Shown: one piece after another, positions 1 to 64,000 of the stretch
Layout: each line of letters opens with the position of its first letter
How positions within the stretch are numbered: position 1 is the stretch's first letter
Source of the DNA: Parcubacteria group bacterium Gr01-1014_13
GTDB lineage: Bacteria; Patescibacteriota; Patescibacteriia; Magasanikbacterales; GWA2-37-8
DNA length: 64,000 nt
Direction of reading: 5' to 3'
Assembly: GCA_007376295.1 (NCBI GenBank)
Contig: VMGB01000003.1
Coordinates: 7,106-71,105 of the forward strand
The notes under the pieces: model-generated
The model's database searches: none
What the model saw: only the letters and a program-made list of their open reading frames with translations
What the model was told of the DNA's origin: nothing
Position numbers and translations under genes: made by a program

Positions 1-693
1 GCGCTCTGCCCACAGCAATGGCAGCCAGCGCGTTATATACATTAAACCTCCCTATAATATTTAATCTAAACTTTTGTGCGCCGACAGAAAAATCCGTTCC
101 ACTTTGATCAGAAATAATATTTTCTCCCAAAATTTCCGGCTGATTTTGCGAATTCAAACCAAAAGCATGTTTTTCCGGCGCGGGAAAATTTAAATAATAA
201 TTTGCGTACTCATCGTCAGTGTTGGCGATTATAACTTTTGCTTTGGTAAATATTTTACCTTTGGCTTTTTTTAAATTTTCAAATCCGCCATGACGTTCGG
301 AATGTTCGGTGCCTAAATTGGTAAATACGGTTGTGTGGTAATTCAAACCAATATGGCGATATTGTAAAATTCCTTCTGAAGATGTTTCCACCACCGCATA
401 TTTACAGCCGGCTTTTACCATTTGTTTAAGCATGCTTTGAATTTTGCCACGTCCAAGCATGGTCATTTTTTTATCATTAAGCCAACGCTTCTCAGCTATC
501 TGAAATTCTACTGTAGTCAGCATTCCCACTTTGCTCCCACCAGCTTCTAATACGGAAGCGATAAGACGGCAAGTGGTAGATTTACCCTTGGTGCCAGTGA
601 CGCCAATCACAATTAATTTGCGAGCCGGACGGCCATACCACCAATATGCGGTATAGGCTAATAGGAAGTGAATAATTTTTTTAAAAGAGGACA
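1..693 (-). CDS. Mur ligase family protein, partial (C-terminus runs off the window). P-loop GVTGTKGKSTT sits near the N-terminus and TNLGTEHSERHG is present.
   Basis: The reverse-strand frame is open to position 1. Start codon is at 691-693. Mur-ligase ATP-binding and central-domain motifs were read directly. Confidence 0.6.
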
Positions 694-695
694 TA

Positions 696-1268
696 TTACT
701 GCCTAATACTTACCTCATATAAAACTTGTTCCAATTTATTCAAAGCCTGCTTGGCCTGATCAAATTTCTGGCGATTGTAGCCAGTCAAATTCATATCCAC
801 CAACTCCTCAATAATTTCATCGGCCGCCTCCTTGCACCTTTTTACTTCCGCAAACTTTTTTTCGGTGGCGGATTTTATAGCATAACGCAAAAGCTCTCCG
901 GGTACATCGCATAGGCCGCTAATAAAAATATCGGAATCTACGTGTACTTTTGCCAACTTGCCAATAGTTTTTTTCTGCAAATATTGATTTAAAACAAAGG
1001 CTTCCACAAACTCTTCCAACCCAGCCTTGTACGAACCTTCTTCAAAAATACTTCTATCTTTTTTATTTTTTATATTTAAATCCAAAATAATTTTTTCTGC
1101 CTGCGCCAAAAGTTTTTGCGCTTCGGCCATACCATCCCTTTGCATCGCAAAAATCGCTTTCTTGGAAAGAAACTGTGCCTGACTTGATTCTTTTATTATC
1201 TCCTGCCGTTTGGCGGAATAACCTAATAATTCTTTGCGTACCAAATCAAAATATTTCTTATCCAACAT
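696..1268 (-). CDS. Hypothetical all-alpha protein (190 aa)
   Basis: Clean ORF tightly packed with its neighbours (1-3 nt gaps), suggesting an operon. No motif recognised. Confidence 0.35.
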   Translation of the reverse strand: MLDKKYFDLVRKELLGYSAKRQEIIKESSQAQFLSKKAIFAMQRDGMAEAQKLLAQAEKIILDLNIKNKKDRSIFEEGSYKAGLEEFVEAFVLNQYLQKKTIGKLAKVHVDSDIFISGLCDVPGELLRYAIKSATEKKFAEVKRCKEAADEIIEELVDMNLTGYNRQKFDQAKQALNKLEQVLYEVSIRQ

Positions 1269-1269
1269 A

Positions 1270-2271
1270 CTAAAACTTCTTTAACTGTTTAATATAATCA
1301 GAAAATTCATGCACCCCGCGGGTTTCTAGCCACAGCCACCATTCGGCTCCCCATAGATATGATCTAGGCATGCCAGTCCGGGCTGCAAAATTCACATTGC
1401 TTTTTAACCTCTTCAAGCTCATGGATTTAAACTGCTCCTCTAGTGGCGTGTCAGCCAAAGGCTTATCAGGTATCCACGGCTCAGCTTGAAGTTCGGTAAT
1501 ATATGCAGTATTGATGTCTCGTCCATTAAGCCACAACCTGGCTGTGTAGGCAATAGGCGGGAAAATCCAATCATAACTCCAATAGCCAATTGCCTTACTC
1601 CAAACTACCCTATACATAGTAGTACCAAAAAAGTCTGCCTGTTTAGCCGTACGGCGCCACAAGCTTAATTCACCACTATCGGTAACCATGGTGCGGTGGT
1701 TAGGGTCAAGTTTTTTTACCAGCGCTATCTCTTCTTTTAAAGACTTCGTGCTAATTGGCTGGCAAGTACCAAAACCTAAAAATGGTTCGTTCTCTACCTG
1801 CCAAATTTCCAAAGCTGGATGATTTTTGTAGCGCATCACCACAATTGTCATAAAATTCAGCAAATCCGATTGATGATTACTATGGCTAGTTATATCCGTC
1901 CAGGCAGGAAAATGACATTCTGGCCAACGCGGCGTTTTGTGACCAACTGCCAAAACAATTTTAACATTTCTTTTGGCCGCTTCATTCATCATCCAATCCA
2001 AATCTTTCCAATCATAATGCCCTTTTGTTTTCTCTATTAAATCCCACTGCGCCGATAGCCGGATATATTTAAAATGCCAATCATCTAAAATTTTCGCAAA
2101 TGATGGTTTGGTATCAAGTCCAAGATAGTTTGCATACTCGGTATTAAAACTTACACCGTAAATCATAGTATTTTTCATATAACCAAAAAATTTTAGCACC
2201 AAAATCCAATTTATCGCCAATGCGGCTAAAATAACCACTACTAACAAAAGTTTCTTTGGCTTATCTGACAT
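1270..2271 (-). CDS. Membrane-anchored glycoside hydrolase, clan GH-A (GH5-like)
   Basis: N-terminal TM helix. The conserved ...WQVENEP... motif (catalytic acid/base NEP of clan GH-A) is present, with W/aromatic-rich TIM-barrel-like spacing. Confidence 0.5.
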   Translation of the reverse strand: MSDKPKKLLLVVVILAALAINWILVLKFFGYMKNTMIYGVSFNTEYANYLGLDTKPSFAKILDDWHFKYIRLSAQWDLIEKTKGHYDWKDLDWMMNEAAKRNVKIVLAVGHKTPRWPECHFPAWTDITSHSNHQSDLLNFMTIVVMRYKNHPALEIWQVENEPFLGFGTCQPISTKSLKEEIALVKKLDPNHRTMVTDSGELSLWRRTAKQADFFGTTMYRVVWSKAIGYWSYDWIFPPIAYTARLWLNGRDINTAYITELQAEPWIPDKPLADTPLEEQFKSMSLKRLKSNVNFAARTGMPRSYLWGAEWWLWLETRGVHEFSDYIKQLKKF

Positions 2272-2272
2272 G

Positions 2273-3238
2273 CTATTTGATTAATAATAAAACCAAGCCG
2301 AGACTGATTATAGCTACCGCGGCTGTTTTTTGAATTATTTCTTTTCTGGTAAATGTTTCATGCAAAACTTTTGGGAAAAATTTGGATATTAAGGCTACCA
2401 AAATTATAAGCATGGCATACTGCGCGCCCGCCAGCGCGTTAACTAGCGTCACACTACCTATAGAAGTCGCATATTGAATTAAAGTGGCCCCCATTACTCC
2501 CAAAGTTATATCCCCAACCACCAAAAAGAATAATTTTTTACCGCGAGCTTTATCAGCAACTGTTTTTTCTTTTTTACTAAAAAGAGCCCGTACAGATGAA
2601 GACATTAGTAAAAATCCGCCAAAAATACCAATCGGTAATTTTGTCAGAACAAAACCGCTATAAAAACCGTATGCATCATAAGCATACTTGGATATGACAT
2701 GGGAAACGGCAAATAAAAACCCGGCCAAAATCCCCCAACTCATGGCGCTATGCCAACCACGTTTTTTTTCACTTAAATCAATTGAAATTATTAGAGAACC
2801 AATAATTAAAATACCAGCCGCAAGCAATCCGTATGTGCCCAAACGTTCCCCTAAAAAAATACGGCTGAGGAATAAAATAAAAAAAGGTATGACCGCCCCG
2901 ATTAACGGACCAATGTGACTGACTTCGCTTTCCTGTATAGCGATATACAATGTCCATAATCCAAAAGCAAAACAAAGACCGGACAAACAAAAAATTACAT
3001 AGTCTGTCCAAACATTAGGCATATTTATCCCAAACGGCAGAAGTAAAAAAGTTGGTAGAACAAAAATTGTCGAATAAAAAACAAAAATAATCGGTTTGGA
3101 AACTGATTTGGTCAAAATAAACTTATCTATTATAGCCACCACGGCCAGCATCGCATTTCCGAGCAGCGCTATAAAAAGCCACATAAGTTTGAGGTTAAAT
3201 ATGTTGGATATTTTACCATTAAAACGCAAGCCAGACAA
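2273..3238 (-). CDS. Polytopic membrane protein, EamA/DMT-like transporter
   Basis: About 10 hydrophobic helices in two repeated halves. No soluble domains. Confidence 0.4.
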   Translation of the reverse strand: MSGLRFNGKISNIFNLKLMWLFIALLGNAMLAVVAIIDKFILTKSVSKPIIFVFYSTIFVLPTFLLLPFGINMPNVWTDYVIFCLSGLCFAFGLWTLYIAIQESEVSHIGPLIGAVIPFFILFLSRIFLGERLGTYGLLAAGILIIGSLIISIDLSEKKRGWHSAMSWGILAGFLFAVSHVISKYAYDAYGFYSGFVLTKLPIGIFGGFLLMSSSVRALFSKKEKTVADKARGKKLFFLVVGDITLGVMGATLIQYATSIGSVTLVNALAGAQYAMLIILVALISKFFPKVLHETFTRKEIIQKTAAVAIISLGLVLLLIK

Positions 3239-3309
3239 ACCGCTCTTGGCCTTTTTTTAAAATTAAGCTAAACTACTTACTGTAATTCACTACCTTAAAC
3301 TTAATTGTT

Positions 3310-3513
3310 ATGCACAAAAAAGAAGCTATGCTAGACCCTTGGATTATTGAAGAAATACTAAGAAAAGAACGGGAGAAAAAAGAGGAAGAAGAACGCCGAA
3401 AAAGAGAGCAGCCACAGCCAGAAAAAGACCCAAACCAGGACCCGAACCAGAATCAAGATCCAAAAAAAGACGACGAAGACAAGGATAGAGGTGTTACAAT
3501 AATTGATATCTAA
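3310..3513 (+). CDS. Small K/E/D/Q-rich low-complexity protein (67 aa)
   Basis: ORF only. Low complexity. Could be spurious. Confidence 0.2.
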   Translation: MHKKEAMLDPWIIEEILRKEREKKEEEERRKREQPQPEKDPNQDPNQNQDPKKDDEDKDRGVTIIDI

Positions 3514-3530
3514 GCCTTAATTTGACAGTT

Positions 3531-3559
3531 TTGACCAAAAATGATAATATTTGGTTAGA
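3531..3559 (+). promoter_or_regulatory. Sigma70-like promoter TTGACA-17-TAATAT, located about 235 nt upstream of rny
   Basis: Consensus hexamers with 17-nt spacer, read directly. Confidence 0.45.
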
Positions 3560-3795
3560 TATTTTAATTAACTGATCTTTGAGTAATTACCCGTAGAGAA
3601 GAATCTGATAAGACTACGTTAGACGAGTGATAGTCCGGCCATAAATTTATGCTAATTAAACGACAAAACAACTTCCAAAACGACCATCTTTCCTCAACCT
3701 GGACAGCTATTTTTTCCGTTTTAAAATAAAGCATAACTTCTTAGGCCAAATTTCTTCTTAAAATTACAGGTAATGACCAAAAGTCGCCAATATTT

Positions 3796-5337
3796 TTGTA
3801 TAACTATATGAATAACTACATTTTGGCTATGTTGGCCATCGTAGTCGGCTCCGGAGCTGGAGTTGCTTTCGGCTATTTTTTGCGCAAAAAAATTGCCCAA
3901 GCCCAAGCCAATTCCATTGAAGCCAAGGCAGACAAAATCCTAACCGAAGCCAAAAGCCAGCAACAGGAAATTATAACTCAGGGCAAAGAAAAAGCTATCC
4001 AAATAATCGACGAAGCCAAACGTGAAGAAAAGCAAGTTCGCCAAGAACTGCACAGCGTGCAGGAAAGACTGGAAAGACGAGAAACAATGTTTGATCAAAA
4101 ATTAATTGAACTGCAAAACAACCAAAATAAACTTCAGGAACAGGCCAATAAAGTACAGCAAGTCAAACAAGAAATAGAAAAATTACGCGACCAGGAGATA
4201 GTAAAACTTCAAGAGTTAGCCAGCCTTACCAAAGAGGAAGCCAAAAACGAACTCTTGAAACGCGTTGAAGAACAAAGTAAAGCTGATCTCATGGCCAGAG
4301 TTTTGAAATTAGACAAGGAATCTCTAGAAGTCTACGACGCCAAAGCCAGAGAGCTTATTACCGACGCTGTTCAACGTGTTGCCTCTTCTCATGCTGCCGA
4401 AGTTACCTCCACTACTGTTCACTTACCAAGTGAAGATATGAAGGGCCGCATTATCGGTAAAGAAGGCCGCAACATTAAAACTATTGAAAAATTAACTGGT
4501 TGTGAACTGGTGATAGATGATACTCCAGATGCCATTATGGTTTCCGGCTTCTCCCCTATCCGCAGACAAATTGCCAAACTTGCACTGGAAAAATTAATGG
4601 CCGATGGCCGTATCCAACCAGCTCGTATTGAAGAATTTGTAGAAAAAGCTAAACAAGATTTAGCGATAGATATTAAAAAAGCTGGTGAAGAGGCTCTCTA
4701 CAAAATGGGTATCACTGGGATTGATCCAAAATTAGTCGGCATTGTTGGTCGTCTAAAGTACCGCACAAGCTATGGTCAAAATATTCTTATCCATTCTATG
4801 GAGACGGGATATTTAGCCGCTATTATCGCTGGTGAACTTGGACTTAATGCTGCTCATGCTAAAAAATGTGGTTTCTTCCATGATATCGGTAAAGCTGTAG
4901 ATCAAGAAACTCAAGGTTCTCACCCGGAAATCGGCCATATGATCTTGAAAAAGTTTAACATGGACGAGGATATCTGCCAGACTGCTCTAACCCACCACCA
5001 AGACAAGGCTTACAATATTTACGCCACCATTGCTAAAGCTGCGGACGCAATTTCCGGAGCTAGAGTTGGCGCGCGCAAAGACAGTTACGAACAATTTGTG
5101 GCTCGTTTGGAAGATTTGGAAAAGACTGCCAGCAGCTTCCCTGGTATCGATAAGGTATACGCTATTCAAGCTGGCCGTGAAATACGTGTCTTCGTAAAAC
5201 CAAACGAAATTGATGATTATTCCGCTTTCCAATTGGCCAAAGATATTTCTCGCAAGATTGAACAAGAGTTACAGTACCCTGGCGAAATCAGAGTTACCAT
5301 AATTCGTGAAACCAGAGTGGTAGAATACGCCAAGTAA
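3796..5337 (+). CDS. rny: Ribonuclease Y
   Basis: N-terminal TM followed by coiled coil. KH domain (GRIIGKEGRNIKTIE) and HD domain (FHDIGK...H) are present. Typical length. Confidence 0.9.
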   Translation: MYNYMNNYILAMLAIVVGSGAGVAFGYFLRKKIAQAQANSIEAKADKILTEAKSQQQEIITQGKEKAIQIIDEAKREEKQVRQELHSVQERLERRETMFDQKLIELQNNQNKLQEQANKVQQVKQEIEKLRDQEIVKLQELASLTKEEAKNELLKRVEEQSKADLMARVLKLDKESLEVYDAKARELITDAVQRVASSHAAEVTSTTVHLPSEDMKGRIIGKEGRNIKTIEKLTGCELVIDDTPDAIMVSGFSPIRRQIAKLALEKLMADGRIQPARIEEFVEKAKQDLAIDIKKAGEEALYKMGITGIDPKLVGIVGRLKYRTSYGQNILIHSMETGYLAAIIAGELGLNAAHAKKCGFFHDIGKAVDQETQGSHPEIGHMILKKFNMDEDICQTALTHHQDKAYNIYATIAKAADAISGARVGARKDSYEQFVARLEDLEKTASSFPGIDKVYAIQAGREIRVFVKPNEIDDYSAFQLAKDISRKIEQELQYPGEIRVTIIRETRVVEYAK

Positions 5338-5464
5338 ACCGTGGGGATAACTATTTTGCTTAATGTAGGCAAAAAAAACCGATCATGCTACAATAAGGGC
5401 TAAGATTGGGGAAATTAAAATCGTAGTCTATGTCAAAATTCCAAATTGGAAAGGGGGTGAAACT

Positions 5465-5740
5465 ATGAACAAAGCAGATTTAGCACAACACGTAGCTGAG
5501 AAATTAAACTTACCAAAGCGCCAAATTGAAGATACTCTTAACGCCATACTTGACACCGTAGTTGAACAATTAAAGAAAGGCGAAGAAGTTGTTTTGACTG
5601 GTTTTGGAGCTTTCAGCGCCAAGATGCGCGCCGCTCGCCAAGGTGTTAACCCGCAAAATCCTTCTCAAAAAATCCAAATCGCAGCTGTAACCGTACCAAA
5701 ATTCAAAGCAGGTAAAGCTTTAAAAGATTCTTTGAAATAA
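5465..5740 (+). CDS. hup: HU family DNA-binding protein
   Basis: MNKADLAQHVAEKLNL...GFGAFSAKMRAARQGVNPQN... is a canonical HU/IHF fold sequence. Strong RBS GGAAAGGGGGTG. Confidence 0.9.
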   Translation: MNKADLAQHVAEKLNLPKRQIEDTLNAILDTVVEQLKKGEEVVLTGFGAFSAKMRAARQGVNPQNPSQKIQIAAVTVPKFKAGKALKDSLK

Positions 5741-5775
5741 TTTCAGACTCAACAGTAATTACGTAATTACATAAC

Positions 5776-5806
5776 AAAAAAGCCCGACCAAGTCGGGTTT
5801 TTTTGT
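5776..5806 (+). terminator. Rho-independent terminator after hup (AGCCCGAC-CAA-GTCGGG + T-run)
   Basis: GC hairpin followed by TTTTTTTGTT. Confidence 0.7.
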
Positions 5807-5885
5807 TATTGCTAAACAGAGTTTTTTATTATTTAAACACAAATTTATTTTAATTATGATATAATAAATTTAAAGGAGGTACGCC

Positions 5886-6341
5886 GTGGCCAAACGCGAT
5901 AAAAAGCGACGCCGGCGCAAACCTCCGGCCAAAAAATCTCAATCAGCTCTGCCTACCAAAGGCAACCATCATGATCTGCTAGAAATTTTTAATGCCATAA
6001 ACCTTTGGTATTTTGATGGCAAAATCAAAGCCAGGATTAGTTGGGGTCGCAGAGTCCCCTTTCCTCCGCGCTACCACAAGACAATGAGTATGGCGCACTG
6101 CCATGTTGAAAATCGTTTGATAATTATCAGCCGTTCTCTCGACCGGTCTTCGGTGCCACGTTTAATCGTGGAATATACGGTATTTCACGAAATACTGCAC
6201 CTGAAATTTCCCCCGCGAATAAAAAACGGCCGTCATAATTTTCATTACAAAGAATTCTGCGACGCGGAAAAACAATTTGCCAACTATGCCGAGGCCGAAG
6301 AATGGGAGAAAAATCACAATTATCTCCTACATTTTTTCTAA
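5886..6341 (+). CDS. YgjP/DUF45-like (SprT-like) metal-dependent hydrolase
   Basis: WG..., HEILHL (HExxH) and downstream HNFHYKEF match the DUF45 arrangement WGSC...HExxHL..NHS..FW. Basic N-terminal tail. Confidence 0.5.
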   Translation: MAKRDKKRRRRKPPAKKSQSALPTKGNHHDLLEIFNAINLWYFDGKIKARISWGRRVPFPPRYHKTMSMAHCHVENRLIIISRSLDRSSVPRLIVEYTVFHEILHLKFPPRIKNGRHNFHYKEFCDAEKQFANYAEAEEWEKNHNYLLHFF

Positions 6342-6447
6342 AATATTGCCCCCTCCGTAAATACGGAACGGGGGTATTTTTTTAAATATTTGCATTTTCC
6401 CTTAAGCGATGATAGTATTTCCCCAAACCCAACAGGGAGATAATCTA

Positions 6448-7326
6448 ATGGAAAATCTAGAAAAAGAAGTCATCCAACCATCGTTGGGTGATAAAGTAGG
6501 CAACTTCCTTGGATTTGTCGGTATCCATGTGGCCTGTATTTTTGCCATTTGGACCGGTGTCACTTGGCGTTCTCTGGTAATCGCTTTTGTGCTGTACTGG
6601 ACACGCATGTTCCTGATTACCGGCGGCTACCACCGCTACTTTGCTCATCGCTCTTACAAAACCTCGCGCGCATTTCAGTTTGTGCTCGCTTTCTTAGGCA
6701 CAACTGCTATGCAAAAAGGTACGATTTGGTGGTCGGCCAGACATCGCATCCACCACAAACATTCCGACGAGCCGGAAGATATTCACTCGCCGAAAGTGTA
6801 CGGCTTCTGGCAGGCGCATATATGGTGGTTCTTGGGAAATAAGCACGGAAGCGGTATCACTGATTTAAGCCGAGTAAAAGACCTGGTAAAATACCCTGAA
6901 CTACGCTGGCTCGATAAATACCATTGGGTAGCGCCAATCATGCTTACCGGCCTATGCTACTACTTGGATGGGTGGACAGGCCTGATCGTCGGCCTAGCCT
7001 GGTCTACCGTGATATTTTGGCACTGTACATTTTTGGTCAATTCTATTGCCCACATCTGGGGTAGTAGGCGCTACCAAACCAAAGATGATAGCCGAAATAA
7101 CTGGTTTATCGCTCTGCTCACTATGGGCGAAGGATGGCATAACAACCATCATCACCGTCAAGGTTATGCCAGACAGGGCGTTAAATGGTGGGAAATTGAT
7201 ACCACTTATTACATCCTGCGACTGCTCGCTCTGTTTCGTCTAATCCGGGACTTAAATCCCGTATCTAAAAATAAACTGAAAAGTGATCCGGTCGAAGAAA
7301 CGGCCGTAGAACTTACAGCTCCTTAA
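6448..7326 (+). CDS. Acyl-CoA (delta-9-like) fatty-acid desaturase, membrane-bound
   Basis: Three histidine boxes are present: HRYFAH, HRIHHKH, HNNHHH. TM helices. Start chosen at the ATG preceded by GGAGA. Confidence 0.8.
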   Translation: MENLEKEVIQPSLGDKVGNFLGFVGIHVACIFAIWTGVTWRSLVIAFVLYWTRMFLITGGYHRYFAHRSYKTSRAFQFVLAFLGTTAMQKGTIWWSARHRIHHKHSDEPEDIHSPKVYGFWQAHIWWFLGNKHGSGITDLSRVKDLVKYPELRWLDKYHWVAPIMLTGLCYYLDGWTGLIVGLAWSTVIFWHCTFLVNSIAHIWGSRRYQTKDDSRNNWFIALLTMGEGWHNNHHHRQGYARQGVKWWEIDTTYYILRLLALFRLIRDLNPVSKNKLKSDPVEETAVELTAP

Positions 7327-7334
7327 ACAAAAAG

Positions 7335-7368
7335 GCGGGCGATCCAACGGATCGCTCTATTTTTTTAT
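7335..7368 (+). terminator. Rho-independent terminator (GCGATCC-AAC-GGATCGC + T7)
   Basis: Perfect 7-bp stem followed by a T-run, directly after the desaturase stop. Confidence 0.7.
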
Positions 7369-7437
7369 TTAAATTTAACATTGTGCTACCAGGCAATTTT
7401 TGGTATACTTAAATTAATTTAACAGAATATTAATTCT

Positions 7438-7890
7438 ATGTTTAGAACAAAATTAGAAAAAAATAAAAGCCGGGTTGACCGCTTTGCTGATTTCTTAAGA
7501 AGCTATTTTGGCACTGTCTGGTTTCTTGCGATAAATGCCATTGTTTTTCTTGGATGGCTATTACTTAATTCTGGATTAATTCCAAACTTTCCAATCTTCG
7601 ATCCCTATCCGCATGGTTTTTTGACTACCGCTGTTTCTCTTGAGGCCATATTTCTTAGCGTTATTGTTCTTATCAGTCAAAATCGAGCTAACCAAATTGA
7701 TGAACTAAGAGAAGAAATCGATTTACAAATTAATATCAAAGCTGAACACGAGATTACCAGAATAATAAATATGCTCGATGAAATTCATGATCATTTAGGA
7801 CTCGCTTCGGATGATGATGCGGAATTAGCAGAGATGAAACAAAAAACAAATATAAGTGACATCCAAAACCAATTAATGCGACATAAGTGA
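7438..7890 (+). CDS. DUF1003-like small membrane protein
   Basis: Two TM helices followed by a charged coiled tail (EEIDLQINIKAEHEI...). Resembles the DUF1003 family by memory. Confidence 0.4.
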   Translation: MFRTKLEKNKSRVDRFADFLRSYFGTVWFLAINAIVFLGWLLLNSGLIPNFPIFDPYPHGFLTTAVSLEAIFLSVIVLISQNRANQIDELREEIDLQINIKAEHEITRIINMLDEIHDHLGLASDDDAELAEMKQKTNISDIQNQLMRHK

Positions 7891-8100
7891 GGTTCATAAA
7901 AATTTAATAAAAAAGAGAGACCTTGCCGAAGCTTGGTCTCATGTAGGGTTGGGTAGAGAGAAAGTGGGTTGAGGTTTGGTTGCAGGTTTGAAGCTGCTAC
8001 GTTTACCATCGAACTTAGTTCTCTGATATTTCTATCGTATACCCTACAATAAACTGGGTCAATAGTTTTTAGCAAAAGTTATCCACAGAGCAATAAATAC

Positions 8101-8133
8101 AAAAGCCCCCAACCTGGGAGGGCTTTTGATTTT
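8101..8133. terminator. Bidirectional hairpin terminator between convergent genes
   Basis: AAAAGCCCCCAACCTGGGAGGGCTTTTGATTTT. Confidence 0.55.
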
Positions 8134-8145
8134 ATACAATATTTA

Positions 8146-8925
8146 TTAGATACCTACTTCAACTTTAGCACCGGTATCGGCCTTAATCTTGAGATTACTT
8201 GTACTCATCAGCAATTTAATTGTATTATCGGCATTAATTTCCAACTTTTCATCCGTTTTCAATTTAAAGTTATCCCGCATCGTTCCATTTACATCCATGC
8301 CTACTTCGATATTGCTTTCTACATTTCCACCCGTCAATGTCACCATATCATCGGTAGTTATAGTAGCGTTGGCATTTGTGCGAGATTCAATCTTCAGCAC
8401 TGGGGAAAAGATATACTTACCTTTTCCAGTTATGTGCAATGACTCGTCAACAACAAAATCTACTTTAACGCTATTAGTGGTGCCGGAAACAACTGTGAAT
8501 TTACCATTAACTTCTAGGTTGTTTGAAGGTAATTTTGCTTCGACTGTGGAAGTAGATTTGACTACTAAAACTTTTGTAACATGCAAACGAATTTGATTAT
8601 AGGTGTCTTGGGCCACATTTGTATGAGCTGCCAAAGCCAAGGCGGACTTGGCTTTTAGAGCCAACAGGTCAAAAGTTTTGGACTCGTTAGAAACAGTTAT
8701 CCATCCTTGAGTAGCGCTATGCATTTCTATTTTATCGACTGTTAATTGAACAGAGGTAATTCCGTTCATTTGAGCCGCGGCGTCGGTTATGGAAATGATA
8801 ACTTTTCCTTGGGCGGCACTATACGGAGTCGTAGTGGGGTTAGTGTTAACACCAACATTTCCCGTACATCCTGCACCCATTAAAGCAATGGCTGCAGCAA
8901 AGGCCAACAAAATTCCTTTCCTCAT
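8146..8925 (-). CDS. Lipoprotein, DUF4382-like
   Basis: Signal peptide with lipobox LMGAGC. Beta-rich T/S/N-rich mature part. Confidence 0.45.
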   Translation of the reverse strand: MRKGILLAFAAAIALMGAGCTGNVGVNTNPTTTPYSAAQGKVIISITDAAAQMNGITSVQLTVDKIEMHSATQGWITVSNESKTFDLLALKAKSALALAAHTNVAQDTYNQIRLHVTKVLVVKSTSTVEAKLPSNNLEVNGKFTVVSGTTNSVKVDFVVDESLHITGKGKYIFSPVLKIESRTNANATITTDDMVTLTGGNVESNIEVGMDVNGTMRDNFKLKTDEKLEINADNTIKLLMSTSNLKIKADTGAKVEVGI

Positions 8926-9149
8926 ATGCTTTTTAAATTAAATAAATAAAAAACCCTTTTTAAATCCTGCTTTAATCCTACTCTTCTATTTATGAAAATT
9001 TGATGAAGTTTTTGGACTACTTGTCTTTACAGATATTTAAACACTTGTTAGGAATAAAACAGACAAAACTTGGGATGGCCTATGTCACGGCAGTCGATTT
9101 AATAAAGACGGAAGCGTGTTAAATGGCCCGGCAAAAAAACCTTTACGAC

Positions 9150-9464
9150 CTATCCCTTAGATTTATTTCGTTTACTGAGAATCCACTGAACTGATTTGCT
9201 TATTGGTTTGTCTGTGCGGTGAATACAACCGAGCCAGCAACATGGGCGTCGCATACCTTCCTTAAGTTCTGAAACGACCCTACTCACATGCTCTTTCCTC
9301 GTCTCTGGTTTCTTATTGGAAATAGTCCAACAAATCCACTCGTTGCGGGCGAGCGGCGTAATATCTTCCCAGGCCGCTAGTGCTTTACGATCAGAAGTTA
9401 GAGCTTTGCGTAAATCAGGCGGCAGATTATGTACTGCACCTCCGGAGATTTCTATTTTAGACAT
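9150..9464 (-). CDS. YdeI/OmpD-associated (DUF1801-like) family protein
   Basis: Around 100 aa with CWxxxxxKxETR and CCW motifs typical of that family (from memory). Confidence 0.4.
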   Translation of the reverse strand: MSKIEISGGAVHNLPPDLRKALTSDRKALAAWEDITPLARNEWICWTISNKKPETRKEHVSRVVSELKEGMRRPCCWLGCIHRTDKPISKSVQWILSKRNKSKG

Positions 9465-9498
9465 AATGTCTGCTATTAATTTTTTCTACCAAATTTAT

Positions 9499-9927
9499 CT
9501 AATTATTTATTACTTCACCTGTTTTAACAACACCTGGTTCGGCCCGAAAAACTGTTCCATCCTTATTGGTCCGGTAGGCATATTGTTTGCCATCTACTGC
9601 CAAAAGAACACGAAAGCCGGAAACAAGCGCCTCCGTACACATTTCACCACGTTGTTCGAGGCCAAGGCAGCCATTGTTCCACATCTTCTCTGCAACCTCA
9701 AGAATAACAATTTTTTTCTCTTCGACACCAAGCCGCATGGCTAAATCTTTTCGTACTACGAGCGCTGCTGGCTCAATAGGAAGATCTGGGTTTCCGGATT
9801 GTAAATTATCGCCTGGGGTAACCGTATTATTGGTATCATTATTGTTAGACTTAGTGACGACTGTAAATACAACGTAACCTATACCCAATACAACTAATAA
9901 TACGATAAATAAGATTTTAAATTTCAT
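9499..9927 (-). CDS. Hypothetical membrane-anchored secreted protein
   Basis: N-terminal signal anchor, N/T-rich linker, two Cys. No motif recognised. Confidence 0.4.
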   Translation of the reverse strand: MKFKILFIVLLVVLGIGYVVFTVVTKSNNNDTNNTVTPGDNLQSGNPDLPIEPAALVVRKDLAMRLGVEEKKIVILEVAEKMWNNGCLGLEQRGEMCTEALVSGFRVLLAVDGKQYAYRTNKDGTVFRAEPGVVKTGEVINN

Positions 9928-9994
9928 ATAAATTAAATAATTTCTTTATATATATATATTCTATCTTACAACTTTTTAATAAAAAAGCAAATTT

Positions 9995-10025
9995 AAAAAA
10001 ACCTTCCTTAAGAAGGGAATTTAAT
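9995..10025 (-). terminator. Terminator hairpin (CCTTCCTTAAGAAGGG) + T7 on the minus strand, downstream of the LRR gene. It is part of a larger 13-bp inverted repeat TTAAGAAGGGAAT/ATTCCCTTCTTAA.
   Basis: Read directly. Confidence 0.5.
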
Positions 10026-10068
10026 TACTTAGATGCTTGGTAGAGATATTCGAGACAACATTCCCTTC

Positions 10069-10572
10069 TTAATCAGTAATAAAATTAGTCAAGGGTAGTT
10101 CTTTCTTAATCTTTTCTAGATCCTGCCTAGAGTAATTATTGCCCGAAAGATTCATTGTCTTTAATTTTTTTAAATTGCCAAGCTCGTAGGGCAATCCGGT
10201 AAGTTGGTTATTGGAAACATCAAGAATTTCTAAATCCGTAAGCTGGCCCAATTCGGCTGGCAACCCGGTCATTCTGTTATTTTTAAGATTGAGTACTTTT
10301 AATTTTCTAAGCTTTCTTATCTCAGCCGGCAATGCTCCCGTTAAATTATTACCGGATAAATCCAATTCCGTAATGTTTGTATTATCAAAAATTTCCATTG
10401 GGACGCGGTTTAGATTCTTATTGCTAAGATCAACCTTATTTAGATTATTATTCTCAATAATTCTGGCTGGATTAGGAAAGCCTGATTCTTCGGACTTATT
10501 AAGACAACCTGCGCCAATCACAAGTAGCGTCAAAGGGAGTAGTAGGATTAATTTTAATTTCATATAAATCAT
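10069..10572 (-). CDS. Leucine-rich-repeat lipoprotein
   Basis: Lipobox LVIGAGC. Six or more LxxLxLxxNxLxxLPxEIGxL repeats. Confidence 0.7.
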   Translation of the reverse strand: MIYMKLKLILLLPLTLLVIGAGCLNKSEESGFPNPARIIENNNLNKVDLSNKNLNRVPMEIFDNTNITELDLSGNNLTGALPAEIRKLRKLKVLNLKNNRMTGLPAELGQLTDLEILDVSNNQLTGLPYELGNLKKLKTMNLSGNNYSRQDLEKIKKELPLTNFITD

Positions 10573-10796
10573 TTACTTTCTTATTTTTGTACAATACAGC
10601 TATTAAAAAGCAAAGTCAATGTCTATAATATTTCCAATCTAAACCAACAAAAGCGCCGCATGAATTGGGTGGAAAACTTAGATGTGTATATTGACAAAAA
10701 TACCCCTTAATGATAGTATCCTCTGTTCCATCTCTGTTTACTTTTTGTGAAACAAAATTATACAAGGGATGGATCAAACACAACACGGAGGTGTCT

Positions 10797-11474
10797 ATGG
10801 TGAAAATCGTTCTTTTTTCTTTGCTGATTATTTTTCTTGTAATCGTCGCACTCTTCACAGCCTTAATCCTATACGCATATGTTAAGGATAAGACTAAAAA
10901 AAGAAGCGGCCGTACAGAAAATTCAATGTCCGGCACGACTTATAACGCCATTGAGCTGAACGCTGCTATCGAAACGATGCTTGATGAAAAAGCCGATTTA
11001 ACAAAAAGGCTGGAGGGTGCAAAGGTTATAATAAACTATGGCCATTCTCTAAATTCTCAAGGGTTTCTATCGGTAGAAGCTTCATTCAATTCTGGTAAAA
11101 AAGGGCCTCCCACGACCGGCTTCAGTCCAGGACACGGCAATGTAACGATCTCATCTAACTCAAACAAAGATCGCTCTGAGCCGTTCTCCAGCACGACTAA
11201 AGAACGAGTGGGAAAATATAGGATCTGGAAACTAAAAGATGGCATTTTAATGTTTCATGGATTCTGGGCATCAAACACTGTTACGCGCGCAGACAAGTCG
11301 CTTACGCCAGAATATGAACTGAGATACGATACCAAGACACTCGCCCTTATCTCACTCACTTTTAATGAGGTCGATGAAGAGCGCGGCCGTTCGTTCCTTG
11401 GCGTCCTGCAAATTTCCCGAACAAACAGACACCATCTTCTTGGAGAAAAAATGGGCACCGTAGAATATTTATAG
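10797..11474 (+). CDS. Hypothetical membrane-anchored protein
   Basis: Start chosen at the ATG after GGAGGTG. N-terminal TM. Confidence 0.4.
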   Translation: MVKIVLFSLLIIFLVIVALFTALILYAYVKDKTKKRSGRTENSMSGTTYNAIELNAAIETMLDEKADLTKRLEGAKVIINYGHSLNSQGFLSVEASFNSGKKGPPTTGFSPGHGNVTISSNSNKDRSEPFSSTTKERVGKYRIWKLKDGILMFHGFWASNTVTRADKSLTPEYELRYDTKTLALISLTFNEVDEERGRSFLGVLQISRTNRHHLLGEKMGTVEYL

Positions 11475-11533
11475 CCAGCACATAAAAAGTAAGTCTTTCG
11501 ACGCTATACATTAAGTAGCGGCCAAAAAAATTA

Positions 11534-11631
11534 CACCCGAGCCGCTTACACAGCTTAATAAATAATTTGTTACGCTGTGTAAGCTCGGGTGAATAAAAAT
11601 ACTCCGGTTTTTGCCCGGAGTATTTTATTTG
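11534..11631. terminator. Two tandem long hairpins: a 21-bp stem (CACCCGAGCCGCTTACACAGC...) followed by AATACTCCGG-TTTTTGC-CCGGAGTATT. T-runs on both sides.
   Basis: Inverted repeats read directly. Bidirectional terminator pair at the left edge of the putative island. Confidence 0.6.
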
Positions 11632-11704
11632 TAGGGTTAATCGAGACACTTGGCAAACTTTTTAAATTGCCATATACTAATCCTATCTTTGACAATTCAC
11701 TTTA

Positions 11705-11738
11705 GCAGCAGGTTGGGGTTCGAATCCCTTAGGAATCA
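11705..11738 (+). other. tRNA-like fragment (T-arm GGTTCGAATCC) without an acceptor or anticodon partner
   Basis: A canonical T-loop 11-mer is present, but no full cloverleaf can be built. Possible remnant integration (att) site. Confidence 0.3.
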
Positions 11739-11908
11739 ATAATAAAATAAATTTAAATACCACCATCCCTCACTCTTCTACTACTTATAAACAAAATAGT
11801 ATGAAAATAATCAGAATTAAACCCACAACATTATTTAAATTGAAAATTGTTATCATTATGGCAAACCTGCTGGTGACCTGAGTTGTGAAAAACATACTTC
11901 TCCAAAAC

Positions 11909-12520
11909 TTATTCAAACAAGAAAGGCAGCGCAATAATGGTGGTATCGCTGTATAAAATATTTAAATAAATAGTTTGCCCTAAAATTGGTGTTGGACCAA
12001 CTTTGATAGATACTTGCTTTATCCAGCAGCCGGCCTTTATTTGATTGGCCTCTATCTGTTTTATTATTTTTTCTGACTTCTTTCCAGGGTCTTCAGGCAT
12101 TTGCAGAGGGCAATCTCTAAGAATCTCAATGAGTTTCTGAGCAAAATTTCTCCAAAAACTAATATTATCAAAACTATCTGTTTGAATACCAGCACTGCTT
12201 AATAATTTTTTTATTTCCTGTCTCAGTTCTTTAAAAGAGATTACTGCTGAAACCAATGCAATTATCAAATTAGTATTACCGTAATCTTTAGTTGTGACTA
12301 TCAAATCATTAAGTCTTTTTAAAATTTCCAAAGCAGGGGTCCTATCCATATCAGTATGAACAGACCAATTACAAAAAAAATCTAAAAGTTGAAAGTTTTC
12401 AGCCTTAGTTTTATCAATTAACTTTCTCATCAAAACCATTAAGTGAGCTACCTGACTTTCAGTGAGAGTTTTATCAGACGCTATAATTTCCTTAATTTTA
12501 CGGATAATTTCATCCTCCAT
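11909..12520 (-). CDS. Hypothetical protein (203 aa), third gene of the coupled operon
   Basis: ORF lies 12 nt after the 981-aa gene. AT-rich codon usage. Confidence 0.5.
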   Translation of the reverse strand: MEDEIIRKIKEIIASDKTLTESQVAHLMVLMRKLIDKTKAENFQLLDFFCNWSVHTDMDRTPALEILKRLNDLIVTTKDYGNTNLIIALVSAVISFKELRQEIKKLLSSAGIQTDSFDNISFWRNFAQKLIEILRDCPLQMPEDPGKKSEKIIKQIEANQIKAGCWIKQVSIKVGPTPILGQTIYLNILYSDTTIIALPFLFE

Positions 12521-12532
12521 ATCTTTAATGCT

Positions 12533-15478
12533 TTAGTGAACCACTTCTTTCAACTGCCAGAACGTACTACTCCCCTTTTCAATGAGGATGTTTATTAATT
12601 TAACCACTTTTTCCTGAACAACCTTATTACCATTTTTATATATTACACTAAGAGCCTCTTTAATCTGACCATCATACAAAAGCGGCCCTCGATGACGGAA
12701 TGAATTTAATTTATTATCAGAATCAAGCAGATAATACCAAATAACTTCCAAGCATTTTTCTGGATTCTTTTCAGCAAGATAAGGGAGGCGTTTTAACAAA
12801 CCATAATCCCAATCAATGTCGCCACCAGATTTTTTTAGCGTATCGGCCATTTTTTCAACAACTATACTGTCATCTATAATCTCTCTGTCGGGATTAATCC
12901 AAAAACCAAAACCAGAAAATATTCCAGACTCTTTTATATTATCTATAACCCAACTCCAAAAATTAATAAGTTTTTCTTTACTAACATGATTTTCCTCCAA
13001 CCACTTATCACTAGCTACATCTTTAGTTAAACAACTACGACCTATGAAAGACACAAACTCCTGCTGACGAGTTATATTAATTTTTTTCCAAAAAGCGCTG
13101 ATTAAAGGATTATCTATTCCTATATTAAAATGAGCAAAAGCAAGAGCGAGATGAATTGCTAGGGTTTCATCTAAACCTTTCACATACTTCCTTTGTGTAT
13201 ATACTTCAGGGTCTAGTCCGATTGCATATTGATAATAATCTTTAAGCGCTATAAAAAGTTGCTCATATAAAGTACTGGATAAATAACCTTCCCAAGTCGC
13301 AAGATAAATATCTTTTTTAGTACGGTCGTCTTTAGGAAAAATTTCAGGAAATAGACCAGCTATAAACTCCTGATCCCGGAAATGAAATGAGGCTAGATAT
13401 CGGCCTAACATAAAACGAACTGCTAAAGAATTATCCTGAAGAACCTGCTTGTAAAGCAATTTAATATCATCCAACAATACTTTTCCATCATTCTCAACAA
13501 ACACTACAAATGCTTCACAGGCCCTGCCACGGACTGAATTAATAGCTATGTGATATAATTCGCCATATTCTGGTTTCTCATCATCTACTGAAGGACTATC
13601 TTTAATAGTGAAAAGATAAGAAATTAAATCTTTACTTTGTTGTCTATAAATTTCATGGACTTCTTTTCTTGTTTCTTTGCTTTCTAAAGTAAAGAGCAGG
13701 ATATCTGCCACAATAGTGTGTAACCCTACCCAATCTACCAACAAAAATCTATCATCTTTTTTATCTTTATTTTTCCTAAAGGGCTTTAGTTCCCCATCTT
13801 TTCTAATCACATCAAACAAGCTAATGAGCTGGCCTATTTGTTTTAAATTTAACGATTGTTTATTACGCAACATTTCTTCGATACCACGCAAAATAGAATA
13901 TAAATAATGTGGGTGAATAGACTCCCTGCCATAAAACCCTTTTATACTTTCGAGATAATCATTTGGCCGTTTCTTTATATCTTCTCTTAAAGCATCCCCT
14001 AGGCCTTCTACTCCTCGTGGATTTAAGAAGTCATCGTTCTTAAACTCTTCCTCAAATTTTTCTGCAGTCCAATCAGACTTTAATTTAGTAATAATTTTAT
14101 CAATAGTAAAATCAGCAATATTTACCGGAGATGTATGATGTACCCACCCACCTCTTGCTTTACCAACTGTCGGTTCAGGAATATAGTTTGTACTATCAAT
14201 GTCGACATGAAATTTATCTTTTATAACGCTCTTATTCTCTGGTGTCAGCCACTCTTTGATTAAACTAAGAATTTGTTTACCATCACGTTTTCTCCATTTT
14301 TCTACATCCTTATCTTCAAGACTGCCGCCAAAGTAACCAAAGATGCTATTAATATATTTTTGCTGAGTTTCTTTATCAAAGAATTTAAAGCTTCGTTTTA
14401 GTGATTGATGATACTCGGCCCCACCTTCAATTTCAGAATATGTTTCACCAACTTCAAATACCTTAAAGAATGCTTTCTTTAATTCTTCTTTAAAAACATT
14501 AGGACACTGAGATAAGGCAAAGAGTTTCAGCCTCCACATTGAACGAGACGAAGGCAAATTATTGATATACTCAAAAAATCTTCTAGCCGTGCTCTCATTT
14601 TCACAGTTTTTACCAACTGTTCTTTCAACAATTTTTTTAATTGAGGCCGCAAGGTTTTTTATATCCTCTCTAAAGGAAGCGCTTCTCTTACCGCTAAGCT
14701 CTAAAGTAAAAAAATCTACATCATATAAAGTAAATGAGTCGGAATATTCAAATATTTTTGTCTCGTCGTGGTCTGATAGTTTAACCATACTAGCCATTAC
14801 ATCAGTGGTGAGTTGCAAAGATCGCTCAACGTACTCCTCTTCTATATTGGCTAAAGCCTCAAAAATACCAGAGGCATCCAAATCACTTACATAGAAAGGA
14901 TCGTCTTTACTAAAACTATCTTTGGCAGAAACTTCCTCTTTACTTTTAACTAAAAGTAAAGCTTGGGCCAACTCTAACAAGGCCTGGCCTTCTTTTTTTT
15001 CTACTAAACTACTAACAACTTTTTCAAACTCATAACCAGTCTTACGGAAGGCACGCATTAAATAAATCCACCTCTCATCTCTCACTTTTGATGTAAGAGA
15101 TTTTATCTGCTCTGCTGGGAGGATGTATAAAATCCAAAAAAACCTATCAATAACCTCCGGGTTAAAATTTTCTTCGCTAATTTCCACTGATTTAATAACT
15201 TGAGCAACTCCATCAGGATCTTTTGCGGCAATTCGAGCCAAATACTCGAGCTCCGGCATTGTATAAAAAATCTGAGTAGTATTAACAGCTCTTTTCTTTA
15301 AACCATTAAAAAACCCTTCTTTCCAAAACCACTTGATCCAGAATTCATCAGCCATTGAAAAAAAGAATCTTTTAGCATCCTCATTTAACAAAAGATCCTG
15401 CCCAACTTTAACATTAGCAGATTCTAATCCTGCTTTAAAAAACGCCTCTATTTTATTATGTAATTCAAGCTGGTTCAT
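12533..15478 (-). CDS. Large hypothetical all-alpha protein (981 aa). No P-loop or known catalytic motif.
   Basis: Long clean ORF. Its ATG overlaps the upstream stop codon (ATGA at 15475-15478). Confidence 0.6.
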   Translation of the reverse strand: MNQLELHNKIEAFFKAGLESANVKVGQDLLLNEDAKRFFFSMADEFWIKWFWKEGFFNGLKKRAVNTTQIFYTMPELEYLARIAAKDPDGVAQVIKSVEISEENFNPEVIDRFFWILYILPAEQIKSLTSKVRDERWIYLMRAFRKTGYEFEKVVSSLVEKKEGQALLELAQALLLVKSKEEVSAKDSFSKDDPFYVSDLDASGIFEALANIEEEYVERSLQLTTDVMASMVKLSDHDETKIFEYSDSFTLYDVDFFTLELSGKRSASFREDIKNLAASIKKIVERTVGKNCENESTARRFFEYINNLPSSRSMWRLKLFALSQCPNVFKEELKKAFFKVFEVGETYSEIEGGAEYHQSLKRSFKFFDKETQQKYINSIFGYFGGSLEDKDVEKWRKRDGKQILSLIKEWLTPENKSVIKDKFHVDIDSTNYIPEPTVGKARGGWVHHTSPVNIADFTIDKIITKLKSDWTAEKFEEEFKNDDFLNPRGVEGLGDALREDIKKRPNDYLESIKGFYGRESIHPHYLYSILRGIEEMLRNKQSLNLKQIGQLISLFDVIRKDGELKPFRKNKDKKDDRFLLVDWVGLHTIVADILLFTLESKETRKEVHEIYRQQSKDLISYLFTIKDSPSVDDEKPEYGELYHIAINSVRGRACEAFVVFVENDGKVLLDDIKLLYKQVLQDNSLAVRFMLGRYLASFHFRDQEFIAGLFPEIFPKDDRTKKDIYLATWEGYLSSTLYEQLFIALKDYYQYAIGLDPEVYTQRKYVKGLDETLAIHLALAFAHFNIGIDNPLISAFWKKINITRQQEFVSFIGRSCLTKDVASDKWLEENHVSKEKLINFWSWVIDNIKESGIFSGFGFWINPDREIIDDSIVVEKMADTLKKSGGDIDWDYGLLKRLPYLAEKNPEKCLEVIWYYLLDSDNKLNSFRHRGPLLYDGQIKEALSVIYKNGNKVVQEKVVKLINILIEKGSSTFWQLKEVVH

Positions 15479-16290
15479 ACACTAGGAATATTCTCAATAA
15501 TCTTTTTCATGTCAATAAAAAAACTTCCAAACACCCTCTTGAAGCTTTCGACGCTTAGGCATTTCTCATTTTCACATGTCGGATCTTCAAGCTGTCTAAA
15601 TCCGTTTGTAATTGCCGCTTGCTGATGGTGTGTAACACCGGTAAAAAATTGATAGTATTTTTTAATTTTAGAACATGATAATTCTATTGTTTCAAAAAGC
15701 TCTACTGTTATTGCGCCTTTTTTAAAAAGATCTTTCAATGTTTTACCGAAATCATCTTCGTTGGCAGAAAATATTGAAAGCATTTCTCGAATAGAGGAGG
15801 CTGCATGCTCTCTCCACTCCTCATTATAATTTTCAGACCCAAATGCAAATACTGCCCCACGTAAATGACGGCGGTGGTCATTTGTCACACCTTTCGCTGG
15901 ATAGCTCTCTGGACGTAATCCATCCAACTTTAATCTAGATAAGTTATAAACTAAAAGACTTATTTTATTTATATCTTCTTCTGATATCCCCAACTGTTTG
16001 AATCCAACCTCATAAAAATTAACTATTTTTTCCTGCACTTCATTTCCTTCTAACAAATCATTGGAATTACCAATGCCAGGAGAACTAAAGTAATAGTTAA
16101 CAATTTTATCTCTACCAACGTTTTCACCAGACGATCCAGCAACATAAGAATTTTGTTCTTTTTTAGAAAAACGAAAAATAACCTTGCTGATCAACTCTTT
16201 ACCGCCAAATAAAGCAAGGATGGCTAGTAAAATCTTTAAAATCGTATCTATTACATCAGACATAATTCTGGTTAGGGTCGTTGAAACCAC
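15475..16290 (-). CDS. Hypothetical protein with a single N-terminal TM helix (271 aa), first gene of the operon
   Basis: IDTILKILLAILALFGG TM segment. Stop overlaps the next start. Confidence 0.5.
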   Translation of the reverse strand: MVSTTLTRIMSDVIDTILKILLAILALFGGKELISKVIFRFSKKEQNSYVAGSSGENVGRDKIVNYYFSSPGIGNSNDLLEGNEVQEKIVNFYEVGFKQLGISEEDINKISLLVYNLSRLKLDGLRPESYPAKGVTNDHRRHLRGAVFAFGSENYNEEWREHAASSIREMLSIFSANEDDFGKTLKDLFKKGAITVELFETIELSCSKIKKYYQFFTGVTHHQQAAITNGFRQLEDPTCENEKCLSVESFKRVFGSFFIDMKKIIENIPSV

Positions 16291-16398
16291 CGGGCAATAG
16301 TGAATATGGTCGCTAGACTACTGATTATATTTATAACTAATTGATTCATAGTTACTTAAGCTTAACTTAACCATAAAATATCTGCAAGCAAATTAAAA

Positions 16399-16433
16399 CA
16401 CCCACCAAAGCCGAAGCTAAGATGGGTGCGTGG
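16399..16433 (-). terminator. Hairpin (CACCCATC...GATGGGTG) + TTTTAATTT on the minus strand after the peptidase gene
   Basis: Read directly. Confidence 0.5.
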
Positions 16434-16450
16434 TCTAATATAAAAAATTA

Positions 16451-18634
16451 TTAGTAAGCAAAGAACAAATGAGCGTCAACCTGTTGAAAACTACCGCTTC
16501 CAATCTTTAGGAAGAAAAGCAGTTCCCAGTTTCCTGGCCCGGGGTTTGCAAATTCTGGGAAAAACCAGGACTCACCATTACTCGCTGGCAAATATGGACC
16601 AAAGTCCCAACTCCACCCAAGCGTACCGCTGTGATACGCCTCGATGCGGAACTGGACGTTGGTATTGACGGCGAGCCCGGTAAAGCGCAACCGCCAGTAG
16701 TAAGTGCTAAGCGACGAAAGCGAGCTTTGGCTAGACACTGGCGTCCAACACTGCGGCACTCCGTTTGCATCACGTTCGTTTTGATAATTACCGAGACAAA
16801 CATTGAACGAGCTGGAGGTGTAACCTCCAATGGGCGCGTTCACCGTAAAGGTAATATCCGACCGAAGCATTTGCCAACCGCCGCCGACATCGATTTCCAC
16901 CGATGCTCGCCAATTACCGCTAAGCGCATACCATAGGGTCGGCCAAGTATAAGCCGTACTCCAGACTTGTCCAGATGGTACAGTGGTCCAATCACTTACT
17001 TGTTCGGAGTAAACCGTCGAGGAACCATTGCGGTAAAACCGCGAACGGAACCTATACGACTGCCGAACATCCTGCACAAAGGACAACACACGAACGTTCT
17101 GCCCTTGCGAGAACACCGTTGCTGGTCTGGGGCAGGTATAGATCCAGTTGGTACTTTGTCCACCAGTAGGCTCATTGGAACATGTTACCGCGTTGCCATT
17201 GTAGATGAAAGGTGCTACTGGATTTACCGTAAACGGAATGATGGCTACATTTACATTCTCGAATTCCGTTCCACCGGGCAAATCAATATCTACCCGAGCT
17301 TCATAGGAACCAGAGATAACATTTCCAATTGTTGTCCAGTAATGCGCGTATTGCCAAGTCTCACCAGTTGGAACGTCGTTCCATCCAGTAGGACTGGTGG
17401 TATACAAAAAGGAACCATTGTGAAAAATCCGCGCGCGGAACCGATGTGAACTGGTCACATTGTCGATTCGCATCAGTACGGTTACGTTATCGCCTGCGGC
17501 ATAAGAACTCTGCTGGCCGTTACAGGTGTAAATCCAGTTCGTACTGGCTCCACCGGTGACAGAACCATTACAGTTGTAGTTGTTGCCATTGTACTGATAT
17601 GGCGAACCTGGCCATTGCTGACTACCTCCTGGGACAATGAAATGAAACGTGGTCAGCTGGAAAGGCCCGCTGCCAGTATTCGCGTAAATTCGCATATCCC
17701 AGTCACCAGCATAGACGTTGTTGAATCTGGGCAAATAGAACGCATGTGGCCACACATTCGGCTCCACCTGCAACGCACTATCTGTCCATGTCCAATCAGG
17801 TGATGACTGTCCGAGACGCCACGCTTCAATGCTGAAGGCGACATTCCTTTGGACATTGTCGACTCTGATGACCATGTTGGCATTCTGTCCAGGCTGAAAA
17901 ACAGTCTGACGATTCTGGCAACTGTAGATCCAGTTTGTGCTTTCTCCGCCAGTTACCGCATCGGTACAACCATAGACGTTATTGCTGTCTAGATTGAACT
18001 GAAACGAACCTTGCCAAGCGGGAACGCCTGGGATAGAAAGGTTTGAGTTCGCGGCGTATGACGGTGCCAATTCGAAATGGATGTGATCCACGTGCGGGAT
18101 TGGACCAGAGTAGATAGCCACCCTGCTAGCACTTGGACCAGAGGTGGTATATTGGGTTTTGTCCCAAACAAGAAACTGAACACCCAATGTTCCAGCATTA
18201 CTGATCAACCAGTTCGCAATTGGGTCACCAACACTGTTGTCCGCAGCGCCATTATCCATTGGGATATGAATATCCAATGCCCAACCAACACCATGGGTGG
18301 ATGTTTGCGATAGATTGGCTGTATTTGGCCTACACCAATACGTTTCGATTCTGGAGATACCAGAAAAAGCTCCCTTAACGTATTCAGCCAACTTAGTAGT
18401 GCCTGGAAGGAGGCCGCCACTACAACTTGATCCGTCGGCCGCCCATGCAGGCGGAACCATCATGTTGATTGTGACTCCTGCGGCCGCATTGAGAGCATCC
18501 GACGAAGGCGCGTAGTTGCCGGAGATGGCAACTGATTGCTCCACACTTTCCTCCCTATCCTTGCGATCATCGCTAGCGCAAGCCGCTACAATGAACGCTA
18601 CAATGAGAAGAGCTGCTTGTATTGATCTCGACAT
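16451..18634 (-). CDS. Lipoprotein M15/LAS-family zinc peptidase (peptidoglycan hydrolase-like) with three C-terminal repeats of about 110 aa
   Basis: Lipobox IVAAC. STHGVGWALD (H-x6-D) and VDHIHFE (HxH) zinc-ligand motifs. Three repeats each contain C-x3-TGG-x-STNWIY-[ST]-C. The gene has much higher GC than its flanks. Start chosen at the second ATG, which has a purine-rich RBS. Confidence 0.6.
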   Translation of the reverse strand: MSRSIQAALLIVAFIVAACASDDRKDREESVEQSVAISGNYAPSSDALNAAAGVTINMMVPPAWAADGSSCSGGLLPGTTKLAEYVKGAFSGISRIETYWCRPNTANLSQTSTHGVGWALDIHIPMDNGAADNSVGDPIANWLISNAGTLGVQFLVWDKTQYTTSGPSASRVAIYSGPIPHVDHIHFELAPSYAANSNLSIPGVPAWQGSFQFNLDSNNVYGCTDAVTGGESTNWIYSCQNRQTVFQPGQNANMVIRVDNVQRNVAFSIEAWRLGQSSPDWTWTDSALQVEPNVWPHAFYLPRFNNVYAGDWDMRIYANTGSGPFQLTTFHFIVPGGSQQWPGSPYQYNGNNYNCNGSVTGGASTNWIYTCNGQQSSYAAGDNVTVLMRIDNVTSSHRFRARIFHNGSFLYTTSPTGWNDVPTGETWQYAHYWTTIGNVISGSYEARVDIDLPGGTEFENVNVAIIPFTVNPVAPFIYNGNAVTCSNEPTGGQSTNWIYTCPRPATVFSQGQNVRVLSFVQDVRQSYRFRSRFYRNGSSTVYSEQVSDWTTVPSGQVWSTAYTWPTLWYALSGNWRASVEIDVGGGWQMLRSDITFTVNAPIGGYTSSSFNVCLGNYQNERDANGVPQCWTPVSSQSSLSSLSTYYWRLRFTGLAVNTNVQFRIEAYHSGTLGWSWDFGPYLPASNGESWFFPEFANPGPGNWELLFFLKIGSGSFQQVDAHLFFAY

Positions 18635-18729
18635 TTTTTCCCTTTTTCCTTTTCTACGCACCATGCGTGCCTAGATGATATACAATAAAAAAAGAACCGT
18701 CAATGTTGCTTGACAGCTCTTTTTTTAAT

Positions 18730-19293
18730 TTAAATATTTCGAGTAACAACAAGGTTGTGAATATCTTTTGAAAAATCCACCTGATACTCACAAAGGTTTT
18801 TCATAGCATGCACTTGCCCTGAACAGGTAATAATCAACTTTCCTTCTCGAAGGAAAGTTTTACCTAAAATCTCTAACTCAAACGCATCAATCTCTGTATC
18901 ATATACGCTGACCGGAGTACCGGCTAGTTTTGATTCTGCCACCTGTAAAAAAATGCGTCCAGCAGAACGTGTTGGAGACTCTTCCCCTCCACCTACTCTA
19001 TATATGCGGTATGATAAACCATTCTCTTTATCTACAACATCTTTAACCTCGTAAACATATGCGAGTGTTATCTTTCCCCTTGCGTTCTTAATAGGTAAAA
19101 TAGTTCTATTTTCACCAACTGCGTATATATTAGCTGTTTCAAATAGAGAATCCAAATTCAAGCCATCGTCCTCTTCTTTTACCACGTCATTTTTTGTATT
19201 GTCTTTAGGTGCTTCTCCGTACTTAATTCCTACAAAAAAACTGCCGACAATTAATATAGCTGCAAGCCCTACCAATAATAATTTTTTAGTCAT
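18730..19293 (-). CDS. Hypothetical membrane-anchored protein
   Basis: N-terminal TM. No motif recognised. Confidence 0.4.
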   Translation of the reverse strand: MTKKLLLVGLAAILIVGSFFVGIKYGEAPKDNTKNDVVKEEDDGLNLDSLFETANIYAVGENRTILPIKNARGKITLAYVYEVKDVVDKENGLSYRIYRVGGGEESPTRSAGRIFLQVAESKLAGTPVSVYDTEIDAFELEILGKTFLREGKLIITCSGQVHAMKNLCEYQVDFSKDIHNLVVTRNI

Positions 19294-19313
19294 AATAAAT
19301 AATTAATTTATTG

Positions 19314-19385
19314 TAGCCCCAACGGGAATCGAACCCGTATTTTATCCGTGAAAGGGATATGTCCTAACCATTAGACGATGAGGCC
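19314..19385 (-). tRNA. tRNA-Glu (anticodon TTC)
   Basis: A cloverleaf was built by hand. Acceptor GGCCTCA/TGGGGCT (with G-U pairs). D-arm GTCT/GGAC. Anticodon loop CTTTCAC. T-arm ACGGG-TTCGATT-CCCGT. No encoded CCA. Confidence 0.8.
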
Positions 19386-19501
19386 GTATATTTCCAATGA
19401 CTGATATTCTAATGTATTTTGGCTTAAAAGTCAATGTCTGTTGACACAAGCTGCCGTTTTAAGGGTATCATACAGATAACATATTCAAACGGAGTAATAC
19501 T

Positions 19502-19927
19502 ATGGAAAATACCGGAAGAAAGACAGCTGCTCTTTTAATTGTTATCTCTGCTTTGTATCTAGCCGTGTTTGATTGGGAATGGCCATCAATCACCCATCTC
19601 AAATTTAGCTGGCCCTATACGATCGGAATTGCAGTGGCTGTGCTTTTTTGTATGGCCGAAAGATTTCTAAAACACGCCAATACACCTGATTTTCAGTGGA
19701 AAAAATTGTTCAAAACCCATTTTTTCGCTTTCTTGATCTTTTGCCCCATTTCGATAATTGTGATTTTACCGAAACTAGGTCCAGCAAATGATATCTGGAG
19801 CACCGATTACAGAATTGCTTTTTTGATCACCTTCTTTTTCATTACTGTCGGACCAAAGATCGGCACTATTTCCGAAAGACTGGAAAGCTTGCTCACTCCC
19901 AAAAATGGTAAAAAGACGGGGGTATAA
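19502..19927 (+). CDS. Hypothetical polytopic membrane protein
   Basis: Four TM helices. Confidence 0.4.
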   Translation: MENTGRKTAALLIVISALYLAVFDWEWPSITHLKFSWPYTIGIAVAVLFCMAERFLKHANTPDFQWKKLFKTHFFAFLIFCPISIIVILPKLGPANDIWSTDYRIAFLITFFFITVGPKIGTISERLESLLTPKNGKKTGV

Positions 19928-19941
19928 ATATCATACCTGTC

Positions 19942-19977
19942 AGGCCGCCACACAAATGTAGGCGGTCTTTCTTTTTA
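19942..19977 (+). terminator. Rho-independent terminator (AGGCCGCC...GGCGGTCT + T-run)
   Basis: Read directly. Confidence 0.6.
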
Positions 19978-19980
19978 ACC

Positions 19981-20009
19981 TTGACTTTGAGCAAAAAATT
20001 TAGTACTAT
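19981..20009 (+). promoter_or_regulatory. Promoter TTGACT-17-TACTAT for the tRNA-Met/tsaD transcript
   Basis: Consensus hexamers about 25 nt upstream of the tRNA. Confidence 0.5.
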
Positions 20010-20033
20010 TTACTCTAATTGACCACCAAAAAT

Positions 20034-20107
20034 GTCAGGGTAGCTCAGTTGGTGAGAGCACGGGATTCATAACCCCGAGGTCGAGAGTTCGACTCTCTCC
20101 CCTGACA
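20034..20107 (+). tRNA. tRNA with CAT anticodon (elongator Met or Ile2/lysidine)
   Basis: Acceptor GTCAGGG/CCCTGAC. D-arm GCTC/GAGC. Anticodon loop TTCATAA. T-arm GAGAG-TTCGACT-CTCTC. No encoded CCA. Confidence 0.8.
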
Positions 20108-20110
20108 CAT

Positions 20111-21127
20111 ATGTATATCCTCGGCATTGAATCTTCATGCGACGATACTTCCGTGGCCTTGCTGGATAGTTCCGACAAAGGCCATTTTGTTTTATTCGAA
20201 AAAACCGCTTCCCAAATTGAAATCCACAAAAAATATGGCGGTGTAGTACCAGAAATTGCCGGTCGGATGCATGCTGAAAAAATTGTGCCGCTTATTGACG
20301 CCGCTCTAGAGGGCCAACCAAAGCCGGACGCTATTGCCGTTACCGCCGGACCCGGTCTAATTACCGGACTGCTCGTCGGAGTAGAAGCGGCTCGTACTTT
20401 GTCCTATGCCCTAGATATTCCCCTGATACGAACAAACCATATTGAAGGCCATATTTATTCTGTAGAACTGCAAGAAAAAAAATCCCCTATCCAATTTCCA
20501 GCTTTGTGTCTTGTTGTCAGTGGCGGACACACGGAATTAATTTTGATGACAGGCCACGGGAAATACAAATTTCTCGGCGCCACTAAAGATGATGCGGCTG
20601 GAGAGTGTTTTGATAAAACAGCAAAACTGCTTGGACTTCCCTACCCTGGCGGACCGCAAATTTCAAAGCTAGCCGAAACAGGAAATATTAAAGCAATTAA
20701 ATTTCCCCGGCCGATGATGGATGATGAAAATTATTTATTTAGTTTTGCCGGACTAAAAACTTCGGCTTTGTATTGGTTGCGGGATAACAAACTGGACGAT
20801 AAAATTACTACTAATGATTTCTGCGCCAGCTTTGAACAAGCTATCGTAGACGTCTTAGTATTCAAAACTTTAAAAGCCGCCGCGCAGTACAAACCAAAAA
20901 CTATTATTTTGGCCGGCGGAGTTAGCGCTAACAAAAAACTTCGTCAAACTTTGGACGAAGCTGTAAAAAATGAATTTCCAGGAACAAAGTTTATGATTCC
21001 GCAAATGAAATACGCCATGGACAACGGCGCGATGATTGCTACAGCCGGATATTACCATGCTATAAAAAAAGATTTTACTTCTTGGAAAAAAATTCAAGCC
21101 GACCCAAACTGGGAATTAGCTAGATAG
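20111..21127 (+). CDS. tsaD: tRNA N6-adenosine threonylcarbamoyltransferase TsaD (Kae1/Gcp)
   Basis: MYILGIESSCDDTSVAL..., HxEGH and GGVSAN motifs. The ATG lies 3 nt after the tRNA 3' end. Confidence 0.9.
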   Translation: MYILGIESSCDDTSVALLDSSDKGHFVLFEKTASQIEIHKKYGGVVPEIAGRMHAEKIVPLIDAALEGQPKPDAIAVTAGPGLITGLLVGVEAARTLSYALDIPLIRTNHIEGHIYSVELQEKKSPIQFPALCLVVSGGHTELILMTGHGKYKFLGATKDDAAGECFDKTAKLLGLPYPGGPQISKLAETGNIKAIKFPRPMMDDENYLFSFAGLKTSALYWLRDNKLDDKITTNDFCASFEQAIVDVLVFKTLKAAAQYKPKTIILAGGVSANKKLRQTLDEAVKNEFPGTKFMIPQMKYAMDNGAMIATAGYYHAIKKDFTSWKKIQADPNWELAR

Positions 21128-24100
21128 TATTTTTTAGCTCTTCACGAATAATTTCAGAACCATCCACCCGGAAAGATGTCCTTATTATCTTCCCGCCCAC
21201 ATTTAATATTACCAGTTTATCACCCGGATATTTTTTTAAAATATTTTTTATCGCATCAGCTTTTTCTTTTACTTGCTCGGCACTTACCAGAATTTCGAAA
21301 GACTCAACTTTTTCTTGAACTTCAGGTTTCTCTACATGACTAGAACTAAAAGACATCTGTTTTGCCAAAACTGGCGCATTTTCTGGTGTGAGCAAATATG
21401 CCTTTTCTACAAATAATTTATCATCACCCTCTTCTTCGGAAGTTCTGCCAATCACGCACACCGCCTTGCCCTCTACCCAAACATCGGCAGTAGTTTCGTA
21501 AGTTTTAGGAAAAATTAACAATTCCAAACTACTGGTGGTATCAAGTAATTTCGCAAACATCATGGCTTTACCACTGCGGGTTATTTTCTTCTTAGTCGAA
21601 TCAATCATACCACCCACCACTACCCACTGATTTCTGGTCTGGCTGGACAAATCTTTGAGCGGAGTCAAAACATTTTTCATTATCTCTTGATAAATACTAA
21701 ACGGATGGGAAGTAACATAAAGACCTAGCAATTCTTTTTCCCACAAAAGCTTTTCTTCTGCGCTGGCATTTGGCGCTGGGCCTAACTTAATTTTTGAAGA
21801 CATGTCTATGCTAGTGCCAGAAAAAAGAGAGTTTTGATTTACTGATTTCTTTTCATGAGTTTGTTTGACAAACGCTAAAATATTTTCGATGTTTCCAGCC
21901 AAGTAGCCGCGGTCATGACCAAAAGAATCCAGCGCACCGCACTTTATCAAACTTTCCAAAGATTTTTTATTCAAATCCCTGTCTTGAACTCTAGTAAGCA
22001 GATCTTGTAAATCTTTGTATTTGCCGTTAGCCTTTCGTTCGCGATAAATGGCGTCGGCAATATGCTCGCCCAAGTTTTTGATGCCATTTAAACCAAAACG
22101 GATATGCGCCGACGAACCATCTTCAGGAGAAATCATCGCGAAATTTTTAAAACTTTCGTTTATATCTGGCGGCAAAACTCTAACTCCCATTCTTTCAGCT
22201 TCATAAATTACTTCCGGCACTTTATCAATATCCCCGCTTTCGGCAATTAAAATAGCAGTCATGTACTGCACAGGAAAATTCGCTTTTAGGTAGGCTGTCT
22301 GATAGGCCACCACCGCATAGCTTGAAGCATGGGCTTTGTTGAAGCCGTAGGCTGCGAAAGGTTCAATGCGTTCCCAAAGCCTGTTTATCTTATCCTCAGG
22401 TAATTTTCCAAATTCTTTAGCGCCTTTATAGAATTTCTCTTTTTGTTTGGCCATTTCTTCGGGAATTTTCTTACCCATGGCTTTGCGAAATTTATCCGCT
22501 TCTTCCCAGTTATAACCAGCTAAATTTATCGCTGTCAGCAACACATCATCCTGATACACAATTAGTCCCAAAGACTGATCCAGATAATCTTTCATTCTCA
22601 AATCTTCATATTCTACCAATTCCGGATGGTGTTTTCTTTGGATATAATCGGGAATAGAATCCATTGGCCCCGGACGAAACAGAGCCACCATCGCCATGAT
22701 ATCGAAAATGGTTGTGGGTTTAAGTTCTTTTAAGTATCTGGTCATACCAGAGCTGGAAAGCTGAAATACGCCCACAGTTTCACCACGCGCTAACATCTCG
22801 TATGTTTTTTTATCATCCCATGGATACAAACTATAGACATCAATTTTCTTACCCGTTGTTTTTTCAATAATTTCTACGGCGTGGCCCAAAATCGAAAGGT
22901 TGCGGATACCTAAGAAATCCATTTTTAAAACTCCGGCCGCTTCTACCGAATGCATTTCGTATTGGGTAATAATGCGCTCGCCGCCGGTTTCCAATTGCAC
23001 GGGAGTAAAATCTGTCAGTGGAGTCGGAGAAATAACTACTCCGGCCGCATGAATAGAAGTGTGTCTGGCACAGCCTTCTACTTTTTGCGCCAAATCCAAC
23101 AAACGTTTGGCATCGGCATTTTTGTCATATAATTTTTTTAGCTCCGGCTCCAAATTTAAAGCTTTGGCAATCGTCATCTGGAATCCTTGAGCACCAAAAG
23201 GGATAAGTTTAGAAATTTGATCGCAAAAAGAATACGGGAAGCCGAGTGCTCGGCCCACATCGCGCACCGCACCGCGGGCCGCCATAGTACCAAAAGTAAT
23301 AATCTGGGCCACTTTGTCGGCGCCATATTTATTTGTCACATAAGCGATCATTTCATCACGCCTATCATCGGCAAAATCGCCGTCAATATCAGGCGGACTA
23401 GGACGAAACGGATTTAAAAATCTTTCAAACGGCAATTTAAAAAATAACGGGTTGTCCATTACAATGCCCAACGCATAGGAAACAATTGATCCGGCAGCTG
23501 ATCCTCTGGTTGTGAACATTATTCTGTGTTCACGAGCATAACGCACATAATCTGCTACAGATAAAAAATATGGCGAATAGCCTTTGGTGGCGATAATATC
23601 CAATTCATAATCTGCCCGCTTTTTCACATCCTCGGTCATCTCTATTAGCTTTGGCAATTTTTCATAAACCTGTTCACGCAGATACTCGTTGGCTGTTTTG
23701 CCTTCGGGAATTTCTATTGCCGGAAAATGCCATTTATTAAGTTCTAATTTCAAATCTACACGTTCGGCGATTTTTACTGTGTTGGTAATTGCTTCGGGTG
23801 TATGCTTAAAACGACTAATAATTTCTTTGGGCGATGCCAAAGAATAATCCGCCCCGTTATTCATAGTCATCCGATTTTCTTCGTCCAGGGTGCGGCCGTC
23901 TCGGATACAAGTCAGGATATCTTGCGCTTCGGCATCTTCTGGCTCCAAATAATGCGAGTCGCGAGTAACGATAAGTGGTATGCCAGTATCTTTGGACAGC
24001 TCGGCAAGTTTTGTATTTAATTCCATCTGTCCTTCCTGCGCCGGTACATCCATCATTTCCAAATAAAAATTTCCCTCGCCAAAAATTTCCTGATACTCCA

Positions 24101-24575
24101 AGGCTACTTTTTTTGCTTTTTCGTAATTGTCTTCTTTGCGCAAAATCCAAGGAATTTCGCCGCTAAAACAAGCCGATGATCCTACCAGGCCTTCGTGATA
24201 TTGTTTTAACAACTCTTTATCCATTCTTGGCTTGTAATAAAAACCTTCCAAATTGGCTAAAGAAGATAATTTCATCAGGTTTTTATAACCCGTATAATTT
24301 AAAGCCAAAAGAATCAAGTGATAATATTTATCATCCTTGTCTTTATCAAAACGGCTGCCTGGGGCCAGATACGCTTCCATGCCGATAATAGGTTTGATAC
24401 CTTGCCTCTGACATTCCTCGTAAAACTCAATAGCGCCATACATGTTTCCATGATCGGTAAGAGCTAAAGCTTTGTAGCCCATACTCTTGGCTTTCGCAAC
24501 CAATTCTGGGATTTTTGGCAGGCCATCTAGCAAGGAATAATGCGAGTGAACATGCAGGTGAACGAAGTCAGACAT
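21120..24575 (-). CDS. dnaE: DNA polymerase III alpha subunit
   Basis: N-terminal PHP domain (HLHVHSHYSLLDG). Polymerase core motifs. 1151 aa. Confidence 0.95.
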   Translation of the reverse strand: MSDFVHLHVHSHYSLLDGLPKIPELVAKAKSMGYKALALTDHGNMYGAIEFYEECQRQGIKPIIGMEAYLAPGSRFDKDKDDKYYHLILLALNYTGYKNLMKLSSLANLEGFYYKPRMDKELLKQYHEGLVGSSACFSGEIPWILRKEDNYEKAKKVALEYQEIFGEGNFYLEMMDVPAQEGQMELNTKLAELSKDTGIPLIVTRDSHYLEPEDAEAQDILTCIRDGRTLDEENRMTMNNGADYSLASPKEIISRFKHTPEAITNTVKIAERVDLKLELNKWHFPAIEIPEGKTANEYLREQVYEKLPKLIEMTEDVKKRADYELDIIATKGYSPYFLSVADYVRYAREHRIMFTTRGSAAGSIVSYALGIVMDNPLFFKLPFERFLNPFRPSPPDIDGDFADDRRDEMIAYVTNKYGADKVAQIITFGTMAARGAVRDVGRALGFPYSFCDQISKLIPFGAQGFQMTIAKALNLEPELKKLYDKNADAKRLLDLAQKVEGCARHTSIHAAGVVISPTPLTDFTPVQLETGGERIITQYEMHSVEAAGVLKMDFLGIRNLSILGHAVEIIEKTTGKKIDVYSLYPWDDKKTYEMLARGETVGVFQLSSSGMTRYLKELKPTTIFDIMAMVALFRPGPMDSIPDYIQRKHHPELVEYEDLRMKDYLDQSLGLIVYQDDVLLTAINLAGYNWEEADKFRKAMGKKIPEEMAKQKEKFYKGAKEFGKLPEDKINRLWERIEPFAAYGFNKAHASSYAVVAYQTAYLKANFPVQYMTAILIAESGDIDKVPEVIYEAERMGVRVLPPDINESFKNFAMISPEDGSSAHIRFGLNGIKNLGEHIADAIYRERKANGKYKDLQDLLTRVQDRDLNKKSLESLIKCGALDSFGHDRGYLAGNIENILAFVKQTHEKKSVNQNSLFSGTSIDMSSKIKLGPAPNASAEEKLLWEKELLGLYVTSHPFSIYQEIMKNVLTPLKDLSSQTRNQWVVVGGMIDSTKKKITRSGKAMMFAKLLDTTSSLELLIFPKTYETTADVWVEGKAVCVIGRTSEEEGDDKLFVEKAYLLTPENAPVLAKQMSFSSSHVEKPEVQEKVESFEILVSAEQVKEKADAIKNILKKYPGDKLVILNVGGKIIRTSFRVDGSEIIREELKNTI

Positions 24576-24620
24576 AGTGGCGTTATCTTACCTTAAAGAA
24601 AAAATAAAATCAAAGACTAA

Positions 24621-24650
24621 AAAACTCTCCTTGCTGGAGAGTTTTTTAAA
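24621..24650. terminator. Hairpin AACTCTCC-TTGCT-GGAGAGTT flanked by T-runs
   Basis: Read directly. Confidence 0.6.
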
Positions 24651-24661
24651 TATAATTTATT

Positions 24662-25048
24662 TCATCTCTTAACATTCTTTGCAACTTTTTTCATCTTTTT
24701 TGCCGTTACCTCTACCGCTTTGTCTACTGCTTCCTTAGCTGCTGAATTCATTTTGTCTGATCCTTTACGTATCCAGTCTTTGGCTTTTTTATTTACCATA
24801 CTTTTGACCATTCCAGCCATACCGCTTCCGGTGATATTTAGCAGAGTATGAATATTTTCTACTTTGCCGCGCACGTAATTTATAGCTTCAGTGAGAATTT
24901 GCAAACGAGAACGGAATTCTTCAGCTATTTCATTGGCATTTTTTAAAATTCTGGTGACGTAATAAAATACCCAACACAGAAACACGGTAATCCACAAAAC
25001 ACAAAAAGCAATTACCAGAAATAAAATATCTTTTGATGTTTCAATCAT
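24662..25048 (-). CDS. DUF948-like small membrane protein
   Basis: N-terminal TM followed by a K/A-rich helical tail. Confidence 0.4.
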   Translation of the reverse strand: MIETSKDILFLVIAFCVLWITVFLCWVFYYVTRILKNANEIAEEFRSRLQILTEAINYVRGKVENIHTLLNITGSGMAGMVKSMVNKKAKDWIRKGSDKMNSAAKEAVDKAVEVTAKKMKKVAKNVKR

Positions 25049-25076
25049 ACCCTCCTTGTTAATTTAATAAATTTTA

Positions 25077-25385
25077 TTAAGAATGGGCTGTTTGTAATGT
25101 TCGCACCTGTTTTTCTAATGCTTCCACACGCCGACGAAGTTCCAAAACATCTTTAGCTGTTGCATCGGCATCTTCAATAGTTCTTTTTTCAAGTTTAGTT
25201 AAACGTTCTTTAATTTCGTCCAGCTCTTCTCTAATCATTCTAAATCCAGCAGTCATTTCTGTTTGCAGTTCTTCAACAGCATTCTTTAAATCCTCTTTGG
25301 TAACCATGTTTTTGAGGTCAGCCTTGGTAACCATGTGCTCCTGCAAAAACTCCATCAATTCATTAGTTGTAATCTCTTTTTCCAT
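25077..25385 (-). CDS. Coiled-coil hypothetical protein
   Basis: Heptad-rich. Start at an internal Met. Confidence 0.3.
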   Translation of the reverse strand: MEKEITTNELMEFLQEHMVTKADLKNMVTKEDLKNAVEELQTEMTAGFRMIREELDEIKERLTKLEKRTIEDADATAKDVLELRRRVEALEKQVRTLQTAHS

Positions 25386-25434
25386 ATAAATTATGATAAA
25401 TACATTATAGCACACTTTTTCACTTCCACCAAAA

Positions 25435-27873
25435 CTATCTCACCTCTGCACCAAACTTTTCTTTCAAAATTTTCACCGATCCATCATGAGCTTTATCTAC
25501 TTCTTCGGTTACTAGGGTGCGCTCTCGGTTTTGATAGACAAAATGATAAGCCATGCTCTTGTAATTTTCTCCCACACCTTTTCCTTCGTAGACATCAAAC
25601 AACTCCACAGAATGTAAAAGCGGATCGGCGCCAAGCAACGCTGCCAAAATATCGGCATGTGCCACATCTTTTTTCACCGATATAGCTAAATCGCGTTCTG
25701 CGGATGGAAATTCTGCTATTGGCGCATATTTTTTGACTGCAGAGGATAATTTTGCCAGCTCGTCCAAATTCAGAGACACCATCGATACCGCACATTCCAA
25801 ACCAAAATTTTCTACAACCATTGGATGAAATTCAAATACTCTGCCAACAAAATCACTACCTACCATTATTTTACCGTTGCGCGAAGGATGTTGCCACGGA
25901 CGTAATTTATCGTTTTTTTCTAATTTAAATTCTTTGTTTAGATCCGCAAAAATTGCTTCGGCAGCTCGGCGCGCTTCCCAAAAAGGATTTTTATCTTTCT
26001 TGCTGGCAAAAATCGCATGCAACCAAGTATCTTGCCTTGGCAAAAGCTCGTTGCTGTTTTCAGTTATTCTCGCTCCAGGTTCTCCCAACAAAAATCTCTT
26101 CCCTACTTCAAACAATCGTAGTTCTGGATAATCATCGATATTCTTTTTTACATTTTCCAGTAAATTATTCATCAAATGGCGGCGTAAAAAAGGACGTTCT
26201 TGTGATAATGGATTTTCCAGTTCCAAGTGCTGAGAAACATCTTGACCTAACTTGGTTATGGATTGCGGGCTAACAAAAGAATAGTTATATACTTCGGTAT
26301 AGGCCAAAGAATTAACCAAAATATTTTTACAACGTCTTTCTAAATTTAATAATTTATTTTCTTCGGGAGGATTTATGGCAAATACTGGCATCTGCGAAAC
26401 TATCTTGTCGAAACCATGGATACGGATTATTTCTTCCACCAAATCTTCAGGGATAGAAATATCTTTGGTGGCTCGCCAGCTAGGAATTATTACTGACAAC
26501 TCTTCATTTTTAATTTTTACTTCAAAACCCAAAGCTTCCAAAATTCTGACTGCTTCTTTTTTAGGAAGTTTAGCACCCATTTTACTGTGCAAAAATTCCA
26601 TAGACATAGTAATTGGCCCTTGTTGCAAACTAAACTTTGCCTGATCCGCAACATTGCTGGCAACTTTGGAACCCTTACAAATTTCTAAAACCAATTCCAC
26701 CGCATATTCCAAAGCCATAGCAGCCAAATTTGGATCCAAACTTTTTTCAAACCGCGCCGAAGAATCGCTGCGCAACCCCAGCTTGGCGGAAGTGTGACGA
26801 ATAGAACCAGCTTCAAAATTCGCAGATTCAAAAATAATAGTTTTTGTATCGTTATTTATACCGGAATCCAATCCGCCCATTACTCCGGCAATAGCCAAAG
26901 ATTTTTCACTATCTGCAATCATTAATACCTTGGAGTCTAATTTTCTTTTCTGGCCATCAAGCGTGGTAAATTCTTCTCCATCTTTTGCTGTTTTGACAAC
27001 TATTTTGCCATTAGCCACACGAGACGCATCAAACGCGTGCATGGGTTGTCCCAGATCCATCATTATATAGTTAGTAATATCCACGATATTATTTATCGGT
27101 CTCTGCCCCACAGATAACAAAGTTTTCTGCAGCCACTGTGGAGATGGAGCAACATTTATTCCGGACATGGCCACGGCCATATAGCGCGGACACAGTTTAG
27201 CGTCCTTTACTTCTACGTTTAAAGAAATATCTTTGCCTGGCTCAATTGTGCCTGCCTCATAATGCTGCTTTAATTTTTTTCCATACAATACTGCCACTTC
27301 GCGGGCAATACCATAATGTCCCCACAGGTCTGGACGGTTGCTTAATGATTTGTTATCTATTTCTAAAATAGCATCATCTAACCCTAAAGCTTTGGCCAAA
27401 GCAACTCCTGGTTTAACTTTGAAATTACTTAAATCTAAAATTTCTTTTTCTTCACTAAGCGGAAACATTTCTGCTAGACCAATTTCGGTAGAAGCGCAGA
27501 TCATGCCGGCAGATTCTACACCGCGAATAGCGACTGGTTTTAATTCCACCAAATCGCCTTCGCCATGCCATTTTACTTTGGCGCCAATTTTGGCGAGTGC
27601 CACCAACATACCTTTGTTTACATTACTGCCACCGCAAACAATTGACAGCTGCTCGCCGCCCACATCTACGGTACAAACTTTTAATTTATCGGCATTAGGA
27701 TGTTTTTCGGCAGATAAAACTTTTCCAACCACAACATTTTCCAAGTTTTGTCCTTGCATCTCTATTTTTTCTACTTCCACAGTACTGGCTTTCAGCTTCG
27801 CGGCTACGTCAGCAGCAGAAACAGAATCGGGAAGGTTGATATGTTGTTTTAACCAATTAAATGATATAAGCAT
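25435..27873 (-). CDS. pheT: Phenylalanine--tRNA ligase beta subunit
   Basis: tRNA-binding, B3/B4, B5 and FDX-ACB architecture. 812 aa. Overlaps pheS. Confidence 0.9.
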   Translation of the reverse strand: MLISFNWLKQHINLPDSVSAADVAAKLKASTVEVEKIEMQGQNLENVVVGKVLSAEKHPNADKLKVCTVDVGGEQLSIVCGGSNVNKGMLVALAKIGAKVKWHGEGDLVELKPVAIRGVESAGMICASTEIGLAEMFPLSEEKEILDLSNFKVKPGVALAKALGLDDAILEIDNKSLSNRPDLWGHYGIAREVAVLYGKKLKQHYEAGTIEPGKDISLNVEVKDAKLCPRYMAVAMSGINVAPSPQWLQKTLLSVGQRPINNIVDITNYIMMDLGQPMHAFDASRVANGKIVVKTAKDGEEFTTLDGQKRKLDSKVLMIADSEKSLAIAGVMGGLDSGINNDTKTIIFESANFEAGSIRHTSAKLGLRSDSSARFEKSLDPNLAAMALEYAVELVLEICKGSKVASNVADQAKFSLQQGPITMSMEFLHSKMGAKLPKKEAVRILEALGFEVKIKNEELSVIIPSWRATKDISIPEDLVEEIIRIHGFDKIVSQMPVFAINPPEENKLLNLERRCKNILVNSLAYTEVYNYSFVSPQSITKLGQDVSQHLELENPLSQERPFLRRHLMNNLLENVKKNIDDYPELRLFEVGKRFLLGEPGARITENSNELLPRQDTWLHAIFASKKDKNPFWEARRAAEAIFADLNKEFKLEKNDKLRPWQHPSRNGKIMVGSDFVGRVFEFHPMVVENFGLECAVSMVSLNLDELAKLSSAVKKYAPIAEFPSAERDLAISVKKDVAHADILAALLGADPLLHSVELFDVYEGKGVGENYKSMAYHFVYQNRERTLVTEEVDKAHDGSVKILKEKFGAEVR

Positions 27874-27874
27874 A

Positions 27875-28906
27875 TTAAAATTGTTCCAAAAATTTCATAT
27901 TTCCGCTTTCCAACAGCCGGATATCCTCTATGCCATACTTAAGCATTGCTAATCTGGTGAGACCAAAACCAAAGGCAAAACCTTGATTAACTTTTGGGTC
28001 TATGCCGCCTTCTTTTAAAACATTAGGATGAACCATGCCAGCCCCAAACACTTCAAGCCAGCCTGTCTGTTTGCATAACTTACAACCTTTGCCTTGGCAA
28101 AGAAAACAAGTTACTTCGCCATTTACCCCCGGCTCGACGAATGGATAAAATTTGGGACGCAACCGCATTTTTGTTTCTGGACCAAATACATGCTGGCATA
28201 CAGCTTCGAGCACACCTTTCATGTGAGCAAAATTAACATCTTTGCCGACAACTACTCCTTCTAATTGATAAAATGTGTGTTCATGGCGAACATCGGTGGC
28301 TTCATTGCGGAAACATTTTCCTGAAGAAATCATACGTAGCGGCGCGCCATATTTTTGCATAGCCCGCACCTGCACAGATGAAGTGTGGGTACGCATTACC
28401 CAATCTGGATGGCCTTTGATATAAAAAGTATCGTGCGAATCACGTGCCGGATGAGTGGCCGGAATATTTACCGCTGTAAAATTATAATAATCACTTTCTA
28501 ATTCTGGGCCATCTAAAACCATAAAGCCCATGGACGAAAAAAAATCTTCTAAATCATTTTGAATCAAAGTATTTGGGTGGAAATGCCCCCGTGCCTTGAT
28601 CGGCAAAGATGGCTGAGTAATATCTATACTTTCTTTTTCCAAAAGTCCGCCCATTTCTTTGGCAGATAATTCATGTTTTTTGGCTGCCAAAGCTTCTTCA
28701 ATTTCTTTCTTTACCTCATTGGCCAGCTGGCCAGTTTGTTTTCTGGCTTCTCCACTCAAATCTTTTAGGCCTTTCAACAAATTAGTAAGTTCACCGCCTT
28801 TACGACCTAATAATTTAATCTCTAATTCTTCCAATCCTATTTTGTCTTTGATGGCTTTGACGGCCAAAAGCGCTTCAGTTTTTAATTGTTCAAGCTTTGA
28901 TTGCAT
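27875..28906 (-). CDS. pheS: Phenylalanine--tRNA ligase alpha subunit
   Basis: Class II core motifs FRNE, GLGxERL. Confidence 0.9.
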   Translation of the reverse strand: MQSKLEQLKTEALLAVKAIKDKIGLEELEIKLLGRKGGELTNLLKGLKDLSGEARKQTGQLANEVKKEIEEALAAKKHELSAKEMGGLLEKESIDITQPSLPIKARGHFHPNTLIQNDLEDFFSSMGFMVLDGPELESDYYNFTAVNIPATHPARDSHDTFYIKGHPDWVMRTHTSSVQVRAMQKYGAPLRMISSGKCFRNEATDVRHEHTFYQLEGVVVGKDVNFAHMKGVLEAVCQHVFGPETKMRLRPKFYPFVEPGVNGEVTCFLCQGKGCKLCKQTGWLEVFGAGMVHPNVLKEGGIDPKVNQGFAFGFGLTRLAMLKYGIEDIRLLESGNMKFLEQF

Positions 28907-28907
28907 A

Positions 28908-30083
28908 CTACGTTAGATTATTCCACAAATCTATAAAAAATCCTTTGAAATGTCCCAAATCTTTTATCGTAATTACCACTACCAAAAGCATTAATAAAGT
29001 AAACCCAAGTCCATGCGCTATCTGTTCGGCTCTTTGAGAAATTGGTTTGCGTTTAATTTTACTTATAATTAAAAACAGTAACCGGCCGCCATCTAAGGCT
29101 GGAATTGGTAAAATATTTATAATAGCTAAATTTAAAGAAAGCAAAGCGGTAAAATTTAACAGATAACTAAAGCCCAATCTGGCCACATGGCCTGTCATAA
29201 CCGCTATTCCCACCGGACCAGACACAACTTGGCCCATATTATTTCCAGCAAACAGACCGGCAATTAAAAAATAAAATGAAAATAGTATTTCTTTTAAATA
29301 AAAACCGGTCATGAGCATTCCATAATATATTGCCTTGTACCAGGGGTAACTTACTAATCCAACTTCTACCAAACTGACTCCTAATCCGCCTTTGCCTGTA
29401 TCCGGGTAAATAAATGGATGCACTTTCTTTTCTATTATACTGCCATCTCTTTTTATAGTCACTGTAATATCTTGATTTTTGTGACTATTTACATAATCTT
29501 GCATGGCAGAAACACTAGGATTTTGCAAATTATCCAAGGCCACAATAGTATCACCGGATTGTAGCCCGGCCTCGGCAGCTGGCTTGCCGGGCATTGCTTC
29601 TATAATTTCTAAATGTCTGTCTTTTACAGTTACTCCAGATGGTAAACCGTCTATAGCTTGCGGCAAACCCATCATAAAACCAGCCGAAAGCAAAATAAAA
29701 GCCAAAACTATATTCATCGCCACGCCCGCACACAAAGTGGCCGCTCTTTTCCAGGCATTTTGCGCAGCAAAACTATCTGGACCCGGATCTTCTCCATTTT
29801 CACCTTTGATGTGCACGAACCCGCCCAGCGGGATTAAATTTATAGAATAAACCGTGCTGCCGCCATGGGATTCCTCCTCTAGTATTCTTTTTCTACCAAT
29901 AAATTTTACTTTTTTCTTGCCGCTAGCATCTTTTATAAATTGAATTCCGAACAAGCGAGGGGGGAAACCAAAACCAAATTCATAAACTTTCATCCCACTC
30001 TTGCGCGCCACAATAAAATGCCCGAATTCATGGGATAAAACCAGCACGGCCAAAACGGCAATAAAGATTAAAAAAGTTATCAT
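28908..30083 (-). CDS. rseP: RIP metalloprotease RseP (site-2 protease)
   Basis: HEFGHF in TM1, PDZ domain, LDG motif. Confidence 0.8.
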   Translation of the reverse strand: MITFLIFIAVLAVLVLSHEFGHFIVARKSGMKVYEFGFGFPPRLFGIQFIKDASGKKKVKFIGRKRILEEESHGGSTVYSINLIPLGGFVHIKGENGEDPGPDSFAAQNAWKRAATLCAGVAMNIVLAFILLSAGFMMGLPQAIDGLPSGVTVKDRHLEIIEAMPGKPAAEAGLQSGDTIVALDNLQNPSVSAMQDYVNSHKNQDITVTIKRDGSIIEKKVHPFIYPDTGKGGLGVSLVEVGLVSYPWYKAIYYGMLMTGFYLKEILFSFYFLIAGLFAGNNMGQVVSGPVGIAVMTGHVARLGFSYLLNFTALLSLNLAIINILPIPALDGGRLLFLIISKIKRKPISQRAEQIAHGLGFTLLMLLVVVITIKDLGHFKGFFIDLWNNLT

Positions 30084-30184
30084 AGTACTTGAAAATTCAA
30101 CCTGCCTGCTATACAATACCATTCATTATATAGTAACATAATAAAAAAGCCAATAGGCTATTTAATCACTAATTACTCAAAAAT

Positions 30185-30754
30185 ATGCCAGTACTTTACC
30201 TTGTTCTAGCGGCCGTAGCAGTGTTAGCTTTATGGCTAGTAGCCGTATATAACGGCCTAATTCGCAGTAAAAACCGAGTAGACGAAGCCTTTAGCGATAT
30301 AGATGTACAGCTAAAACGCCGATATGATCTGATCCCTAACTTGGTAGAAGCGGTAAAAGGCTACATGACCCATGAGCGAGAAGCTTTGGTTAAATTAACC
30401 GAAGCCAGAACTGCCGCTATGGCCATACATGACAAAAAAGACGCTACCATTGCTGAAAAGGAACAGGCGGAAAATATGCTTTCCGGAACTTTAAAGTCTT
30501 TGTTTGCCGTTACCGAAAATTATCCGGATCTAAAAGCCAGCCAGAACTTTTTGCAACTGCAAGACGAACTTAGCGATACGGAAAATAAAATCCAGGCCGC
30601 CCGCCGATTCTACAACGGCAATGTTCGTGACTTCAATATTAAAATTCAAGTCTTCCCTTCCAACATGGTAGCCAATTCTCTTGGATTCAAAAAATACGAA
30701 TTCTTCCTGGCCGACGCAAGTGAAAAACAAAATGTGCAGGTAAAGTTTAACTAA
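30185..30754 (+). CDS. lemA: LemA family protein
   Basis: N-terminal TM plus the characteristic LemA sequence. Confidence 0.8.
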   Translation: MPVLYLVLAAVAVLALWLVAVYNGLIRSKNRVDEAFSDIDVQLKRRYDLIPNLVEAVKGYMTHEREALVKLTEARTAAMAIHDKKDATIAEKEQAENMLSGTLKSLFAVTENYPDLKASQNFLQLQDELSDTENKIQAARRFYNGNVRDFNIKIQVFPSNMVANSLGFKKYEFFLADASEKQNVQVKFN

Positions 30755-30766
30755 ACTTACAATTCT

Positions 30767-31369
30767 ATGAAGCGCAGACCTGTAGAAAGCTCCGCACCAC
30801 CACCTGATACAGGACCATTCCGAAAAATGGAAGGCATTGTCGACACAAGTGAAGATGCGATTCTGCAAAGAATGGAAAAAGAAATAGCGGCTGAAGGAAA
30901 ATTCAGCATTAGATTGACTGAGGGTATAAAATATAAAGACGCATTTCCGCTCTTTGCGGATGCTATTAAAAACAATATCGATCCCAAGGATATTATTTTT
31001 TATTCGCTGGCCACTGGCATCATGAAATATGATAATGTGATTGAATATACGCCGAACGGCATCCTTGGTCGCGTACAAGGCAAAAAATATATTTATAAAA
31101 GTAAAGATGATTCTTATATAGAATTACGGATATGGGTAGAGAAAAATAAAGCAACATTTGATTCTCTTACTACCAAAGAAGACGTTGAAAAAATAAAAAG
31201 AAAGCAAGAAAAAGAAGACTGGTATACTGCTAATTATGAACTGAAAGATAATATTGGAAAGATTAAAAAAATGATCAAAGCTGGAATTAATATGGAATTA
31301 GACGACTTAAAAAATAATACAGAAAGTTTGTTGCAGACTATAAATGAAAAACTTAAAGAAAAGAAATAA
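30767..31369 (+). CDS. Hypothetical protein between lemA and htpX
   Basis: ORF and conserved gene-order context only. Confidence 0.4.
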   Translation: MKRRPVESSAPPPDTGPFRKMEGIVDTSEDAILQRMEKEIAAEGKFSIRLTEGIKYKDAFPLFADAIKNNIDPKDIIFYSLATGIMKYDNVIEYTPNGILGRVQGKKYIYKSKDDSYIELRIWVEKNKATFDSLTTKEDVEKIKRKQEKEDWYTANYELKDNIGKIKKMIKAGINMELDDLKNNTESLLQTINEKLKEKK

Positions 31370-31371
31370 AT

Positions 31372-32253
31372 ATGTATTCTCAAATAGACTCCAACAAAAG
31401 ACAATCCGTATTACTGATGATGGTTTTTATCGCCGTCATTATTGGTTTGGGCTATGTTTTTGATAAAACCTTAGGAGCTGGTGATTATAGTTATGTCATA
31501 TTTGCTATCTTATTATCTTTTGGCATGACCGCTATCTCGTATTTTCAGGGAGACAAAATTGCTTTGTGGACTAGCGGCGCGAAGCCGATTGCCAAAGAAG
31601 ATAATGCCTATGTCTATCGTATGGTGGAAAACTTAGCCATTACCAATGGTATACCAACCCCAAAAATTTATATTATTGAAGATTCAGCTATAAACGCCTT
31701 TGCCACTGGCCGCAAACCGGAGCTGTCTTCTATTGCTGTCACCCGCGGCGCAACAGAAAAACTTACCAACGAAGAACTAGAAGGTGTGCTAGCGCACGAA
31801 CTTTCGCATGTAAAAAATTACGATATCCGGTTTATGACCTTGGTAGCCGTGCTGGTAGGTGCCATTGCCATACTATCGAATATATTTCTACGCAGCCAGT
31901 GGCTCCCCCGCCGCAATGACCGCGAAAGCGGAAACATCGGCGCTATCTTTATGATTGTTGGTATAGTGCTGGCTATACTCTCACCTATTATCGCCGAGCT
32001 TATAAAACTAGCTATTTCCCGCCGCCGTGAATATTTGGCCGATGCTTCTGGGGCGCTACTTACCCGCTATCCCGAAGGTTTAGCGCGAGCTCTGGAAAAA
32101 ATCGCAGCCGAAAATCAGCCGATGAAAAATGCCAACCACGCGACAGCTCACATGTTTCTGTCCAGTCCATTTGCGGGCAAAAAAATATCCTCTTTATTTT
32201 CCACTCATCCTCCAGCTGAAGACAGAATAAAAAAATTGAGAGAGATGGCATAG
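31372..32253 (+). CDS. htpX: Zinc metalloprotease HtpX (M48)
   Basis: HELSHV motif, four TM helices. Confidence 0.85.
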   Translation: MYSQIDSNKRQSVLLMMVFIAVIIGLGYVFDKTLGAGDYSYVIFAILLSFGMTAISYFQGDKIALWTSGAKPIAKEDNAYVYRMVENLAITNGIPTPKIYIIEDSAINAFATGRKPELSSIAVTRGATEKLTNEELEGVLAHELSHVKNYDIRFMTLVAVLVGAIAILSNIFLRSQWLPRRNDRESGNIGAIFMIVGIVLAILSPIIAELIKLAISRRREYLADASGALLTRYPEGLARALEKIAAENQPMKNANHATAHMFLSSPFAGKKISSLFSTHPPAEDRIKKLREMA

Positions 32254-32254
32254 T

Positions 32255-32716
32255 ATGCTAAGAGTGCTGCCATTCCGACAATCCTCCGGCTTTTGCGGAC
32301 CAGCCAGCCTAAAAATGGTTCTGGAATATTTTGGTATAAAAAAATCGGAAAAAGAATTAGCAAAATTATCTAACGCTCACCCGCATCACGGTACTAGCGC
32401 AAAAAATTTAGTTTTGACTGCCAAAAAACTGGGGCTCAAAGGTTTTTATAAAGATTTTTCTTCCATAAAAGAAATAAAAAAATATTTAGATAAAAAAATA
32501 CCGGTCATTGTGGACTGGTTTTCTCATGATGACGGACATTACTCGGTGGTAATAGGTATTGATAAAAAATTTATTTATCTGCAAGATCCGGAATTGGGCA
32601 AGATAAATAAAATAGATTTGGTTACATTCCAAAGAATTTGGTTTGATTTTGAAGAAAAAATGTTAAACAAAAAACAAGATATTTTTATTCGTCGGCTGAT
32701 TGTTATTTACCGCTAA
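32255..32716 (+). CDS. Peptidase C39-like (papain-fold) domain protein
   Basis: QSSGFCGPASLKMVLEYFG (catalytic Cys context) and downstream HY. Confidence 0.5.
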   Translation: MLRVLPFRQSSGFCGPASLKMVLEYFGIKKSEKELAKLSNAHPHHGTSAKNLVLTAKKLGLKGFYKDFSSIKEIKKYLDKKIPVIVDWFSHDDGHYSVVIGIDKKFIYLQDPELGKINKIDLVTFQRIWFDFEEKMLNKKQDIFIRRLIVIYR

Positions 32717-33046
32717 TTAACGATTGCGCGTCTGTGCTCCCGGCCCGAATAATTTATCAAACACTGAAAGCTTGCGTACCGTACCGCGTTCATTTTTCAA
32801 AAATACTTCACCGGATTCTTTGCTAACTTTTTGCACTACATACTCAAACATTCGCAGATCATCTTCCAGTTTGGCTTTAAAAATAATTTTTGGCTTGAGT
32901 CCGGCCTGTTTTATGCGGGCAAAAATTTGCTGGCGTTTGTTGTATGCTTCATCTTTTTCGTCTTCTTGACTCTGGCGACTGGCGCTTTCTCGTTTGGCTA
33001 ACCAACTGGTGTCTGGGCTTACTGGATTGCTAGATTTTTTAGACAT
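32717..33046 (-). CDS. Hypothetical protein
   Basis: ORF only. Confidence 0.3.
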   Translation of the reverse strand: MSKKSSNPVSPDTSWLAKRESASRQSQEDEKDEAYNKRQQIFARIKQAGLKPKIIFKAKLEDDLRMFEYVVQKVSKESGEVFLKNERGTVRKLSVFDKLFGPGAQTRNR

Positions 33047-33056
33047 ATAATTTAGA

Positions 33057-34430
33057 TTATCCTCCTTGAATTATATAGCTAAACTCTTTTATTTTCTCTT
33101 GCATAGTTTGTACGTCAACTGCTTCCAAATTCAACCGCACCACTGGCTCAGTATTGCTTAATCGGACACTCGCCCAACCCCAATCAAACTTCATCCACAA
33201 ACCATCCAAATGAGAAATTTCCTGTGCTTGGTCTTTATATTTTTCTTCAACCCTAATCATTACTTCTGCTTTATCTTCTATTTCAAAATTTATCTCTCCA
33301 GAATGGAAATATTTTTGCAGCGGTGCAACCAACTCACTAAGTGGCTTGTTTTCCCGTGACAACATTTGTAAAACATACAGCAAAGACAAATCCGTGCTTT
33401 CTACATCGTACATATCGTGAAAATATAGATGCAAAGAAAGTTCACTGGCAAACGCGCCTTTAATTTCTTTAAGTGATTTTTTGATATTAGCATGCCCTAC
33501 TTTACACATATCTACGGTTGCGCCCTGTGCTTGCCATACTTCCGGGATAATCATACTTGATCTCACGTCATACAACATATGTGATCGAGGATGAGTTCGT
33601 AAAACCTCCAGACCAACTAGCGCGCCAACAAAAGACGCATCCACCACTTGTCCTTTTTCATCTACCAAACCAATTCTGTCGGCATCTCCGTCTAAGGCAA
33701 ATCCAAAGTTAGCGCCAGTGGCTACAACTTCTTTTTGCAAATCAGCTAAAGTTTCTACTTTTAACGGATTGGCTTCATGGTTAGGAAAATTTCCATCTGG
33801 TTCTAAATATAGATATTCAACTTCTACGGGTAAATTTTTAAAAACTTCCGGAATAGTAACTTTGGCCATGCCATTGCCGGCATCAATTACAATTTTCATC
33901 GGACGGATAGAATCCGGCGAGACAATAGAAAAAATTTTCTTTAAATAATCGCCAAGAACTTCTTTTTGAGGAAAAGTCTTTTCCTCCTCTTTGTAATCAA
34001 AATTTGAATTTGCCACCAATTCTTTGATTTCACCCATACCAGAAGACTCGCCAATCGGCAGACCATCACCCAAAGTTAGTTTAAAACCATTGTATTGGGC
34101 TGGATTATGGCTAGCTGTCACCATCACCCCACCGGCGTGTTCTGGGTAATTAGCGCAGGCAAAATTAAATAAAGGTGTGGAAACTAGTCCCACGTCCACT
34201 ACATCTACCCCTTCATCACTTGCCCCTCTCATCAATGCCTGCTGAAGTTCTGGACTAGTACCACGCATATCCCTGCCTACCACCACAGCCTGACCGGACT
34301 TTAACAAATCGTGATTGCGTAAAAAAACCACAAAAGCCCGGCCCAAACTATAGGCTAATTCTACAGATAATTCCGTAGCTGACAGGCCTCTAATATCATA
34401 GGCTTTGAAGATGTTTTTTGCTATTTGCAT
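33057..34430 (-). CDS. Phosphohexomutase (phosphoglucomutase/phosphomannomutase or GlmM-like)
   Basis: TASHNPAQYNGFK active-site serine loop. Four-domain length. Confidence 0.8.
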   Translation of the reverse strand: MQIAKNIFKAYDIRGLSATELSVELAYSLGRAFVVFLRNHDLLKSGQAVVVGRDMRGTSPELQQALMRGASDEGVDVVDVGLVSTPLFNFACANYPEHAGGVMVTASHNPAQYNGFKLTLGDGLPIGESSGMGEIKELVANSNFDYKEEEKTFPQKEVLGDYLKKIFSIVSPDSIRPMKIVIDAGNGMAKVTIPEVFKNLPVEVEYLYLEPDGNFPNHEANPLKVETLADLQKEVVATGANFGFALDGDADRIGLVDEKGQVVDASFVGALVGLEVLRTHPRSHMLYDVRSSMIIPEVWQAQGATVDMCKVGHANIKKSLKEIKGAFASELSLHLYFHDMYDVESTDLSLLYVLQMLSRENKPLSELVAPLQKYFHSGEINFEIEDKAEVMIRVEEKYKDQAQEISHLDGLWMKFDWGWASVRLSNTEPVVRLNLEAVDVQTMQEKIKEFSYIIQGG

Positions 34431-34484
34431 AGGATAAAATCTGATTGACTAATTAGCGTAATTAAGTATATAATACAACCTATA

Positions 34485-36992
34485 TTGAGTCAAAAAATAC
34501 CTACTATGTCTAGTATTGTAGACAGATTTTCAACTCATCTTCGTGCAGTTTTGGTAGGCAGTATCCGCATTGCCACCGAACTAAAAAACACATCGGTAGA
34601 ACCGATCCATCTTTTGTTGGCTTTATCTACGCAAAAAGGGTCGGTAGCCAGCGAAGTCCTGAGCCGCTACCACCTGGATACAAAAAGCATAGAAAAAATT
34701 GCTGTAAAATTAAAGCCTGGGACTGGATCAGGGCAAAATAAAAATTTATCGCCATTTTCTTTAAATTCCAAAACTGCTTTAGAAAAAGCCCTTATTGTCG
34801 CCCAAAAGAATGGACACAACTATTTGGGCACCGAACATCTGCTTTCGGCTTTAGTAAATCTCAACGATCCGCAACTGGAACAGTTATTTAAAAAGAATAA
34901 CCTCAAAAAAACAGAGCTAAATGATCAATTGGAAGTAGTACTCACCACAGCTTCGCAGTTTCCACAAATTACCGAGATACCAGAAGCAATCAATCGCCTA
35001 CAAGAAACCTTATCTGATGATGCGATGCTCCATACAATCCTGCCTAATGATAAAAAAACCAAGAAAAAAGAGGCAGCTTTAGACTTTTTTGCAGCCAATC
35101 TCACCAGTCAGGAAATCCAGTCTGGAATTGATCCGGTAATCGGCCGCGAAAACGAAATTGAACGCATGATGCAAGTGCTTTGCCGCCGGACAAAAAATAA
35201 TCCGATACTTCTCGGTGATCCGGGTGTAGGTAAAACCGCTATCGTGGAAGGTCTGGCTAAAAGAATTGCTGCCGGTGAAGTACCTGATGTTTTGCTTGGC
35301 AAAAAAATATACGCTCTGGATATGGGCTTGCTTATTGCCGGTACTGCTTACCGCGGAGAATTTGAGGGTCGCTTGCGCCAAGTAATCGAAGAGGTCAGCA
35401 GCGATCCAAATATAATTTTATTTATCGACGAACTGCACAACATTGTTGGCGCTGGTTCAAACCAAGGCACAATGGACGCAGCCAATATCTTGAAACCGGT
35501 ATTAGCACGCGGAGTTATTCGCTGTATTGGCGCAACCACGCTCACTGAATTTAAAAAACATATTGAAAGCGACCCGGCCTTAGAAAGACGCTTCCAACCA
35601 ATTATTATCAAAGAACCATCCGTGGAAGATACTATAAAAATTCTCATGGGTATCAAAGATAATTACGAAAATTTCCATAATCTAAAAATCACTAATGAAG
35701 CAATTGTAAAAACTGTTCAGTTGTCCAATCGCTATATCACCAACAAACTTCTGCCTGATAAAGCTATAGATCTGCTAGATGAAACTGCGGCGGCCAAACG
35801 CTTGTCTGTCAAACCAACTCTGGCAGAATCAAGGTTGCTGCGTTTAAAAAACGAACTGGCCAAAACTACAACGGCCAAAGAAATTGCCGCCGGACACGAC
35901 AGATTTTCTGAAGCTGTAAAATTAAAAGAAAAAGAAAAAATTATTGAACAGGAAATAAAATACTATAAAGAAAAAATATCTACCCAAAAAATTCCCAAAA
36001 CCGCATCTACTGTCACCGAAAAAGATATTATTAACCAGCTGGCAAAGATTATCGAGACTCCGATTCGCGATCTGTTTATAAACGAAAAATACGACTTTCC
36101 ATTTGAATCCGAGCTGCAAAAACATATTATCGGCCAAGATGAAGTTTTACGCGAAGTTGCGCAAATTATCCGTCAGGCCAAACTAGAACTTTCTAATCCC
36201 AACCGGCCGCTCGCTTCATTTTTGTTTGTTGGTGAAAGCGGTGTTGGCAAAACCGGGCTGGCAAAATCTTTAGCCGCAGCGCTTTATCCAAGCCAAAGTT
36301 CTTTTATTCAGCTCAACATGAGCGAATTTAACGAAAGTTTTGGCGTTTCCAAACTGCTTGGCTCTCCGGCTGGATATGTTGGCTATAAAGAAAGCAATCA
36401 GTTTACTGACCGAATTAAAATGAATCCGTACTGCGTAATTCTGCTGGACGAAATCGATAAAGCCCATAAAGATGTCACTAAACTTCTTTTGCAGATGTTG
36501 GAAAACGGGGAAATCACCGACTCAGTTGGTAAAAAAATATCCCTCAAACACGCCATAATTATTCTCACCACTTCTCTGGGAGCAGACGAACTGAAAAAAT
36601 CAAACATCGGTTTTGGTAAAGCCAAAGAAAATTCCGAAAATAAAAAAATAGTCAAAGACAAACTAAAAGATTTTTTCTCTGCCGAACTCATAAACCGATT
36701 AGACCAAATCTGCCTGTTTAACAGCCTCACCAAAACCGATTTGGCAAAAATAGCGGCTTTGGAAATTACTGAGCTCAACAAACAATTGGTGCCCTACAAT
36801 ACCGCTCTAGGTGCTGACGATGAAGTATTTGCTTGGTTCGTGGATCAGCTGGCCGAAAAAAATAACGCCCGCGAAGTCCGCCGCCAAATCAGAAACCATG
36901 TAGAAAAAATAATGGCTGAACTGATTGTGCAGAATAAAATAAAAGCCCAACACAAACTTGTTTTACAGGAAAATAAATTGTCCGTGAGATAA
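34485..36992 (+). CDS. clpC: Clp/Hsp100 ATPase, ClpC-like (two AAA+ modules)
   Basis: Clp_N repeats. Walker [10 protein letters not shown] and GESGVGKTG. Confidence 0.85.
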
Positions 36993-37001
36993 TTTTCTTC
37001 T

Positions 37002-37874
37002 ATGCCGGAGGGATCAGAGGAGCAAAAAAATTTGATGGGACAGCCCTCTGATATGGGCAATCTTTTGGCTGCCGAAAAAGCCAAAAGTGCCGGCGAACAG
37101 CGCACTGCAGATGCCGATAACTACGAACCTTACCAAGAACAGCCTGAAGAAGATGGTGGCGCTCAAAATCAAGTCGAGGAAGACCAAGACACAGAAGCCG
37201 AACAAGCCGAAAATCAACAGGCCCAGTTGGCCGCCCAGGAGCAAGCCGAAGTAGCCATAGCCATGGCGGCCGGAAAACAACGACAACAAAGACAGCTACA
37301 GGCGCAAAGACAAAAACTAGAAGGACAGTTGGAAGAGCTAGAAAAAGAATTAACGGATTTTAAAAATTCAAAACTGGGCGGATTCCTAAAAATTTTCCAA
37401 CCGAGAATAAACGTGCTGATAGATATTCTGATTGAACAGATGAAAAAGCAGGTAAATAAACTGGCTGACGAAGCCAAAATCGCTTTTTATACCGGCTTAA
37501 TTGTTACTATTACTAGTCTTATCGCCATTCTCACGGCCATGAAATTTCTGGCCGCTTTTTTAGATGCAGTTATCGTAGTGCCATATTCCTGTATTCGCCT
37601 GATAATCATGACTTTTTATACTTGTGTTATACCTATTATCCTAATCTTGATATCCCCTATTTACATATCATTTTTGGTAATACTATTTCTTATCGGCAAA
37701 ATCCCGTTGCTCAAGGGCACTTTGACTAAAGTCCTTACCGAAATCATTGAAAAATTAAAAAACCAGCGGACTGCTTGGCAAGCGGAGGTAGAAAAATTAA
37801 AGAAAAAAGTCACCTTAAAAAAACAGATCAAAAATCTGAAAAAGATGGAGAGCCAGATTACACGGGGACGGTAA
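37002..37874 (+). CDS. Hypothetical protein with Q/E-rich low-complexity N-terminus and C-terminal TM helices
   Basis: ORF and composition only. Confidence 0.4.
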   Translation: MPEGSEEQKNLMGQPSDMGNLLAAEKAKSAGEQRTADADNYEPYQEQPEEDGGAQNQVEEDQDTEAEQAENQQAQLAAQEQAEVAIAMAAGKQRQQRQLQAQRQKLEGQLEELEKELTDFKNSKLGGFLKIFQPRINVLIDILIEQMKKQVNKLADEAKIAFYTGLIVTITSLIAILTAMKFLAAFLDAVIVVPYSCIRLIIMTFYTCVIPIILILISPIYISFLVILFLIGKIPLLKGTLTKVLTEIIEKLKNQRTAWQAEVEKLKKKVTLKKQIKNLKKMESQITRGR

Positions 37875-37917
37875 CGGTATTTCATGGTATAATATATCCA
37901 TAAACAATAACTATATT

Positions 37918-39144
37918 ATGTCTCTGCGCAAAAAAATTATACTTAGTATTATTCTTCTTTTAGTAGCTGGTCTAATTGCTTATGGTTTATATTATATTTT
38001 CACCAGCACCGGAAAAATAGGCGAACCCACACCTCCTTCTGGCGAAGTTCTGCCTGGAGGTCAATTACCTGGATCTGGCGCTGGCCCTGCTACTACCACC
38101 GGAGTAACTCAGGGTCCGGGTGGAGAACTCTTACCAGTTTCGGGCATCATAGCTTCCACTAGCCCATCCTTTTACAAACCGGTTTCAGTTAGACAAGTAA
38201 TATCAGAAACCGCTACTTATCCTTCTTTGAATTCCGGGGGCGATTTTCGTTATTACAACGCCAATGATGGTAAATTTTACCGGGTAATGCCTGATGGCGG
38301 AATAAAAATGTTATCTGATCAAGTATTTTTTAATGCCCAAAAAGTTACCTGGGCAAAAAATCAAAACGAGGCTGTTATTGAATACCCGGACAGTTCAAAA
38401 ATAATCTACAATTTTGATACCAATAAACAAGTCACTCTGCCTAAACATTGGCAGGATTTTTCTTTCTCGGCCGATGGTTCTCAAGTTGCGGCCAAAAGCA
38501 TTGGCCTGGATCCATCCAATCGTTGGCTGGTCACTATAGATAATGACGGCTCCGGCGCAAAACTCATCGAACCAATGGGCGAAAACGCAGATAAAGTTAC
38601 AGTAAGCTGGTCTCCCAGCCAACAGGTAGTTGCTTTTTCCCAGACTGGCGAACCCCAAGGCGGAGAAAGACGCGAAGTTCTTTTCATAGGTTTAAATGGA
38701 GAAAATTTTAAATCAGCAATTGTGGAGGGCTCCGGATTCCAACCGCAATGGTCTACTACCGGAAAAAAGTTGTTATATAGCGTGCACAGCTCACGCAGTG
38801 ATTTTAAGCCGGAATTATGGCTGGTAGATGCCTACGGAGAAAATATTGGCAGCAATCGGCGTCTGCTCAAACTTAATACTTGGGCTGACAAATGCACTTT
38901 TAGCAATGACGACACCGCTTTCTGCGCTGTTCCCAGAGACCTTCCTTCCGGCGCTGGCATGGCTCGGGATATTGCCGCCTATAATTATGACGATCTATAC
39001 AAAATAGATTTAAAAACTGGCTTGAAAAGCCCCATACCTCTAAACGATAATTTTAATATTACTAATATTTCTTATAACGCTGGAACCAAAAAAATAATAT
39101 TTACCGATCTAAACAAAACCGGTGTCTTTGAATCTCAGTTATAA
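37918..39144 (+). CDS. Membrane-anchored TolB-like beta-propeller protein
   Basis: N-terminal TM, G/P-rich linker, repeated WD40-like beta-strand motifs. Confidence 0.45.
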   Translation: MSLRKKIILSIILLLVAGLIAYGLYYIFTSTGKIGEPTPPSGEVLPGGQLPGSGAGPATTTGVTQGPGGELLPVSGIIASTSPSFYKPVSVRQVISETATYPSLNSGGDFRYYNANDGKFYRVMPDGGIKMLSDQVFFNAQKVTWAKNQNEAVIEYPDSSKIIYNFDTNKQVTLPKHWQDFSFSADGSQVAAKSIGLDPSNRWLVTIDNDGSGAKLIEPMGENADKVTVSWSPSQQVVAFSQTGEPQGGERREVLFIGLNGENFKSAIVEGSGFQPQWSTTGKKLLYSVHSSRSDFKPELWLVDAYGENIGSNRRLLKLNTWADKCTFSNDDTAFCAVPRDLPSGAGMARDIAAYNYDDLYKIDLKTGLKSPIPLNDNFNITNISYNAGTKKIIFTDLNKTGVFESQL

Positions 39145-39145
39145 T

Positions 39146-39802
39146 ATGCCAAACCACAAAAAATTATATTTATTACTCTTGGCTATGGTGGCTTTGGCCG
39201 GAATTTTCTTTTACCGACAAATAATGCGTGCTCGACAAATCACTGTTGTACGCACTGAAGCCCCTTTAATTTCACCTAGCGTTATATTTATTCCAACTTC
39301 AGAATCCGAACAAACTTTGGGTAATCCAGGAGCAAACATTATCGTGACTGAATTTGTAGATATTGGCTGCGCTCGCTGTCTGTCTCTGCACTCCGCCATG
39401 AAACAATTTGTAATCAAACACCCTCAAGACATAAGACTGGTTTGGAAAGACAACGTCAAACCGGGAATTCTATCAGATCACACCTTAGCTCATCAGGCCG
39501 CGTATTGTGCTGGCAAACAAAATAAATTTTGGCAATTTTTGGATATCGCCGCTGGCCAACGAAATAATTTGGCAGAAGCAGGGCTGAAAAAAATTGCTCT
39601 GAATCTAAATTTAAACATAGAGGTATTCTGGCTCTGCACCAACAGCCCGGAAACAAAACAGGCTATCGCTGATTCTTCTTTGCAGGCTAGTCAGTTGGGC
39701 GTACGGTCATTGCCCGCTATTTTTGTGAACAATAAAATGATAAATACAGACAAAGATATAAATATCGAAGAAATGCTGACAAATTTTATTGTAAAGCCTT
39801 AA
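39146..39802 (+). CDS. DsbA-like thiol:disulfide oxidoreductase
   Basis: N-terminal TM, CARC (CxxC) active site, thioredoxin-like length. Confidence 0.6.
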   Translation: MPNHKKLYLLLLAMVALAGIFFYRQIMRARQITVVRTEAPLISPSVIFIPTSESEQTLGNPGANIIVTEFVDIGCARCLSLHSAMKQFVIKHPQDIRLVWKDNVKPGILSDHTLAHQAAYCAGKQNKFWQFLDIAAGQRNNLAEAGLKKIALNLNLNIEVFWLCTNSPETKQAIADSSLQASQLGVRSLPAIFVNNKMINTDKDINIEEMLTNFIVKP

Positions 39803-39809
39803 ACAAAAT

Positions 39810-41306
39810 ATGTTTTTCCGTAAGACCAAAAAAATTGTTCTGATTCTTTCATTGGTCTTTCTTTTTGTCCCCATTTTTTGGAACAGCCGCGCTGTAGCAG
39901 GTTTCTTCGATGATTTCGCTTGTCTAACTGGCAACGTCGGCAGTTGCACACAAATTGTGGAGGACATAAAAACATATACAGACGCGCTGTGCAAACAAAA
40001 ATGCGGCGAACGAGAATGCGAAGTAACAAGCAAAACTTCCAATGAAATAATCTTTGATGCCTTTACTAAAGGCGGACTCACAGCATTGGATCCGATAACA
40101 GACGTTGAATGTAAGGGCGCGGATGGTTCAGAGTTGTCTGAATTACAAGCAGATGTGGCTGGTGGTAAATATAAACCGACTCTGGAAATAAATATCCCCG
40201 GTTTAAATCTTAGCGATGTCCGATCTTCTACCGATGATACCGGCACCTATTTTTATATTGCCTGGATACCAGAATTAATCTCCGCTCTATACAAATTTGG
40301 TATTGCTATAGTAAGTATTGTGGCGGCAGTAGTAATTATTATCCAAGGTCTACGCGTGGTTACTTCCGGCGGTGGCGAAGGCAAAACTACAGCTTATAAA
40401 AAAATCTTCCAATCTGTAATAGGACTATTTATCGCTTGGGGTTCATACGCGATTTTGTATAATATTAATCCGGCGCTAGTGGAGTTTAATGCTTTAAAAG
40501 TAAAGGTGGTGGAGAGGGTAGATTTAGAAGCCAGCTTAGGTACTACAAATGTCGCAACTGGCGAAGAGAGTGGTGCTCCGGAACCAGGGAGCCATCCACC
40601 GACCACTATTCCCTGCCCATTCACGCTTATAGAAACGTCGGGGGATAAGGGCAGAGCGGAGTTTTACCAAAAACTTCAGACGAGCGGAGCGGTCACCGCG
40701 ACAACACCACGGGAGAAGACTGTGCAAATTGCCGACATCGCCGATGCCTGTAATATTAATCTCGGATCCTGCGGGCGGACTGCTGGAGCCATCGTTGCGC
40801 TCGCTGGCACCAACCCAAAAAACTGCCTCGACCCGGCAAGTGGAAACTGCAATGGCAGCTACAAACGACGAATCCGAGCTATTTCACAAAATCAACGACT
40901 ATACACTTATGGCTGGAGATGCTCGATCAATAAGAAGGAGTACCCAAATAACCCACCGCGTTCTAACTGTGTCAATACACCTCTGGAAGCTACAAAAATC
41001 ATACGCGACTACCTTAAAGCGCAGGCGGCTGCGGGTAGCCCAGAACTAAAGGGTTGGCCCGACGAGTGGGCCAACCAACTGCGACCAGGCGATTATGTCG
41101 TGTTTTATAATGGTAATGACGATCTCGTCGGATCGCATGCCGTAATTTTCATGGGATGGGCATCAGAAGGTCGCATGCAGGTAGTTCAAGGCGGTATGGG
41201 CAAATATACCAATCCTCCAAACAGCACTGCCAGCGGCACATGGTGCGTGAAAAGCTCGTGCGGCGAGTCCATGGTTCCACTACTCTACATTTACACTCCA
41301 GATTGA
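39810..41306 (+). CDS. Cys-rich secreted mosaic protein: VirB2/TrbC-like hydrophobic hairpin plus C-terminal NlpC/P60-CHAP-like hydrolase domain
   Basis: Signal peptide and more than 10 Cys. Two TM segments separated by RVVTSGGGEGKTTAYKK. C-terminus has ...GSCGRTAGAIV... and RPGDYVVFYNGNDDLVGSHAVIFMGW. The 3' half is visibly GC-richer. Confidence 0.55.
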   Translation: MFFRKTKKIVLILSLVFLFVPIFWNSRAVAGFFDDFACLTGNVGSCTQIVEDIKTYTDALCKQKCGERECEVTSKTSNEIIFDAFTKGGLTALDPITDVECKGADGSELSELQADVAGGKYKPTLEINIPGLNLSDVRSSTDDTGTYFYIAWIPELISALYKFGIAIVSIVAAVVIIIQGLRVVTSGGGEGKTTAYKKIFQSVIGLFIAWGSYAILYNINPALVEFNALKVKVVERVDLEASLGTTNVATGEESGAPEPGSHPPTTIPCPFTLIETSGDKGRAEFYQKLQTSGAVTATTPREKTVQIADIADACNINLGSCGRTAGAIVALAGTNPKNCLDPASGNCNGSYKRRIRAISQNQRLYTYGWRCSINKKEYPNNPPRSNCVNTPLEATKIIRDYLKAQAAAGSPELKGWPDEWANQLRPGDYVVFYNGNDDLVGSHAVIFMGWASEGRMQVVQGGMGKYTNPPNSTASGTWCVKSSCGESMVPLLYIYTPD

Positions 41307-41336
41307 CGGTATCACAATGCCAAAGTTTTTAAAAAT

Positions 41337-42686
41337 ATGCAAAAAATACAATCTGTCTTTGCCTGCTCCAACTGCGGCGCTCAATTCCAAAAATGGACTG
41401 GGCGCTGTTTGGAATGTGGTAAATGGGGCACAATTGCGGAAACAAAAATAAAAGCAGAAGCTGAGAATAAAACTGGTACTGGTAATTACGCGCCGATAGA
41501 AATGATTGATCTCAAAAGCATAGATAGTAAAAAATTTGAGCGGCAAAAAACAAACATCGAGGAGTTAGACAGAGTCTTAGGGGGAGGGCTGGTTCCAGGC
41601 TCTCTTATTTTATTGGGCGGCGAACCAGGTATTGGCAAATCTACTTTAGCCCTGCAACTTGCCGCCATAATCCCCCATTCTTTATATATTTCCGGAGAAG
41701 AATCAGCCGAACAAATAAAACTTCGAGCTGAACGACTTAATGTGAAGTCAAACACTTTAAAACTTGGCAATGCCACAGCAATTGAGAATATAATTGAAAC
41801 TATAAAACAAAATAAAGAATGTACTTTGGCAATTGTCGATTCTATACAAACAATTTACGCTGCCGAAGTAGAAGGCGAAGCTGGGAATATAAATCAGGTT
41901 CGGGCCTGCACAGTTAAACTTTTGGAGTTAGCAAAATCTACCGGCAAAACTATTGTACTCATTGGCCAAGTAACAAAAGAAGGCACGGTGGCTGGACCAA
42001 AAACTTTAGAACATTTAGTGGATGCGGTTTTGTATTTGGAAGGAGATAAGTATCACATATTTCGCATCTTACGCGCGGCCAAAAATCGTTTTGGCTCTAC
42101 AGATGAAATCGGTGTATTTTCCATGGAAAGCCACGGCTTACAAGAAGTAAAAAATCCCTCGGAGGCATTTTTGGCCGGACGTGGCGAACCCGTTCCAGGA
42201 TCTACTATCACCTGTTTAATGGAAGGTAGCCGTCCAGTACTCGTAGAAATTCAAGCACTGGTAACGAAAACAAATTTCGGCTATCCACAAAGACGGGCTT
42301 CTGGATTTGATTTAAACCGCTTGCAGGTCCTTGTTGGCGTACTATCAAAACGAGCTGATTTACCACTTGATGCTTATGATATTTTTCTCAACGTGGTCGG
42401 CGGACTAGAAGCCAGCGAACCAGCCGCAGACTTGGCTGTGGTTTTAGCTTTAGCTTCAGCTCTAAAAAACAAAACAATCTCCAAAAACATCGCTTCCTTT
42501 GGCGAAGTTGGGTTAGGCGGCGAAATTAGACCTGTTTCCCAAACCGAAAAAAGATTAAATGAAATTAAAAAAATGGGATTTGCTTTCGCTGTTATCCCCT
42601 CTGCCAAAAATCCAACCAAGGTATCGGATATAAAAATTGCTTCAGTAAAAAATGTAAAAGAATTAGTGGAACAAATTTTAAAGTAA
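41337..42686 (+). CDS. radA: DNA repair protein RadA (Sms)
   Basis: N-terminal C4 zinc finger. RecA-like GGEPGIGKSTL. Lon-like C-terminus. Confidence 0.9.
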   Translation: MQKIQSVFACSNCGAQFQKWTGRCLECGKWGTIAETKIKAEAENKTGTGNYAPIEMIDLKSIDSKKFERQKTNIEELDRVLGGGLVPGSLILLGGEPGIGKSTLALQLAAIIPHSLYISGEESAEQIKLRAERLNVKSNTLKLGNATAIENIIETIKQNKECTLAIVDSIQTIYAAEVEGEAGNINQVRACTVKLLELAKSTGKTIVLIGQVTKEGTVAGPKTLEHLVDAVLYLEGDKYHIFRILRAAKNRFGSTDEIGVFSMESHGLQEVKNPSEAFLAGRGEPVPGSTITCLMEGSRPVLVEIQALVTKTNFGYPQRRASGFDLNRLQVLVGVLSKRADLPLDAYDIFLNVVGGLEASEPAADLAVVLALASALKNKTISKNIASFGEVGLGGEIRPVSQTEKRLNEIKKMGFAFAVIPSAKNPTKVSDIKIASVKNVKELVEQILK

Positions 42687-42690
42687 GCCG

Positions 42691-44760
42691 CTACTCCAAA
42701 TGAACTTGCCCTTCCCAGTCTTTTACTATTTTCATTACTTGCGAGTACTTGTCGGGGTTTAAAACAATAGTTTTTGCCGCTTCCCGTGCTTTGTTTATTA
42801 ATTCCCGATCGCTTAATTTTGCTAACCGCAAATTCATCTCTCCGCTCTGCTCCGTACCATAGACTTCGCCTGGACCGCGTATTTCCAGATCTTTTTGCGC
42901 AAGTTTAAAACCATCGCTATTACTTTCAAAATATTTTAATCTTTCCGATGATTTTTGCGAAGAACTGCTGCTGAACAATAAACAGTACGACTGATGACTT
43001 GAACGCCCCACCCTACCTCTAAATTGGTGTAGTTGAGCCAGACCAAAAGATTCCGCTCCTTCAATCATCATCACGCTAGCGTTGGGAATATCAACTCCAA
43101 CCTCAACGACGGAAGTAGAAACAAGGATATCAATTTTTTTATTCTTGAACTCATCCATGACTTTATCTTTTTCTGTTGGTTTTAATTTGCCATGTAGATA
43201 CCCAACTTTTAAATCAGGAAATACCTTCTGGGAAAGTTTTTCATACTCGCTCAAAACGCTTTTTTTCTCATTGGTTGGGTTAGCCGAATAGTTAATTATT
43301 TCAATTTCAGCTTCATCTTTCTGCTCAATCAAAGAACAGATTACAAATACTTGTCTGCCTAACTTTACTTGGTCATGAATAAATTGATAGGCTTTTTCTC
43401 TTTTGGCAGGTTCCACCATTTTAGTAATAATTTTCTTCCGGCCCGGTGGCATTTCGTTTATAATCGAAACATCCAAATCTCCATAAATCATCAAGGCCAA
43501 CGATCTTGGTATGGGTGTCGCTGTCATGCTTAAAAAATGTGCTCCTAGCCCTTTTTGCTTAATCAATTTTCTTTGTTCCACTCCAAAACGATGCTGTTCA
43601 TCTACTACCACCAGTCCCAATTTGTAAAAGCTTACATTTTCCACTAACAAAGCATGGGTACCTACCACCACATCTATTTTTCCATCATTAATGTCGGCCA
43701 CAATTTCCTTTTTCAATTTTCCAGTCTGGCTACCAGTCAATAATCCGACCCGTATATTTAACTTGCTAAATAGCTTCTGGAGCGACTGGTAATGTTGCTG
43801 GGCCAGTATTTCGGTGGGCGCCATCATCGCTGCCTGATAGCCGTTTAAAAAAGCATTATAGATAGCAATCGCTGCTACGACTGTTTTGCCCGATCCCACA
43901 TCTCCAGAAACCAAACGATTCATTGGTTTAGTTTTAGCAATATCTTGCAAAATTTCCCAAGCAGAAATTTTTTGTGATTTGGTTAAAGTAAACGGCAGTG
44001 AGGAGACAAATTCTTTTATTTTATCCTCCTTAAAAGATATTGGCGGAGCCTGTAAAGTAGATTTTTCTTGTCTGGCAAGTTCGGCTCGAAGCTGAATCAA
44101 AAATAACTCATCAAACTTTAATCTGTCAGTACTTAATTTTAAGTCATTATCGTCAGTAGGAAAGTGTATACCATATAAAGCGCTGGAAAATGGTATCAAA
44201 TCTGCCTGTTCTAAAATATTTGCCGGCAGCCATTCTTTAATTTTTGCCGCCAACCCCATAACATGGCTAATCAAAAAACGAATCTGTTTTTGCGTTAAGC
44301 CGTGGGTCGTTGGATAGATAGGCACTAGGCGCGCCGTATGAGTGGATCCTTCCTTTTTATATTTTTCGTAAATCGGGCTGGTTAATTTTGGCCCCAACAT
44401 ATCGGCTTGCGCTTTACCGGATAAATAAAGAATATCGCCGACATGTATATTTTTTGTTATAAACGGCTGGTTGAACCAAACGATTCGTACCGAACCGCTT
44501 TTATCCGATACAAGCGCTTCGGTAATTGTCTTGCGACTACGAAAACTTTTTTTGCTGGCTATAAGCTCTACCTGGCCGCAGATAGTAACCAGTTCCCCGG
44601 CTTGCAACTGAGCAATGGGAACTATTTTACGATAATCTTCATAACGAAACGGAAAATAATACAATAAATCCTTGGCAGTTTTCACCCCAAGATACTCAAA
44701 TTTTTTAAATGTTTTTTTGCCTACTCCTCCCAGTTCGGCTACTCTAGTTTTAAAGTCCAT
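42691..44760 (-). CDS. recG: ATP-dependent DNA helicase RecG
   Basis: Wedge domain. Walker A GDVGSGKT. VVDEQHRFG. Confidence 0.9.
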   Translation of the reverse strand: MDFKTRVAELGGVGKKTFKKFEYLGVKTAKDLLYYFPFRYEDYRKIVPIAQLQAGELVTICGQVELIASKKSFRSRKTITEALVSDKSGSVRIVWFNQPFITKNIHVGDILYLSGKAQADMLGPKLTSPIYEKYKKEGSTHTARLVPIYPTTHGLTQKQIRFLISHVMGLAAKIKEWLPANILEQADLIPFSSALYGIHFPTDDNDLKLSTDRLKFDELFLIQLRAELARQEKSTLQAPPISFKEDKIKEFVSSLPFTLTKSQKISAWEILQDIAKTKPMNRLVSGDVGSGKTVVAAIAIYNAFLNGYQAAMMAPTEILAQQHYQSLQKLFSKLNIRVGLLTGSQTGKLKKEIVADINDGKIDVVVGTHALLVENVSFYKLGLVVVDEQHRFGVEQRKLIKQKGLGAHFLSMTATPIPRSLALMIYGDLDVSIINEMPPGRKKIITKMVEPAKREKAYQFIHDQVKLGRQVFVICSLIEQKDEAEIEIINYSANPTNEKKSVLSEYEKLSQKVFPDLKVGYLHGKLKPTEKDKVMDEFKNKKIDILVSTSVVEVGVDIPNASVMMIEGAESFGLAQLHQFRGRVGRSSHQSYCLLFSSSSSQKSSERLKYFESNSDGFKLAQKDLEIRGPGEVYGTEQSGEMNLRLAKLSDRELINKAREAAKTIVLNPDKYSQVMKIVKDWEGQVHLE

Positions 44761-44791
44761 AAACAGGAGAAGAAAAGAAGATAGATTTTAT

Positions 44792-46513
44792 TTACTCAAT
44801 CACCCTAAACACTTCTTCAGCCGTGGTAATCTTGTCTAGCGCTTTTAGCAACCCGTCTTGTACCATAGTTACCATTCCACCTTTCACTGCCAATTCTTGG
44901 ATAACATATTCGGACACTTCGCTACTTAGGATTGCTTGTTCAATTTCTTTGTTCATTATAAAAATTTCGTAAATACCGACTCTACCTTTGTAGCCCAAAC
45001 CACTGCACTGGTCACAGCCTTTACCGCGGAAAAATTTAAGCTTCTTTAGGTCAACATTCTTCTTTTCCGCTTCTGGCAGAGTTTCCAGGCTTTTTATTAT
45101 CCGCTCCATATTTTCCGGAGTATATTCCTCTTGGCAATGTTCGCAAATTTTGCGCACTAATCTTTGGCCAATTACTGAATTTAAAGCCGGTGCCAACAAA
45201 AATGGTTTTACTCCCATAGAAAGAAAACGCGGTATAGTACCCGAAGCGCTGTTGGTATGGATAGTAGATAAAATTAAATGTCCGGTAAGAGCAGATTGAA
45301 TAGCGATCTCAGCTGTTTCCAAATCGCGGATTTCGCCCACCATACAAATATCCGGATCCTGACGCAAGAGACTGCGCAAACCTTTGGCAAAAGTATAATC
45401 ATGACTGGAATCTACCTGGCTTTGATTGATGCCTTCCATTTTAATTTCTACCGGATCTTCTAAGGTAATAATTTTTACACCTGGCTTGTTCAAAGTGCGC
45501 AAAACCGCATACATGGTAGTAGTTTTTCCGCTTCCAGTCGGACCAGTAGTAATTATCATGCCATTTGGTCTGGAGATTTCTTTTTTTAATTTTTCGTAAG
45601 CATCGCCACGCAGACCCAGCTCATCAAAGGTAACGCCTTTGCTACCGCTATGCAAAATTCTCATTACCACGCTTTCTCCATATATCGTCGGCATAGTGGA
45701 AACACGCACGTCCAAACTGCTTGAAGACAATTTTAAAGTCACGCGGCCGTCTTGAGGCCGATCAGTTATATTTATCTTTAACGCTGCCAATAACTTGATG
45801 CGTGAAACAAATTTTTTCCATTGTTCTTTAGGCAAACTGGCTACATCATGTAAAACACCATCGATACGATACCGCACTACAATGCCATTTTCTTCGGCTT
45901 CCACATGGATATCGGACGAGTTTACCTTTAAAGCCGAGGCTATAATTAAAGTAAGGATGTCACTAATAGATACATCCAAAAATTGTTTTTCCAAACTTCT
46001 GAAGTCTATTACGTCTGCTTTGAATTTCTCTAATTCCGCATCGGTAATATTAATGTCTTTACTGACAGGTTTGACATTAGGCAAGTTGGCGTATAACTTG
46101 ATTGCTTTAGTAAAACTGTTTTCGGAAATTAAATAAACCTGGGCGTTAGCGTGATGTTTTTCTCCAAACTGATAGGCTAATTCTTTAATTTCGTCGTTAT
46201 ATTCTACACACCCAATCCTCATATCTTCACCCACACTAAAAAAGCAGATAATTTTTTTATCTCTGGCCAATTCTTCGGGAATTATCCGCAAGGCTTCGGC
46301 TGCAATGGGAATACCTGTTAAATCTATATGCTGTAAACCAAGCGCGGATGCTTGCTTAACGACCAACCCTTCCTTAGTCTTTAAATCAATCTCATGAATT
46401 TTTTTGGCAAATTTTTCTTCAGCATCTTGATTTGTGCCGACTCCTTGTGGGGCAGCAGCTGGTTTTTTGCCAGATTTACCAAGCAAACTGTTTATAGAAG
46501 GAAAATCACTCAT
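44792..46513 (-). CDS. pilB: Type II secretion/type IV pilus assembly ATPase (GspE/PilB family)
   Basis: N-terminal GSPII domain. Walker A GPTGSGKTTT. Tetracysteine motif CxxC...CxxC. Confidence 0.85.
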   Translation of the reverse strand: MSDFPSINSLLGKSGKKPAAAPQGVGTNQDAEEKFAKKIHEIDLKTKEGLVVKQASALGLQHIDLTGIPIAAEALRIIPEELARDKKIICFFSVGEDMRIGCVEYNDEIKELAYQFGEKHHANAQVYLISENSFTKAIKLYANLPNVKPVSKDINITDAELEKFKADVIDFRSLEKQFLDVSISDILTLIIASALKVNSSDIHVEAEENGIVVRYRIDGVLHDVASLPKEQWKKFVSRIKLLAALKINITDRPQDGRVTLKLSSSSLDVRVSTMPTIYGESVVMRILHSGSKGVTFDELGLRGDAYEKLKKEISRPNGMIITTGPTGSGKTTTMYAVLRTLNKPGVKIITLEDPVEIKMEGINQSQVDSSHDYTFAKGLRSLLRQDPDICMVGEIRDLETAEIAIQSALTGHLILSTIHTNSASGTIPRFLSMGVKPFLLAPALNSVIGQRLVRKICEHCQEEYTPENMERIIKSLETLPEAEKKNVDLKKLKFFRGKGCDQCSGLGYKGRVGIYEIFIMNKEIEQAILSSEVSEYVIQELAVKGGMVTMVQDGLLKALDKITTAEEVFRVIE

Positions 46514-46522
46514 AGGGGCTCA

Positions 46523-47488
46523 TTATTTGCTAAACATGTGTTTGAAGAAATGAATCAGACGACTAGCAATGCCCTCCTTATGCATTTTCATAAATAAAAA
46601 TACCCAAGCGCTAGTTGTATAGGCATTGAAAAACCCGGCGATAATAACGATAAACACTAGCCATAAAAAAACTCCCAAACCAAACCCGAGACTTGCCAAA
46701 ACTAACGTATTAGTAATTCCAGCCGCCAACCAAAATAGTATGGCTGGCAAAAAGGCAAAAAATGCACCCACGGCAATAGCAATTACTAATAAACAATTGA
46801 GTAGCATCAATAAAAATCCCACTTCCAAAGATACCAACGTGTGCTCCGAAAATATATTCCAAGCTTTGGCAGTGGCAGCTCGCACTCCTTTGCCGTCTAT
46901 TACTAACGAGCACAGGGTGTAAATAGAAATAATAGAAATAAATAAAGACAAAAATAATATTACTACTAAGCTAAGAGCTAGAACAAAACCTTGCGGTAAA
47001 TTTTGAGAAAAAATAAAATAATTTAAAGTCACCCCAAATACTGCCAATGACAAAACTAGCAAAACTTTCCGGATTACATTTATTAAAAAAATACTCCAAA
47101 AATGTTTCAGGCTCCGGCCCCATGGCTTGGATAATTTTTGATGTTTTTTTGATTTAAACCAGTCGGCAGCATAGGAAATCAAAGCGCCTTGGGAAGTAAC
47201 GGCCAAAAAAATAAAAAATATCACCAGAGACAAAAAAATTCCCACCAACCAAACAACACCCAATGTACTCCAAATATCACCAGACCAATTTAATTTAAAT
47301 GTAGGCCATAAAAAATTCCATTGTCCGCTGGCGCTAACATCGGTCATAGACCAGATTTTCCCAAAAATATCGCTAAACCCAAACTGTCCCAACAAAACCG
47401 AAAATAGCCCCAAAACCCATAAGGACTTATTGTGCCAAACAACATCCCAAGCATGACTAAGGGTTTGACGATAAGTTGGCTCCTTCAT
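46523..47488 (-). CDS. Hypothetical polytopic membrane protein
   Basis: Six to seven TM helices. Confidence 0.4.
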   Translation of the reverse strand: MKEPTYRQTLSHAWDVVWHNKSLWVLGLFSVLLGQFGFSDIFGKIWSMTDVSASGQWNFLWPTFKLNWSGDIWSTLGVVWLVGIFLSLVIFFIFLAVTSQGALISYAADWFKSKKHQKLSKPWGRSLKHFWSIFLINVIRKVLLVLSLAVFGVTLNYFIFSQNLPQGFVLALSLVVILFLSLFISIISIYTLCSLVIDGKGVRAATAKAWNIFSEHTLVSLEVGFLLMLLNCLLVIAIAVGAFFAFLPAILFWLAAGITNTLVLASLGFGLGVFLWLVFIVIIAGFFNAYTTSAWVFLFMKMHKEGIASRLIHFFKHMFSK

Positions 47489-47588
47489 AAATAGAGATGG
47501 TAAAAATTACTTATATATTATAGCACAAATTAATGAAATACTAAAAAAGACCCCATTTAAGAGGTCCTTTTCTAAAAAATAATTATTA

Positions 47589-49421
47589 TTATGCTCTTGA
47601 TCCCAGTATTCGCTCAATATCTTCCTGTTCAATAGTCTCTTTTACCATCAATTCCTTGACCATATCTTCCAACTGAGGACGGTGGCTATCTACAACTTCT
47701 CTGGCTCGTTTTTCGGCTTCAGCCAAGAAGTTACCCACCTCTTTATCTATAGCTTCGGCAGTTTTTTCACTATAATCTTTTTGGTCGGCTTTTCCCCCGC
47801 CCAAGAAAACCATTTCTGGGTGATCGCCAAAAGTACGTGTACCCAAAGCACTCATACCATAACGTGTTACCATGGCTTGAGCAACCTCAGTGGCATTTTT
47901 TAAGTCAGATGATGGTCCGGTGGAAATCATATCATCACCAAAAATTATTTTTTCCACCACATAACCGCCAAGCATCATAGCCAATTCATCTCTAAATTGG
48001 GCCAAAGTATGATAATGCTTGTCTTCGGTCGGCATCTTTAAAGTATAGCCGCCGGCGCTGCCGCGAGATATTACTGAAACTTTGCGGACTGGGTCGCAAT
48101 GAATAGAGTAATGACCAACTATAGCGTGTCCAGCTTCGTGATAAGCGGTAATTTTCTTTTCATGATCGCTGATAATGCGATTTTTTCTTTCCGGACCAAG
48201 CAAAACTTTCTCAATACTTTCCAAAATTTCCAGTTCACCAACTTTTTTTAGTCCGCGACGGACAGTTAAGATGGCGGCTTCATTAAGTAAGTTGGCTAAA
48301 TCAGCTCCGGAAAATCCAGGGGTGCGTTCAGCAATTTTACGCAAGGAAACAGTTGACTCCAGCGGTTTGTTTTTGGCATGAATACCCAAAATTTCTTCAC
48401 GGTCTTTAATATCTGGTAAATCCAAAGTTACGCGTCTATCAAAACGGCCTGGTCTTAGCAAGGCAGGATCAAGCACATCTGGACGGTTGGTAGCAGCTAC
48501 CACGATTACTCCCAAGTTAGGATCAAAACCATCCATCTCAACTAAAATTTGATTTAAAGTCTGTTCTCTTTCATCATGACCTCCGCCCATACCAGCTCCT
48601 CGGCGTCTACCCACAGCATCAATTTCATCTATAAACACAATTGCCGGAGCTTCTTTTTTTGCTTTATTAAAAAGATCGCGTACGCGTGAAGCACCCACAC
48701 CCACAAACATTTCCACAAATTCAGAACCGGACATATTGAAAAACGGCACGTTGGCTTCTCCGGCCACAGCTCTGGCGAGTAAAGTCTTTCCAGTACCCGG
48801 ACTGCCTACGAGTAGTACTCCCTTAGGAATTTTTGCTCCCATTTCAGTAAACTTTTTTGGATCTTTAAGGAAATCAACTACTTCTACTAACTCTTGTTTG
48901 GATTCTTTTGCTCCGGCCACATCAGCAAAAGTTTTTTTGTTTTTATCATCGGGAGTGGTTTGGCGAGGATTGCTTTGGCCAAAGCCCATTGCTTTGCTGT
49001 TCATTCCTTGCACGCCACGAGTCATGAAATAGAAGAATAAAATAAAGATAGCTAAAGGCAATAATACCGGAAGTAAATTACCAGCCCAAAACTTCAAAGA
49101 ACTTTCGCCTTTTACTTCTACAGATAGCTGTTTAAGAGAAGCGTCTGTAATTCCATAGTTTTTTACAATATCGCCAAAAGTGCCATTTGGCTCTTTTTGC
49201 ACTTTCTGCAATTTGGCCTTTTCATCCTTTAGCTGCAAGCTTAGGCTGTCGCCTTGAATGATAACCTTTTTCACCTGTCCGGCATTAATTTCCTCTACCA
49301 TTTTGCTGATACTGACGGTTTCAGGGCCTTTATTTTGTTCATTTTTTACCAACCCCAAGATACCTGCTATTACAAATAGGGCTACAAAAACGATAATAAA
49401 ATTCTTTAAGAAATGACGCAT
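47589..49421 (-). CDS. ftsH: ATP-dependent zinc metalloprotease FtsH
   Basis: AAA+ module [11 protein letters not shown] and HEAGHAIV. Confidence 0.95.
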
Positions 49422-49565
49422 ATATTACGATGGTTAACTTAATATCTTACAGTTCATAAAATATACCCTATTTTTCACAAAAAAGCAAGGGGTTGGGCTT
49501 AAATGCCGGTTATAAAAATATCCCGCCCCACATAACTGTGAGACGGGACGAAACGAACCGATAGA

Positions 49566-50183
49566 TCAAGCGCCCACTGGCTTCTCGCTGATGAAACCGA
49601 ACAAGGAGTCATTTCTACAGTTAATGCCATGCCGGACCGAACGGTAGTCCAGGTGTCGATAGTCTGGATAACCGTAGAGATGGAACACATTGCCGTGCCG
49701 TACGGAGCCGAGCGCCACGATTGGCGCTTGCCGTTGTTCCTCAGGATACTGGATGCCAATAGCGTGGATGTGCTTGGGCATGATGGGCTTCTTATCACCA
49801 TTCCCCTTGGCCCACGCGAGTATCTCATCGTAAGATGGACTCCGGTCAAACTGATACAAATCAACACTCATCGACTCAGCCAAGTCAGCCTCGTCGTCGA
49901 CAAACAGTGTGATAATACGTTTGTCGCAGGTATCATACTTGCCAAGCTTGATGGCGTGCTTGTGCGACCTCACATTGTTTGATTTGAGATCAAGTGTCTT
50001 GACTAGGGTACCGACTATGGGTGGTTCCGGTACCGGCCGTCTAGGCAAGGGGGGCTCCTTTGGCTCTACGATGATACCGCACTCACCGCTGAGTACTGCT
50101 CGCGCAACCTTATCGCCACCAATAATATTTATAAGCGCCTCGATCTGGCCGAGTTTCCAATCGCCATATTTCGCCATCTGCGT
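49566..50183 (-). CDS. High-GC hypothetical protein (about 205 aa)
   Basis: Clean ORF with AGGAG RBS. GC is visibly above the flanks. No motif recognised. Confidence 0.4.
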   Translation of the reverse strand, partial: TQMAKYGDWKLGQIEALINIIGGDKVARAVLSGECGIIVEPKEPPLPRRPVPEPPIVGTLVKTLDLKSNNVRSHKHAIKLGKYDTCDKRIITLFVDDEADLAESMSVDLYQFDRSPSYDEILAWAKGNGDKKPIMPKHIHAIGIQYPEEQRQAPIVALGSVRHGNVFHLYGYPDYRHLDYRSVRHGINCRNDSLFGFISEKPVGA

Positions 50184-50310
50184 TCTCCTTCTGGACTGAA
50201 AGCCCAAAAAGCATTTTGCCCCTGCCCGGGACCTAGGTCTTCTCTCATGAGAAGAACGTATACATATACTCGTTATTTTAAATTCTGTCAAGAAACACAC
50301 CAAAAACAAA

Positions 50311-50348
50311 ACATCCCCAGACATTATGTCTAAGGGATGTTTTTTATA
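50311..50348 (-). terminator. rpsA terminator hairpin + T-run
   Basis: CATCCCCAGACAT..ATGTCTAAGGGATG with T-runs. Confidence 0.55.
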
Positions 50349-50354
50349 CTGTTT

Positions 50355-51557
50355 TTACTTAGCCTCTTCAGCCTTATCTTCTTTTTCTTTCTTTTTTTCC
50401 TTTTTACCTTCTTCAGCTTCTTCGGTTTTTTCCGCTTTTTTAACCTTACCCTTTACACCATAGAGTCTTAGACCCAAGCGGTGCTCTGGTGGTTCCAAAG
50501 AAACGATTTCGAAGTCGGTAGTTTGTCCAATTTTAAATTTATCAGCAATGTTTCCAGAAGCGTCATCGGTGAGCTCGGAAATATGAGCCAAACCGTGAAT
50601 ATCTTTGTCCAGCGCTACCATTAAACCAAACGGTTCAATCTTCAAGATTTTTCCGGCAACTTTGTCGCCAACCTTATATTTGTCTTTAACCAATTTCCAA
50701 GGATCATCTACCAAACGTTTGATGGACAAATAAATCTTTGATCTGTCCAACTGGATAATTTGAGCTTTGATCTTGTCGCCAACTTTCAAAATATCTTTTG
50801 GATGATCAATACGTTGCCAAGCGATTTCGGAAATATGTACCAAACCTTCCAAGTCCTGGCCAAATTTCACAAAAGCGCCGAAGGAAGTAAGGGCGCTGAT
50901 TTCGCCTTCCACCACATCGCCGATTTTGTATGATTCCAAAACTGCTTTCTGAGCATCTTCCCAAACTGCTTTTTCAGAAACAATTAATTTTTCTTCTTTT
51001 TGATTTACATCAATTACTTTCACTTCTATTTCTTGATTGATCAATTCGCGCAATTTTTCTAAAATACGATTTTTATCGCCGCCCATAACACGCGGATAGT
51101 GTTCTGGATTCAATTGAGAAACTGGCACGAAACCAGCAAGTCCTTCCAACTGCACCATCAGACCGCCTTTGTTAGCAGAAAGTACTTTTGCTTTAATAGT
51201 CATGTTGTCTTGCATCCACTTGCGGACATTATCCCAAGCGCGGGCAAATCCGGCAATGCGGAAAGATAATTCCATTTCGCCGTTTTCATTTTCTAATTCT
51301 AAAACTGTAGCTTCGACTTCGTTGTCAACTTTTAAACTGCCATATTCTTTGGCTTCGGCAAACAATTCGCGGCCGCGTACGACACCAACTGTAAGTCCTT
51401 CGATGTCTACGTGCACTTCACCCTTGTCTATAGAAATAATTTTACACTTTACTACATCGCCAACTTTAGGGATGGTAAGAGCATAAGAAGCAAACAGGGT
51501 TTTAAAATCCTGTCCGCCAGAAGATTTTTCTTCGTCTAATTTTTCGTTCTTGGTCAT
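50355..51557 (-). CDS. rpsA: 30S ribosomal protein S1 (four S1 domains, K/E-rich tail)
   Basis: Repeated S1 motifs. Confidence 0.85.
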   Translation of the reverse strand: MTKNEKLDEEKSSGGQDFKTLFASYALTIPKVGDVVKCKIISIDKGEVHVDIEGLTVGVVRGRELFAEAKEYGSLKVDNEVEATVLELENENGEMELSFRIAGFARAWDNVRKWMQDNMTIKAKVLSANKGGLMVQLEGLAGFVPVSQLNPEHYPRVMGGDKNRILEKLRELINQEIEVKVIDVNQKEEKLIVSEKAVWEDAQKAVLESYKIGDVVEGEISALTSFGAFVKFGQDLEGLVHISEIAWQRIDHPKDILKVGDKIKAQIIQLDRSKIYLSIKRLVDDPWKLVKDKYKVGDKVAGKILKIEPFGLMVALDKDIHGLAHISELTDDASGNIADKFKIGQTTDFEIVSLEPPEHRLGLRLYGVKGKVKKAEKTEEAEEGKKEKKKEKEDKAEEAK

Positions 51558-51747
51558 ACAACAAAAAAATTTTCCTTATCCTCTCCCGAATCATAGTCGG
51601 GCGAAGGTTCTCTCCTCTAAATTGGGAGAAATTAAATATTTTATTTGTCAGCTCCTTAAATTCCGCCGAGGCGGATCCCGATTTAATCGGGAAAATTTAC
51701 TGGGTTCAGTATACTATATATTTTACACGGTGTCAATGGTAGGTTAA

Positions 51748-51780
51748 AAAAACTGCCCCGAAAACGGAGGCAGCGGCTAA
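51748..51780 (-). terminator. Hairpin CTGCCTCCG..CGGGGCAG + T7 (minus strand)
   Basis: Read directly. Confidence 0.5.
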
Positions 51781-51786
51781 AAACCA

Positions 51787-52053
51787 CTATTTTAACTTCT
51801 CTCTCAACTTATCAATCTTGTCATTTATACGAAACCGTTCTTCTTCCAAAAAATGTCTATGCTCCATAGTTAGATACCGCCTTAAGTGCGGTGGTAAATT
51901 TAGATACTCACTTACCTCGCGCTCGTCTTGCTCTAATTTTTCTAACCGGCAGTGTCTCGCCCATCTAATTACTACTGGCGTGAAAAGTAATACCATAGCA
52001 AAAGTAGGGGCTATGACAAAGAAAAAAACTTGCAGACCAATGAATTTTCTCAT
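51787..52053 (-). CDS. Small single-TM protein (88 aa), first member of the paralog array
   Basis: ORF with AAGGAGG RBS and its own promoter. Confidence 0.4.
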   Translation of the reverse strand: MRKFIGLQVFFFVIAPTFAMVLLFTPVVIRWARHCRLEKLEQDEREVSEYLNLPPHLRRYLTMEHRHFLEEERFRINDKIDKLREKLK

Positions 52054-52080
52054 TGCTTCCTCCTTCTTTGTCTAGACTTT

Positions 52081-52110
52081 ATTATTACCAGACCAAGACC
52101 AAAAAGTCAA
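52081..52110 (-). promoter_or_regulatory. Promoter TTGACT-17-TAATAA(T) on the minus strand. The same module recurs upstream of each array gene.
   Basis: Read directly. Analogous copies are at about 53253-53282 and 52745-52775. Confidence 0.55.
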
Positions 52111-52117
52111 TATAATG

Positions 52118-52150
52118 AATAAAAAAACTGTCCCGGGGTCGGGACAGCGA
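52118..52150 (-). terminator. Perfect 8-bp hairpin CTGTCCCG-GGGT-CGGGACAG + A7/T7. Repeated at 53296-53316 and 53688-53708.
   Basis: Read directly. Confidence 0.6.
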
Positions 52151-52177
52151 AGACAAAATTTATTTTTTGACACTCTT

Positions 52178-52714
52178 TCACTTACCATTAGAGTGGACCA
52201 CGATCGCTCTGACAAGCTTGGATTCACCTCTGCGGTAACGCCCTATCCGAACTAACCATATGCCATACATGATTGCCGGAGAAATGAGCATACCTCCGCC
52301 AGCAAACGAGAGAAACCAATCATATCCATTTCGTGGATACGAAACGAATAAAATGAGCATTAAATTCCAAGCAACAAAAGCGCCGAAAGACAGAATAGCA
52401 AGAACCTTCGTGCAAGGTTGCTCTGGAAGTTTGTTGGCTTTCATTGATTGAAAATGGACCACTGCCTTTGGCAACTTCACTTTTGGTAATTGTGATTGGC
52501 GACGCGTCTTGATTTTATTAACTAGTAACGCAACAGACAAGCCGAGAGAGGCCAAGACGCAACCAGCAAGAAAAAGTAGCATTATCCAAGTGGTATCATC
52601 ATAGAAACCACAGAATTTTACCGCTAGAAGAAAAAGAACTAAAAACATTAGCGCTGAGGCGAGATAACCGTATAACAGATTCTTCATATCATACATCACG
52701 TCTCCGGTAATCAT
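52178..52714 (-). CDS. Small membrane protein of the paralog family: an internal duplication of [2 TM + basic KLPKAVVHF-like motif]
   Basis: RRQSQLPKVKLPKAVVHF after TM2. RRGESKLVRAIVVHS after TM4. Confidence 0.45.
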   Translation of the reverse strand: MITGDVMYDMKNLLYGYLASALMFLVLFLLAVKFCGFYDDTTWIMLLFLAGCVLASLGLSVALLVNKIKTRRQSQLPKVKLPKAVVHFQSMKANKLPEQPCTKVLAILSFGAFVAWNLMLILFVSYPRNGYDWFLSFAGGGMLISPAIMYGIWLVRIGRYRRGESKLVRAIVVHSNGK

Positions 52715-52834
52715 GATTTTTCCCCTTGTTGACTATTTGATTGTTCTTATATCACAACCGATACAAAAAGTCAATATTAAAAATCCCGCACCCCTCGAAA
52801 GGAATACGGGACAAAGCACTGGTGTTCGCGCTAA

Positions 52835-53236
52835 TCAATCGGCAACATTCGCTGCTTCCATATACTGCTTGAACAGCTTATACAGTTCCTTGACACAAAA
52901 GATCAACGAGCTGCTAACTACGAAACCACCCAACGCCCAACCTAGTGACATGTTATAATCTCGAAAACCTTCTACCCACCAGGATGGTAGTAGGAGCAAA
53001 CTTCCAACAGTGGCCGTCAAAATAACTGCCAATGAGAGAAAATACCTGAGAGAAAGTGGCTTGTAAGCGCACAGTACTCTCGGAATGTCTAACATACACC
53101 AAAACGTACCTAATACGACTCCTTCGAAAAATGAAGCAAACCATCTCTCCGTAACTCCTGAAATTAAGAGAAGTAAAGAAAATAGGACTGCAAACATGAC
53201 ACCAACGACAACAGACGAAATAATGAGCTTTTTCAT
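52835..53236 (-). CDS. Small 4-TM membrane protein
   Basis: ORF with AGGAGGAAA RBS and the shared promoter cassette. Confidence 0.4.
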   Translation of the reverse strand: MKKLIISSVVVGVMFAVLFSLLLLISGVTERWFASFFEGVVLGTFWCMLDIPRVLCAYKPLSLRYFLSLAVILTATVGSLLLLPSWWVEGFRDYNMSLGWALGGFVVSSSLIFCVKELYKLFKQYMEAANVAD

Positions 53237-53339
53237 GGGTTTCCTCCTGCATACTTATTATCACATAAAAGATGAAAAGTCAATATAAAAATAAAGCTGC
53301 CCCGAGGTCGGGACAGCGATGACGAAATGTCTTACGAAA

Positions 53340-53612
53340 CTACGGACGAAAATGGACCACTGCCTTTGGCAACTTCACTTTTGACAAGTGTAGTTGGCGA
53401 CGCATCTGAATTTTAACTACCAACAATTCAATGAGCACCCGCGAGGTTGCCGTGACGTAGATAATTAAAGAAAGAAGCATGATGGCAGTAAAGCCGTCAA
53501 TGAGGCCAAAAATTCTGATAGAAAAGGGACAACCAATTAATAACAATAGCGTAGGAACACCAAAACCGAATAAAAGGCACTTCGCATCATACCGCCTATT
53601 TTGCAGAGTCAT
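53340..53612 (-). CDS. Half-length paralog (2 TM + RRQLHLSKVKLPKAVVHF, ending right at the motif). Possibly truncated.
   Basis: About 70 bp of its DNA is near-identical to 52449-52520. Confidence 0.35.
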   Translation of the reverse strand: MTLQNRRYDAKCLLFGFGVPTLLLLIGCPFSIRIFGLIDGFTAIMLLSLIIYVTATSRVLIELLVVKIQMRRQLHLSKVKLPKAVVHFRP

Positions 53613-53728
53613 GGGGTTTCTCCTGACTGAATTGTCTAATTGTTTTTATATCACTCCAGAAGCCAAATGTCAAGCTTAAAAAAGCTGCCCCAGGGTTGGG
53701 ACAGCGATGATGTTCGTCAAATGTTGAG

Positions 53729-54151
53729 CTAATCAAGTTTGTGGCGTTTGAGTTCCTCGACGGTACCCTTCCAGCCCAAAAACTTTTTAATTCCTTGCAA
53801 ATTAACTGATACTATTTTAGTTGTCGGCGAAGCTGGCGGAACATATTTCTTGAGCTTATCCACTCCCAACACTTTGAGATGATTGTGTGGAAAACGCGCG
53901 ACTGCCTTTGGCAGTTTCCTAGACTGTCGACGACGATGCACCGCCGCCCAAATTAAGGATGACGACAGATAAGTCGCGCATGATAGCAATAAAATGAACG
54001 CGTATGAGAACACAAGATAATGGAAGCAAACGAGAACATTAGAAGCCGTGCCTATAGGGAAAAAATAGAAAGAGAGCTCCCCGGCTAAGTAGCTACCGAC
54101 TATTGCGCTGGGTACAATACGCCAGCTGAGCAGAGTATCCAAATATCTCAT
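53729..54151 (-). CDS. Paralog-family membrane protein (RRRQSRKLPKAVARF)
   Basis: Shared motif after TM helices. Confidence 0.4.
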   Translation of the reverse strand: MRYLDTLLSWRIVPSAIVGSYLAGELSFYFFPIGTASNVLVCFHYLVFSYAFILLLSCATYLSSSLIWAAVHRRRQSRKLPKAVARFPHNHLKVLGVDKLKKYVPPASPTTKIVSVNLQGIKKFLGWKGTVEELKRHKLD

Positions 54152-54186
54152 TGAGTTCCTCCTTGTTGAACTTGTTGATCGCGAGT

Positions 54187-54480
54187 TTACCTTGCGCGAT
54201 TTGGCGCAAGATTTTTAATCAGCCGGCGATGGTGCCTGGCGTCCTGAACCAAGTCCAAAGCGCTAATCAAAGGAAACCATAGAATGACGAATACGCCAAA
54301 TGCTACACTAAGAAACCAGAGGCCGAGCAAGATTTTAGAAAGCACAACGAAACCGCCGCTGCTTAGGTCGTTACTCTCGCAAACGAAAGTAGAGAAAAGG
54401 AAAGCAATGTCGCTTCCCAAGAGAAAATAGGCAAAAAAACATAATGCCATGCCCAACAAACCAAACATGATATCCTTCAT
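54187..54480 (-). CDS. Small 3-TM membrane protein with a basic tail
   Basis: ORF only. Confidence 0.35.
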   Translation of the reverse strand: MKDIMFGLLGMALCFFAYFLLGSDIAFLFSTFVCESNDLSSGGFVVLSKILLGLWFLSVAFGVFVILWFPLISALDLVQDARHHRRLIKNLAPNRAR

Positions 54481-54603
54481 TGTTTTCTCCTCTATACGTT
54501 ATATATCACGCTGAAGAAGAAAGGTCAACCATGCACCAGAGCAAGCTCAATGCATGGTAAATGCAAAAAAATCCCGCCTTCCGAAGAAGAACGGGACGAA
54601 CCA

Positions 54604-55182
54604 TTATTTTCTCTTTACCATCCGGCACTCATGATGCAAACGGCACATCATTTCAATATCCAGAGGCGTAACGACAGTCGGTAGCTTATATGACATTACT
54701 GAACCTGTGCCTTCGGGCACATCATTATCATCCCGACCGAGCACATGCCCAAACTCGTGCGCCATTCTACGAGGCGTAATCGTAAACGAATTGTCAAACA
54801 CAATCTCGGGCGATGAGTATGATGAGGATGATGCCCCATAAGCATAACAGGCGAAGCTGCCCTCGCCACAGAAACCTGCCTCAATCTTTAAATAGATAAC
54901 ATCCTCGTTTACTCGATTCGAAGGCAGATTGTTCTTTGAGTAAAGGATAACTGCCCGAGGATGATTGGCCTTGCCGAAATAATCGAACCATTGCTTGACA
55001 CCATCATTGATCTGCTGGACCCGGGAAGCGCGGCAAGCTTCGTAGCCTGTGGGATCTTGCTCACAGCCAGACCAAAAACTTTGCTCTGTCACCATATAGA
55101 TAGGATGGCGCAAATCAAAATATGGAACCCCACCACAACTGCAAATTGCAACAAGCGCAATAGCGATGAAAAAAGAACGCAT
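54604..55182 (-). CDS. Lipoprotein metzincin, snapalysin (M7)-like zinc metalloprotease
   Basis: Lipobox AICSC. HEFGHVLGRDD (HExxHxxGxxD) and Met-turn SVMSY. Confidence 0.6.
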   Translation of the reverse strand: MRSFFIAIALVAICSCGGVPYFDLRHPIYMVTEQSFWSGCEQDPTGYEACRASRVQQINDGVKQWFDYFGKANHPRAVILYSKNNLPSNRVNEDVIYLKIEAGFCGEGSFACYAYGASSSSYSSPEIVFDNSFTITPRRMAHEFGHVLGRDDNDVPEGTGSVMSYKLPTVVTPLDIEMMCRLHHECRMVKRK

Positions 55183-55200
55183 GAAACACCTCCTCTACTT

Positions 55201-55809
55201 TCATTTTACCATCCGGCATTCAAAATGCAAACGACACATTATTTCGATATCCAAAGGCAAAACATTGGTCGGAGTCTTATATGACATGACCGAGCCCGTA
55301 CCTTCCGGAACATCATTATCATCTCTACCAAGAGCGTGTCCAAACTCATGCGCCATGATACGAGGTGTGATCCGCGACGAACCATCAAACACAATCTCTG
55401 GTATCTTGTGTCTGTAGCAGGCCACATAGCTCCCTCCCAGCTTTTCCTTGCCGCATTCACCCCCAGGATCAATACCCAGATGGATGACTCTGTTTTTCGG
55501 ATTTGACGGCAGTTCTTCCTCAGAAAAAAAGATCGCTACCTCGGGACGATCGGCCTTATCAAAATAATCAAACCACTGCTGGACACCCTCGTTAATCTGC
55601 TTGACCCGCAACGCACGACAAATGTCATCGCCTGCCGGATCTTTGTCACAACCCAACCACAAGCTTTTGTCTGCCAACATATAGACTGGGTGGCGCAAAT
55701 CAAGATATAGAGCTGAGGTTCTAAAAACTGAAGGGCGCAAATCAGGGTGCTGAGTACTACTACAGCCACAAACCAAGAATAGCCCGATGGCGATTAAAAA
55801 AGAACGCAT
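55201..55809 (-). CDS. Paralogous lipoprotein snapalysin-like metzincin
   Basis: Lipobox LVCGC. HEFGHALGRDD + SVMSY. The 3' ends of the two genes are near-identical at DNA level. Confidence 0.6.
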   Translation of the reverse strand: MRSFLIAIGLFLVCGCSSTQHPDLRPSVFRTSALYLDLRHPVYMLADKSLWLGCDKDPAGDDICRALRVKQINEGVQQWFDYFDKADRPEVAIFFSEEELPSNPKNRVIHLGIDPGGECGKEKLGGSYVACYRHKIPEIVFDGSSRITPRIMAHEFGHALGRDDNDVPEGTGSVMSYKTPTNVLPLDIEIMCRLHFECRMVK

Positions 55810-55959
55810 GTACTACCTCTTTTCTGACTATTATATATAGTACCACAATTTCTAAGGCTGAACCGAATAAGAAAGCTTCGTTTTCTTATTCGTGAGGCCT
55901 GACGAAATTGCAAAGCTATGCTTCAAAAAACAAAATAGGCTCAACAAATAATCAAATTT

Positions 55960-55991
55960 TAGGCCTTGCCCATTATAGGGATATATGATAA
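55960..55991 (+). promoter_or_regulatory. Candidate gyrB promoter TTGCCC-17-TAAAAT
   Basis: Read directly. Confidence 0.35.
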
Positions 55992-56039
55992 AATATCACT
56001 ACAAAATTGTTTAAAATTTGTAATTAGAAATTTGATGTT

Positions 56040-59000
56040 ATGCCTATAAAAAGAGTCTCTAAAGGAAGGATAATCCCAGAAAAAAAACCAGTAAAATCTT
56101 TAAAACCCAAAGTTAAAAAGATTTCCGCGCCTGCTCCTAAACCAACTCCCGCCCCCGCTAAAGTTATGGCAAACAAACCAAAAGCGAAAGTTTCCGACAA
56201 AGCTGATGCCAGCTATAGCGCCAAAAATATTACAATTTTAGAAGGTCTGGAAGCCGTACGCCGCCGTCCGGGCATGTATATTGGCTCCACTGGTCCGGTA
56301 GGTCTTCATCACCTAATTTGGGAAGTAGTAGACAACTCTATCGACGAAGCGATGGCTGGTTTTTGTACGCAAATTAACATCACTCTTTTGCCAGATCATT
56401 ATATAGAAGTAAAAGACAATGGTCGTGGTATCCCTGTAGATATTCATCCGCAAACCGGTGTCAGCGCTTTAGAAGTTGTACTTACCAAACTGCACGCTGG
56501 TGGTAAATTTGATGCTGGCAGTTATAAAGTTTCTGGTGGTTTGCACGGCGTGGGTGTTTCGGTAGTCAACGCTTTATCCACACACGTTAAAGCCGAAGTG
56601 CATCGCGACGGCAAAGTTTGGTTGCAAGAATATAAAAATGGCGGTAATCCGGTAAAAAAAGTTCATCAAATTGGTACTACCAAAGACCGCGGTACAATAA
56701 TTACTTTCCGAGCTGACGACACTATTTTTGAAACCATTGATTACGAATGGAAAACTATTATCGATCACGTTCGCCAACAAGTCTATCTGTCCAAAGGTAT
56801 TCGTATTGCTATAACCGATAAAAGAACTGGCGCGGAAAAAGATGCGGACAAAACTGCTTTGCCATTCCCCAACCCAACTTATCAATTTTACTTTGAAGGC
56901 GGTATCGCTTCATATGTTCGCCACCTAAACCAAAACAAAGAAGTCAAAAACGAAAATGTTTTTTATGTAGAAAAGGTACACGAAGATGTAAAAGTAGAAA
57001 TCGCTTTACAATACAGCGATGAATTTACTGAATCTTTGTTTGCTTTTACTAATAATATTTACAATCCTGAAGGCGGCACGCATGTGGCTGGTTTTCGTAC
57101 AGCCCTGACCCGAAGTTTAAACAGCTATGCGCGCAACAAAAATATTTTAAAAGAAAAAGACAGCAACCTGACTGGTGAAGACGTACGGGAAGGTTTAAAC
57201 TGTATAATTTCTGTCAAAGTTACTGAACCGCAATTTGAAGGTCAAACCAAAGCCAAATTAGGAAACACCGAAGTAAAAACTGCGGTTGAAGCCGTGATGA
57301 ATGATGAATTTTTGGTCTTCCTGGAAGAACACCCGAAGGATGCCGAAGGCATCGTTGGTAAATGTTTGCTCGCTGCCCGCGCTCGCAATGCGGCTAAAAT
57401 CGCCCGCGATACTATTTTGCGTAAAGGTGCTTTGGAAGGATTTACTCTGCCTGGAAAATTAGCAGACTGCAGCAGCCGACGCGCCGAAGAATCTGAATTG
57501 TTCATTGTGGAGGGAGATAGTGCGGGTGGATGTTGGGATGGAAATACACTAGTTGCGCTTGCTGATGGCAGAGCCTTGAGTTTTAAAGAAATTATAAAAG
57601 AACAATCTGAAGGCAAAGAACATTTCTGTTATACCATAAGAAATGATGGAAAAATTGGCTTAGAAAGAATTATTAATCCGCGCCGAACAAAAACAAACGC
57701 TACGGTTATTAAAATCACTCTTGATAATGGAGAAATTTTAACTTGCACACCGGACCATCTTTTTATGACACGAGATGGAAGTTATAAACAAGCCCAACTT
57801 TTGACTGCGAAAGACTCTTTAATGCCACTATACAAAAAAATCTCGAATAAAAAAGAAAGGGGCATCACCATTGACGGGTATGAAATGGTGTGGGATCCAA
57901 AATCTGATTCCTGGCTATTTACGCACATGCTAGCTGACTGGTACAACAGATGGAAAGGTGTTTATAAAACTACAGATGGCGATCACCGCCATCACATGGA
58001 CTTCAACAAACGTAACAACAACCCTTCAAACTTGCTTAGGATCTCAAAAGAATCCCATTTGGAATTACATAGAAAACATGTAAGCAAAACATTGCATAGA
58101 CCGGATGTTATTGAAAAATGCAGAAAAATAAAACAGGATCCACAATTTCGAACAGCAATGAGCGCGCGCATGAAGCAGCCGGAAACAGCGGCTTTGCTTT
58201 CAAAAAATGCAAAAAAACAATGGCAAAATACAGAATACAAGAATTACATGACCAAAAAATTCTTAGAATTCTATAATAACAACGAAGAATACCGCCAAAA
58301 AAATAACGAGTTGCTGAATAAAGCCCAACAGAAGTATTGGAGCGATGAAGTAAACAAAATCAATCAAGCCGAGAGGGTTACAAAATTCTTTGAGGAGCAT
58401 CCTTATAGAAAGGAATGGTTAAGAGAACTAGCCGCGGCGCAATGGAATGACTCAGACTTAAAACAATGGCGTTCCGAAAAAACAAAGGAGCAATGGACGC
58501 TGGAATTCCGCACCAAACGACGTGAAGCATATAACCAGACTTACCTCCAGAACAGTTTGGCGTTTGCCAAAAAAATCTTGGAGCAGGGTCAGGATTTATT
58601 TGTGACATATAATCTGACCCGAAAAAATCTGCCGAAACGCGACAATAATATAGTCAAACTAGAAACTCTGCTTGACCGATTTTTTGCCGGAGATAAAAAT
58701 CGTCTACTTGAAGCCACAACTAACTTCAATCATAAAATAACAAAGATTGAAAAGGTAAAAGAAAAAATTGATGTATATGACATTGAAGTCCCAGGAACTC
58801 ACAATTTTGCGCTTGCTTCCGGAATATTCGTGCATAATAGTGCCAAGCAAGGACGTGACCGTGAACACCAAGCCATCTTGCCTCTGCGCGGTAAAGTTCT
58901 TAATGTTGAACGCGCTCGTTTAGATAAAATTCTCACCAACAACGAATTAAAATCACTCATCATTGCTATGGGCACAAATATTGGCGAAGCGCTTGATATT

Positions 59001-59570
59001 TCCAAACTTCGTTATCATCGCGTAATCATCATGACCGATGCTGATGTCGATGGCGCGCATATCCGTACTCTTCTGCTTACATTTTTCTATCGTTACTACC
59101 CAACGCTAATTACCGGTGGACATATTTTGATTGCCCAGCCGCCGCTATATAGTTTGAAGTATGGCAAGAACATGAAGTACGCTTATAACGACGAAGAAAA
59201 AGAAAAAATACTTCTTGAAATTAAAAATACATCTTCTGCCAATTCCTCTGCTAAAGCTGCGGCTAAAAAAGCAATGGTAGGAGCGTCATCTCCAGAAGAA
59301 GCTGGAGAAACTGCTGAAGGCGAAGTTCAAGGATTAGAAATAAATGGCATTAAAGTAAATATTCAGCGCTATAAAGGTTTGGGTGAAATGAACCCTGAAC
59401 AACTTTGGGAAACTACCATGAACCCAAAAAATCGCATGATGAAAAGAGTGACTATTGAAGACGCTGAACTGGCCAATGAAGTTTTTGAAATCCTAATGGG
59501 TGATGAAGTAGCTCCACGCAAAAAATTCATCCAAACTCATGCCAAATCAGTAAGTAATTTGGATATTTAA
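56040..59570 (+). CDS. gyrB: DNA gyrase subunit B interrupted by an in-frame intein, with a K/P-rich N-terminal extension
   Basis: GHKL ATPase motifs. Toprim EGDSAGG...SAKQGRDR is split by a 436-aa insert. Confidence 0.9.
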   Translation: MPIKRVSKGRIIPEKKPVKSLKPKVKKISAPAPKPTPAPAKVMANKPKAKVSDKADASYSAKNITILEGLEAVRRRPGMYIGSTGPVGLHHLIWEVVDNSIDEAMAGFCTQINITLLPDHYIEVKDNGRGIPVDIHPQTGVSALEVVLTKLHAGGKFDAGSYKVSGGLHGVGVSVVNALSTHVKAEVHRDGKVWLQEYKNGGNPVKKVHQIGTTKDRGTIITFRADDTIFETIDYEWKTIIDHVRQQVYLSKGIRIAITDKRTGAEKDADKTALPFPNPTYQFYFEGGIASYVRHLNQNKEVKNENVFYVEKVHEDVKVEIALQYSDEFTESLFAFTNNIYNPEGGTHVAGFRTALTRSLNSYARNKNILKEKDSNLTGEDVREGLNCIISVKVTEPQFEGQTKAKLGNTEVKTAVEAVMNDEFLVFLEEHPKDAEGIVGKCLLAARARNAAKIARDTILRKGALEGFTLPGKLADCSSRRAEESELFIVEGDSAGGCWDGNTLVALADGRALSFKEIIKEQSEGKEHFCYTIRNDGKIGLERIINPRRTKTNATVIKITLDNGEILTCTPDHLFMTRDGSYKQAQLLTAKDSLMPLYKKISNKKERGITIDGYEMVWDPKSDSWLFTHMLADWYNRWKGVYKTTDGDHRHHMDFNKRNNNPSNLLRISKESHLELHRKHVSKTLHRPDVIEKCRKIKQDPQFRTAMSARMKQPETAALLSKNAKKQWQNTEYKNYMTKKFLEFYNNNEEYRQKNNELLNKAQQKYWSDEVNKINQAERVTKFFEEHPYRKEWLRELAAAQWNDSDLKQWRSEKTKEQWTLEFRTKRREAYNQTYLQNSLAFAKKILEQGQDLFVTYNLTRKNLPKRDNNIVKLETLLDRFFAGDKNRLLEATTNFNHKITKIEKVKEKIDVYDIEVPGTHNFALASGIFVHNSAKQGRDREHQAILPLRGKVLNVERARLDKILTNNELKSLIIAMGTNIGEALDISKLRYHRVIIMTDADVDGAHIRTLLLTFFYRYYPTLITGGHILIAQPPLYSLKYGKNMKYAYNDEEKEKILLEIKNTSSANSSAKAAAKKAMVGASSPEEAGETAEGEVQGLEINGIKVNIQRYKGLGEMNPEQLWETTMNPKNRMMKRVTIEDAELANEVFEILMGDEVAPRKKFIQTHAKSVSNLDI
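57531..58838 (+). mobile_element. GyrB intein (436 aa) with an HNH homing-endonuclease domain
   Basis: Starts with Cys (CWDGNTLVALADG). Ends ...GIFVHN followed by Ser(+1). Internal DHRHHMDFNKRNNNPSNLL...HLELH HNH motif. Confidence 0.75.
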
Positions 59571-59587
59571 CCTATTCACAGCACCCC

Positions 59588-59616
59588 TTGACATTTCCTC
59601 TAAAGTAAGGTATTAT
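59588..59616 (+). promoter_or_regulatory. Promoter TTGACA-17-TATTAT upstream of secE-nusG-rplK
   Basis: Read directly. A GNRA-loop hairpin (ACAGCC-GCAA-GGCTGT + TTTT) follows at 59634-59653 and may be the gyrB terminator or an attenuator. Confidence 0.45.
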
Positions 59617-59667
59617 TACTTCATCAAATACAAGACAGCCGCAAGGCTGTTTTAAAATCCAAAATAT

Positions 59668-59856
59668 ATGATAAACGCGATCAAAAACTATTTTGTCGGA
59701 GCTTTTCAAGAAATGAGAAAGGTCACCTGGCCTACCAAAAGCCAAACCATCAACTACAGTATTATGGTATTAGCTCTCAGTATTGGCATGGCATTATTTT
59801 TCGGACTACTAGACTATATTTTTAACTCAGTCATAACTACATTCTTTTTAAGATAA
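59668..59856 (+). CDS. secE: Preprotein translocase subunit SecE
   Basis: 62 aa with a single TM. Conserved position before nusG. Confidence 0.7.
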   Translation: MINAIKNYFVGAFQEMRKVTWPTKSQTINYSIMVLALSIGMALFFGLLDYIFNSVITTFFLR

Positions 59857-59857
59857 T

Positions 59858-60403
59858 ATGGCAAAACAGACCCTGAATTTAGGTAAACGTTGGTACGTGC
59901 TACACACTTACAGCGGCTACGAAGAAAACGTAAAAAGCAATCTGGAACAACGCACAGAGTCTTTTGCCATGCAAGATAAAATTTTTAATATTTTAGTTCC
60001 GAAAGAAAAGAAAATAAAAATCAAAAACAGCAAACGTTCAGTTGTGGAAGAAAAAATGTTTCCTGGTTACGTCTTAGTAGAAATGATCGTTACCGATGAT
60101 TCTTGGTATGTAGTACGTAATACACCTAATGTTACCGGATTCGTTGGTTCAGGTACTACCCCAACACCGATCGATCAAGCCGAGGTTGATGGTCTAGTAA
60201 AAAGAATGTCTGCTTCTGAACCACAACACAAAATTGATTTTGAAATTAACGAATCAGTACGCATTACCGATGGACCATTCAAAAACTTTGAAGGTAAAGT
60301 TAGCAATGTTGATCAGGAAAGAGGCAAAGTTAAAGTTCTTATCACCATGTTTGGTCGCGAAACTCCGGTAGAACTGGATGCAATGCAGGTTAAAAAAGCT
60401 TAA
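59858..60403 (+). CDS. nusG: Transcription termination/antitermination factor NusG
   Basis: NGN domain (WYVLHTYSGYE) plus KOW. Confidence 0.9.
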   Translation: MAKQTLNLGKRWYVLHTYSGYEENVKSNLEQRTESFAMQDKIFNILVPKEKKIKIKNSKRSVVEEKMFPGYVLVEMIVTDDSWYVVRNTPNVTGFVGSGTTPTPIDQAEVDGLVKRMSASEPQHKIDFEINESVRITDGPFKNFEGKVSNVDQERGKVKVLITMFGRETPVELDAMQVKKA

Positions 60404-60460
60404 TTAATTGTTTACGGATTGGTTCCTTCCAGGGACGCTTCTCAATCCAAATTAAATCAT

Positions 60461-60886
60461 ATGGCCAAGAAAATTACAGCACAGATCAAATTGCAGATTA
60501 TGGGCGGAGCCGCTAACCCAGCGCCACCAGTCGGTCCGGCGTTAGGTCAGCACGGTGTAAACATCCAAAGTTTCTGCAAAGAATTCAACGACAAAACTCA
60601 AGATAAAAAAGGTGAAGTAGTGCCAATTATCATTTCCGTTTACGAAGACCGAAGTTTTACCTTCATCATGAAGACTCCTCCGGTTCCGGAATTGATCAAA
60701 AAAGCTGCCAACATTTCCAAAGGTTCAGCAAAACCTTTACAAGAAAAAGTTGGTAAAATAACTAAAGCACAAGTACGCCAAATTGCTGAAAAGAAAATGC
60801 CGGACCTAAACGCTCACACTGTGGAAGCTGCCATGAGTATGGTGGAAGGTACAGCACGAAATATGGGAGTAACGGTTGAAGGTTAA
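60461..60886 (+). CDS. rplK: 50S ribosomal protein L11
   Basis: [34 protein letters not shown] is canonical L11. Confidence 0.9.
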
Positions 60887-60902
60887 AAAATATTTTAAAC
60901 AA

Positions 60903-60938
60903 AAAATCGAGTGATAAACTCGATTTTTTGTTTTTACT
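60903..60938 (+). terminator. Terminator AATCGAGT-GATAA-ACTCGATT + T-run
   Basis: Read directly. Confidence 0.7.
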
Positions 60939-60988
60939 TTACCTCCCCACTCATTGTACTTTTTTATTATTTCCGTTTTCCTTTTTAA

Positions 60989-61717
60989 TTATTTAATCTG
61001 GGTAAAAATACTTTGAGCTTGTAATATATATTTATCTGATTCACGCATTTTTTCAGAACAAGAGTCAAGTGCTTGTTTAAAAATTTCTAAATACTTTTCT
61101 CGGTCATCAAGTTTAGTGGAATTATTATAGGAGTTGAGGCTGTCTGATAAGTTTATGCAGTGTTGACTAGCTTGAATCCGAGCATCAGTTGCAGAATATA
61201 GCAAATTTTTTAAGTCAACAATCTTATCTAAATTAAAACTATTGAAATTTTTAATTTGTTCTCGAGAACTTTGAAAACCAGTTAAGGCAAGGGTGAAGAA
61301 ATTTTTTGCCGATAATGCGTTCTGAGTATTTTCCGAGGATAATTTTAATCCACTTTCAAAATTCTTTAGAGCTGCCGAATATGAGTAATTAAAATCATTA
61401 TACGCATTATTAAATTGAATAAAATCAGTCTTATTTTTTTGAAGCACTTGTTCAGAGGTGGTTGGTAGCGGGGTAGTTTGAGCAACTTGTTCAATTACCT
61501 TTTCTATCGTTTTCACAGGTTTCGGTGTAGGAATAATCTTTGAAACAGGGGGTGTAATTTCTGTTTTTAATCGCTCTGTAGAACTAGCCTGTTCTTGAAT
61601 AGCAAAGATTAACTTATCAATTTGCTCTTGTTGTTTCTGAATAGTCAGATCCTTCTGGTTTTTACATCCAGCCCCCAATAAAAATAACCCCACTAAAATT
61701 AGTAATATTTGTTTCAT
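60989..61717 (-). CDS. Hypothetical lipoprotein
   Basis: Lipobox LLGAGC. Helical Q/K-rich mature part. Confidence 0.45.
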   Translation of the reverse strand: MKQILLILVGLFLLGAGCKNQKDLTIQKQQEQIDKLIFAIQEQASSTERLKTEITPPVSKIIPTPKPVKTIEKVIEQVAQTTPLPTTSEQVLQKNKTDFIQFNNAYNDFNYSYSAALKNFESGLKLSSENTQNALSAKNFFTLALTGFQSSREQIKNFNSFNLDKIVDLKNLLYSATDARIQASQHCINLSDSLNSYNNSTKLDDREKYLEIFKQALDSCSEKMRESDKYILQAQSIFTQIK

Positions 61718-61760
61718 ATAAATCTAAACTAACACAAAAACCCACTCCCGTCAATGAACA

Positions 61761-62864
61761 TTACTTTACAAACATTGCATCGCCAAAACTAAAAAATCTA
61801 TATTTTTCTTCTACAGCTTTTTGGTAACAATCGAGAACAAGTTCTCTGTTGCCTATAAAAGCTGATACCAGCATCAGGAGCGTGGATTTGGGCAGATGAA
61901 AATTAGTAATCAAGGCATCTACAACTTTAAATTTAAAACCGGGATAAATAAAAATATTTATATCACCGCTATACTGCCTCAAGATAGGTTCAACATTAGT
62001 TTGTCCGGCAAATTTAAGCGCTATTCCCTCCAAAGCACGGACTGTAGTAGTTCCGACCGCCACCACTCGCCTGCCCTCTGCTTTAGCGGCATTTATCAAA
62101 TCAGTATTTTTGGAGGTTAACTCCACCCATTCGCTATGCATAAGGTGTTCCTCCAAACTATCCGTCTTTACCGGCAAAAATGTACCTAATCCCACATGCA
62201 AAGTTACTTCAGCAAATTCCACGCCTTTAGATTTTAACTTATCTATGAGCTCGGGTGTAAAATGAAATCCGGCAGTCGGCGCAGCCACCGAGCCCTCTTC
62301 TTTGGCATATACAGTTTGATACCGTTCGCTAGAAGAAACTGTTTCTACATACGGTGGCGTGGGTACTTCGCCATATTTATTGGCTTTGGCCCGCACTAAC
62401 ATATCATCTTCAGCAAACTCAATCAGATATGTACCATCATTTTCCTTGAGCAACACTTGCGCGCTAAAATCTGGCGCAAAAACTATTTTCATTCCTAAGC
62501 GCAACTTTTTGCCCGGCTTAGCCAACACCTTCCAGACTTTATTGTTTTCCATTGGCTTAACTAAAAATATTTCTACTGGCCCAACGTTTAAAATTTTATC
62601 ACTAGAATTAATTTTTTCTTTTACTTCAATCACTTGTTCGTCCAAAGCCAAAGTCCCTCGCAAACGCGCTTTAAAAACTTTAGTGTTATTCCAAACCAAC
62701 AGATCACCTTTTTGGAGATAATCTACGATATCAAAAAAATACTTGTCCTCAACTTTTTTTGTTTCCCGGTCCAACACCATTAGCCGCGAACTATCCCGTG
62801 GCTCCAAAGGAATCTGGGCGATAAGTTGTTTGGGTAAATTGTAATTAAAATCAGAAGTGAGCAT
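61761..62864 (-). CDS. queA: S-adenosylmethionine:tRNA ribosyltransferase-isomerase
   Basis: N-terminal MLTSDFNYNLP...LIAQ.P signature. 367 aa. Confidence 0.9.
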   Translation of the reverse strand: MLTSDFNYNLPKQLIAQIPLEPRDSSRLMVLDRETKKVEDKYFFDIVDYLQKGDLLVWNNTKVFKARLRGTLALDEQVIEVKEKINSSDKILNVGPVEIFLVKPMENNKVWKVLAKPGKKLRLGMKIVFAPDFSAQVLLKENDGTYLIEFAEDDMLVRAKANKYGEVPTPPYVETVSSSERYQTVYAKEEGSVAAPTAGFHFTPELIDKLKSKGVEFAEVTLHVGLGTFLPVKTDSLEEHLMHSEWVELTSKNTDLINAAKAEGRRVVAVGTTTVRALEGIALKFAGQTNVEPILRQYSGDINIFIYPGFKFKVVDALITNFHLPKSTLLMLVSAFIGNRELVLDCYQKAVEEKYRFFSFGDAMFVK

Positions 62865-62865
62865 G

Positions 62866-63708
62866 CTATAACTTTCTTTTGTTTAAATTATGCTCGTCCA
62901 AAGTTCTGGCATAATATACGGTGCCGTCTTTGCCGGTTAAAAAATACCAGTAGGAATTTTTTTCCGGATGAAGCGCCGCTTTAATTGAATCCAAATCTGG
63001 ATTGGCTATTGGCCCGAGCGGCAATCCAGGGTATTTATAGGTATTCCAGAAAGAATCAAAGCTTCGTTCTTTTCCTGTCGTAAATACATCTCCAGTTCTA
63101 TCTACAGCATAGTGCACGCTTGAATCTAATTGCAGCGCCCAGTTATTTTTGTACCTCCGCCACAAAATATCGGCCACCTTGGCTTTGTCTTCCGGATGTT
63201 GCACCTCTTTTTCCAACAAGCTGGCCATGGTTAAAATTTCATAAAAACTTTTGCTCGAATTTTTTACATCCTCCCACATTGTCGCATCCATTTCTTTGTC
63301 ACGCTGATTAATTAATTTCTTAATCACGTCCAAAAGAGTAGCGTCCCTAAAAACCCGGTAAGTTTCCGGAGCCAAAAATCCTTCGTAAGAAACATACCCT
63401 GGCTTGTAAGATATGACTGAAGATTCATTAATTACTGGTAAAATATGCCCGGTGCGGCGATAATCGACAGCCGGCTCACCGGTCAACTTATATACATCCT
63501 CTGTGCTAGAAGCAAAACTTTGTTTCACCAAATAATCGGCCACTTGTCGCAGATTCCATCCGGGAATAATAGTTAGAGTTACTTCTGGCCGAGGCGGAAT
63601 CGGGATATATTGGCGGGTATACTTTTTTTTAAAATACCAAAAACTACCGCCGATAATCGTCAGACAAACCAAGAATGAAAATATAATTGTTTTATGGTTA
63701 AAAGACAT
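62866..63708 (-). CDS. mltG: Endolytic murein transglycosylase MltG (YceG-like)
   Basis: N-terminal TM plus the YceG-like domain sequence. Confidence 0.75.
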   Translation of the reverse strand: MSFNHKTIIFSFLVCLTIIGGSFWYFKKKYTRQYIPIPPRPEVTLTIIPGWNLRQVADYLVKQSFASSTEDVYKLTGEPAVDYRRTGHILPVINESSVISYKPGYVSYEGFLAPETYRVFRDATLLDVIKKLINQRDKEMDATMWEDVKNSSKSFYEILTMASLLEKEVQHPEDKAKVADILWRRYKNNWALQLDSSVHYAVDRTGDVFTTGKERSFDSFWNTYKYPGLPLGPIANPDLDSIKAALHPEKNSYWYFLTGKDGTVYYARTLDEHNLNKRKL

Positions 63709-63720
63709 AAAATTATTCCT

Positions 63721-64000
63721 TTATTCATTCCAATTTTCTCTCGCCCACGCCAGCCTTTCCGGCACACCGATATCTACCCACGCCCTGTCGGACTCATAAA
63801 CATACAGATCGTTCATTTTAGGAAAGACATCATATTCAATGCTAAAAGATTTTTCGACTGGGAAATATTTTTTTGCTTTGGCATTAAACAGATAAATTCC
63901 ACCGTTTATATACCCCGGCTGATGCAGACCTTCTTTTTCTTTAAACTTTTTTAAATGGAATTTCTTGTCGTATTCCAGCGTGCCGTAACTGGCCGCATCT
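63721..64000 (-). CDS. Sugar-phosphate nucleotidyltransferase-like protein, partial (N-terminus runs off the window)
   Basis: C-terminal GGIYLFN...DIGVPERL resembles NTP-transferase domains. Frame is open to the window end. Confidence 0.45.
   Translation of the reverse strand, partial: DAASYGTLEYDKKFHLKKFKEKEGLHQPGYINGGIYLFNAKAKKYFPVEKSFSIEYDVFPKMNDLYVYESDRAWVDIGVPERLAWARENWNE

Follow-up and report, generated by a model that had tools for sequence, protein, structure and literature searches.

A conserved gene pair encoding a small helical protein and a predicted HEAT/ARM-type solenoid, candidate core of an undescribed conflict module beside tRNA-Glu

The variable region beside tRNA-Glu in the 64-kb window (the whole stretch of DNA analysed here, from an ultra-small bacterium of the CPR/Patescibacteria) carries two translationally coupled genes, A and B, and this pair, not the triplet A-B-C, is the invariant core of the module. 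We lean slightly towards reading it as an undescribed conflict module of the defence type, in which an NTPase-free sensor scaffold would be combined with swappable effectors. None of A, B and C has a match in Pfam, NCBIfam, PADLOC, PHROG or the PDB, in line with the initial annotation, which could assign the module to no named system. The region comprises the following features:

11534-11591 and 11596-11626, both strands: two consecutive strong hairpins, a bidirectional terminator at the left edge of the variable block
11632-11659, minus strand: promoter-like repeat TTGCCA-N17-TACAAA, located some 250 nt past C203 and oriented into the terminators
11909-12520, minus strand: C203, a 203-aa orphan 12 nt after B, in the variable downstream slot
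12533-15478, minus strand: B, 981 aa, predicted alpha-solenoid of the HEAT/ARM type and conserved core of the module
15475-16263 (ORF to 16290), minus strand: A, small helical partner of B, 262 aa (271 aa for the full ORF)
16313-16388, minus strand: conserved 76-nt stretch upstream of A
16398-16429, minus strand: GC-rich hairpin followed by a T-run, terminator-like (ViennaRNA dG -20.5)
16451-18664, minus strand: gene for a 737-aa protein, GC 0.499 (z +2.4)
18730-19293, minus strand: gene for a protein of 187 aa with a hydrophobic segment at its N-terminus, cargo of the island adjoining tRNA-Glu
19313-19385, minus strand: tRNA-Glu(UUC), found by ARAGORN and Rfam (65 bits), right boundary of the variable region

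Although A, B and C had initially been described as one three-gene operon, conservation is confined to the A-B pair; of the three families, A and B occur strictly together and are often fused, but C203 does not accompany them. Both proposed junctions, the ATGA overlap of A stop and B start at 15475-15478 and the 12-nt gap between B and C, are present. In 33 of the 40 loci that contain the 5′ end of B, the A domain either immediately precedes B or is joined to its N-terminus in one protein, and nowhere else in these 40 loci is an A domain found. A profile search with the A domain among 1.84 billion representatives gave 173 matches, and all 33 matches of at least 400 aa have B straight after the A domain. 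In three loci (L008, L021 and L031) a CHAT protease, overlapping the start of B, takes the place of A; split, fused and CHAT states are intermixed on the B tree. The closest relative, L051, shares 79% nucleotide and 77% amino acid identity with B of the window, and this homology ends exactly at the B start and stop codons: C is replaced, and the L051 A protein shares with that of the window only the motif W-[RK]-EH-x-A-x2-[IL]-RE. Ahead of A lies a 76-nt stretch that probably serves as promoter or leader for A-B-C transcription; it is 87% identical to positions 9101-9176 of L051, even though the two A genes downstream of it defy alignment.

The gene in the slot downstream of B is unrelated in every locus, both mutually and to C203. 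For C203, two homologues were found among 5.8 billion proteins, with no family or PDB match and no recognisable catalytic motif. The only distant homologue with readable context, P0123, sits in a different defence island beside a PLD-SNF2 helicase and an MmeI-type RM enzyme, with A and B absent and a distant paralogue two genes away. Counting genes of at least 100 aa, the first one downstream of B shares its strand in 35 of 43 loci; in 14 of the 43 it is within 15 nt of B or overlaps its stop codon; five of these 14 genes encode different nuclease-type domains. The domains of the slot include HEPN, DpnI-like, SNase, Schlafen-AlbA_2, NYN, PD-(D/E)XK, RNase H, Mrr and MazG, and some of the genes are housekeeping (ExoVII, NrdR-type, Mur ligase, UvrD). 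Since 19 of the 35 same-strand genes are more than 40 nt away and some are housekeeping, the downstream genes may be mere island neighbours. It is possible, though we find it doubtful, that the unit is A-B only and that C203 and the downstream nucleases are independent single-gene residents of islands that landed beside B. Such independence would agree with the wide spacing and several housekeeping genes, the lack of a common family among the downstream genes, the occurrence of P0123 without A or B, and the end of the window-L051 homology at the B stop codon. It fits less well with the 14 close or overlapping genes and their nuclease-type members, with the 12-nt gap in the window, where neither the B-C junction nor C203 holds a predicted terminator-like hairpin, and with the low GC common to C203 and B. 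C203 is probably co-transcribed with A-B.

As had been anticipated, relatives of the module occur in defence-island or mobile-element settings. The 138 neighbour proteins two genes further out include N6_N4 methylases (12), ResIII (8) and serine recombinases (6), together with Eco57I/MmeI, PLD-SNF2, DpnII and Fic, unlike a control set of 136 genes from CPR TsaD loci, whose top families are all housekeeping. Because A-B is found in other genomes among restriction enzymes and recombinases, with a different and often nuclease-type gene downstream each time, it most likely forms the core of an immune-type system not yet described. That A-B instead serves a mobile element, by addiction/stabilisation or inter-element exclusion, we regard as unlikely. 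Serine recombinases, AAA_25 and ParB_N are indeed found near some B loci (in L051, serine recombinases and an AAA_25 gene lie between tRNA-Glu and the A-B pair), distant relatives occur between IS elements on conjugative plasmids of Legionella and also on plasmids of haloarchaea, and the window and L051 share an island-specific promoter-like repeat. This TTGCCA-N17-TACAAA motif has one copy in the window (none expected by chance) and four in the L051 island, each between gene cassettes; it occurs in none of 50 other loci. However, no recombinase or replication gene lies near the window copy of A-B, many B loci are on long chromosomal contigs beside RM genes and without element hallmarks, and B was not found in the phage collections IMG/VR and INPHARED. 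Moreover, defence genes themselves often ride on mobile elements, so that a mobile-element context does not discriminate between the two readings.

The model of B (pLDDT 88.7) is a full-length, karyopherin-sized HEAT/ARM alpha-solenoid with a predicted number of about 20 repeats, which bears out its earlier description as all-alpha. Likewise, neither a P-loop nor an HExxH motif was found in B, nor in A or C. Mean column identity among B proteins is 55%, with about 120 invariant columns, which is unusually high for an immune sensor. This conservation, at the level of a housekeeping enzyme, could suggest that B is a cellular scaffold of the CPR lineage (e.g. for envelope, division or episymbiosis), with A as membrane anchor and the island location incidental; the fold class, shared with scaffolds and transport receptors of eukaryotes, and the membrane-type helix in A of the window would also fit. 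We nevertheless consider a cellular scaffold quite improbable, given the patchy spread of B (47 loci among 185,579 species representatives), its AT-shifted composition, the other genes that the closest TsaD relative carries in the 2.4 kb left of tRNA-Glu, the RM, recombinase and nuclease neighbours, which differ from the control set, the restriction of the membrane helix to a minority of A proteins and the CHAT protease in A's place at some loci. At 9-13% identity, the resemblance of B to HEAT solenoids of the karyopherin, CAND1 and SF3B1 type is generic to solenoids and lends no support to common descent or a shared transport function.

A contact-dependent or secreted polymorphic-toxin system, with the downstream nucleases as exported toxins and B as chaperone or adaptor, is very improbable, for although nuclease domains downstream of B vary, the SNase plus Excalibur protein downstream of B in L017 looks extracellular, a secreted wall-hydrolase-like protein is encoded next door in the window and CPR bacteria are episymbionts, the neighbourhoods showed neither secretion-system genes nor toxin-delivery domains (LXG, RHS or PT-type) nor a pattern of immunity genes, inspection found no signal peptide in B or C203, and the downstream nucleases are stand-alone, without trafficking domains.

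At its N-terminus protein A has a hydrophobic helix (about 16201-16251), which a disordered linker connects to a conserved helical bundle, the C-terminal domain (about 15487-16023). The model of A has a pLDDT of 75 overall and above 90 in this domain. The initial annotation had presented it as a single-TM protein of 271 aa. The hydrophobic helix is there in the window copy, but the true start is most likely the ATG at 16263 (262 aa), because this is where all homologues and the NCBI record start. Nor does the proposed role of TM sensor hold for the family, since the membrane helix is confined to a minority subfamily. Across 178 sequences, the conserved residues are G145, N156, W159, S166, R168 (98%), E169, Y213, H221 (94%) and H222.

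On the reading that we prefer, a defence-type conflict module, B would be a protein-binding sensor or scaffold, and A would work at its N-terminus, whether encoded separately with translational coupling, as in the window, or fused to it. With its conserved N/R/E/Y/H/H constellation, A could serve as a nuclease-like effector or as a switch, and in the subfamily of the window its membrane-type helix would anchor the complex. Upstream of B, the slot appears refillable, by split A, fused A or a CHAT protease, and in distant archaeal relatives by a P-loop STAND-like NTPase; the downstream slot would be refilled even more freely, often by stand-alone nucleases and here by C203. We infer that B keeps the effector module(s) inactive until an invader-derived ligand binds the solenoid, upon which effectors would be released or activated, leading to cleavage of nucleic acids or proteins and to an outcome like abortive infection. 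Weighing against this reading are the lack of a match to known defence families, the strong conservation of B, the missing catalytic motif of C203 and its occurrence away from B, the wide spacing and partly housekeeping nature of the downstream genes, and the absence of an integrase and an att repeat from the window.

Avs-type receptors, which are STAND/NLR-like, combine an N-terminal effector, a central P-loop NTPase and a C-terminal helical-repeat sensor. A-B resembles them in its large helical-repeat arm, in having N-terminal modules that can be exchanged (nuclease-like or protease) and in its defence-island context. The likeness extends to an 'ATP-binding protein' of a haloarchaeal plasmid, in which a P-loop STAND-like N-terminus (Walker A GEPGVGKT, LICLDDVH and GGHPYYL; the STAND call rests on motifs read by eye and the RefSeq label) precedes a solenoid homologous to B (hhalign probability 98.4). 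In contrast, A and B of the window contain no NTPase domain, and hence no nucleotide-driven oligomerisation switch, their effector candidates are separate genes, and B has no sequence or family match to Avs, NACHT or NB-ARC models. TPR-CHAT (Csx29) belongs to the type III-E CRISPR 'Craspase'. The three B loci in which a caspase-like CHAT protease is translationally coupled to a helical-repeat protein resemble it, as they do other conflict proteins that pair CHAT with helical repeats, and here too the helical array would regulate the protease; however, the window has A instead of CHAT, the repeats of B are HEAT-like and not TPR, the protease is a separate polypeptide, and B neighbourhoods showed neither cas genes nor CRISPR arrays. 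PF18165 (pP_pnuc_1, 'predicted pPIWI-associating nuclease'), an alpha-helical domain of conflict systems whose nuclease function is only predicted, matches the divergent fused A-B protein P0207 at a borderline 26.6 bits (cut-off 26.3), over 32 of 133 profile positions and across the most conserved A motif. Another protein, P0197, reaches 16.5 bits; the 271-aa A itself has no match, and no pAgo/PIWI gene was seen near B. A precedent for the solenoid sensing proposed for B is the C-terminal domain of DSR2 (defence-associated sirtuin 2), an immune protein of about 1000 aa that lacks an NTPase; this alpha-solenoid domain makes direct contact with a phage structural protein and governs the effector attached to it (PMC11850899, PMC11263360). 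By description only, A-B may also be compared with ldgA and ddgA ('Dallas'), anti-phage genes obtained by experimental selection and reported to be almost exclusive to Patescibacteria and of no known homology, which a supplementary legend of the preprint describes as single-gene defences and its main text, for Dallas, as a 'more complex' system (bioRxiv 10.1101/2025.02.28.640651).

The DNA left of tRNA-Glu is indeed a variable accessory region. On the right, tRNA-Met, TsaD, DnaE and the genes beyond are syntenic in relatives, which also keep the arrangement of tRNA-Glu beside tRNA-Met and TsaD; on the left, gene content is distinct in each of three close relatives. The window holds no integrase, no att repeat and no repeat of tRNA-Glu of at least 11 nt elsewhere, so that the 'island' is a variable hotspot and not demonstrably an integrated element. 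A tRNA-like T-arm fragment that had been noted at 11716-11728 (plus strand) is a 12/13 match to a generic T-loop, lies on the wrong strand for an att repeat of tRNA-Glu, and was discarded as att site. The suggested mosaic composition stands insofar as A, B and C are AT-shifted and the 737-aa gene GC-rich, but the shift is moderate. Compared with the 41 other genes of the window (mean GC 0.407, sd 0.039), A, B and C have a GC of 0.32-0.35 (z -1.6 to -2.2) and a GC3 of 0.27-0.28 (z about -1.7), and comparable extremes occur at 60989-61717 (GC 0.320) and 49566-50324 (GC 0.503). Tetranucleotide distance has a first peak at 12001-15000 (z 2.3) and its window maximum at 16501-19500 (z 3.8). A hotspot assembled from at least three independently acquired pieces explains the region best.

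The 737-aa gene lies outside the A-B module and forms a mosaic piece of its own within the island; it is parted from the A-B-C unit by the terminator-like hairpin at 16398-16429 and is missing from this site in the relatives L051 and L053. The neighbouring 187-aa protein gave no match in family searches and has no homologue at this site in relatives. The label 'peptidase' once given to the 737-aa product is not sustained by its weak matches (Pfam Extensin-like_C, E 0.031; a PHROG tape-measure segment, E 9.5e-7; PDB, E 0.0026). The product is predicted to be a secreted protein or lipoprotein of about four repeated modules, and its putative LAS-type peptidase-like N-domain is weakly supported; an H-x6-D / H-x-H pattern was read by eye. 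At the opposite edge, the two strong hairpins previously annotated as a double terminator lie between the convergent gene at 10710-11474 (plus strand) and the A-B-C module, and fold with dG of -50.5 kcal/mol on the plus and -47.6 kcal/mol on the minus strand.

In the block left of tRNA-Glu, three genes lie one after another on the minus strand: A, which encodes a small helical protein, B, which encodes a 981-aa HEAT/ARM-type α-solenoid, and C203, which encodes a protein of 203 aa. The open reading frames named in the initial annotation are all found in place, all on the minus strand, as are the stop-start overlap (ATGA) of A and B, the 12 nt that separate the B stop from the C203 start and the strong double hairpin at the left edge:

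11534-11626, two strong hairpins at the left end of the block
11909-12520, minus strand, open reading frame of C203
12533-15478, minus strand, open reading frame of B
15475-16290, minus strand, open reading frame of A as first read
16398-16429, GC-rich hairpin and T-run between the 737-aa gene and A
16451-18664, minus strand, open reading frame of 737 aa
18730-19293, minus strand, open reading frame of 187 aa
19313-19385, minus strand, tRNA-Glu
20034-20108, plus strand, tRNA-Met, then TsaD and DnaE

A is an open reading frame as first read, but it probably has a later start: all homologues and the NCBI record begin at ATG 16263, which is thus the most likely start and yields a protein of 262 aa. 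B, C203 and A are 100% identical to G01um101413_700, _699 and _701 of Parcubacteria group bacterium Gr01-1014_13. A search for known RNA families within 9-22 kb returned none beyond the two tRNAs.

We compared 47 B loci from GTDB species representatives, 40 of which include the 5' end of B. In 33 of these 40, the A domain either immediately precedes B or is fused to its N-terminus, and it is absent elsewhere in those loci; a split A usually overlaps the start of B, and a fused A forms an N-terminal extension of roughly 180 aa. Searched against 1.84 billion representative proteins, a profile of A gave 173 matches, either small stand-alone proteins or the N-termini of long ones, and in all 33 matches that reach 400 aa or more, B comes straight after the A domain. 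In the B tree, the split and the fused state interchange between sister sequences. Judged from gene order and fusion, A and B are a strict Rosetta-stone pair. A diverges much faster than B: between the window and L051, the closest relative with B, the B proteins are 77% identical and the A proteins share only the motif W-[RK]-EH-x-A-x2-[IL]-RE. In three loci (L008, L021 and L031), a CHAT caspase-like protein stands in for A and overlaps the B start, and in another three an unrecognised protein (213-263 aa) does likewise. The long forms of B (1150-1197 aa) are not B-C fusions, as their extension is N-terminal and homologous to A. C203, for its part, has two homologues among 5.8 billion proteins. 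One of them (P0123) has a PLD-SNF2 helicase and an MmeI-type enzyme as neighbours and a distant paralogue two genes off, with neither A nor B present; hence, C203 fills a variable slot locally and is no conserved partner. Of the coupled three-gene operon originally proposed, the A-B pair is conserved but the triad is not, and the unit is a pair with a swappable third gene.

In 35 of 43 loci, the first gene of 100 aa or more after B lies on the same strand as B, and such same-strand genes are at most 40 nt from B in 16 loci and at most 15 nt in 14. These downstream genes are mutually unrelated, except in near-duplicate loci. Those with Pfam domains are mostly nucleic-acid-targeting (HEPN_Cthe2314, DpnI-like, SNase with Excalibur, Schlafen AlbA_2, NYN, PD-(D/E)XK, RNase H, Mrr with Zn-ribbon, MazG-like), the L051 gene has a weak RiboL-PSP HEPN match, and the remainder are housekeeping genes (ExoVII, NrdR-type, Mur ligase, UvrD) or unknown. 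A recognisable HEPN nuclease stands at L010, NYN at L038, and PD-(D/E)XK at L031, one of the loci with CHAT. Among 138 genes two positions further out around B, we found N6_N4 methylases (12), ResIII (8) and large serine recombinases (6), together with Eco57I/MmeI, PLD-SNF2, DpnII, Schlafen helicases, Fic and HNH. By comparison, the top 25 families among 136 random genes from 22 CPR TsaD loci are all housekeeping.

None of A, B and C203 has a significant match in Pfam, NCBIfam, PADLOC, PHROGs or, by sequence and profile searches, the PDB, so that the module fits no named system, as the initial annotation had held. The best matches in PADLOC-DB v2 (2023), BrxHI for B (E 0.0023, 14.5 bits) and Cmr5 for C203 (E 0.0084), are not significant, and a motif search confirmed that all three proteins lack a P-loop and an HExxH motif. 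Full-length homologues of B number more than 200, with 46-77% identity for the best 120; all are unannotated, and nearly all stem from CPR metagenome bins. B is absent from the viral collections IMG/VR and INPHARED. Its alignment contains about 120 invariant columns, with clusters such as N647-S648-R650-G651 and W729-E730-G731-Y732, and its confident AlphaFold model (pLDDT 88.7) bears out the reading of B as all-alpha, with a HEAT-type solenoid over the full length. Over 178 family members, the A domain conserves G145, N156, W159, S166, R168 (98%), E169, Y213, H221 (94%) and H222; its fold matches are weak only, and R, H, E and Y are among the conserved residues. P0207, a divergent fused relative, matches Pfam PF18165 ('predicted pPIWI-associating nuclease') across the conserved A motif at 26.6 bits (cut-off 26.3), a second family member falls below the cut-off, and A271, the window protein as first read, has no match at E ≤ 0.1. 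The relation to PF18165 suggested by these profile scores is thus a lead and not an assignment. Neither A nor C203 shows the HEPN catalytic motif Rx4-6H in a four-helix bundle, and no catalytic signature was found in C203.

The surroundings of the pair are variable on one side. The right side is backbone: many relatives share the synteny of tRNA-Met, TsaD, DnaE and the three genes after them. On the left, content differs between the window, L051 and L053. Left of tRNA-Glu, the window carries the 187-aa and 737-aa genes and then A, B and C203. L051 (TsaD about 75-80% identical) carries genes of 177 and 475 aa, two serine recombinases, AAA_25 and small ORFs; after these come a different A, then B, a gene of 368 aa, PadR and more. 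L053 (TsaD 93%) carries a YdeI/OmdA gene and a 439-aa gene. Nucleotide homology between the window and L051 comprises exactly the B ORF (79% over 2949 nt), 76 nt upstream of A (87%), and the tRNAs and TsaD; A and C203 have been replaced. The 737-aa gene is absent at this site in relatives.

Composition deviates as well, to a moderate degree, as would be looked for in a tRNA-integrated genomic island. A, B and C203 have a GC content of 0.32-0.35 (z -1.6 to -2.2 against the 41 other window genes, mean 0.407, sd 0.039) and a GC3 of 0.27-0.28, and the 737-aa gene has a GC content of 0.499 (z +2.4). There are two peaks in tetranucleotide distance, one at 12001-15000 (z 2.3) and one, the maximum of the whole window, at 16501-19500 (z 3.8). 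Two window genes outside the block are equally extreme. The compositional mosaic first described is thus real, but its size by GC, GC3 and tetranucleotide distance is only moderate. The accessory island beside tRNA-Glu holds as to variable content and deviant composition, but not as to the marks of integration: no integrase or recombinase gene lies between 11.5 and 19.4 kb of the window, there is no direct repeat of the tRNA-Glu 3' end, and no tRNA-Glu repeat of at least 11 nt occurs elsewhere in the window. The T-arm fragment first noted at the left edge of the island (11716-11728) agrees with a generic T-loop at 12 of 13 positions, lies on the wrong strand and is the att site of neither tRNA-Glu nor tRNA-Met. 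Since both integrase and 3'-end repeat are lacking, the region is a variable hotspot built from several pieces rather than a single element whose integration could be demonstrated.

Two distant relatives of B extend beyond CPR. The 789-aa Legionella pneumophila protein WP_070322551.1 (L133, 6212-8581), located between IS3 and IS256 copies and found on conjugative Legionella plasmids, aligns with B residues 445-974 (hhalign probability 98.7, E 2e-16). In the 1391-aa haloarchaeal 'ATP-binding protein' WP_007143110.1 of Halobiforma lacisalsi (L134, 2851-7026, plasmid pHLAJ5I), residues 469-1205 align with B from residue 33 over 685 columns (hhalign probability 98.4, E 4.9e-15); a transposase adjoins the gene and a restriction endonuclease lies near. 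Its N-terminus contains GEPGVGKT, LICLDDVH and GGHPYYL, motifs that we read by eye as those of a putative STAND-type NTPase; this segment, too, has no PDB match in sequence and profile searches. This P-loop protein has a solenoid homologous to B. At its N-terminus, the solenoid can thus bear any of three heads: A, a protease of CHAT type or a P-loop NTPase.

Several known systems resemble A-B. B has in common with STAND/NLR-like (Avs-type) receptors a C-terminal repeat array, but their central P-loop NTPase is missing: A, B and C203 have neither a Walker A motif nor an NTPase match in Pfam, NCBIfam or PADLOC. For their N-terminal effector domain (nuclease, protease, TIR, SIR2 and similar), the A domain, which CHAT replaces in three loci, is a possible candidate. 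The operation that we propose for A-B resembles that of NLR/Avs receptors and also that of DSR2, whose α-solenoid C-terminal domain binds a phage tail-tube protein (PMC11850899). The N-terminal SIR2 NADase domain of DSR2 has no match here in Pfam or PADLOC, and we found no sequence or close structural relationship between its solenoid and B. Because NTPase and SIR2 domains were searched for and are absent, A-B lies outside both families. A TPR-CHAT/Craspase system does not fit the window, where A, B and C203 contain no CHAT domain; CHAT occurs only in the three loci where it replaces A. The 'ARMADA' defence system is DISARM-like and unrelated despite its name. A 2026 domain-centric defence screen (PMC13069673) mentions no HEAT, armadillo or Patescibacteria systems. 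A 2025 preprint (bioRxiv 10.1101/2025.02.28.640651) describes ldgA and ddgA, two anti-phage genes that are restricted to Patescibacteria and have an unknown fold; set beside their published description only, A-B may or may not coincide with them.

With this in mind, the most economical reading of A-B is a conflict or defence module, whose activation, ligand and effector chemistry we infer. Solenoid B would act as a ligand-binding sensor or scaffold and the flanking modules would provide the output. Behind the solenoid comes a slot rich in nucleases, and RM genes and recombinases surround the module as a whole. The defence reading calls for caution, because the conservation of B is housekeeping-like and C203 has no catalytic signature. 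Altogether, the initial annotation was largely correct in what it observed and partly so in what it concluded: an undescribed defence-like module is borne out, a conserved triad is not. A-B is genuinely undescribed and defence-like, and would belong to a general type already known, the sensor scaffold with plug-in effectors. We tentatively suggest, with the balance of expectation somewhat against it, that A-B may represent a new NTPase-free NLR-like receptor lineage centred on CPR/Patescibacteria, with direct sensing by the solenoid and plug-in effectors, and an intermediate or derivative of STAND receptors. Under such a mechanism, a HEAT solenoid the size of a karyopherin would itself recognise an invader protein and control plug-in effectors through A as dedicated N-terminal adaptor or effector domain, which could be exchanged for a CHAT protease or, in archaeal relatives, a STAND NTPase; the hot-swappable nuclease slot downstream would offer a second route of control. 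As evolutionary intermediate or derivative of STAND receptors, it would work without a nucleotide switch.

CPR/Patescibacteria genomes are tiny; to our knowledge, very few of their defence systems and almost none of their phages are known. A-B would be new at the level of a conserved family, marked by its strict Rosetta-stone partner (A), by protease or NTPase heads as alternatives on B and by a nuclease slot that each lineage fills anew. As a defence system, it would add an NTPase-free sensor architecture to prokaryotic immunity, tie this architecture by solenoid homology to STAND-type receptors on archaeal plasmids, and offer a defined and compact target of 4.4 kb for heterologous work. If it is not, the housekeeping-level conservation of a 981-residue HEAT solenoid in reduced genomes still calls for an explanation.

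Some further observations concern the region and its relatives. The 76 nt upstream of A (16313-16388, minus strand) are conserved in L051 though the A genes that follow cannot be aligned, and by this pattern may be a conserved promoter or leader ahead of a swapped gene. A promoter-like 28-mer, AGTTTGCCANNTGTCTCGATTAACCCTA (TTGCCA-N17-TACAAA), has a single window copy (11632-11659, minus strand) that faces the terminators with no gene behind it; L051 has four plus-strand copies (14170, 17037, 19894 and 20410), each ahead of a new cassette and with a conserved leader (about 45 nt) behind it, and 50 other loci have none. The 28-mer looks like a repeated island-specific promoter or operator, and the window copy may mark a lost cassette. 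In L070, a more distant relative, the distance between RNase Y and tRNA-Glu is about 0.5 kb, versus 14 kb in the window; hence, the variable region may extend well left of the boundary first drawn. Between RNase Y (3796-5337) and the three-gene run, genes at 5886-11474 encode SprT-like, fatty-acid desaturase, DUF1003, DUF4382/bactofilin-like, leucine-rich-repeat and 254-aa membrane proteins. The leucine-rich-repeat protein (10069-10572, minus strand, 167 aa, LRR_8 E 1.5e-17), just left of the island, resembles Xanthomonas XopAC/XopL-type and internalin repeats and is unusual in a reduced CPR genome. Between tRNA-Glu and tRNA-Met, a 141-aa multi-pass hydrophobic ORF (19502-19927, plus strand) is conserved in the closest relatives (55-87% identity) and therefore belongs to the backbone.

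The product of the GC-rich (0.50) 737-aa gene is predicted to be secreted or a lipoprotein. The N-terminal domain shows the pattern H-x6-D ... H-x-H, matches a segment of a phage tape-measure PHROG (E 9.5e-7) and, weakly, Extensin-like_C, and is followed by about four repeated modules of roughly 110 aa; the protein is possibly a cell-wall hydrolase of an episymbiont. At L048 (7028-10243, JGI Ga0265297_10000189), a C203 homologue is among four small genes in a row without annotation (315, 204, 238 and 193 aa), which immediately precede a PLD-SNF2 helicase and an MmeI-type RM enzyme; the protein of 193 aa is distantly paralogous to C203 (E 7.9e-6), and the row is possibly another uncharacterised island module. 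Taxon labels of metagenome-assembled genomes proved unreliable: several B loci are labelled 'Gammaproteobacteria' or 'Methanosarcinales' by automated binning, and identical A-B-NYN loci (L038 and L039) appear under Candidatus Azambacteria and Flavobacteriaceae.

Follow-up and report, generated by a model that had tools for sequence, protein, structure and literature searches.

A putative CPR surface lipoprotein joining a VldE-type peptidase head to a stalk of disulfide-looped repeats

The CPR gene described here probably encodes a surface lipoprotein in which a VldE-type catalytic head is carried on a stalk of four repeats, as a member of a modular family that swaps its heads and in which VldE-type heads occur with a partner gene immediately upstream. 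The means by which CPR/Patescibacteria attach to their hosts and take up resources are largely unknown, and surface wall-modifying enzymes are obvious candidates. The locus adds a CPR member to the recently characterised VldE endopeptidase family; no earlier report of a CPR member was found, though the literature was not searched specifically for one.

Anchor and catalytic head

The source of the gene is an ultrasmall groundwater bacterium (Parcubacteria/CPR), and the gene occupies the minus strand of the window, i.e., the whole stretch of 64,000 nucleotides that was analysed. Its reading frame, anchor, and head are located as follows.

16451..18664, minus strand: whole ORF, 737 aa counting the stop codon (ORF listing)
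18634, minus strand: likely true start, the ATG of M11, giving a product of 727 aa
18578..18634, minus strand: signal peptide with lipobox, a predicted lipoprotein anchor (consensus match only)
18023..18523, minus strand: VldE-family (PF26571) LAS-fold zinc peptidase head, aa 48-214 (profile match and invariant residues)

Translation likely begins at the ATG at 18634, which the original prediction had given as the end of the feature. A purine-rich, RBS-like stretch (AAGGAAAAAGGG) precedes this codon while none precedes 18664, and the N-termini of aligned homologues begin at the equivalent of M11. The predicted signal peptide ends in …IVAFIVAA-C29, where V-A-A-C (aa 26-29) fits the lipobox consensus [LVI][ASTVI][GAS]-C, and a lipobox-like [LVI][ASTVI][GAS]C is kept in homologues P0002-5, P0007, P0010, and P0011. 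The earlier designation as a lipoprotein is thus borne out at the level of a consensus match, with equivalents in most homologues, and the signal peptide and lipobox would tether the protein at the cell surface. The spurious reverse-strand ORFs that had been remarked upon are present as well, as alternative-frame ORFs of 60-160 aa inside the gene.

Judged by its sequence, the head belongs to the VldE family (PF26571), the namesake of which was characterised in 2024 as a LAS-fold zinc L,D-endopeptidase (PMC11667670). A head profile (A1) matched the VldE structures PDB 9flh/9fln with E=5.7e-10 over profile positions 36-151, spanning both zinc-ligand motifs, and the single head sequence matched the VldE structure with E=0.0026. 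PF26571 is also precomputed on the NCBI-identical protein of Parcubacteria group bacterium Gr01-1014_13 and on relatives. Both motifs on which the original prediction was built, STHGVGWALD (aa 122-131) and VDHIHFE (aa 192-198), are present in the ORF translation. The zinc ligands H124, D131, and H196 align with H301, D308, and H375 of VldE and are unchanged in all 10 sequences compared from family and outgroup, as are R112 (VldE R294) and the residues H191, D193, and H194 of the extended H-x-D-H-x-H (VldE H370, H373), with the pairing of R112 and R294 requiring a 2-residue alignment shift because of an insertion. The roles of the corresponding VldE residues are those given in PMC11667670, and by homology the head would act as an L,D-endopeptidase with a single zinc, cutting the stem-peptide cross-links of peptidoglycan; its zinc would be held by H124, D131, and H196, the transition state stabilised by R112, and water activated by H191 and H194. 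Cleavage of cell-wall cross-links is, on this homology, its most likely activity.

Two features set the head apart in detail. C81 and C111 are conserved within it, and the E368 latch of VldE is unmatched, the aligned position being I189/P190 within GPIPHVDHIH. In the pneumococcal enzyme E368 serves as a zinc-zipper latch that leads to a four-zinc latent state, and it is perhaps not family-defining. Since the latch is not conserved, regulation here may differ from that of pneumococcal VldE.

The protein had been put forward as an M15/LAS zinc peptidase, and only the broader half of that assignment stands: the head is predicted to be a LAS-fold zinc peptidoglycan peptidase of the VldE type with conserved catalytic residues, but its membership of an M15 Pfam family is ruled out, as Peptidase_M15, VanY, and Peptidase_M15_3/_4 all went unmatched in a Pfam hmmscan even at E<=10. 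The sole match at E<=10 was to Extensin-like_C (PF06904; E=0.031, 14.9 bits vs a cutoff of 25.4), which we take to be a LAS-clan family and which scores above threshold in the relative P0014. A search with the whole-protein model matched tandem MG/Ig/FN3 arrays, with the repeats dominating the search and masking any superposition of the head.

Repeat stalk, family, and exchange of heads

Beyond the head, the remainder of the protein consists of a stalk of four repeats.

17627..18022, minus strand: repeat R1, aa 215-346, Cys-loop beta-sandwich, C233-C249 (alignment and repeat HMM)
17219..17626, minus strand: repeat R2, aa 347-482, Cys-loop beta-sandwich, C365-C381 (alignment, repeat HMM, and model)
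16835..17218, minus strand: repeat R3, aa 483-610, Cys-loop beta-sandwich, C495-C511 (alignment and repeat HMM)
16454..16834, minus strand: degenerate repeat R4, aa 611-737, with a shifted Cys pair, C623-C639 (repeat HMM)

The original prediction of three tandem repeats and a degenerate fourth is upheld by the protein, by DNA direct repeats, and by the repeat HMM. R1-R3 share 31-42% protein identity with one another, while R4 shares 17-31% with R1-R3 and is matched by the repeat HMM over aa 621-736. The DNA direct repeats (17131-17182, 17521-17572, and 17917-17968) lie at intervals of 390 and 396 nt, one at each Cys loop of R1-R3. Several particulars of the earlier description require correction, however: the repeat unit measures ~130 aa rather than ~110 aa, the loop motif reads C-x4-TGG-x-STNWIY-[ST]-C rather than beginning with C-x3, and the first R/N-rich segment is IRVDNV rather than VRVDNV. 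Across 39 aligned repeat copies, the Cys pair, a Trp, and a Gly are invariant.

Modelling is consistent with an Ig-like beta-sandwich. R1 is all-beta in the full-length model (pLDDT 73-90), and R2 modelled as a single repeat reached a pLDDT of 90.1 and a pTM of 0.83. Among PDB entries, the R2 model comes closest to the carbohydrate-binding domain of Wzt (8dky_A; TM 0.61/0.58, RMSD 3.4 A, E=8.4e-5), and further structural matches include a porphyran-binding CBM and accessory CBM-like sandwiches of glycosidases. The likeness to glycan-binding domains, a possibility raised with the original prediction, is modest (TM ~0.6, identity ~10%). Ig-like sandwiches are functionally promiscuous. Taken with the models, these matches suggest that the four disulfide-looped repeats may bind a glycan of the cell envelope and thereby target the enzyme or act as its spacer.

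At the sequence level, the repeat has no Pfam or NCBIfam match, and its profile reached only E>0.5 against PDB sequences. Within 1.84 billion proteins the profile found 213 matches, and among 145 repeat-bearing representatives the heads include 49 of the M23 type, 6 CHAP, 3 C39-like, and 1 NlpC/P60. The repeats are a rare, previously undescribed Ig-like beta-sandwich family, for the most part joined to hydrolase heads (usually M23) and apparently dedicated to cell-wall hydrolases, and this makes them a candidate wall- or glycan-binding module that would be useful for annotation and possibly for lysin engineering.

The homologues retain the repeat stalk under heads of PF26571, PF01551, or PF01400, so that VldE-LAS, several M23 types, and a metzincin are all represented. 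Exchange of the head is seen directly in contigs L003 and L005, which are 95-98% identical on either side of a break that comprises the partner gene and the head only. Per-domain identities between the proteins P0007 and P0010 run 19, 57, 72, 97, and 100%. Recombination at the gene's 5′ end has thus replaced the catalytic head and left the stalk conserved, and the two contigs provide a clean natural case of in-place catalytic-domain replacement between near-identical genomes.

A close relative was found in one of 185,579 species-representative genomes, and a MAG of Ca. Magasanikbacteria contains a relative. The family is spread over at least five distinct genomic neighbourhoods and is therefore considered mobile. 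For example, three loci (L003, L005, and L008) adjoin a MurJ/Polysacc_synt flippase and glycosyltransferases, L001 adjoins FtsE/FtsX and a Mur ligase, L004 adjoins TIR and NERD genes, and L006 adjoins an ImmA-like gene and a recombinase fragment. The idea that the protein serves a type IV secretion cluster as its wall hydrolase was rejected for the window, where the neighbours are housekeeping genes. L007 carries a downstream pilin gene.

Upstream partner, base composition, and competing explanations

Immediately upstream of the hydrolase lies a small gene with possible intergenic signals, which span 18675..18727 on the minus strand.

18730..19293, minus strand: partner gene, 187 aa, with an N-terminal transmembrane anchor and two conserved Cys (upstream homologues)
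18727-18686, minus strand: terminator-like hairpin after the partner gene (consensus scan)
18703-18675, minus strand: -35/-10 match, TTGACG-17-TATCAT, ahead of the hydrolase and overlapping the hairpin (consensus scan)

The partner sits directly upstream in 6/6 loci with a VldE head, with homologues at L003, L004, L006, L007, and L014, and in the swap between L003 and L005 it disappeared along with the VldE head. By topology it is extracytoplasmic, with a transmembrane anchor and a conserved Cys pair. It has no match in Pfam, PHROG, or PDB; the partner family amounts to 9 clusters, and a metagenome scan with a four-member partner alignment recovered only L007. Strict exclusivity to VldE heads is ruled out by L008, where a partner is retained near an M23-head gene, and by two orphan partners (L010 and L011). 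Because the association stands at 6/6 VldE-head loci vs 1/3 loci, and because the loci are phylogenetically related, it is statistically not decisive. Nevertheless, the linkage suggests that the small membrane-anchored, extracytoplasmic protein that travels with VldE-type heads may be their cognate regulator or inhibitor, and this small unannotated protein could regulate or inhibit LAS endopeptidases. The promoter- and terminator-like sites between the two genes are no more numerous than in shuffled sequence and are, at that chance frequency, weak evidence.

The gene is richer in GC than its flanks, as had been claimed, at 0.499 vs 0.40 for the window (z=2.4 over 45 other ORFs), although "high-GC" holds only in this relative sense. 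Codon position 2 deviates most (z=3.3), an excess due to amino-acid composition. Codon comparison with the other ORFs of the window gave a GC3 of 0.504 vs a mean of 0.371 (z=2.1), but ~60% of the GC excess is accounted for by amino-acid composition and the synonymous residual is only z=1.75, with another gene in the window being more extreme. Most of the elevated GC thus follows from the make-up of the protein, to which an unexplained synonymous bias specific to this gene is added. The reading of high GC3 as a sign of strong expression was rejected, the other high-GC3 genes of the window being accessory genes. The partner gene and the downstream genes have unusually low GC3.

This composition bears on the proposal that the gene was recently acquired from a high-GC host, e.g., an actinobacterium, or its phage, retaining the donor's composition and serving in remodelling of the host wall. 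At every locus examined, the gene has a higher GC content than the contig around it (0.45-0.55 vs 0.37-0.40), GC3 reaches 0.65 in L004, the family is mobile, and VldE-domain relatives outside the family occur on contigs of 65-69% GC. Moreover, environmental Actinobacteria are the main holders of VldE homologues (PMC11667670), those relatives of the head that come from phages are all tape-measure proteins of actinophages, and a tRNA-Glu lies 650 nt upstream. However, a GC of only 0.50 that is largely compositional in origin, together with a synonymous residual below the window's maximum and other high-GC3 genes that are ordinary accessory genes, argues against a foreign signature; as regards signs of a genomic island, the tRNA-Glu and the GC and synonymous deviations are accompanied by neither an integrase nor flanking direct repeats. 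The contigs that carry full-length relatives all have a GC content of 37-44%, and one is named Ca. Magasanikbacteria; searches for full-length or repeat homologues yielded none from high-GC contigs or phages. The nearest heads outside the family are only 43-48% identical, so donor codon composition could not have persisted, and the 65-69% GC contigs look diderm rather than actinobacterial because they carry sigma-54 activators and an OmpA-domain gene next to the relatives. The repeats, with no high-GC relatives, exceed the head in GC3, while the co-moving partner has a very low GC3 (0.20-0.29), and the head shares only 28-31% identity with its phage relatives. A phage origin was rejected in its own right, as the repeats have no phage match, there is no IMG/VR match, and the head has only distant tape-measure matches. 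There is, then, no good evidence for capture from a high-GC host; this attractive but unsupported story is corrected here, and we consider it very unlikely.

The remaining explanations concern the wall on which the hydrolase acts. It may be a housekeeping autolysin that remodels the cell's own peptidoglycan in growth, division, or stress, with repeats that bind that same wall and a variety of heads that reflects endopeptidase redundancy. M23 and LAS endopeptidases are classic cross-link cleavers and partly interchangeable, which accords with such redundancy; the predicted anchor sits in the producer's own membrane, and the envelope-biogenesis genes beside L001, L003, L005, and L008 fit as well. 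VldE of S. pneumoniae is itself a septum-localised, stress-induced autolysin (PMC11667670). Nonetheless, the family is rare, patchy, and not core, its genomic position varies, replacement of heads between near-identical genomes is a pattern commoner under diversifying or conflict-driven selection, and a four-domain stalk would seem unneeded for a cell's own wall; we place the chances of this account somewhat below even. The interchangeable heads on a constant scaffold would suit an antibacterial or host-directed hydrolase with exchangeable "warheads", in which the 187-aa upstream protein is an immunity protein shielding the producer's wall. The partner's extracytoplasmic topology, its adjacency to VldE heads, and its disappearance with the head in the swap are in keeping with this, the orphan partners and the partner beside a swapped head at L008 resemble orphan immunity genes, and some loci adjoin defence or mobile genes (L004 and L006). 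An effector-immunity pair is nevertheless an unlikely account: the protein has no secretion-system or toxin-delivery domain and looks membrane-tethered rather than released, an N-terminal variable domain with a candidate immunity gene upstream is the opposite of classical polymorphic toxin loci, M23-head members have no obvious equivalent partner, and the partner has no detectable homology to known immunity or inhibitor families. It is also conceivable, if improbable to a similar degree, that these proteins form a cassette system of CPR episymbionts, with a stalk that recognises the envelope of a partner or host, a LAS, M23, or metzincin warhead swapped to match the host's peptidoglycan, and LAS warheads accompanied by a membrane-anchored self-protection protein. 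Were this true, the locus would represent both a host-range or attachment determinant of ultrasmall bacteria and a new effector-immunity pair. The hydrolase may be used on a host wall.

Comparison with known systems

The modular surface lipoprotein with a VldE-type head and repeat stalk, which we favour, can be compared with several characterised systems. Its closest counterpart is VldE/Spr1875 of Streptococcus pneumoniae (PF26571; PDB 9flh series; PMC11667670), the catalytic module of which is homologous at the E-value given above. Both keep the H/D/H zinc ligands, the transition-state Arg, and the H-x-D-H-x-H, and both are secreted modular proteins that combine catalytic with wall-binding modules, the binding role here being putative. 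Unlike in VldE, where the catalytic module is C-terminal and accompanied by LysM, the module here is N-terminal and followed by four novel Cys-loop beta-sandwiches. A predicted lipoprotein anchor, the lack of the E368 latch, the extra conserved Cys pair C81/C111, a longer R-to-H spacer, and a CPR bacterium as bearer further distinguish the protein. With the MEROPS M15/LAS peptidases, including VanX, VanY, the Streptomyces albus DD-carboxypeptidase, and phage L-Ala-D-Glu endolysins, kinship is at the level of fold or clan and not of family.

A further resemblance is to the peptidoglycan-hydrolase motif of mycobacteriophage tape-measure proteins (phrog_9228), in which the head matches an internal segment (PHROG profile E=9.5e-7; tblastn identity 28-31%). 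Those proteins are distant, however, the repeats have no phage relatives, and nothing in the window points to a prophage. For a single repeat, the top structural match is the C-terminal carbohydrate-binding domain of Wzt, from the O-antigen ABC transporter (PDB 8dky, 6o14, 2r5o). Both are Ig-like beta-sandwiches, and in Wzt a glycan cap is recognised, but there is no sequence-level relation at ~10% identity, the Wzt domain lacks a disulfide loop, and it is cytoplasmic whereas the repeat is extracytoplasmic.

Finally, the modular M23/CHAP hydrolases and phage endolysins, such as lysostaphin with its SH3b domain and the LysM-CHAP autolysins, share the overall plan of one catalytic domain joined to repeated wall-targeting domains. 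Like them, the present family evolves by domain shuffling, and its repeat-bearing proteins are mostly M23-headed; unlike them, it uses an undescribed putative targeting repeat with no sequence match in Pfam, NCBIfam, or PDB. In comparison with these hydrolases, replacement of the head is caught here in situ, on contigs that are otherwise 95-98% identical.

A VldE-type catalytic head

The hydrolase and the small partner gene upstream of it comprise the following features (residues numbered from 18664):

16451..18664, minus strand: hydrolase ORF of 737 aa, from the ORF listing of the window
aa 26-29: lipobox V-A-A-C, in the query sequence
aa 233/249, 365/381, 495/511 and 623/639: Cys pairs with 16-residue spacing, in the query sequence
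18730..19293, same (minus) strand: partner gene, with homologues upstream in other loci

The likely true start is the ATG at 18634 (M11), since a purine-rich, RBS-like stretch lies just before it and it aligns with the N-termini of homologues, while no such stretch precedes the ATG at 18664; the original prediction had placed the end of the gene at this same 18634. As read from the sequence, the hydrolase begins with a lipobox signal peptide. The motifs STHGVGWALD and VDHIHFE, from which a LAS/M15 zinc peptidoglycan peptidase had been proposed, are present at aa 122-131 and aa 192-198, and the assignment to the LAS superfamily stands, the family being VldE rather than M15. A Pfam search for M15-type models gave zero matches at E≤10, and the query's sole Pfam match was the sub-threshold Extensin-like_C (E=0.031), which we take to be a LAS-clan family.

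A single-sequence search of the PDB returned a weak match to 9flh, a chain of 129 residues annotated as 'LysM domain-containing protein' (E=0.0026), and a ten-head profile matched the same chain at E=5.7e-10, with both metal motifs inside the alignment. In precomputed Pfam annotation, the identical database protein and its relatives are assigned to PF26571 ('VldE'). A 2024 characterisation of VldE (Spr1875) from Streptococcus pneumoniae described a zinc-dependent L,D-endopeptidase with the LAS fold that cleaves cross-linked stem peptides, in which H301, D308 and H375 are zinc ligands, R294 stabilises the transition state, and H370 and H373 activate water (PMC11667670). The code 9flh is absent from that paper's main text; we infer that this entry is the catalytic module of VldE because of its LysM label, because six related PDB entries correspond to the six structures reported there, and because 9fln has an Ala where H373 aligns. 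The alignment pairs the residues as follows:

Query H124, D131, H196: zinc ligands (VldE H301, D308, H375)
Query R112: transition-state stabiliser (VldE R294)
Query H191, H194: water activation (VldE H370, H373)

The head has a VldE-type active site, and all of these query residues are invariant across the ten-sequence head alignment. The VldE latch residue, E368, is not conserved in the query.

A rare Cys-loop repeat

Three tandem Cys-loop repeats (R1-R3) followed by a degenerate fourth (R4) had been predicted, and this is borne out by protein-level identity (31-42% among R1-R3, 17-31% for R4), by direct repeats in the DNA spaced at 390 and 396 nt, and by a repeat HMM, which recovered the fourth copy. 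The finer details required correction, as the unit is about 130 aa and not ~110, the loop reads C-x4-TGG and not C-x3-TGG, and the first segment is IRVDNV and not VRVDNV. Across 39 aligned copies, the paired Cys are invariant, as are a single Trp and a single Gly.

The repeats matched zero models in Pfam and NCBIfam, and their profile found no relative among PDB sequences. AlphaFold confidently predicted a single repeat to be all-beta (pLDDT 90.1, pTM 0.83), and among solved structures it most resembled the domain with which Wzt, an O-antigen transporter, binds carbohydrate (8dky_A, TM 0.61/0.58, E=8e-5), followed by glycosidase CBM-like sandwiches, a porphyran-binding CBM, CARDB and RhoGDI. 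The full-length model (mean pLDDT 77.6) resembles tandem MG/Ig/FN3 arrays, e.g., complement C5 and PrgB.

An exhaustive search of 1.84 billion representative proteins yielded only 213 matches to the repeat profile at E≤0.001, with 1-5 copies each. One match, P0156 (3366 aa), with 26 partial matches to profile positions 87-111, is probably an unrelated short-repeat protein. Among the 145 of the 213 matches that were scanned against Pfam, the domains beside the repeat included Peptidase_M23 (49/145), CHAP (6), C39-like peptidase (3), NlpC/P60 (1) and trypsin-like domains (2-3), and a few proteins had CBM_4_9, FN3 or a T9SS tail; the VldE head occurs in only two repeat-bearing representatives. 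This association and the modelled fold suggest a rare module devoted to hydrolases of the cell wall, most plausibly one that targets or spaces the enzyme. Elsewhere in the window, 39122-41306 (plus strand) encodes a DsbA-like thiol-disulfide oxidoreductase and then a protein of 498 aa that weakly matches T4SS pilin; DsbA-like extracytoplasmic disulfide machinery would fit Cys-loop repeats.

Exchangeable heads, the partner gene and possible roles

A full-length homology search found 12 close relatives, 47-88% identical over the repeats, which carry at the N-terminus a VldE domain, one of several kinds of M23 domain, or a metzincin. Contig L003, where the head is VldE, and contig L005, where it is M23, have in common ribosomal protein S9, a 263-aa gene, a MurJ-like flippase and glycosyltransferases as neighbours, and their DNA is 95-98% identical on both sides of a break confined to L003 9242-10714 / L005 1943-2843, an interval that contains the upstream small gene and the head.

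Identity between homologous proteins, by domain
P0007 / P0010: head 19%, R1 57%, R2 72%, R3 97%, R4 100%
P0001 / P0005: head 22%, R1 78%, R2 91%, R3 91%, R4 96%

Judging from these alignments, the 5' part of the gene appears to have been replaced by recombination, and heads are modular across the family.

In all six VldE-head loci (the window, L003, L004, L006, L007 and L014), whose neighbourhoods differ, the hydrolase gene is directly preceded by a homologous gene of 186-208 aa in the same orientation (E 1e-16 to 1e-82). The encoded protein, from a tiny family of nine clusters, carries a transmembrane anchor at its N-terminus, a pair of invariant Cys and the motif YRIYRVG, and has no relative in Pfam, PHROG or the PDB. 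The partner is missing from two M23-head loci (L001/L002, L005), is retained one gene away from the M23-head hydrolase of a Ca. Magasanikbacteria MAG (L008), and occurs twice as an orphan with no hydrolase within 6 kb; its linkage to the VldE head is strong and not exclusive. It is a reasonable hypothesis that the partner is a putative cognate regulator or inhibitor of the hydrolase.

Defence-type or mobile-type genes lie beside the partner-hydrolase pair in three loci: a TIR-domain protein and NERD (L004, 1881-3299 and 7964-8755), an HTH and ImmA-like M78 peptidase with a recombinase zinc-ribbon fragment (L006, 7145-8807), and a T4SS pilin gene (L007, 4871-5167). On L001 (5069-6667), an FtsE/FtsX pair lies ~3 kb upstream of the gene for the M23-head protein P0013; in other bacteria FtsEX is known to activate cell-wall hydrolases. 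Directly downstream of the window's hydrolase (12533-16290, minus strand) are two genes of 981 and 271 aa with a 4-nt overlap, very low GC3 (0.27) and no Pfam or PHROG match, the 271-aa protein having a hydrophobic segment at its N-terminus. A small leucine-rich-repeat protein (10069-10572, minus strand; LRR_8, E=1.5e-17) sits among unannotated low-GC genes, and about 9.9-16.3 kb of the window may be a variable region. A tRNA-Glu(TTC) just upstream of the partner gene (19313-19385, minus strand) and a tRNA-Met(CAT) (20034-20108, plus strand) flank a 141-aa membrane ORF (19502-19927), with no integrase or flanking direct repeats near these tRNAs.

The protein would be anchored in the cytoplasmic membrane on its outer side, its repeats forming a stalk that may bind an envelope glycan and its head presumably cleaving peptidoglycan cross-links. 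The substrate may be the cell's own wall, and such an autolysin would be consistent with the envelope-biogenesis neighbours (flippase, glycosyltransferases, FtsEX) and, by analogy, with the pneumococcal VldE precedent. It may also be a host's wall, a role in conflict or host interaction to which the rarity and patchy distribution, the head replacement between near-identical genomes and the possibly protective partner would point.

Composition and origin

The gene is indeed GC-richer than its surroundings, as had been claimed (0.499, with the window at 0.40; z=2.4). Codon position 2 deviates most (z=3.3), because Ser, Gly, Ala, Thr, Pro and Trp are abundant in the protein and Lys and Glu are scarce. 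Recoding it with the synonymous codon preferences of the backbone gave a predicted GC of 0.462, so that about 60% of the excess stems from amino-acid composition. An excess in GC3 remained (0.504 observed vs. 0.399 expected); this residual (z=1.75) is the second largest in the window. The highest GC3 (0.565; synonymous residual +0.20, exceeding the hydrolase's) belongs to a 252-aa ORF (49566-50324, minus strand) whose sole Pfam match is sub-threshold and probably spurious; the remaining genes of high GC3 are accessory genes of an ordinary kind.

Across the window, L003, L004, L006, L007 and L008, the hydrolase is everywhere GC-richer than its contig (GC3 0.39-0.65 vs. contig GC 0.37-0.40), usually with higher GC3 in the repeats than in the head. 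The co-travelling partner has a GC3 of only 0.20-0.29, below the contig average, so that composition changes sharply from one gene to the next; the bias thus belongs to the hydrolase gene and not to an island, and one idea is that recombination-associated bias among the repeats may lie behind this pattern.

Full-length or repeat relatives were found neither on high-GC contigs nor in phages or IMG/VR. Phage relatives of the head are actinophage tape-measure proteins (28-31% identity), and the cellular heads closest to it beyond the family (43-48%) are on contigs of 65-69% GC with sigma-54 activators and an OmpA-domain gene, presumably from diderm bacteria and not Actinobacteria. With most of the excess compositional, a residual that is not the window's largest and no high-GC full-length or repeat relatives, the proposed capture from a high-GC actinobacterial host or its phage is unsupported, and the distant phage heads and diderm-looking outside heads do not favour a recent event of this kind. 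An ancient, domain-level transfer of the head may have occurred, and the varied genomic contexts support mobility within CPR lineages.

Taken as a whole, the original prediction was sound in its enzyme class and binding-type repeat and failed on high-GC host capture. Neither modular wall hydrolases nor the VldE family is new in itself; the novelty lies in the repeat family, its combination with VldE in CPR bacteria, an apparent head swap caught in situ, and the partner gene.

Follow-up and report, generated by a model that had tools for sequence, protein, structure and literature searches.

A cysteine-rich hairpin protein with a replaced C-terminal Cys-His domain in a conserved clpC-radA gene block of Patescibacteria

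The window (the whole 64-kb stretch of DNA analysed here) contains a block of genes in the order clpC, a coiled-coil TM protein, a TM beta-propeller, dsbA, a gene for a hairpin protein with a putative hydrolase domain, and radA. The features of the block are:

34445..34474, + strand: sigma-70-like promoter sequence before clpC, TTGACT, 18 nt, TATAAT (consensus match only, 11/12)
34485..36992, + strand: ClpC/ClpB-type AAA+ chaperone, first block gene (Pfam Clp_N, AAA, AAA_lid_9, AAA_2, ClpB_D2-small)
37002..37874, + strand: 290-aa protein with an acidic Q-rich N-terminus, a coiled coil, and a hydrophobic (TM) block (conserved position)
37918..39144, + strand: 408-aa protein with an N-terminal TM anchor and a TolB/PD40-like beta-propeller (orthologs)
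39146..39802, + strand: membrane-anchored DsbA-like thiol oxidoreductase (Pfam, CxxC, anchor)
39810..41306, + strand: ORF of the hairpin protein, 498 aa
41337..42686, + strand: RadA/Sms, last block gene (Pfam Zn_ribbon_LapB, AAA_25, ChlI, Lon_C)

The gaps between the block genes are tight, with 7 nt between dsbA and the hairpin gene and 31 nt between the stop codon of the hairpin gene and the start of radA. The promoter-like site before clpC is the best in a consensus scan of 34-43 kb and, judged by its sequence, is the probable start of an operon; no intergenic terminator-like site occurs on the + strand up to the end of radA. Gene order is identical in the loci L001, L003-L007, and L009, and clpC is syntenic in L001 and L003-L007. 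The 290-aa protein has no significant Pfam match, and relatives encode a homolog at the equivalent position (27-52% identity). Orthologs of the 408-aa protein have only faint PD40/beta-propeller Pfam matches; the protein is 72-80% identical in close relatives and is encoded upstream in 53 of the 62 evaluable loci.

An earlier note on this DNA described the gene preceding the hairpin gene as a membrane-anchored CxxC thioredoxin resembling DsbA, and we reach the same annotation. The protein matches the Pfam families Thioredoxin_4 (E 1e-12, 49 bits, gathering score 23.2) and DSBA (E 6.5e-10, 39.5 bits, gathering score 25.6). Further features are an N-terminal hydrophobic anchor (LYLLLLAMVALAGIFFY), a C-A-R-C motif at aa 75-78 (39368-39379), and a candidate cis-Pro loop, SLPA, at aa 188. 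The two genes are co-conserved: dsbA lies directly upstream of the hairpin gene in 53/62 evaluable species-level loci. Downstream, radA is found in 45 of 60 evaluable loci, and both neighbours are present in 40 of 52. Because the whole clpC-radA block is syntenic, adjacency to dsbA alone is no proof of an enzyme-substrate relation. A lone exported effector, as the gene product had been viewed, is not supported; the gene is inherited vertically, as part of an operon flanked by housekeeping genes. No immunity gene follows it, radA being the next gene in the window and in the loci examined. Close relatives have Amidase_2, VanY plus SLT, or C39_2 domains in the hairpin slot instead.

The ORF table and translation give a product identical to the NCBI entry “Uncharacterized protein G01um101413_722” of Parcubacteria group bacterium Gr01-1014_13 (database match). 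The protein has three modules, an optional Cys-rich N-domain, a VirB2-like hairpin, and a 240-aa C-domain:

39810..39899, + strand: signal peptide, aa 1-30, predicted cleavage after AVA (inspection and hydropathy)
39900..40172, + strand: optional N-terminal Cys-rich module, aa 31-121, 6 Cys (homolog distribution)
40173..40529, + strand: conserved hairpin core, aa 122-240 (homolog alignment, PF18895, AF2)
40605..41303, + strand: C-terminal domain, predicted to be extracytoplasmic, aa 266-498, 9 Cys; putative papain-like Cys-His hydrolase (AF2, profile search)
40770..40772, + strand: TGC codon of Cys321 (GSCGRT), putative nucleophile, conserved in 164/164 aligned members
41136..41138, + strand: CAT codon of His443 (GSHAVIF), putative general base, conserved in 165/165

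The N-module, the hairpin core, and the C-domain have different sets of homologs, which bears out the mosaic architecture proposed earlier. A signal peptide had also been proposed; the N-terminus, MFFRKTKKIVLILSLVFLFVPIFWNSRAVA followed by G, appears by inspection to be a Sec signal peptide, with a hydropathy segment at aa 5-33. Among the homologs, the N-module is common only to P0010, P0013, P0018, P0022, P0025, P0030-32, P0034, P0035, and P0052, several of which end in other C-terminal domains (C39_2, Amidase_2, or VanY). It is missing in the orthologs L001, L003, and L005, and AF2 confidence is low over this module.

The protein contains 15 cysteines, six in the N-domain (aa 38, 46, 61, 65, 70, and 101), nine in the C-domain (aa 269, 314, 321, 339, 347, 371, 387, 479, and 484), and none in the hairpin. 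The earlier count, which put over 10 cysteines into the N-terminal third, was thus wrong. Cysteine content is 3.0%, compared with 0.7% in 29 other window genes, and the hairpin-protein family has a median of 3.03%, irrespective of the type of C-domain.

The hairpin core includes a beta-hairpin (aa 137-150), a helical hairpin, and the boundary motif NINPxLVxFxALKV. Two TM helices separated by a short G/K-rich loop had been read from the sequence, and the AF2 model agrees, with one long helix at aa 152-185, the loop TSGGGEGK (basic loop TSGGGEGKTTAYKK), and a second long helix at aa 189-219. The core is common to all 94 homologs, at 42-87% identity. The likeness to a type IV secretion system (T4SS) pilin holds at the level of the family: PF18895 (T4SS_pilin) matches 78 of the 94 homologs at E <= 0.01 (best E 8.8e-11), and one homolog also touches TrbC (PF04956, E 0.0035). 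The protein itself scores 20.3 bits over aa 152-210 (E 5.9e-4), under the gathering score of 26.6. It has the pilin layout of a signal peptide, two hydrophobic helices, and a short positively charged loop, judging by inspection, hydropathy, and AF2. Foldseek with the hairpin model returned generic helical hairpins alone. No T4SS-family match was found among the Pfam-scanned genes of the 64-kb window, which fall into housekeeping families or have no match, and the gene tables of seven loci (L001, L003-L007, and L009) show none in the flanks. The exception is a distant relative with a hairpin and an SLT domain, which in Moranbacteria L073 is encoded three genes downstream of a VirB4-like ATPase.

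A sharp rise in GC within the ORF near 40.5 kb had been noted from the letters and taken to suggest grafting of the hydrolase domain by recombination. On calculation the rise is confirmed and lies above chance. A single changepoint falls at 40551 (aa 247), where GC goes from 0.409 to 0.525 and GC3 from 0.35 to 0.50, and a two-boundary fit delimits an island:

40552..41270, + strand: high-GC island, the replaced C-domain cassette (best two-boundary fit, GC 0.531 vs 0.406)

The island has a log-likelihood ratio (LLR) of 18.3, which none of 100 block shuffles reaches (shuffle maximum 14.0), and its region is the top-GC 800-bp stretch of the window (z 3.2). In the C-domain GC3 is up by 0.15, GC1 by 0.07, and GC2 by 0.12. 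Sequence affinity crosses over at aa ~236-245, within about 10 codons of the GC breakpoint, and the identities of core and C-domain are anticorrelated over 27 homologs (Spearman -0.76, p 5e-6). By identity of the flanking genes the order is L006/L007 > L003/L005 > L004 > L001, and by identity of the C-domain it is reversed, L001 (53%) > L004 (36%) > L003 (30%). Phylogenetic affinity switches at aa ~240, in coincidence with the GC island; therefore the C-domain has been swapped for a divergent allele from a distant, higher-GC lineage, and the proposed graft is borne out.

The breakpoint is also present in L008, an 83%-identical relative, so the graft is not unique to the window genome. The same-domain orthologs L001, L003, L004, and L009 have no breakpoint (LLR 1.7-3.5), and a codon bias common to all orthologs is for this reason an unlikely source of the GC3 of the C-domain. 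In the homolog comparison the closest candidate donor of the C-domain is no better than 58% identical.

The C-domain is an unannotated Cys-His domain family restricted to the Candidate Phyla Radiation (CPR). A profile search of 1.84 billion proteins found it in about 244 representative clusters at 50% identity, and it lies C-terminal to the hairpin in 145 of 165 family members. Searches of Pfam, NCBIfam, PHROGs, and PDB sequences returned nothing for it, and hhalign found no match to the C39_2 domains of paralogs. The best Pfam scores are below threshold, CHAP at E 0.04 in 1/26 members and Amidase_6 at E 0.11 in 2/26, both of them cell-wall amidase/peptidase families. The AF2 model (pLDDT 87.9, pTM 0.87) has no Foldseek match at E <= 1e-3 (best E 0.02 in PDB and 2.8e-3 in BFVD, TM about 0.2-0.3). 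The weak, non-significant top ranks in both libraries are mostly CHAP, lysin, C51, NlpC-P60, and papain-fold proteins; also listed are IdeS/Mac-1 proteases, phytochelatin synthase, glutathionylspermidine amidase, and LRAT.

In the domain model, Cys321 is directly before helix 78-87 and His443 opens strand 198-208 (model numbering), a placement that, with the two residues themselves, fits a papain-like dyad. G427 is invariant in the family alignment, as is D428 save for one exception, and aa 460 is polar (Q, E, N, or S) in 135/165 members, a candidate for the third member of a triad. From inspection of the sequence, we take the motif PGD...G-H-a-h-h-F-h-G-W to resemble the His motif of NlpC/P60 and CHAP. 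In paralogs and orthologs this position is occupied by bona fide peptidoglycan-hydrolase domains, and cell-wall enzymes (Amidase_2, VanY, M15_4, M23, and SLT) make up the majority of its annotated alternatives. The commonest alternative is Peptidase_C39_2, annotated just as a papain-like peptidase; four sister architectures carry GDSL esterases and one a metallophosphoesterase. It is probable that the family forms a new branch among the papain-like wall hydrolases. An NlpC/P60-CHAP C-terminus, as first suggested, is weakly supported, in that the invariant Cys and His and the weak top-ranked folds agree with it but HMM, PDB, and Foldseek searches give no significant match.

Taken as a whole, the observations of the earlier note stand for the ORFs, the signal peptide, the hairpin, the DsbA-like gene, and the GC jump, and fail for the distribution of cysteines. 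Its interpretation is supported for the mosaic, the family-level pilin hairpin, the graft, and the link to DsbA, only weakly for the hydrolase assignment, and not for the cysteine distribution or the lone effector.

We propose, with a probability of roughly 60%, that the gene encodes a membrane-tethered, disulfide-stabilised extracytoplasmic peptidoglycan hydrolase with an exchangeable C-domain, which has here been replaced. The organism is an ultra-small groundwater bacterium of a Magasanikbacteria-like lineage within the Patescibacteria. After cleavage of the signal peptide, the Cys-rich N-domain would lie outside the membrane; the hairpin would pass through it twice and place its basic loop on the cytoplasmic side, and the C-domain would be outside again. 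The C-domain may be a very divergent papain-like enzyme of the CHAP/NlpC-P60 type acting through Cys321 and His443. Its other eight cysteines and the six of the N-domain may be oxidised to disulfides by the membrane-anchored DsbA encoded by the neighbouring gene. The operon is vertically inherited, with one or two hairpin-hydrolase genes between dsbA and radA, and the conserved hairpin would serve as the carrier module. The catalytic “warhead” past the NINPxLVxF motif appears to be exchanged among lineages (Amidase_2, VanY, SLT, M23, C39_2, GDSL, M15_4, or the domain described here). In the lineage of the window, the native C-domain has given way to a ~30%-identical allele from a distant higher-GC clade of Patescibacteria, leaving the GC3 island at 40552-41270.

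The hairpin could instead be a functional T4SS pilin module, incorporated into the base or the pilus of the T4SS, probably as a minor or tip subunit, that displays the wall-degrading domain towards a host cell, with warhead swapping as an adaptation to differing host wall chemistries. We consider this unlikely. The hairpin is predicted to have its two termini outside the cell, the orientation in which conjugative pilins expose theirs. The hairpin belongs to the T4SS_pilin family, and a relative of the same architecture, the hairpin-SLT protein of Moranbacteria L073, is near a VirB4-like ATPase. Against this are the housekeeping-flanked, vertically inherited operon and the lack of any T4SS gene in the 64-kb window or the flanks of L001, L003-L007, and L009. 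Domains of 240 and 90 aa per subunit would also be hard to fit into the packing of a major pilin, and any polymerisation would be hypothetical. Genomes with RadA at least 87% identical hold wholly different C-domains at the slot, which resembles the evolution of effectors and polymorphic toxins, but no immunity gene is present and radA follows 31 nt downstream. CPR T4SS and VirB2-like pilins are widespread and are essential for epibiotic growth of Southlakia (10.1101/2025.01.22.634366, PMC10633639), and modular type IV pilins provide a conceptual precedent (PMC8179133). That the protein is a modular VirB2-type pilin, and the operon builds a disulfide-stabilised surface device presenting interchangeable wall-degrading warheads at host contact, seems to us quite unlikely. 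If true, the exchange of warheads through recombination between lineages, of which the GC island is an instance, would follow the wall chemistry of the host, and this would be the first effector-like cargo tied to the essential, functionally unexplained T4SS/pilus of CPR.

Papain-like Cys-His folds are not confined to peptidoglycan hydrolases but occur in proteases, transglutaminases, and acyltransferases as well. The C-domain may act on something other than peptidoglycan: it could cleave proteins as a protease or maturation peptidase, cross-link them in the manner of a transglutaminase, or serve as an acyltransferase for surface proteins or lipids, with the hairpin as an anchor only. Consistent with this, it matches no peptidoglycan hydrolase family significantly; IdeS/Mac-1, phytochelatin synthase, glutathionylspermidine amidase, and LRAT are among its weak structural matches, and the metallophosphoesterase and GDSL sisters indicate that not all warheads are classical muralytic enzymes. 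However, Amidase_2, VanY, M15_4, M23, and SLT make up most annotated alternatives at the position, CHAP or lysin domains rank best in both structural libraries, and the PGD...H motif resembles that of NlpC/P60 and CHAP, so we regard such an activity as distinctly doubtful. As for the GC rise, a local effect of amino-acid composition or selection in a vertically inherited gene, with no horizontal replacement, would agree with the shifts in GC1 and GC2 and with changepoints of comparable LLR inside two adjoining genes, 37002-37874 (where the changepoint is due to the acidic, Q-rich N-terminus) and 37918-39144. It sits poorly with the GC3 rise of 0.15, the same-domain orthologs that lack a breakpoint, the closeness of breakpoint and affinity switch, the anticorrelated identities of core and C-domain, and the block shuffles, and is already disfavoured; we rate it very improbable.

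A large part of bacterial diversity belongs to the Patescibacteria, which live attached to host cells. To our knowledge, how they remodel their own walls or breach those of their hosts is largely unexplained. The locus defines a CPR-restricted, unannotated Cys-His family, a carrier-plus-warhead design in which a VirB2-like hairpin is combined with many alternative domains, predicted to cleave peptidoglycan, in one orthologous slot, and a conserved envelope operon that couples hairpin enzymes to what may be a dedicated DsbA. It also provides a clean, datable case of intragenic domain replacement between distant lineages, in which composition, breakpoint, and phylogenetic incongruence are concordant. 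If the hairpin ties these enzymes to a T4SS, the family would supply testable candidates for the role of that essential machine in epibionts.

The protein shares with the VirB2-like pilins of Patescibacteria (PF18895; Quinonero-Coronel et al. 2025, Wang et al. 2023) a signal peptide, two helices, and a short basic Gly-rich loop. Known CPR pilins of this type are described as small, often in arrays, and often near virB4, and in Southlakia peptidase and lysozyme homologs adjoin virB4 (10.1101/2025.01.22.634366, PMC10633639). There is HMM similarity at the family level (78/94), and both groups are CPR-restricted. Unlike these pilins, the hairpin protein has 498 aa, an extra beta-hairpin and boundary motif, a Cys-rich N-module, and an enzyme-like C-domain of 240 aa. 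Its own HMM score is below threshold, and the 64 kb around its gene, which sits between clpC/dsbA and radA, contain no T4SS gene.

The VirB1-type cell-wall hydrolases of monoderm T4SS (PrgK of pCF10, TraG of pIP501, CwlT of ICEBs1, and CD419/TrsG) are membrane-anchored, extracytoplasmic, and modular, with SLT, CHAP, NlpC/P60, and LytM-type domains. They have a single N-terminal TM or signal anchor and are encoded inside conjugation clusters. The hairpin family draws on the same repertoire of domains, and one distant member is in a VirB4 locus. It differs from them in its anchor, a pilin-like two-helix hairpin, and the C-domain matches none of their HMMs.

With CHAP and NlpC-P60 (clan Peptidase_CA), the top though weak structural neighbours of the C-domain, it has in common a Cys at the N-terminus of a helix, a His on a strand ~120 residues on, a polar residue thereafter, and a PGD...H-hydrophobic motif. 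Unlike them, it has no significant HMM, profile, or Foldseek match to the clan, a ~120-residue Cys-His insertion with an extra helical subdomain, eight additional conserved cysteines that presumably form four disulfides, and a position behind a hairpin module (145/165 members).

A small pilin carrier bears diverse modules via a short linker in the modular type IV pilins (PilB/PilC of Streptococcus sanguinis; Raynaud et al. 2021), a design reported for >1,200 proteins, with example architectures including several Candidatus (CPR-type) lineages (PMC8179133). A carrier with a grafted functional module is common to the hairpin protein. Those pilins are type IV pili (T4P) proteins with a class III signal peptide and one N-terminal helix, whereas the carrier here is a VirB2-type hairpin of two helices behind a Sec signal peptide, and its cargo consists mostly of wall-degrading enzymes.

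Polymorphic toxins (CdiA-CT, Rhs) follow the same plan: the N-terminal carrier and a boundary motif (NINPxLVxFxALKV in the hairpin family) are conserved, and unrelated C-terminal enzymes are swapped between lineages at the locus. Unlike in those systems, no immunity gene adjoins the hairpin gene, the locus belongs to a core operon and not to an accessory island, and the cargo appears to consist of wall hydrolases tethered to the membrane of the producer itself.

The window is DNA of a Patescibacteria (CPR) member. Its gene at 39810-41306 (+) encodes a 498 amino acid protein, identical to "Uncharacterized protein G01um101413_722" of Gr01-1014_13. The protein is a mosaic, as the earlier note had proposed. 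Comparison of 94 database homologs with the query (BLASTP) separates three modules, each with its own relatives:

amino acids 1-121: signal peptide and cysteine-rich module, common to about a dozen proteins
amino acids 122-240: hairpin core, in all 94 homologs at 42-87% identity
amino acids ~262-498: C-domain, common to about 30 homologs

The hairpin core is of the pilin type at the family level: PF18895 (T4SS_pilin) is hit in 78 of the 94 homologs (best E 8.8e-11), and in the 498 amino acid protein itself it scores 20.3 bits, under the gathering score. All three features described earlier are present: a signal peptide, a pair of long helices (amino acids 152-185 and 189-219) and a loop rich in G and K. 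An out-in-out topology is predicted from the signal peptide together with the positive-inside rule for the R/K residues of the loop. With a model of the N-domain and hairpin (pLDDT 63), Foldseek matched nothing beyond generic helical hairpins, which neither supports nor opposes a VirB2 identity. The core is as conserved as its housekeeping neighbours (66-87% among close relatives), beyond the need of a passive anchor, which suggests a specific partner: the hairpin itself, small VirB2-like pilins or co-operonic membrane proteins. The cysteines, placed by the earlier note in the N-terminal third, are distributed differently: of the 15, the N-terminal module holds six and the C-domain nine, and the hairpin has none. 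Cysteine content is 3.0%, four-fold that of 29 other window genes (0.7%), and the family has a median of 3.0% as well.

The gene lies in a compact gene row:

34485-36992 (+): ClpC
37002-37874 (+): 290 amino acid coiled-coil/TM protein
37918-39144 (+): TM-anchored beta-propeller, 408 amino acids
39146 (+), ATG (longest ORF from GTG at 39122): DsbA-like gene upstream of the hairpin gene (Thioredoxin_4 E 1e-12, DSBA E 6.5e-10)
39810-41306 (+): hairpin gene with the studied C-domain
41337-42686 (+): RadA
opposite strand: RecG, PilB-type ATPase, 321 amino acid protein, FtsH

Gaps between the operon genes are 7-43 nt, and there is only one strong promoter-like site (consensus match), ahead of clpC. 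The DsbA-like protein has a thioredoxin fold, a hydrophobic N-terminal anchor and a C-A-R-C active-site motif. Seven loci of relatives (L001, L003-L007, L009), with ClpC 45-77% identical to that of the window, share one order: (PGM), ClpC, a 160-340 amino acid protein, a propeller of ~410 amino acids, DsbA, one or more hairpin genes, RadA and RecG, followed by PilB and FtsH in those that reach that far. Firmicutes link clpC and radA in the ctsR-clpC-radA operon. The pair is kept in the window (34485-42686 (+)) and the seven loci with four or five envelope genes between: the coiled-coil TM protein, the TM beta-propeller, DsbA and one or two hairpin-hydrolases. The propeller is conserved like ClpC (72-80% versus 68-77% among close relatives).

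A survey of one genome per GTDB species gave 75 loci, mostly from Magasanikbacteria, and in 73 of them tblastn still matches 60 or more amino acids of the hairpin core. A DsbA homolog is directly upstream of the hairpin gene in 53 of the 62 evaluable loci, and the propeller is upstream in the same proportion (53/62). RadA is downstream in 45/60, and 40/52 have DsbA as well as RadA. Most loci with neither neighbour are remoter hairpin matches, in other groups of the CPR. The proposed link to dsbA is thus borne out by co-conservation in relatives. We predict that the neighbouring DsbA forms the disulfides, because the cysteine-rich parts are predicted to lie outside, cysteine enrichment is family-wide and the genes are adjacent. 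A role of the propeller as a DsbB/DsbI-like redox partner, paralleling H. pylori DsbI, remains an idea; the protein has one TM segment only and no DsbB-like match.

Many MAG records with the CPR-specific, Magasanikbacteria-like syntenic locus (L011, L013, L014, L016, L018, L020-L023, L076 and others) bear the title "uncultured Gammaproteobacteria bacterium", "Candidatus Udaeobacter sp." or "Bdellovibrionales bacterium"; the public databases probably have their taxonomy wrong.

The high-GC 3′ half of the gene, which the earlier note attributed to a recombination graft, has a sharp boundary. A single-changepoint scan places the break at 40551 (amino acid 247), where GC goes from 0.409 to 0.525. 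With two boundaries allowed, a scan from dsbA to radA gives the island as 40552-41270 (GC 0.531 versus 0.406, LLR 18.3), a value exceeded in 0 of 100 block shuffles, and this region is the GC-richest 800 bp in the window. GC3 rises by 0.15 across the changepoint (0.35 to 0.50), and orthologs with the same domain have no comparable breakpoint (LLR 1.7-3.5), so the jump is not mere amino acid composition. We consider an explanation of the island without horizontal transfer very improbable. Nor is the graft recent and private to the window genome, since an 83% identical gene in a relative (L008) has the same breakpoint (LLR 10.2).

Identity to relatives switches at the same place. The flanking genes and the core rank the loci L006/L007, then L003/L005, L004 and L001; identities are 77% for ClpC, 87% for RadA and 74-80% for the core in L006/L007, versus 45%, 54% and 46% in L001. 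The C-domain ranks them the opposite way: L001 at 53%, L004 at 36% and L003 at 30%. Core and C-domain identities are anticorrelated over the 27 homologs that share the domain family (Spearman -0.76, p 5e-6), with the homologous proteins P0010 (core 87%, C-domain 30%) and P0004 (42% and 58%) as examples. In a sliding comparison, similarity to the "core-like" set drops from 0.85 to 0.27 over amino acids 235-245 and that to the "C-domain-like" set is then higher; this crossover and the GC changepoint lie within about ten codons of each other.

Breakpoint, affinity switch and opposed rankings agree that the C-domain was replaced in the window lineage, and an exchange is the simplest reading. The common ancestor of the window organism and L008 would have had a P0010-like protein with a native version of the studied domain. 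Everything behind the NINPxLVxFxALKV motif, at the boundary of core and C-domain, would then have been exchanged for a divergent allele of a distant, GC-richer clade (for example, the L001 locus has a GC content of 61%), and the insert may have been only partly ameliorated since. No close donor was found; no candidate exceeded 58% identity in the C-domain.

Other compositional features occur in the window. Within the 37002-37874 gene there is a changepoint (LLR 11.9), with GC 0.53 and an acidic Q/A-rich segment in the first 101 codons (37002-37304); it looks composition-driven. The propeller gene (37918-39144) has one as well (LLR 9.5), with GC 0.27 in the last ~54 codons (38980-39144). The only other long high-GC stretch is the ORF at 16451-18664 (-) (737 amino acids, no Pfam match, GC and GC3 0.50); it adjoins ORFs at 12533-15478 (-) (981 amino acids) and 15475-16290 (-) (271 amino acids), with GC 0.34 and no Pfam match, and the stretch is a possible island of foreign origin or of surface proteins. 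A fatty-acid desaturase gene at 6409-7326 (+), with GC3 0.50 versus about 0.35 in most genes, is another candidate for horizontal acquisition. The GyrB gene at 56040-59570 (+) (1176 amino acids) holds an intein (Pfam Intein_splicing, amino acids 506-933) between DNA_gyraseB and Toprim.

None of the domain libraries searched contains the replaced C-domain: scans of 26 members against Pfam, PHROGs and NCBIfam gave nothing above threshold, and PDB sequences compared with the whole protein and with the 26-sequence profile gave only spurious antibody and micronemal matches. A Cys and a His are invariant in the 26-sequence alignment. Across the wider family, Cys321 is present in 164/164 members, His443 and Gly427 in 165/165 and Asp428 in 164/165, and 135/165 have Q, E, N or S at position 460. 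The profile found only 244 clusters in 1.84 billion representative proteins. The hairpin core occurs in 145 of the 165 members, always N-terminal to the C-domain; the remaining 20 members are short and have probably been truncated. An AlphaFold2 model of the domain is confident (pLDDT 87.9, pTM 0.87) and places Cys321 just ahead of a helix and His443 at the start of a beta-strand followed by a second strand, a papain-like arrangement. Foldseek gave no significant neighbour (best E 0.02 in PDB and 2.8e-3 in BFVD, TM 0.2-0.3); even so, the top ranks of both lists, all weak matches, go to CHAP domains, phage lysins, C51 and NlpC-P60 peptidases and further enzymes of the papain fold. Given the invariant residues, their modelled arrangement and these lists, the domain is likely a putative papain-like Cys-His hydrolase, closest to CHAP/NlpC-P60. 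The family is not assignable to those Pfam families, and the hydrolase fold suggested earlier holds only tentatively. A similar G-C-G motif occurs in C39 peptidases, and a relationship to these was not adopted (hhalign against the Peptidase_C39_2 domains of paralogs, probability 0.3).

Other hairpin homologs carry different domains at the C-domain position: Peptidase_C39_2 (14), SLT (12), Amidase_2 (9), VanY (5), GDSL (4), M15_4 (4), M23 (3), metallophosphoesterase (1) and CHAP (1). C-domains are interchangeable at one operon slot, which holds the studied family in L001, L003, L004 and L009, C39_2 in L005, Amidase_2 in L006, and, in L007, a tandem pair of genes with VanY and SLT. Many relatives have two tandem hairpin-hydrolase genes with differing C-domains between dsbA and radA:

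L007, 6552-7994: VanY, then SLT
L003, 6814-7974: unannotated Cys/His-containing domain, then the studied C-domain family
11 GTDB loci: e.g. L025, L026, L032, L034, L037, L044, L048, L049, L051

No T4SS family was found among 26 window ORFs scanned against Pfam (nearly all ORFs of at least 300 amino acids included), and the scanned genes that match Pfam are all housekeeping, so a T4SS or mobile island was rejected for the window. The hairpin-hydrolase architecture does occur inside a T4SS locus of another CPR lineage: L073 (Candidatus Moranbacteria UBA4824, 814-7837) encodes a VirB4-like ATPase (605 amino acids, TraG P-loop E 8e-31), then a 942 amino acid protein with no Pfam match, then a 324 amino acid T4SS_pilin hairpin and SLT fusion, its gene three genes downstream of the ATPase. 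A third context of the hairpin family is in L070 (3821-7543), where a 251 amino acid T4SS_pilin-domain protein (E 1.3e-7) is encoded between two pyruvate:ferredoxin oxidoreductase subunit genes, with a DsbA gene 2.3 kb upstream.

We give a probability of roughly 60% to a membrane-tethered, DsbA-dependent wall hydrolase with a swapped catalytic domain. The substituting domains and the weak CHAP-like fold signal point to peptidoglycan as the substrate. The enzyme may serve the cell's own wall, in growth, in division or in making room for T4P or T4SS; alternatively, it may attack the wall of a host. We think it unlikely that the wall hydrolase is displayed on a pilus or directed at a host. Somewhat less likely still is a non-muralytic Cys-His enzyme, a reading favoured by the single metallophosphoesterase and the four GDSL domains among the substitutes.

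Literature searches for hairpin/pilin-hydrolase fusions, and for the operon in CPR, found no published description, nor one of the combination of features named below. The closest known systems to the predicted wall hydrolase are CPR VirB2-like pilins, VirB1-type hydrolases of monoderm conjugation systems and CHAP/NlpC-P60 enzymes; also near are modular type IV pilins, in design principle, and C-terminal displacement in polymorphic toxins. The present system differs from all of these in joining a VirB2-type hairpin carrier to exchangeable wall-hydrolase domains, with a DsbA of its own and a place in a core operon.
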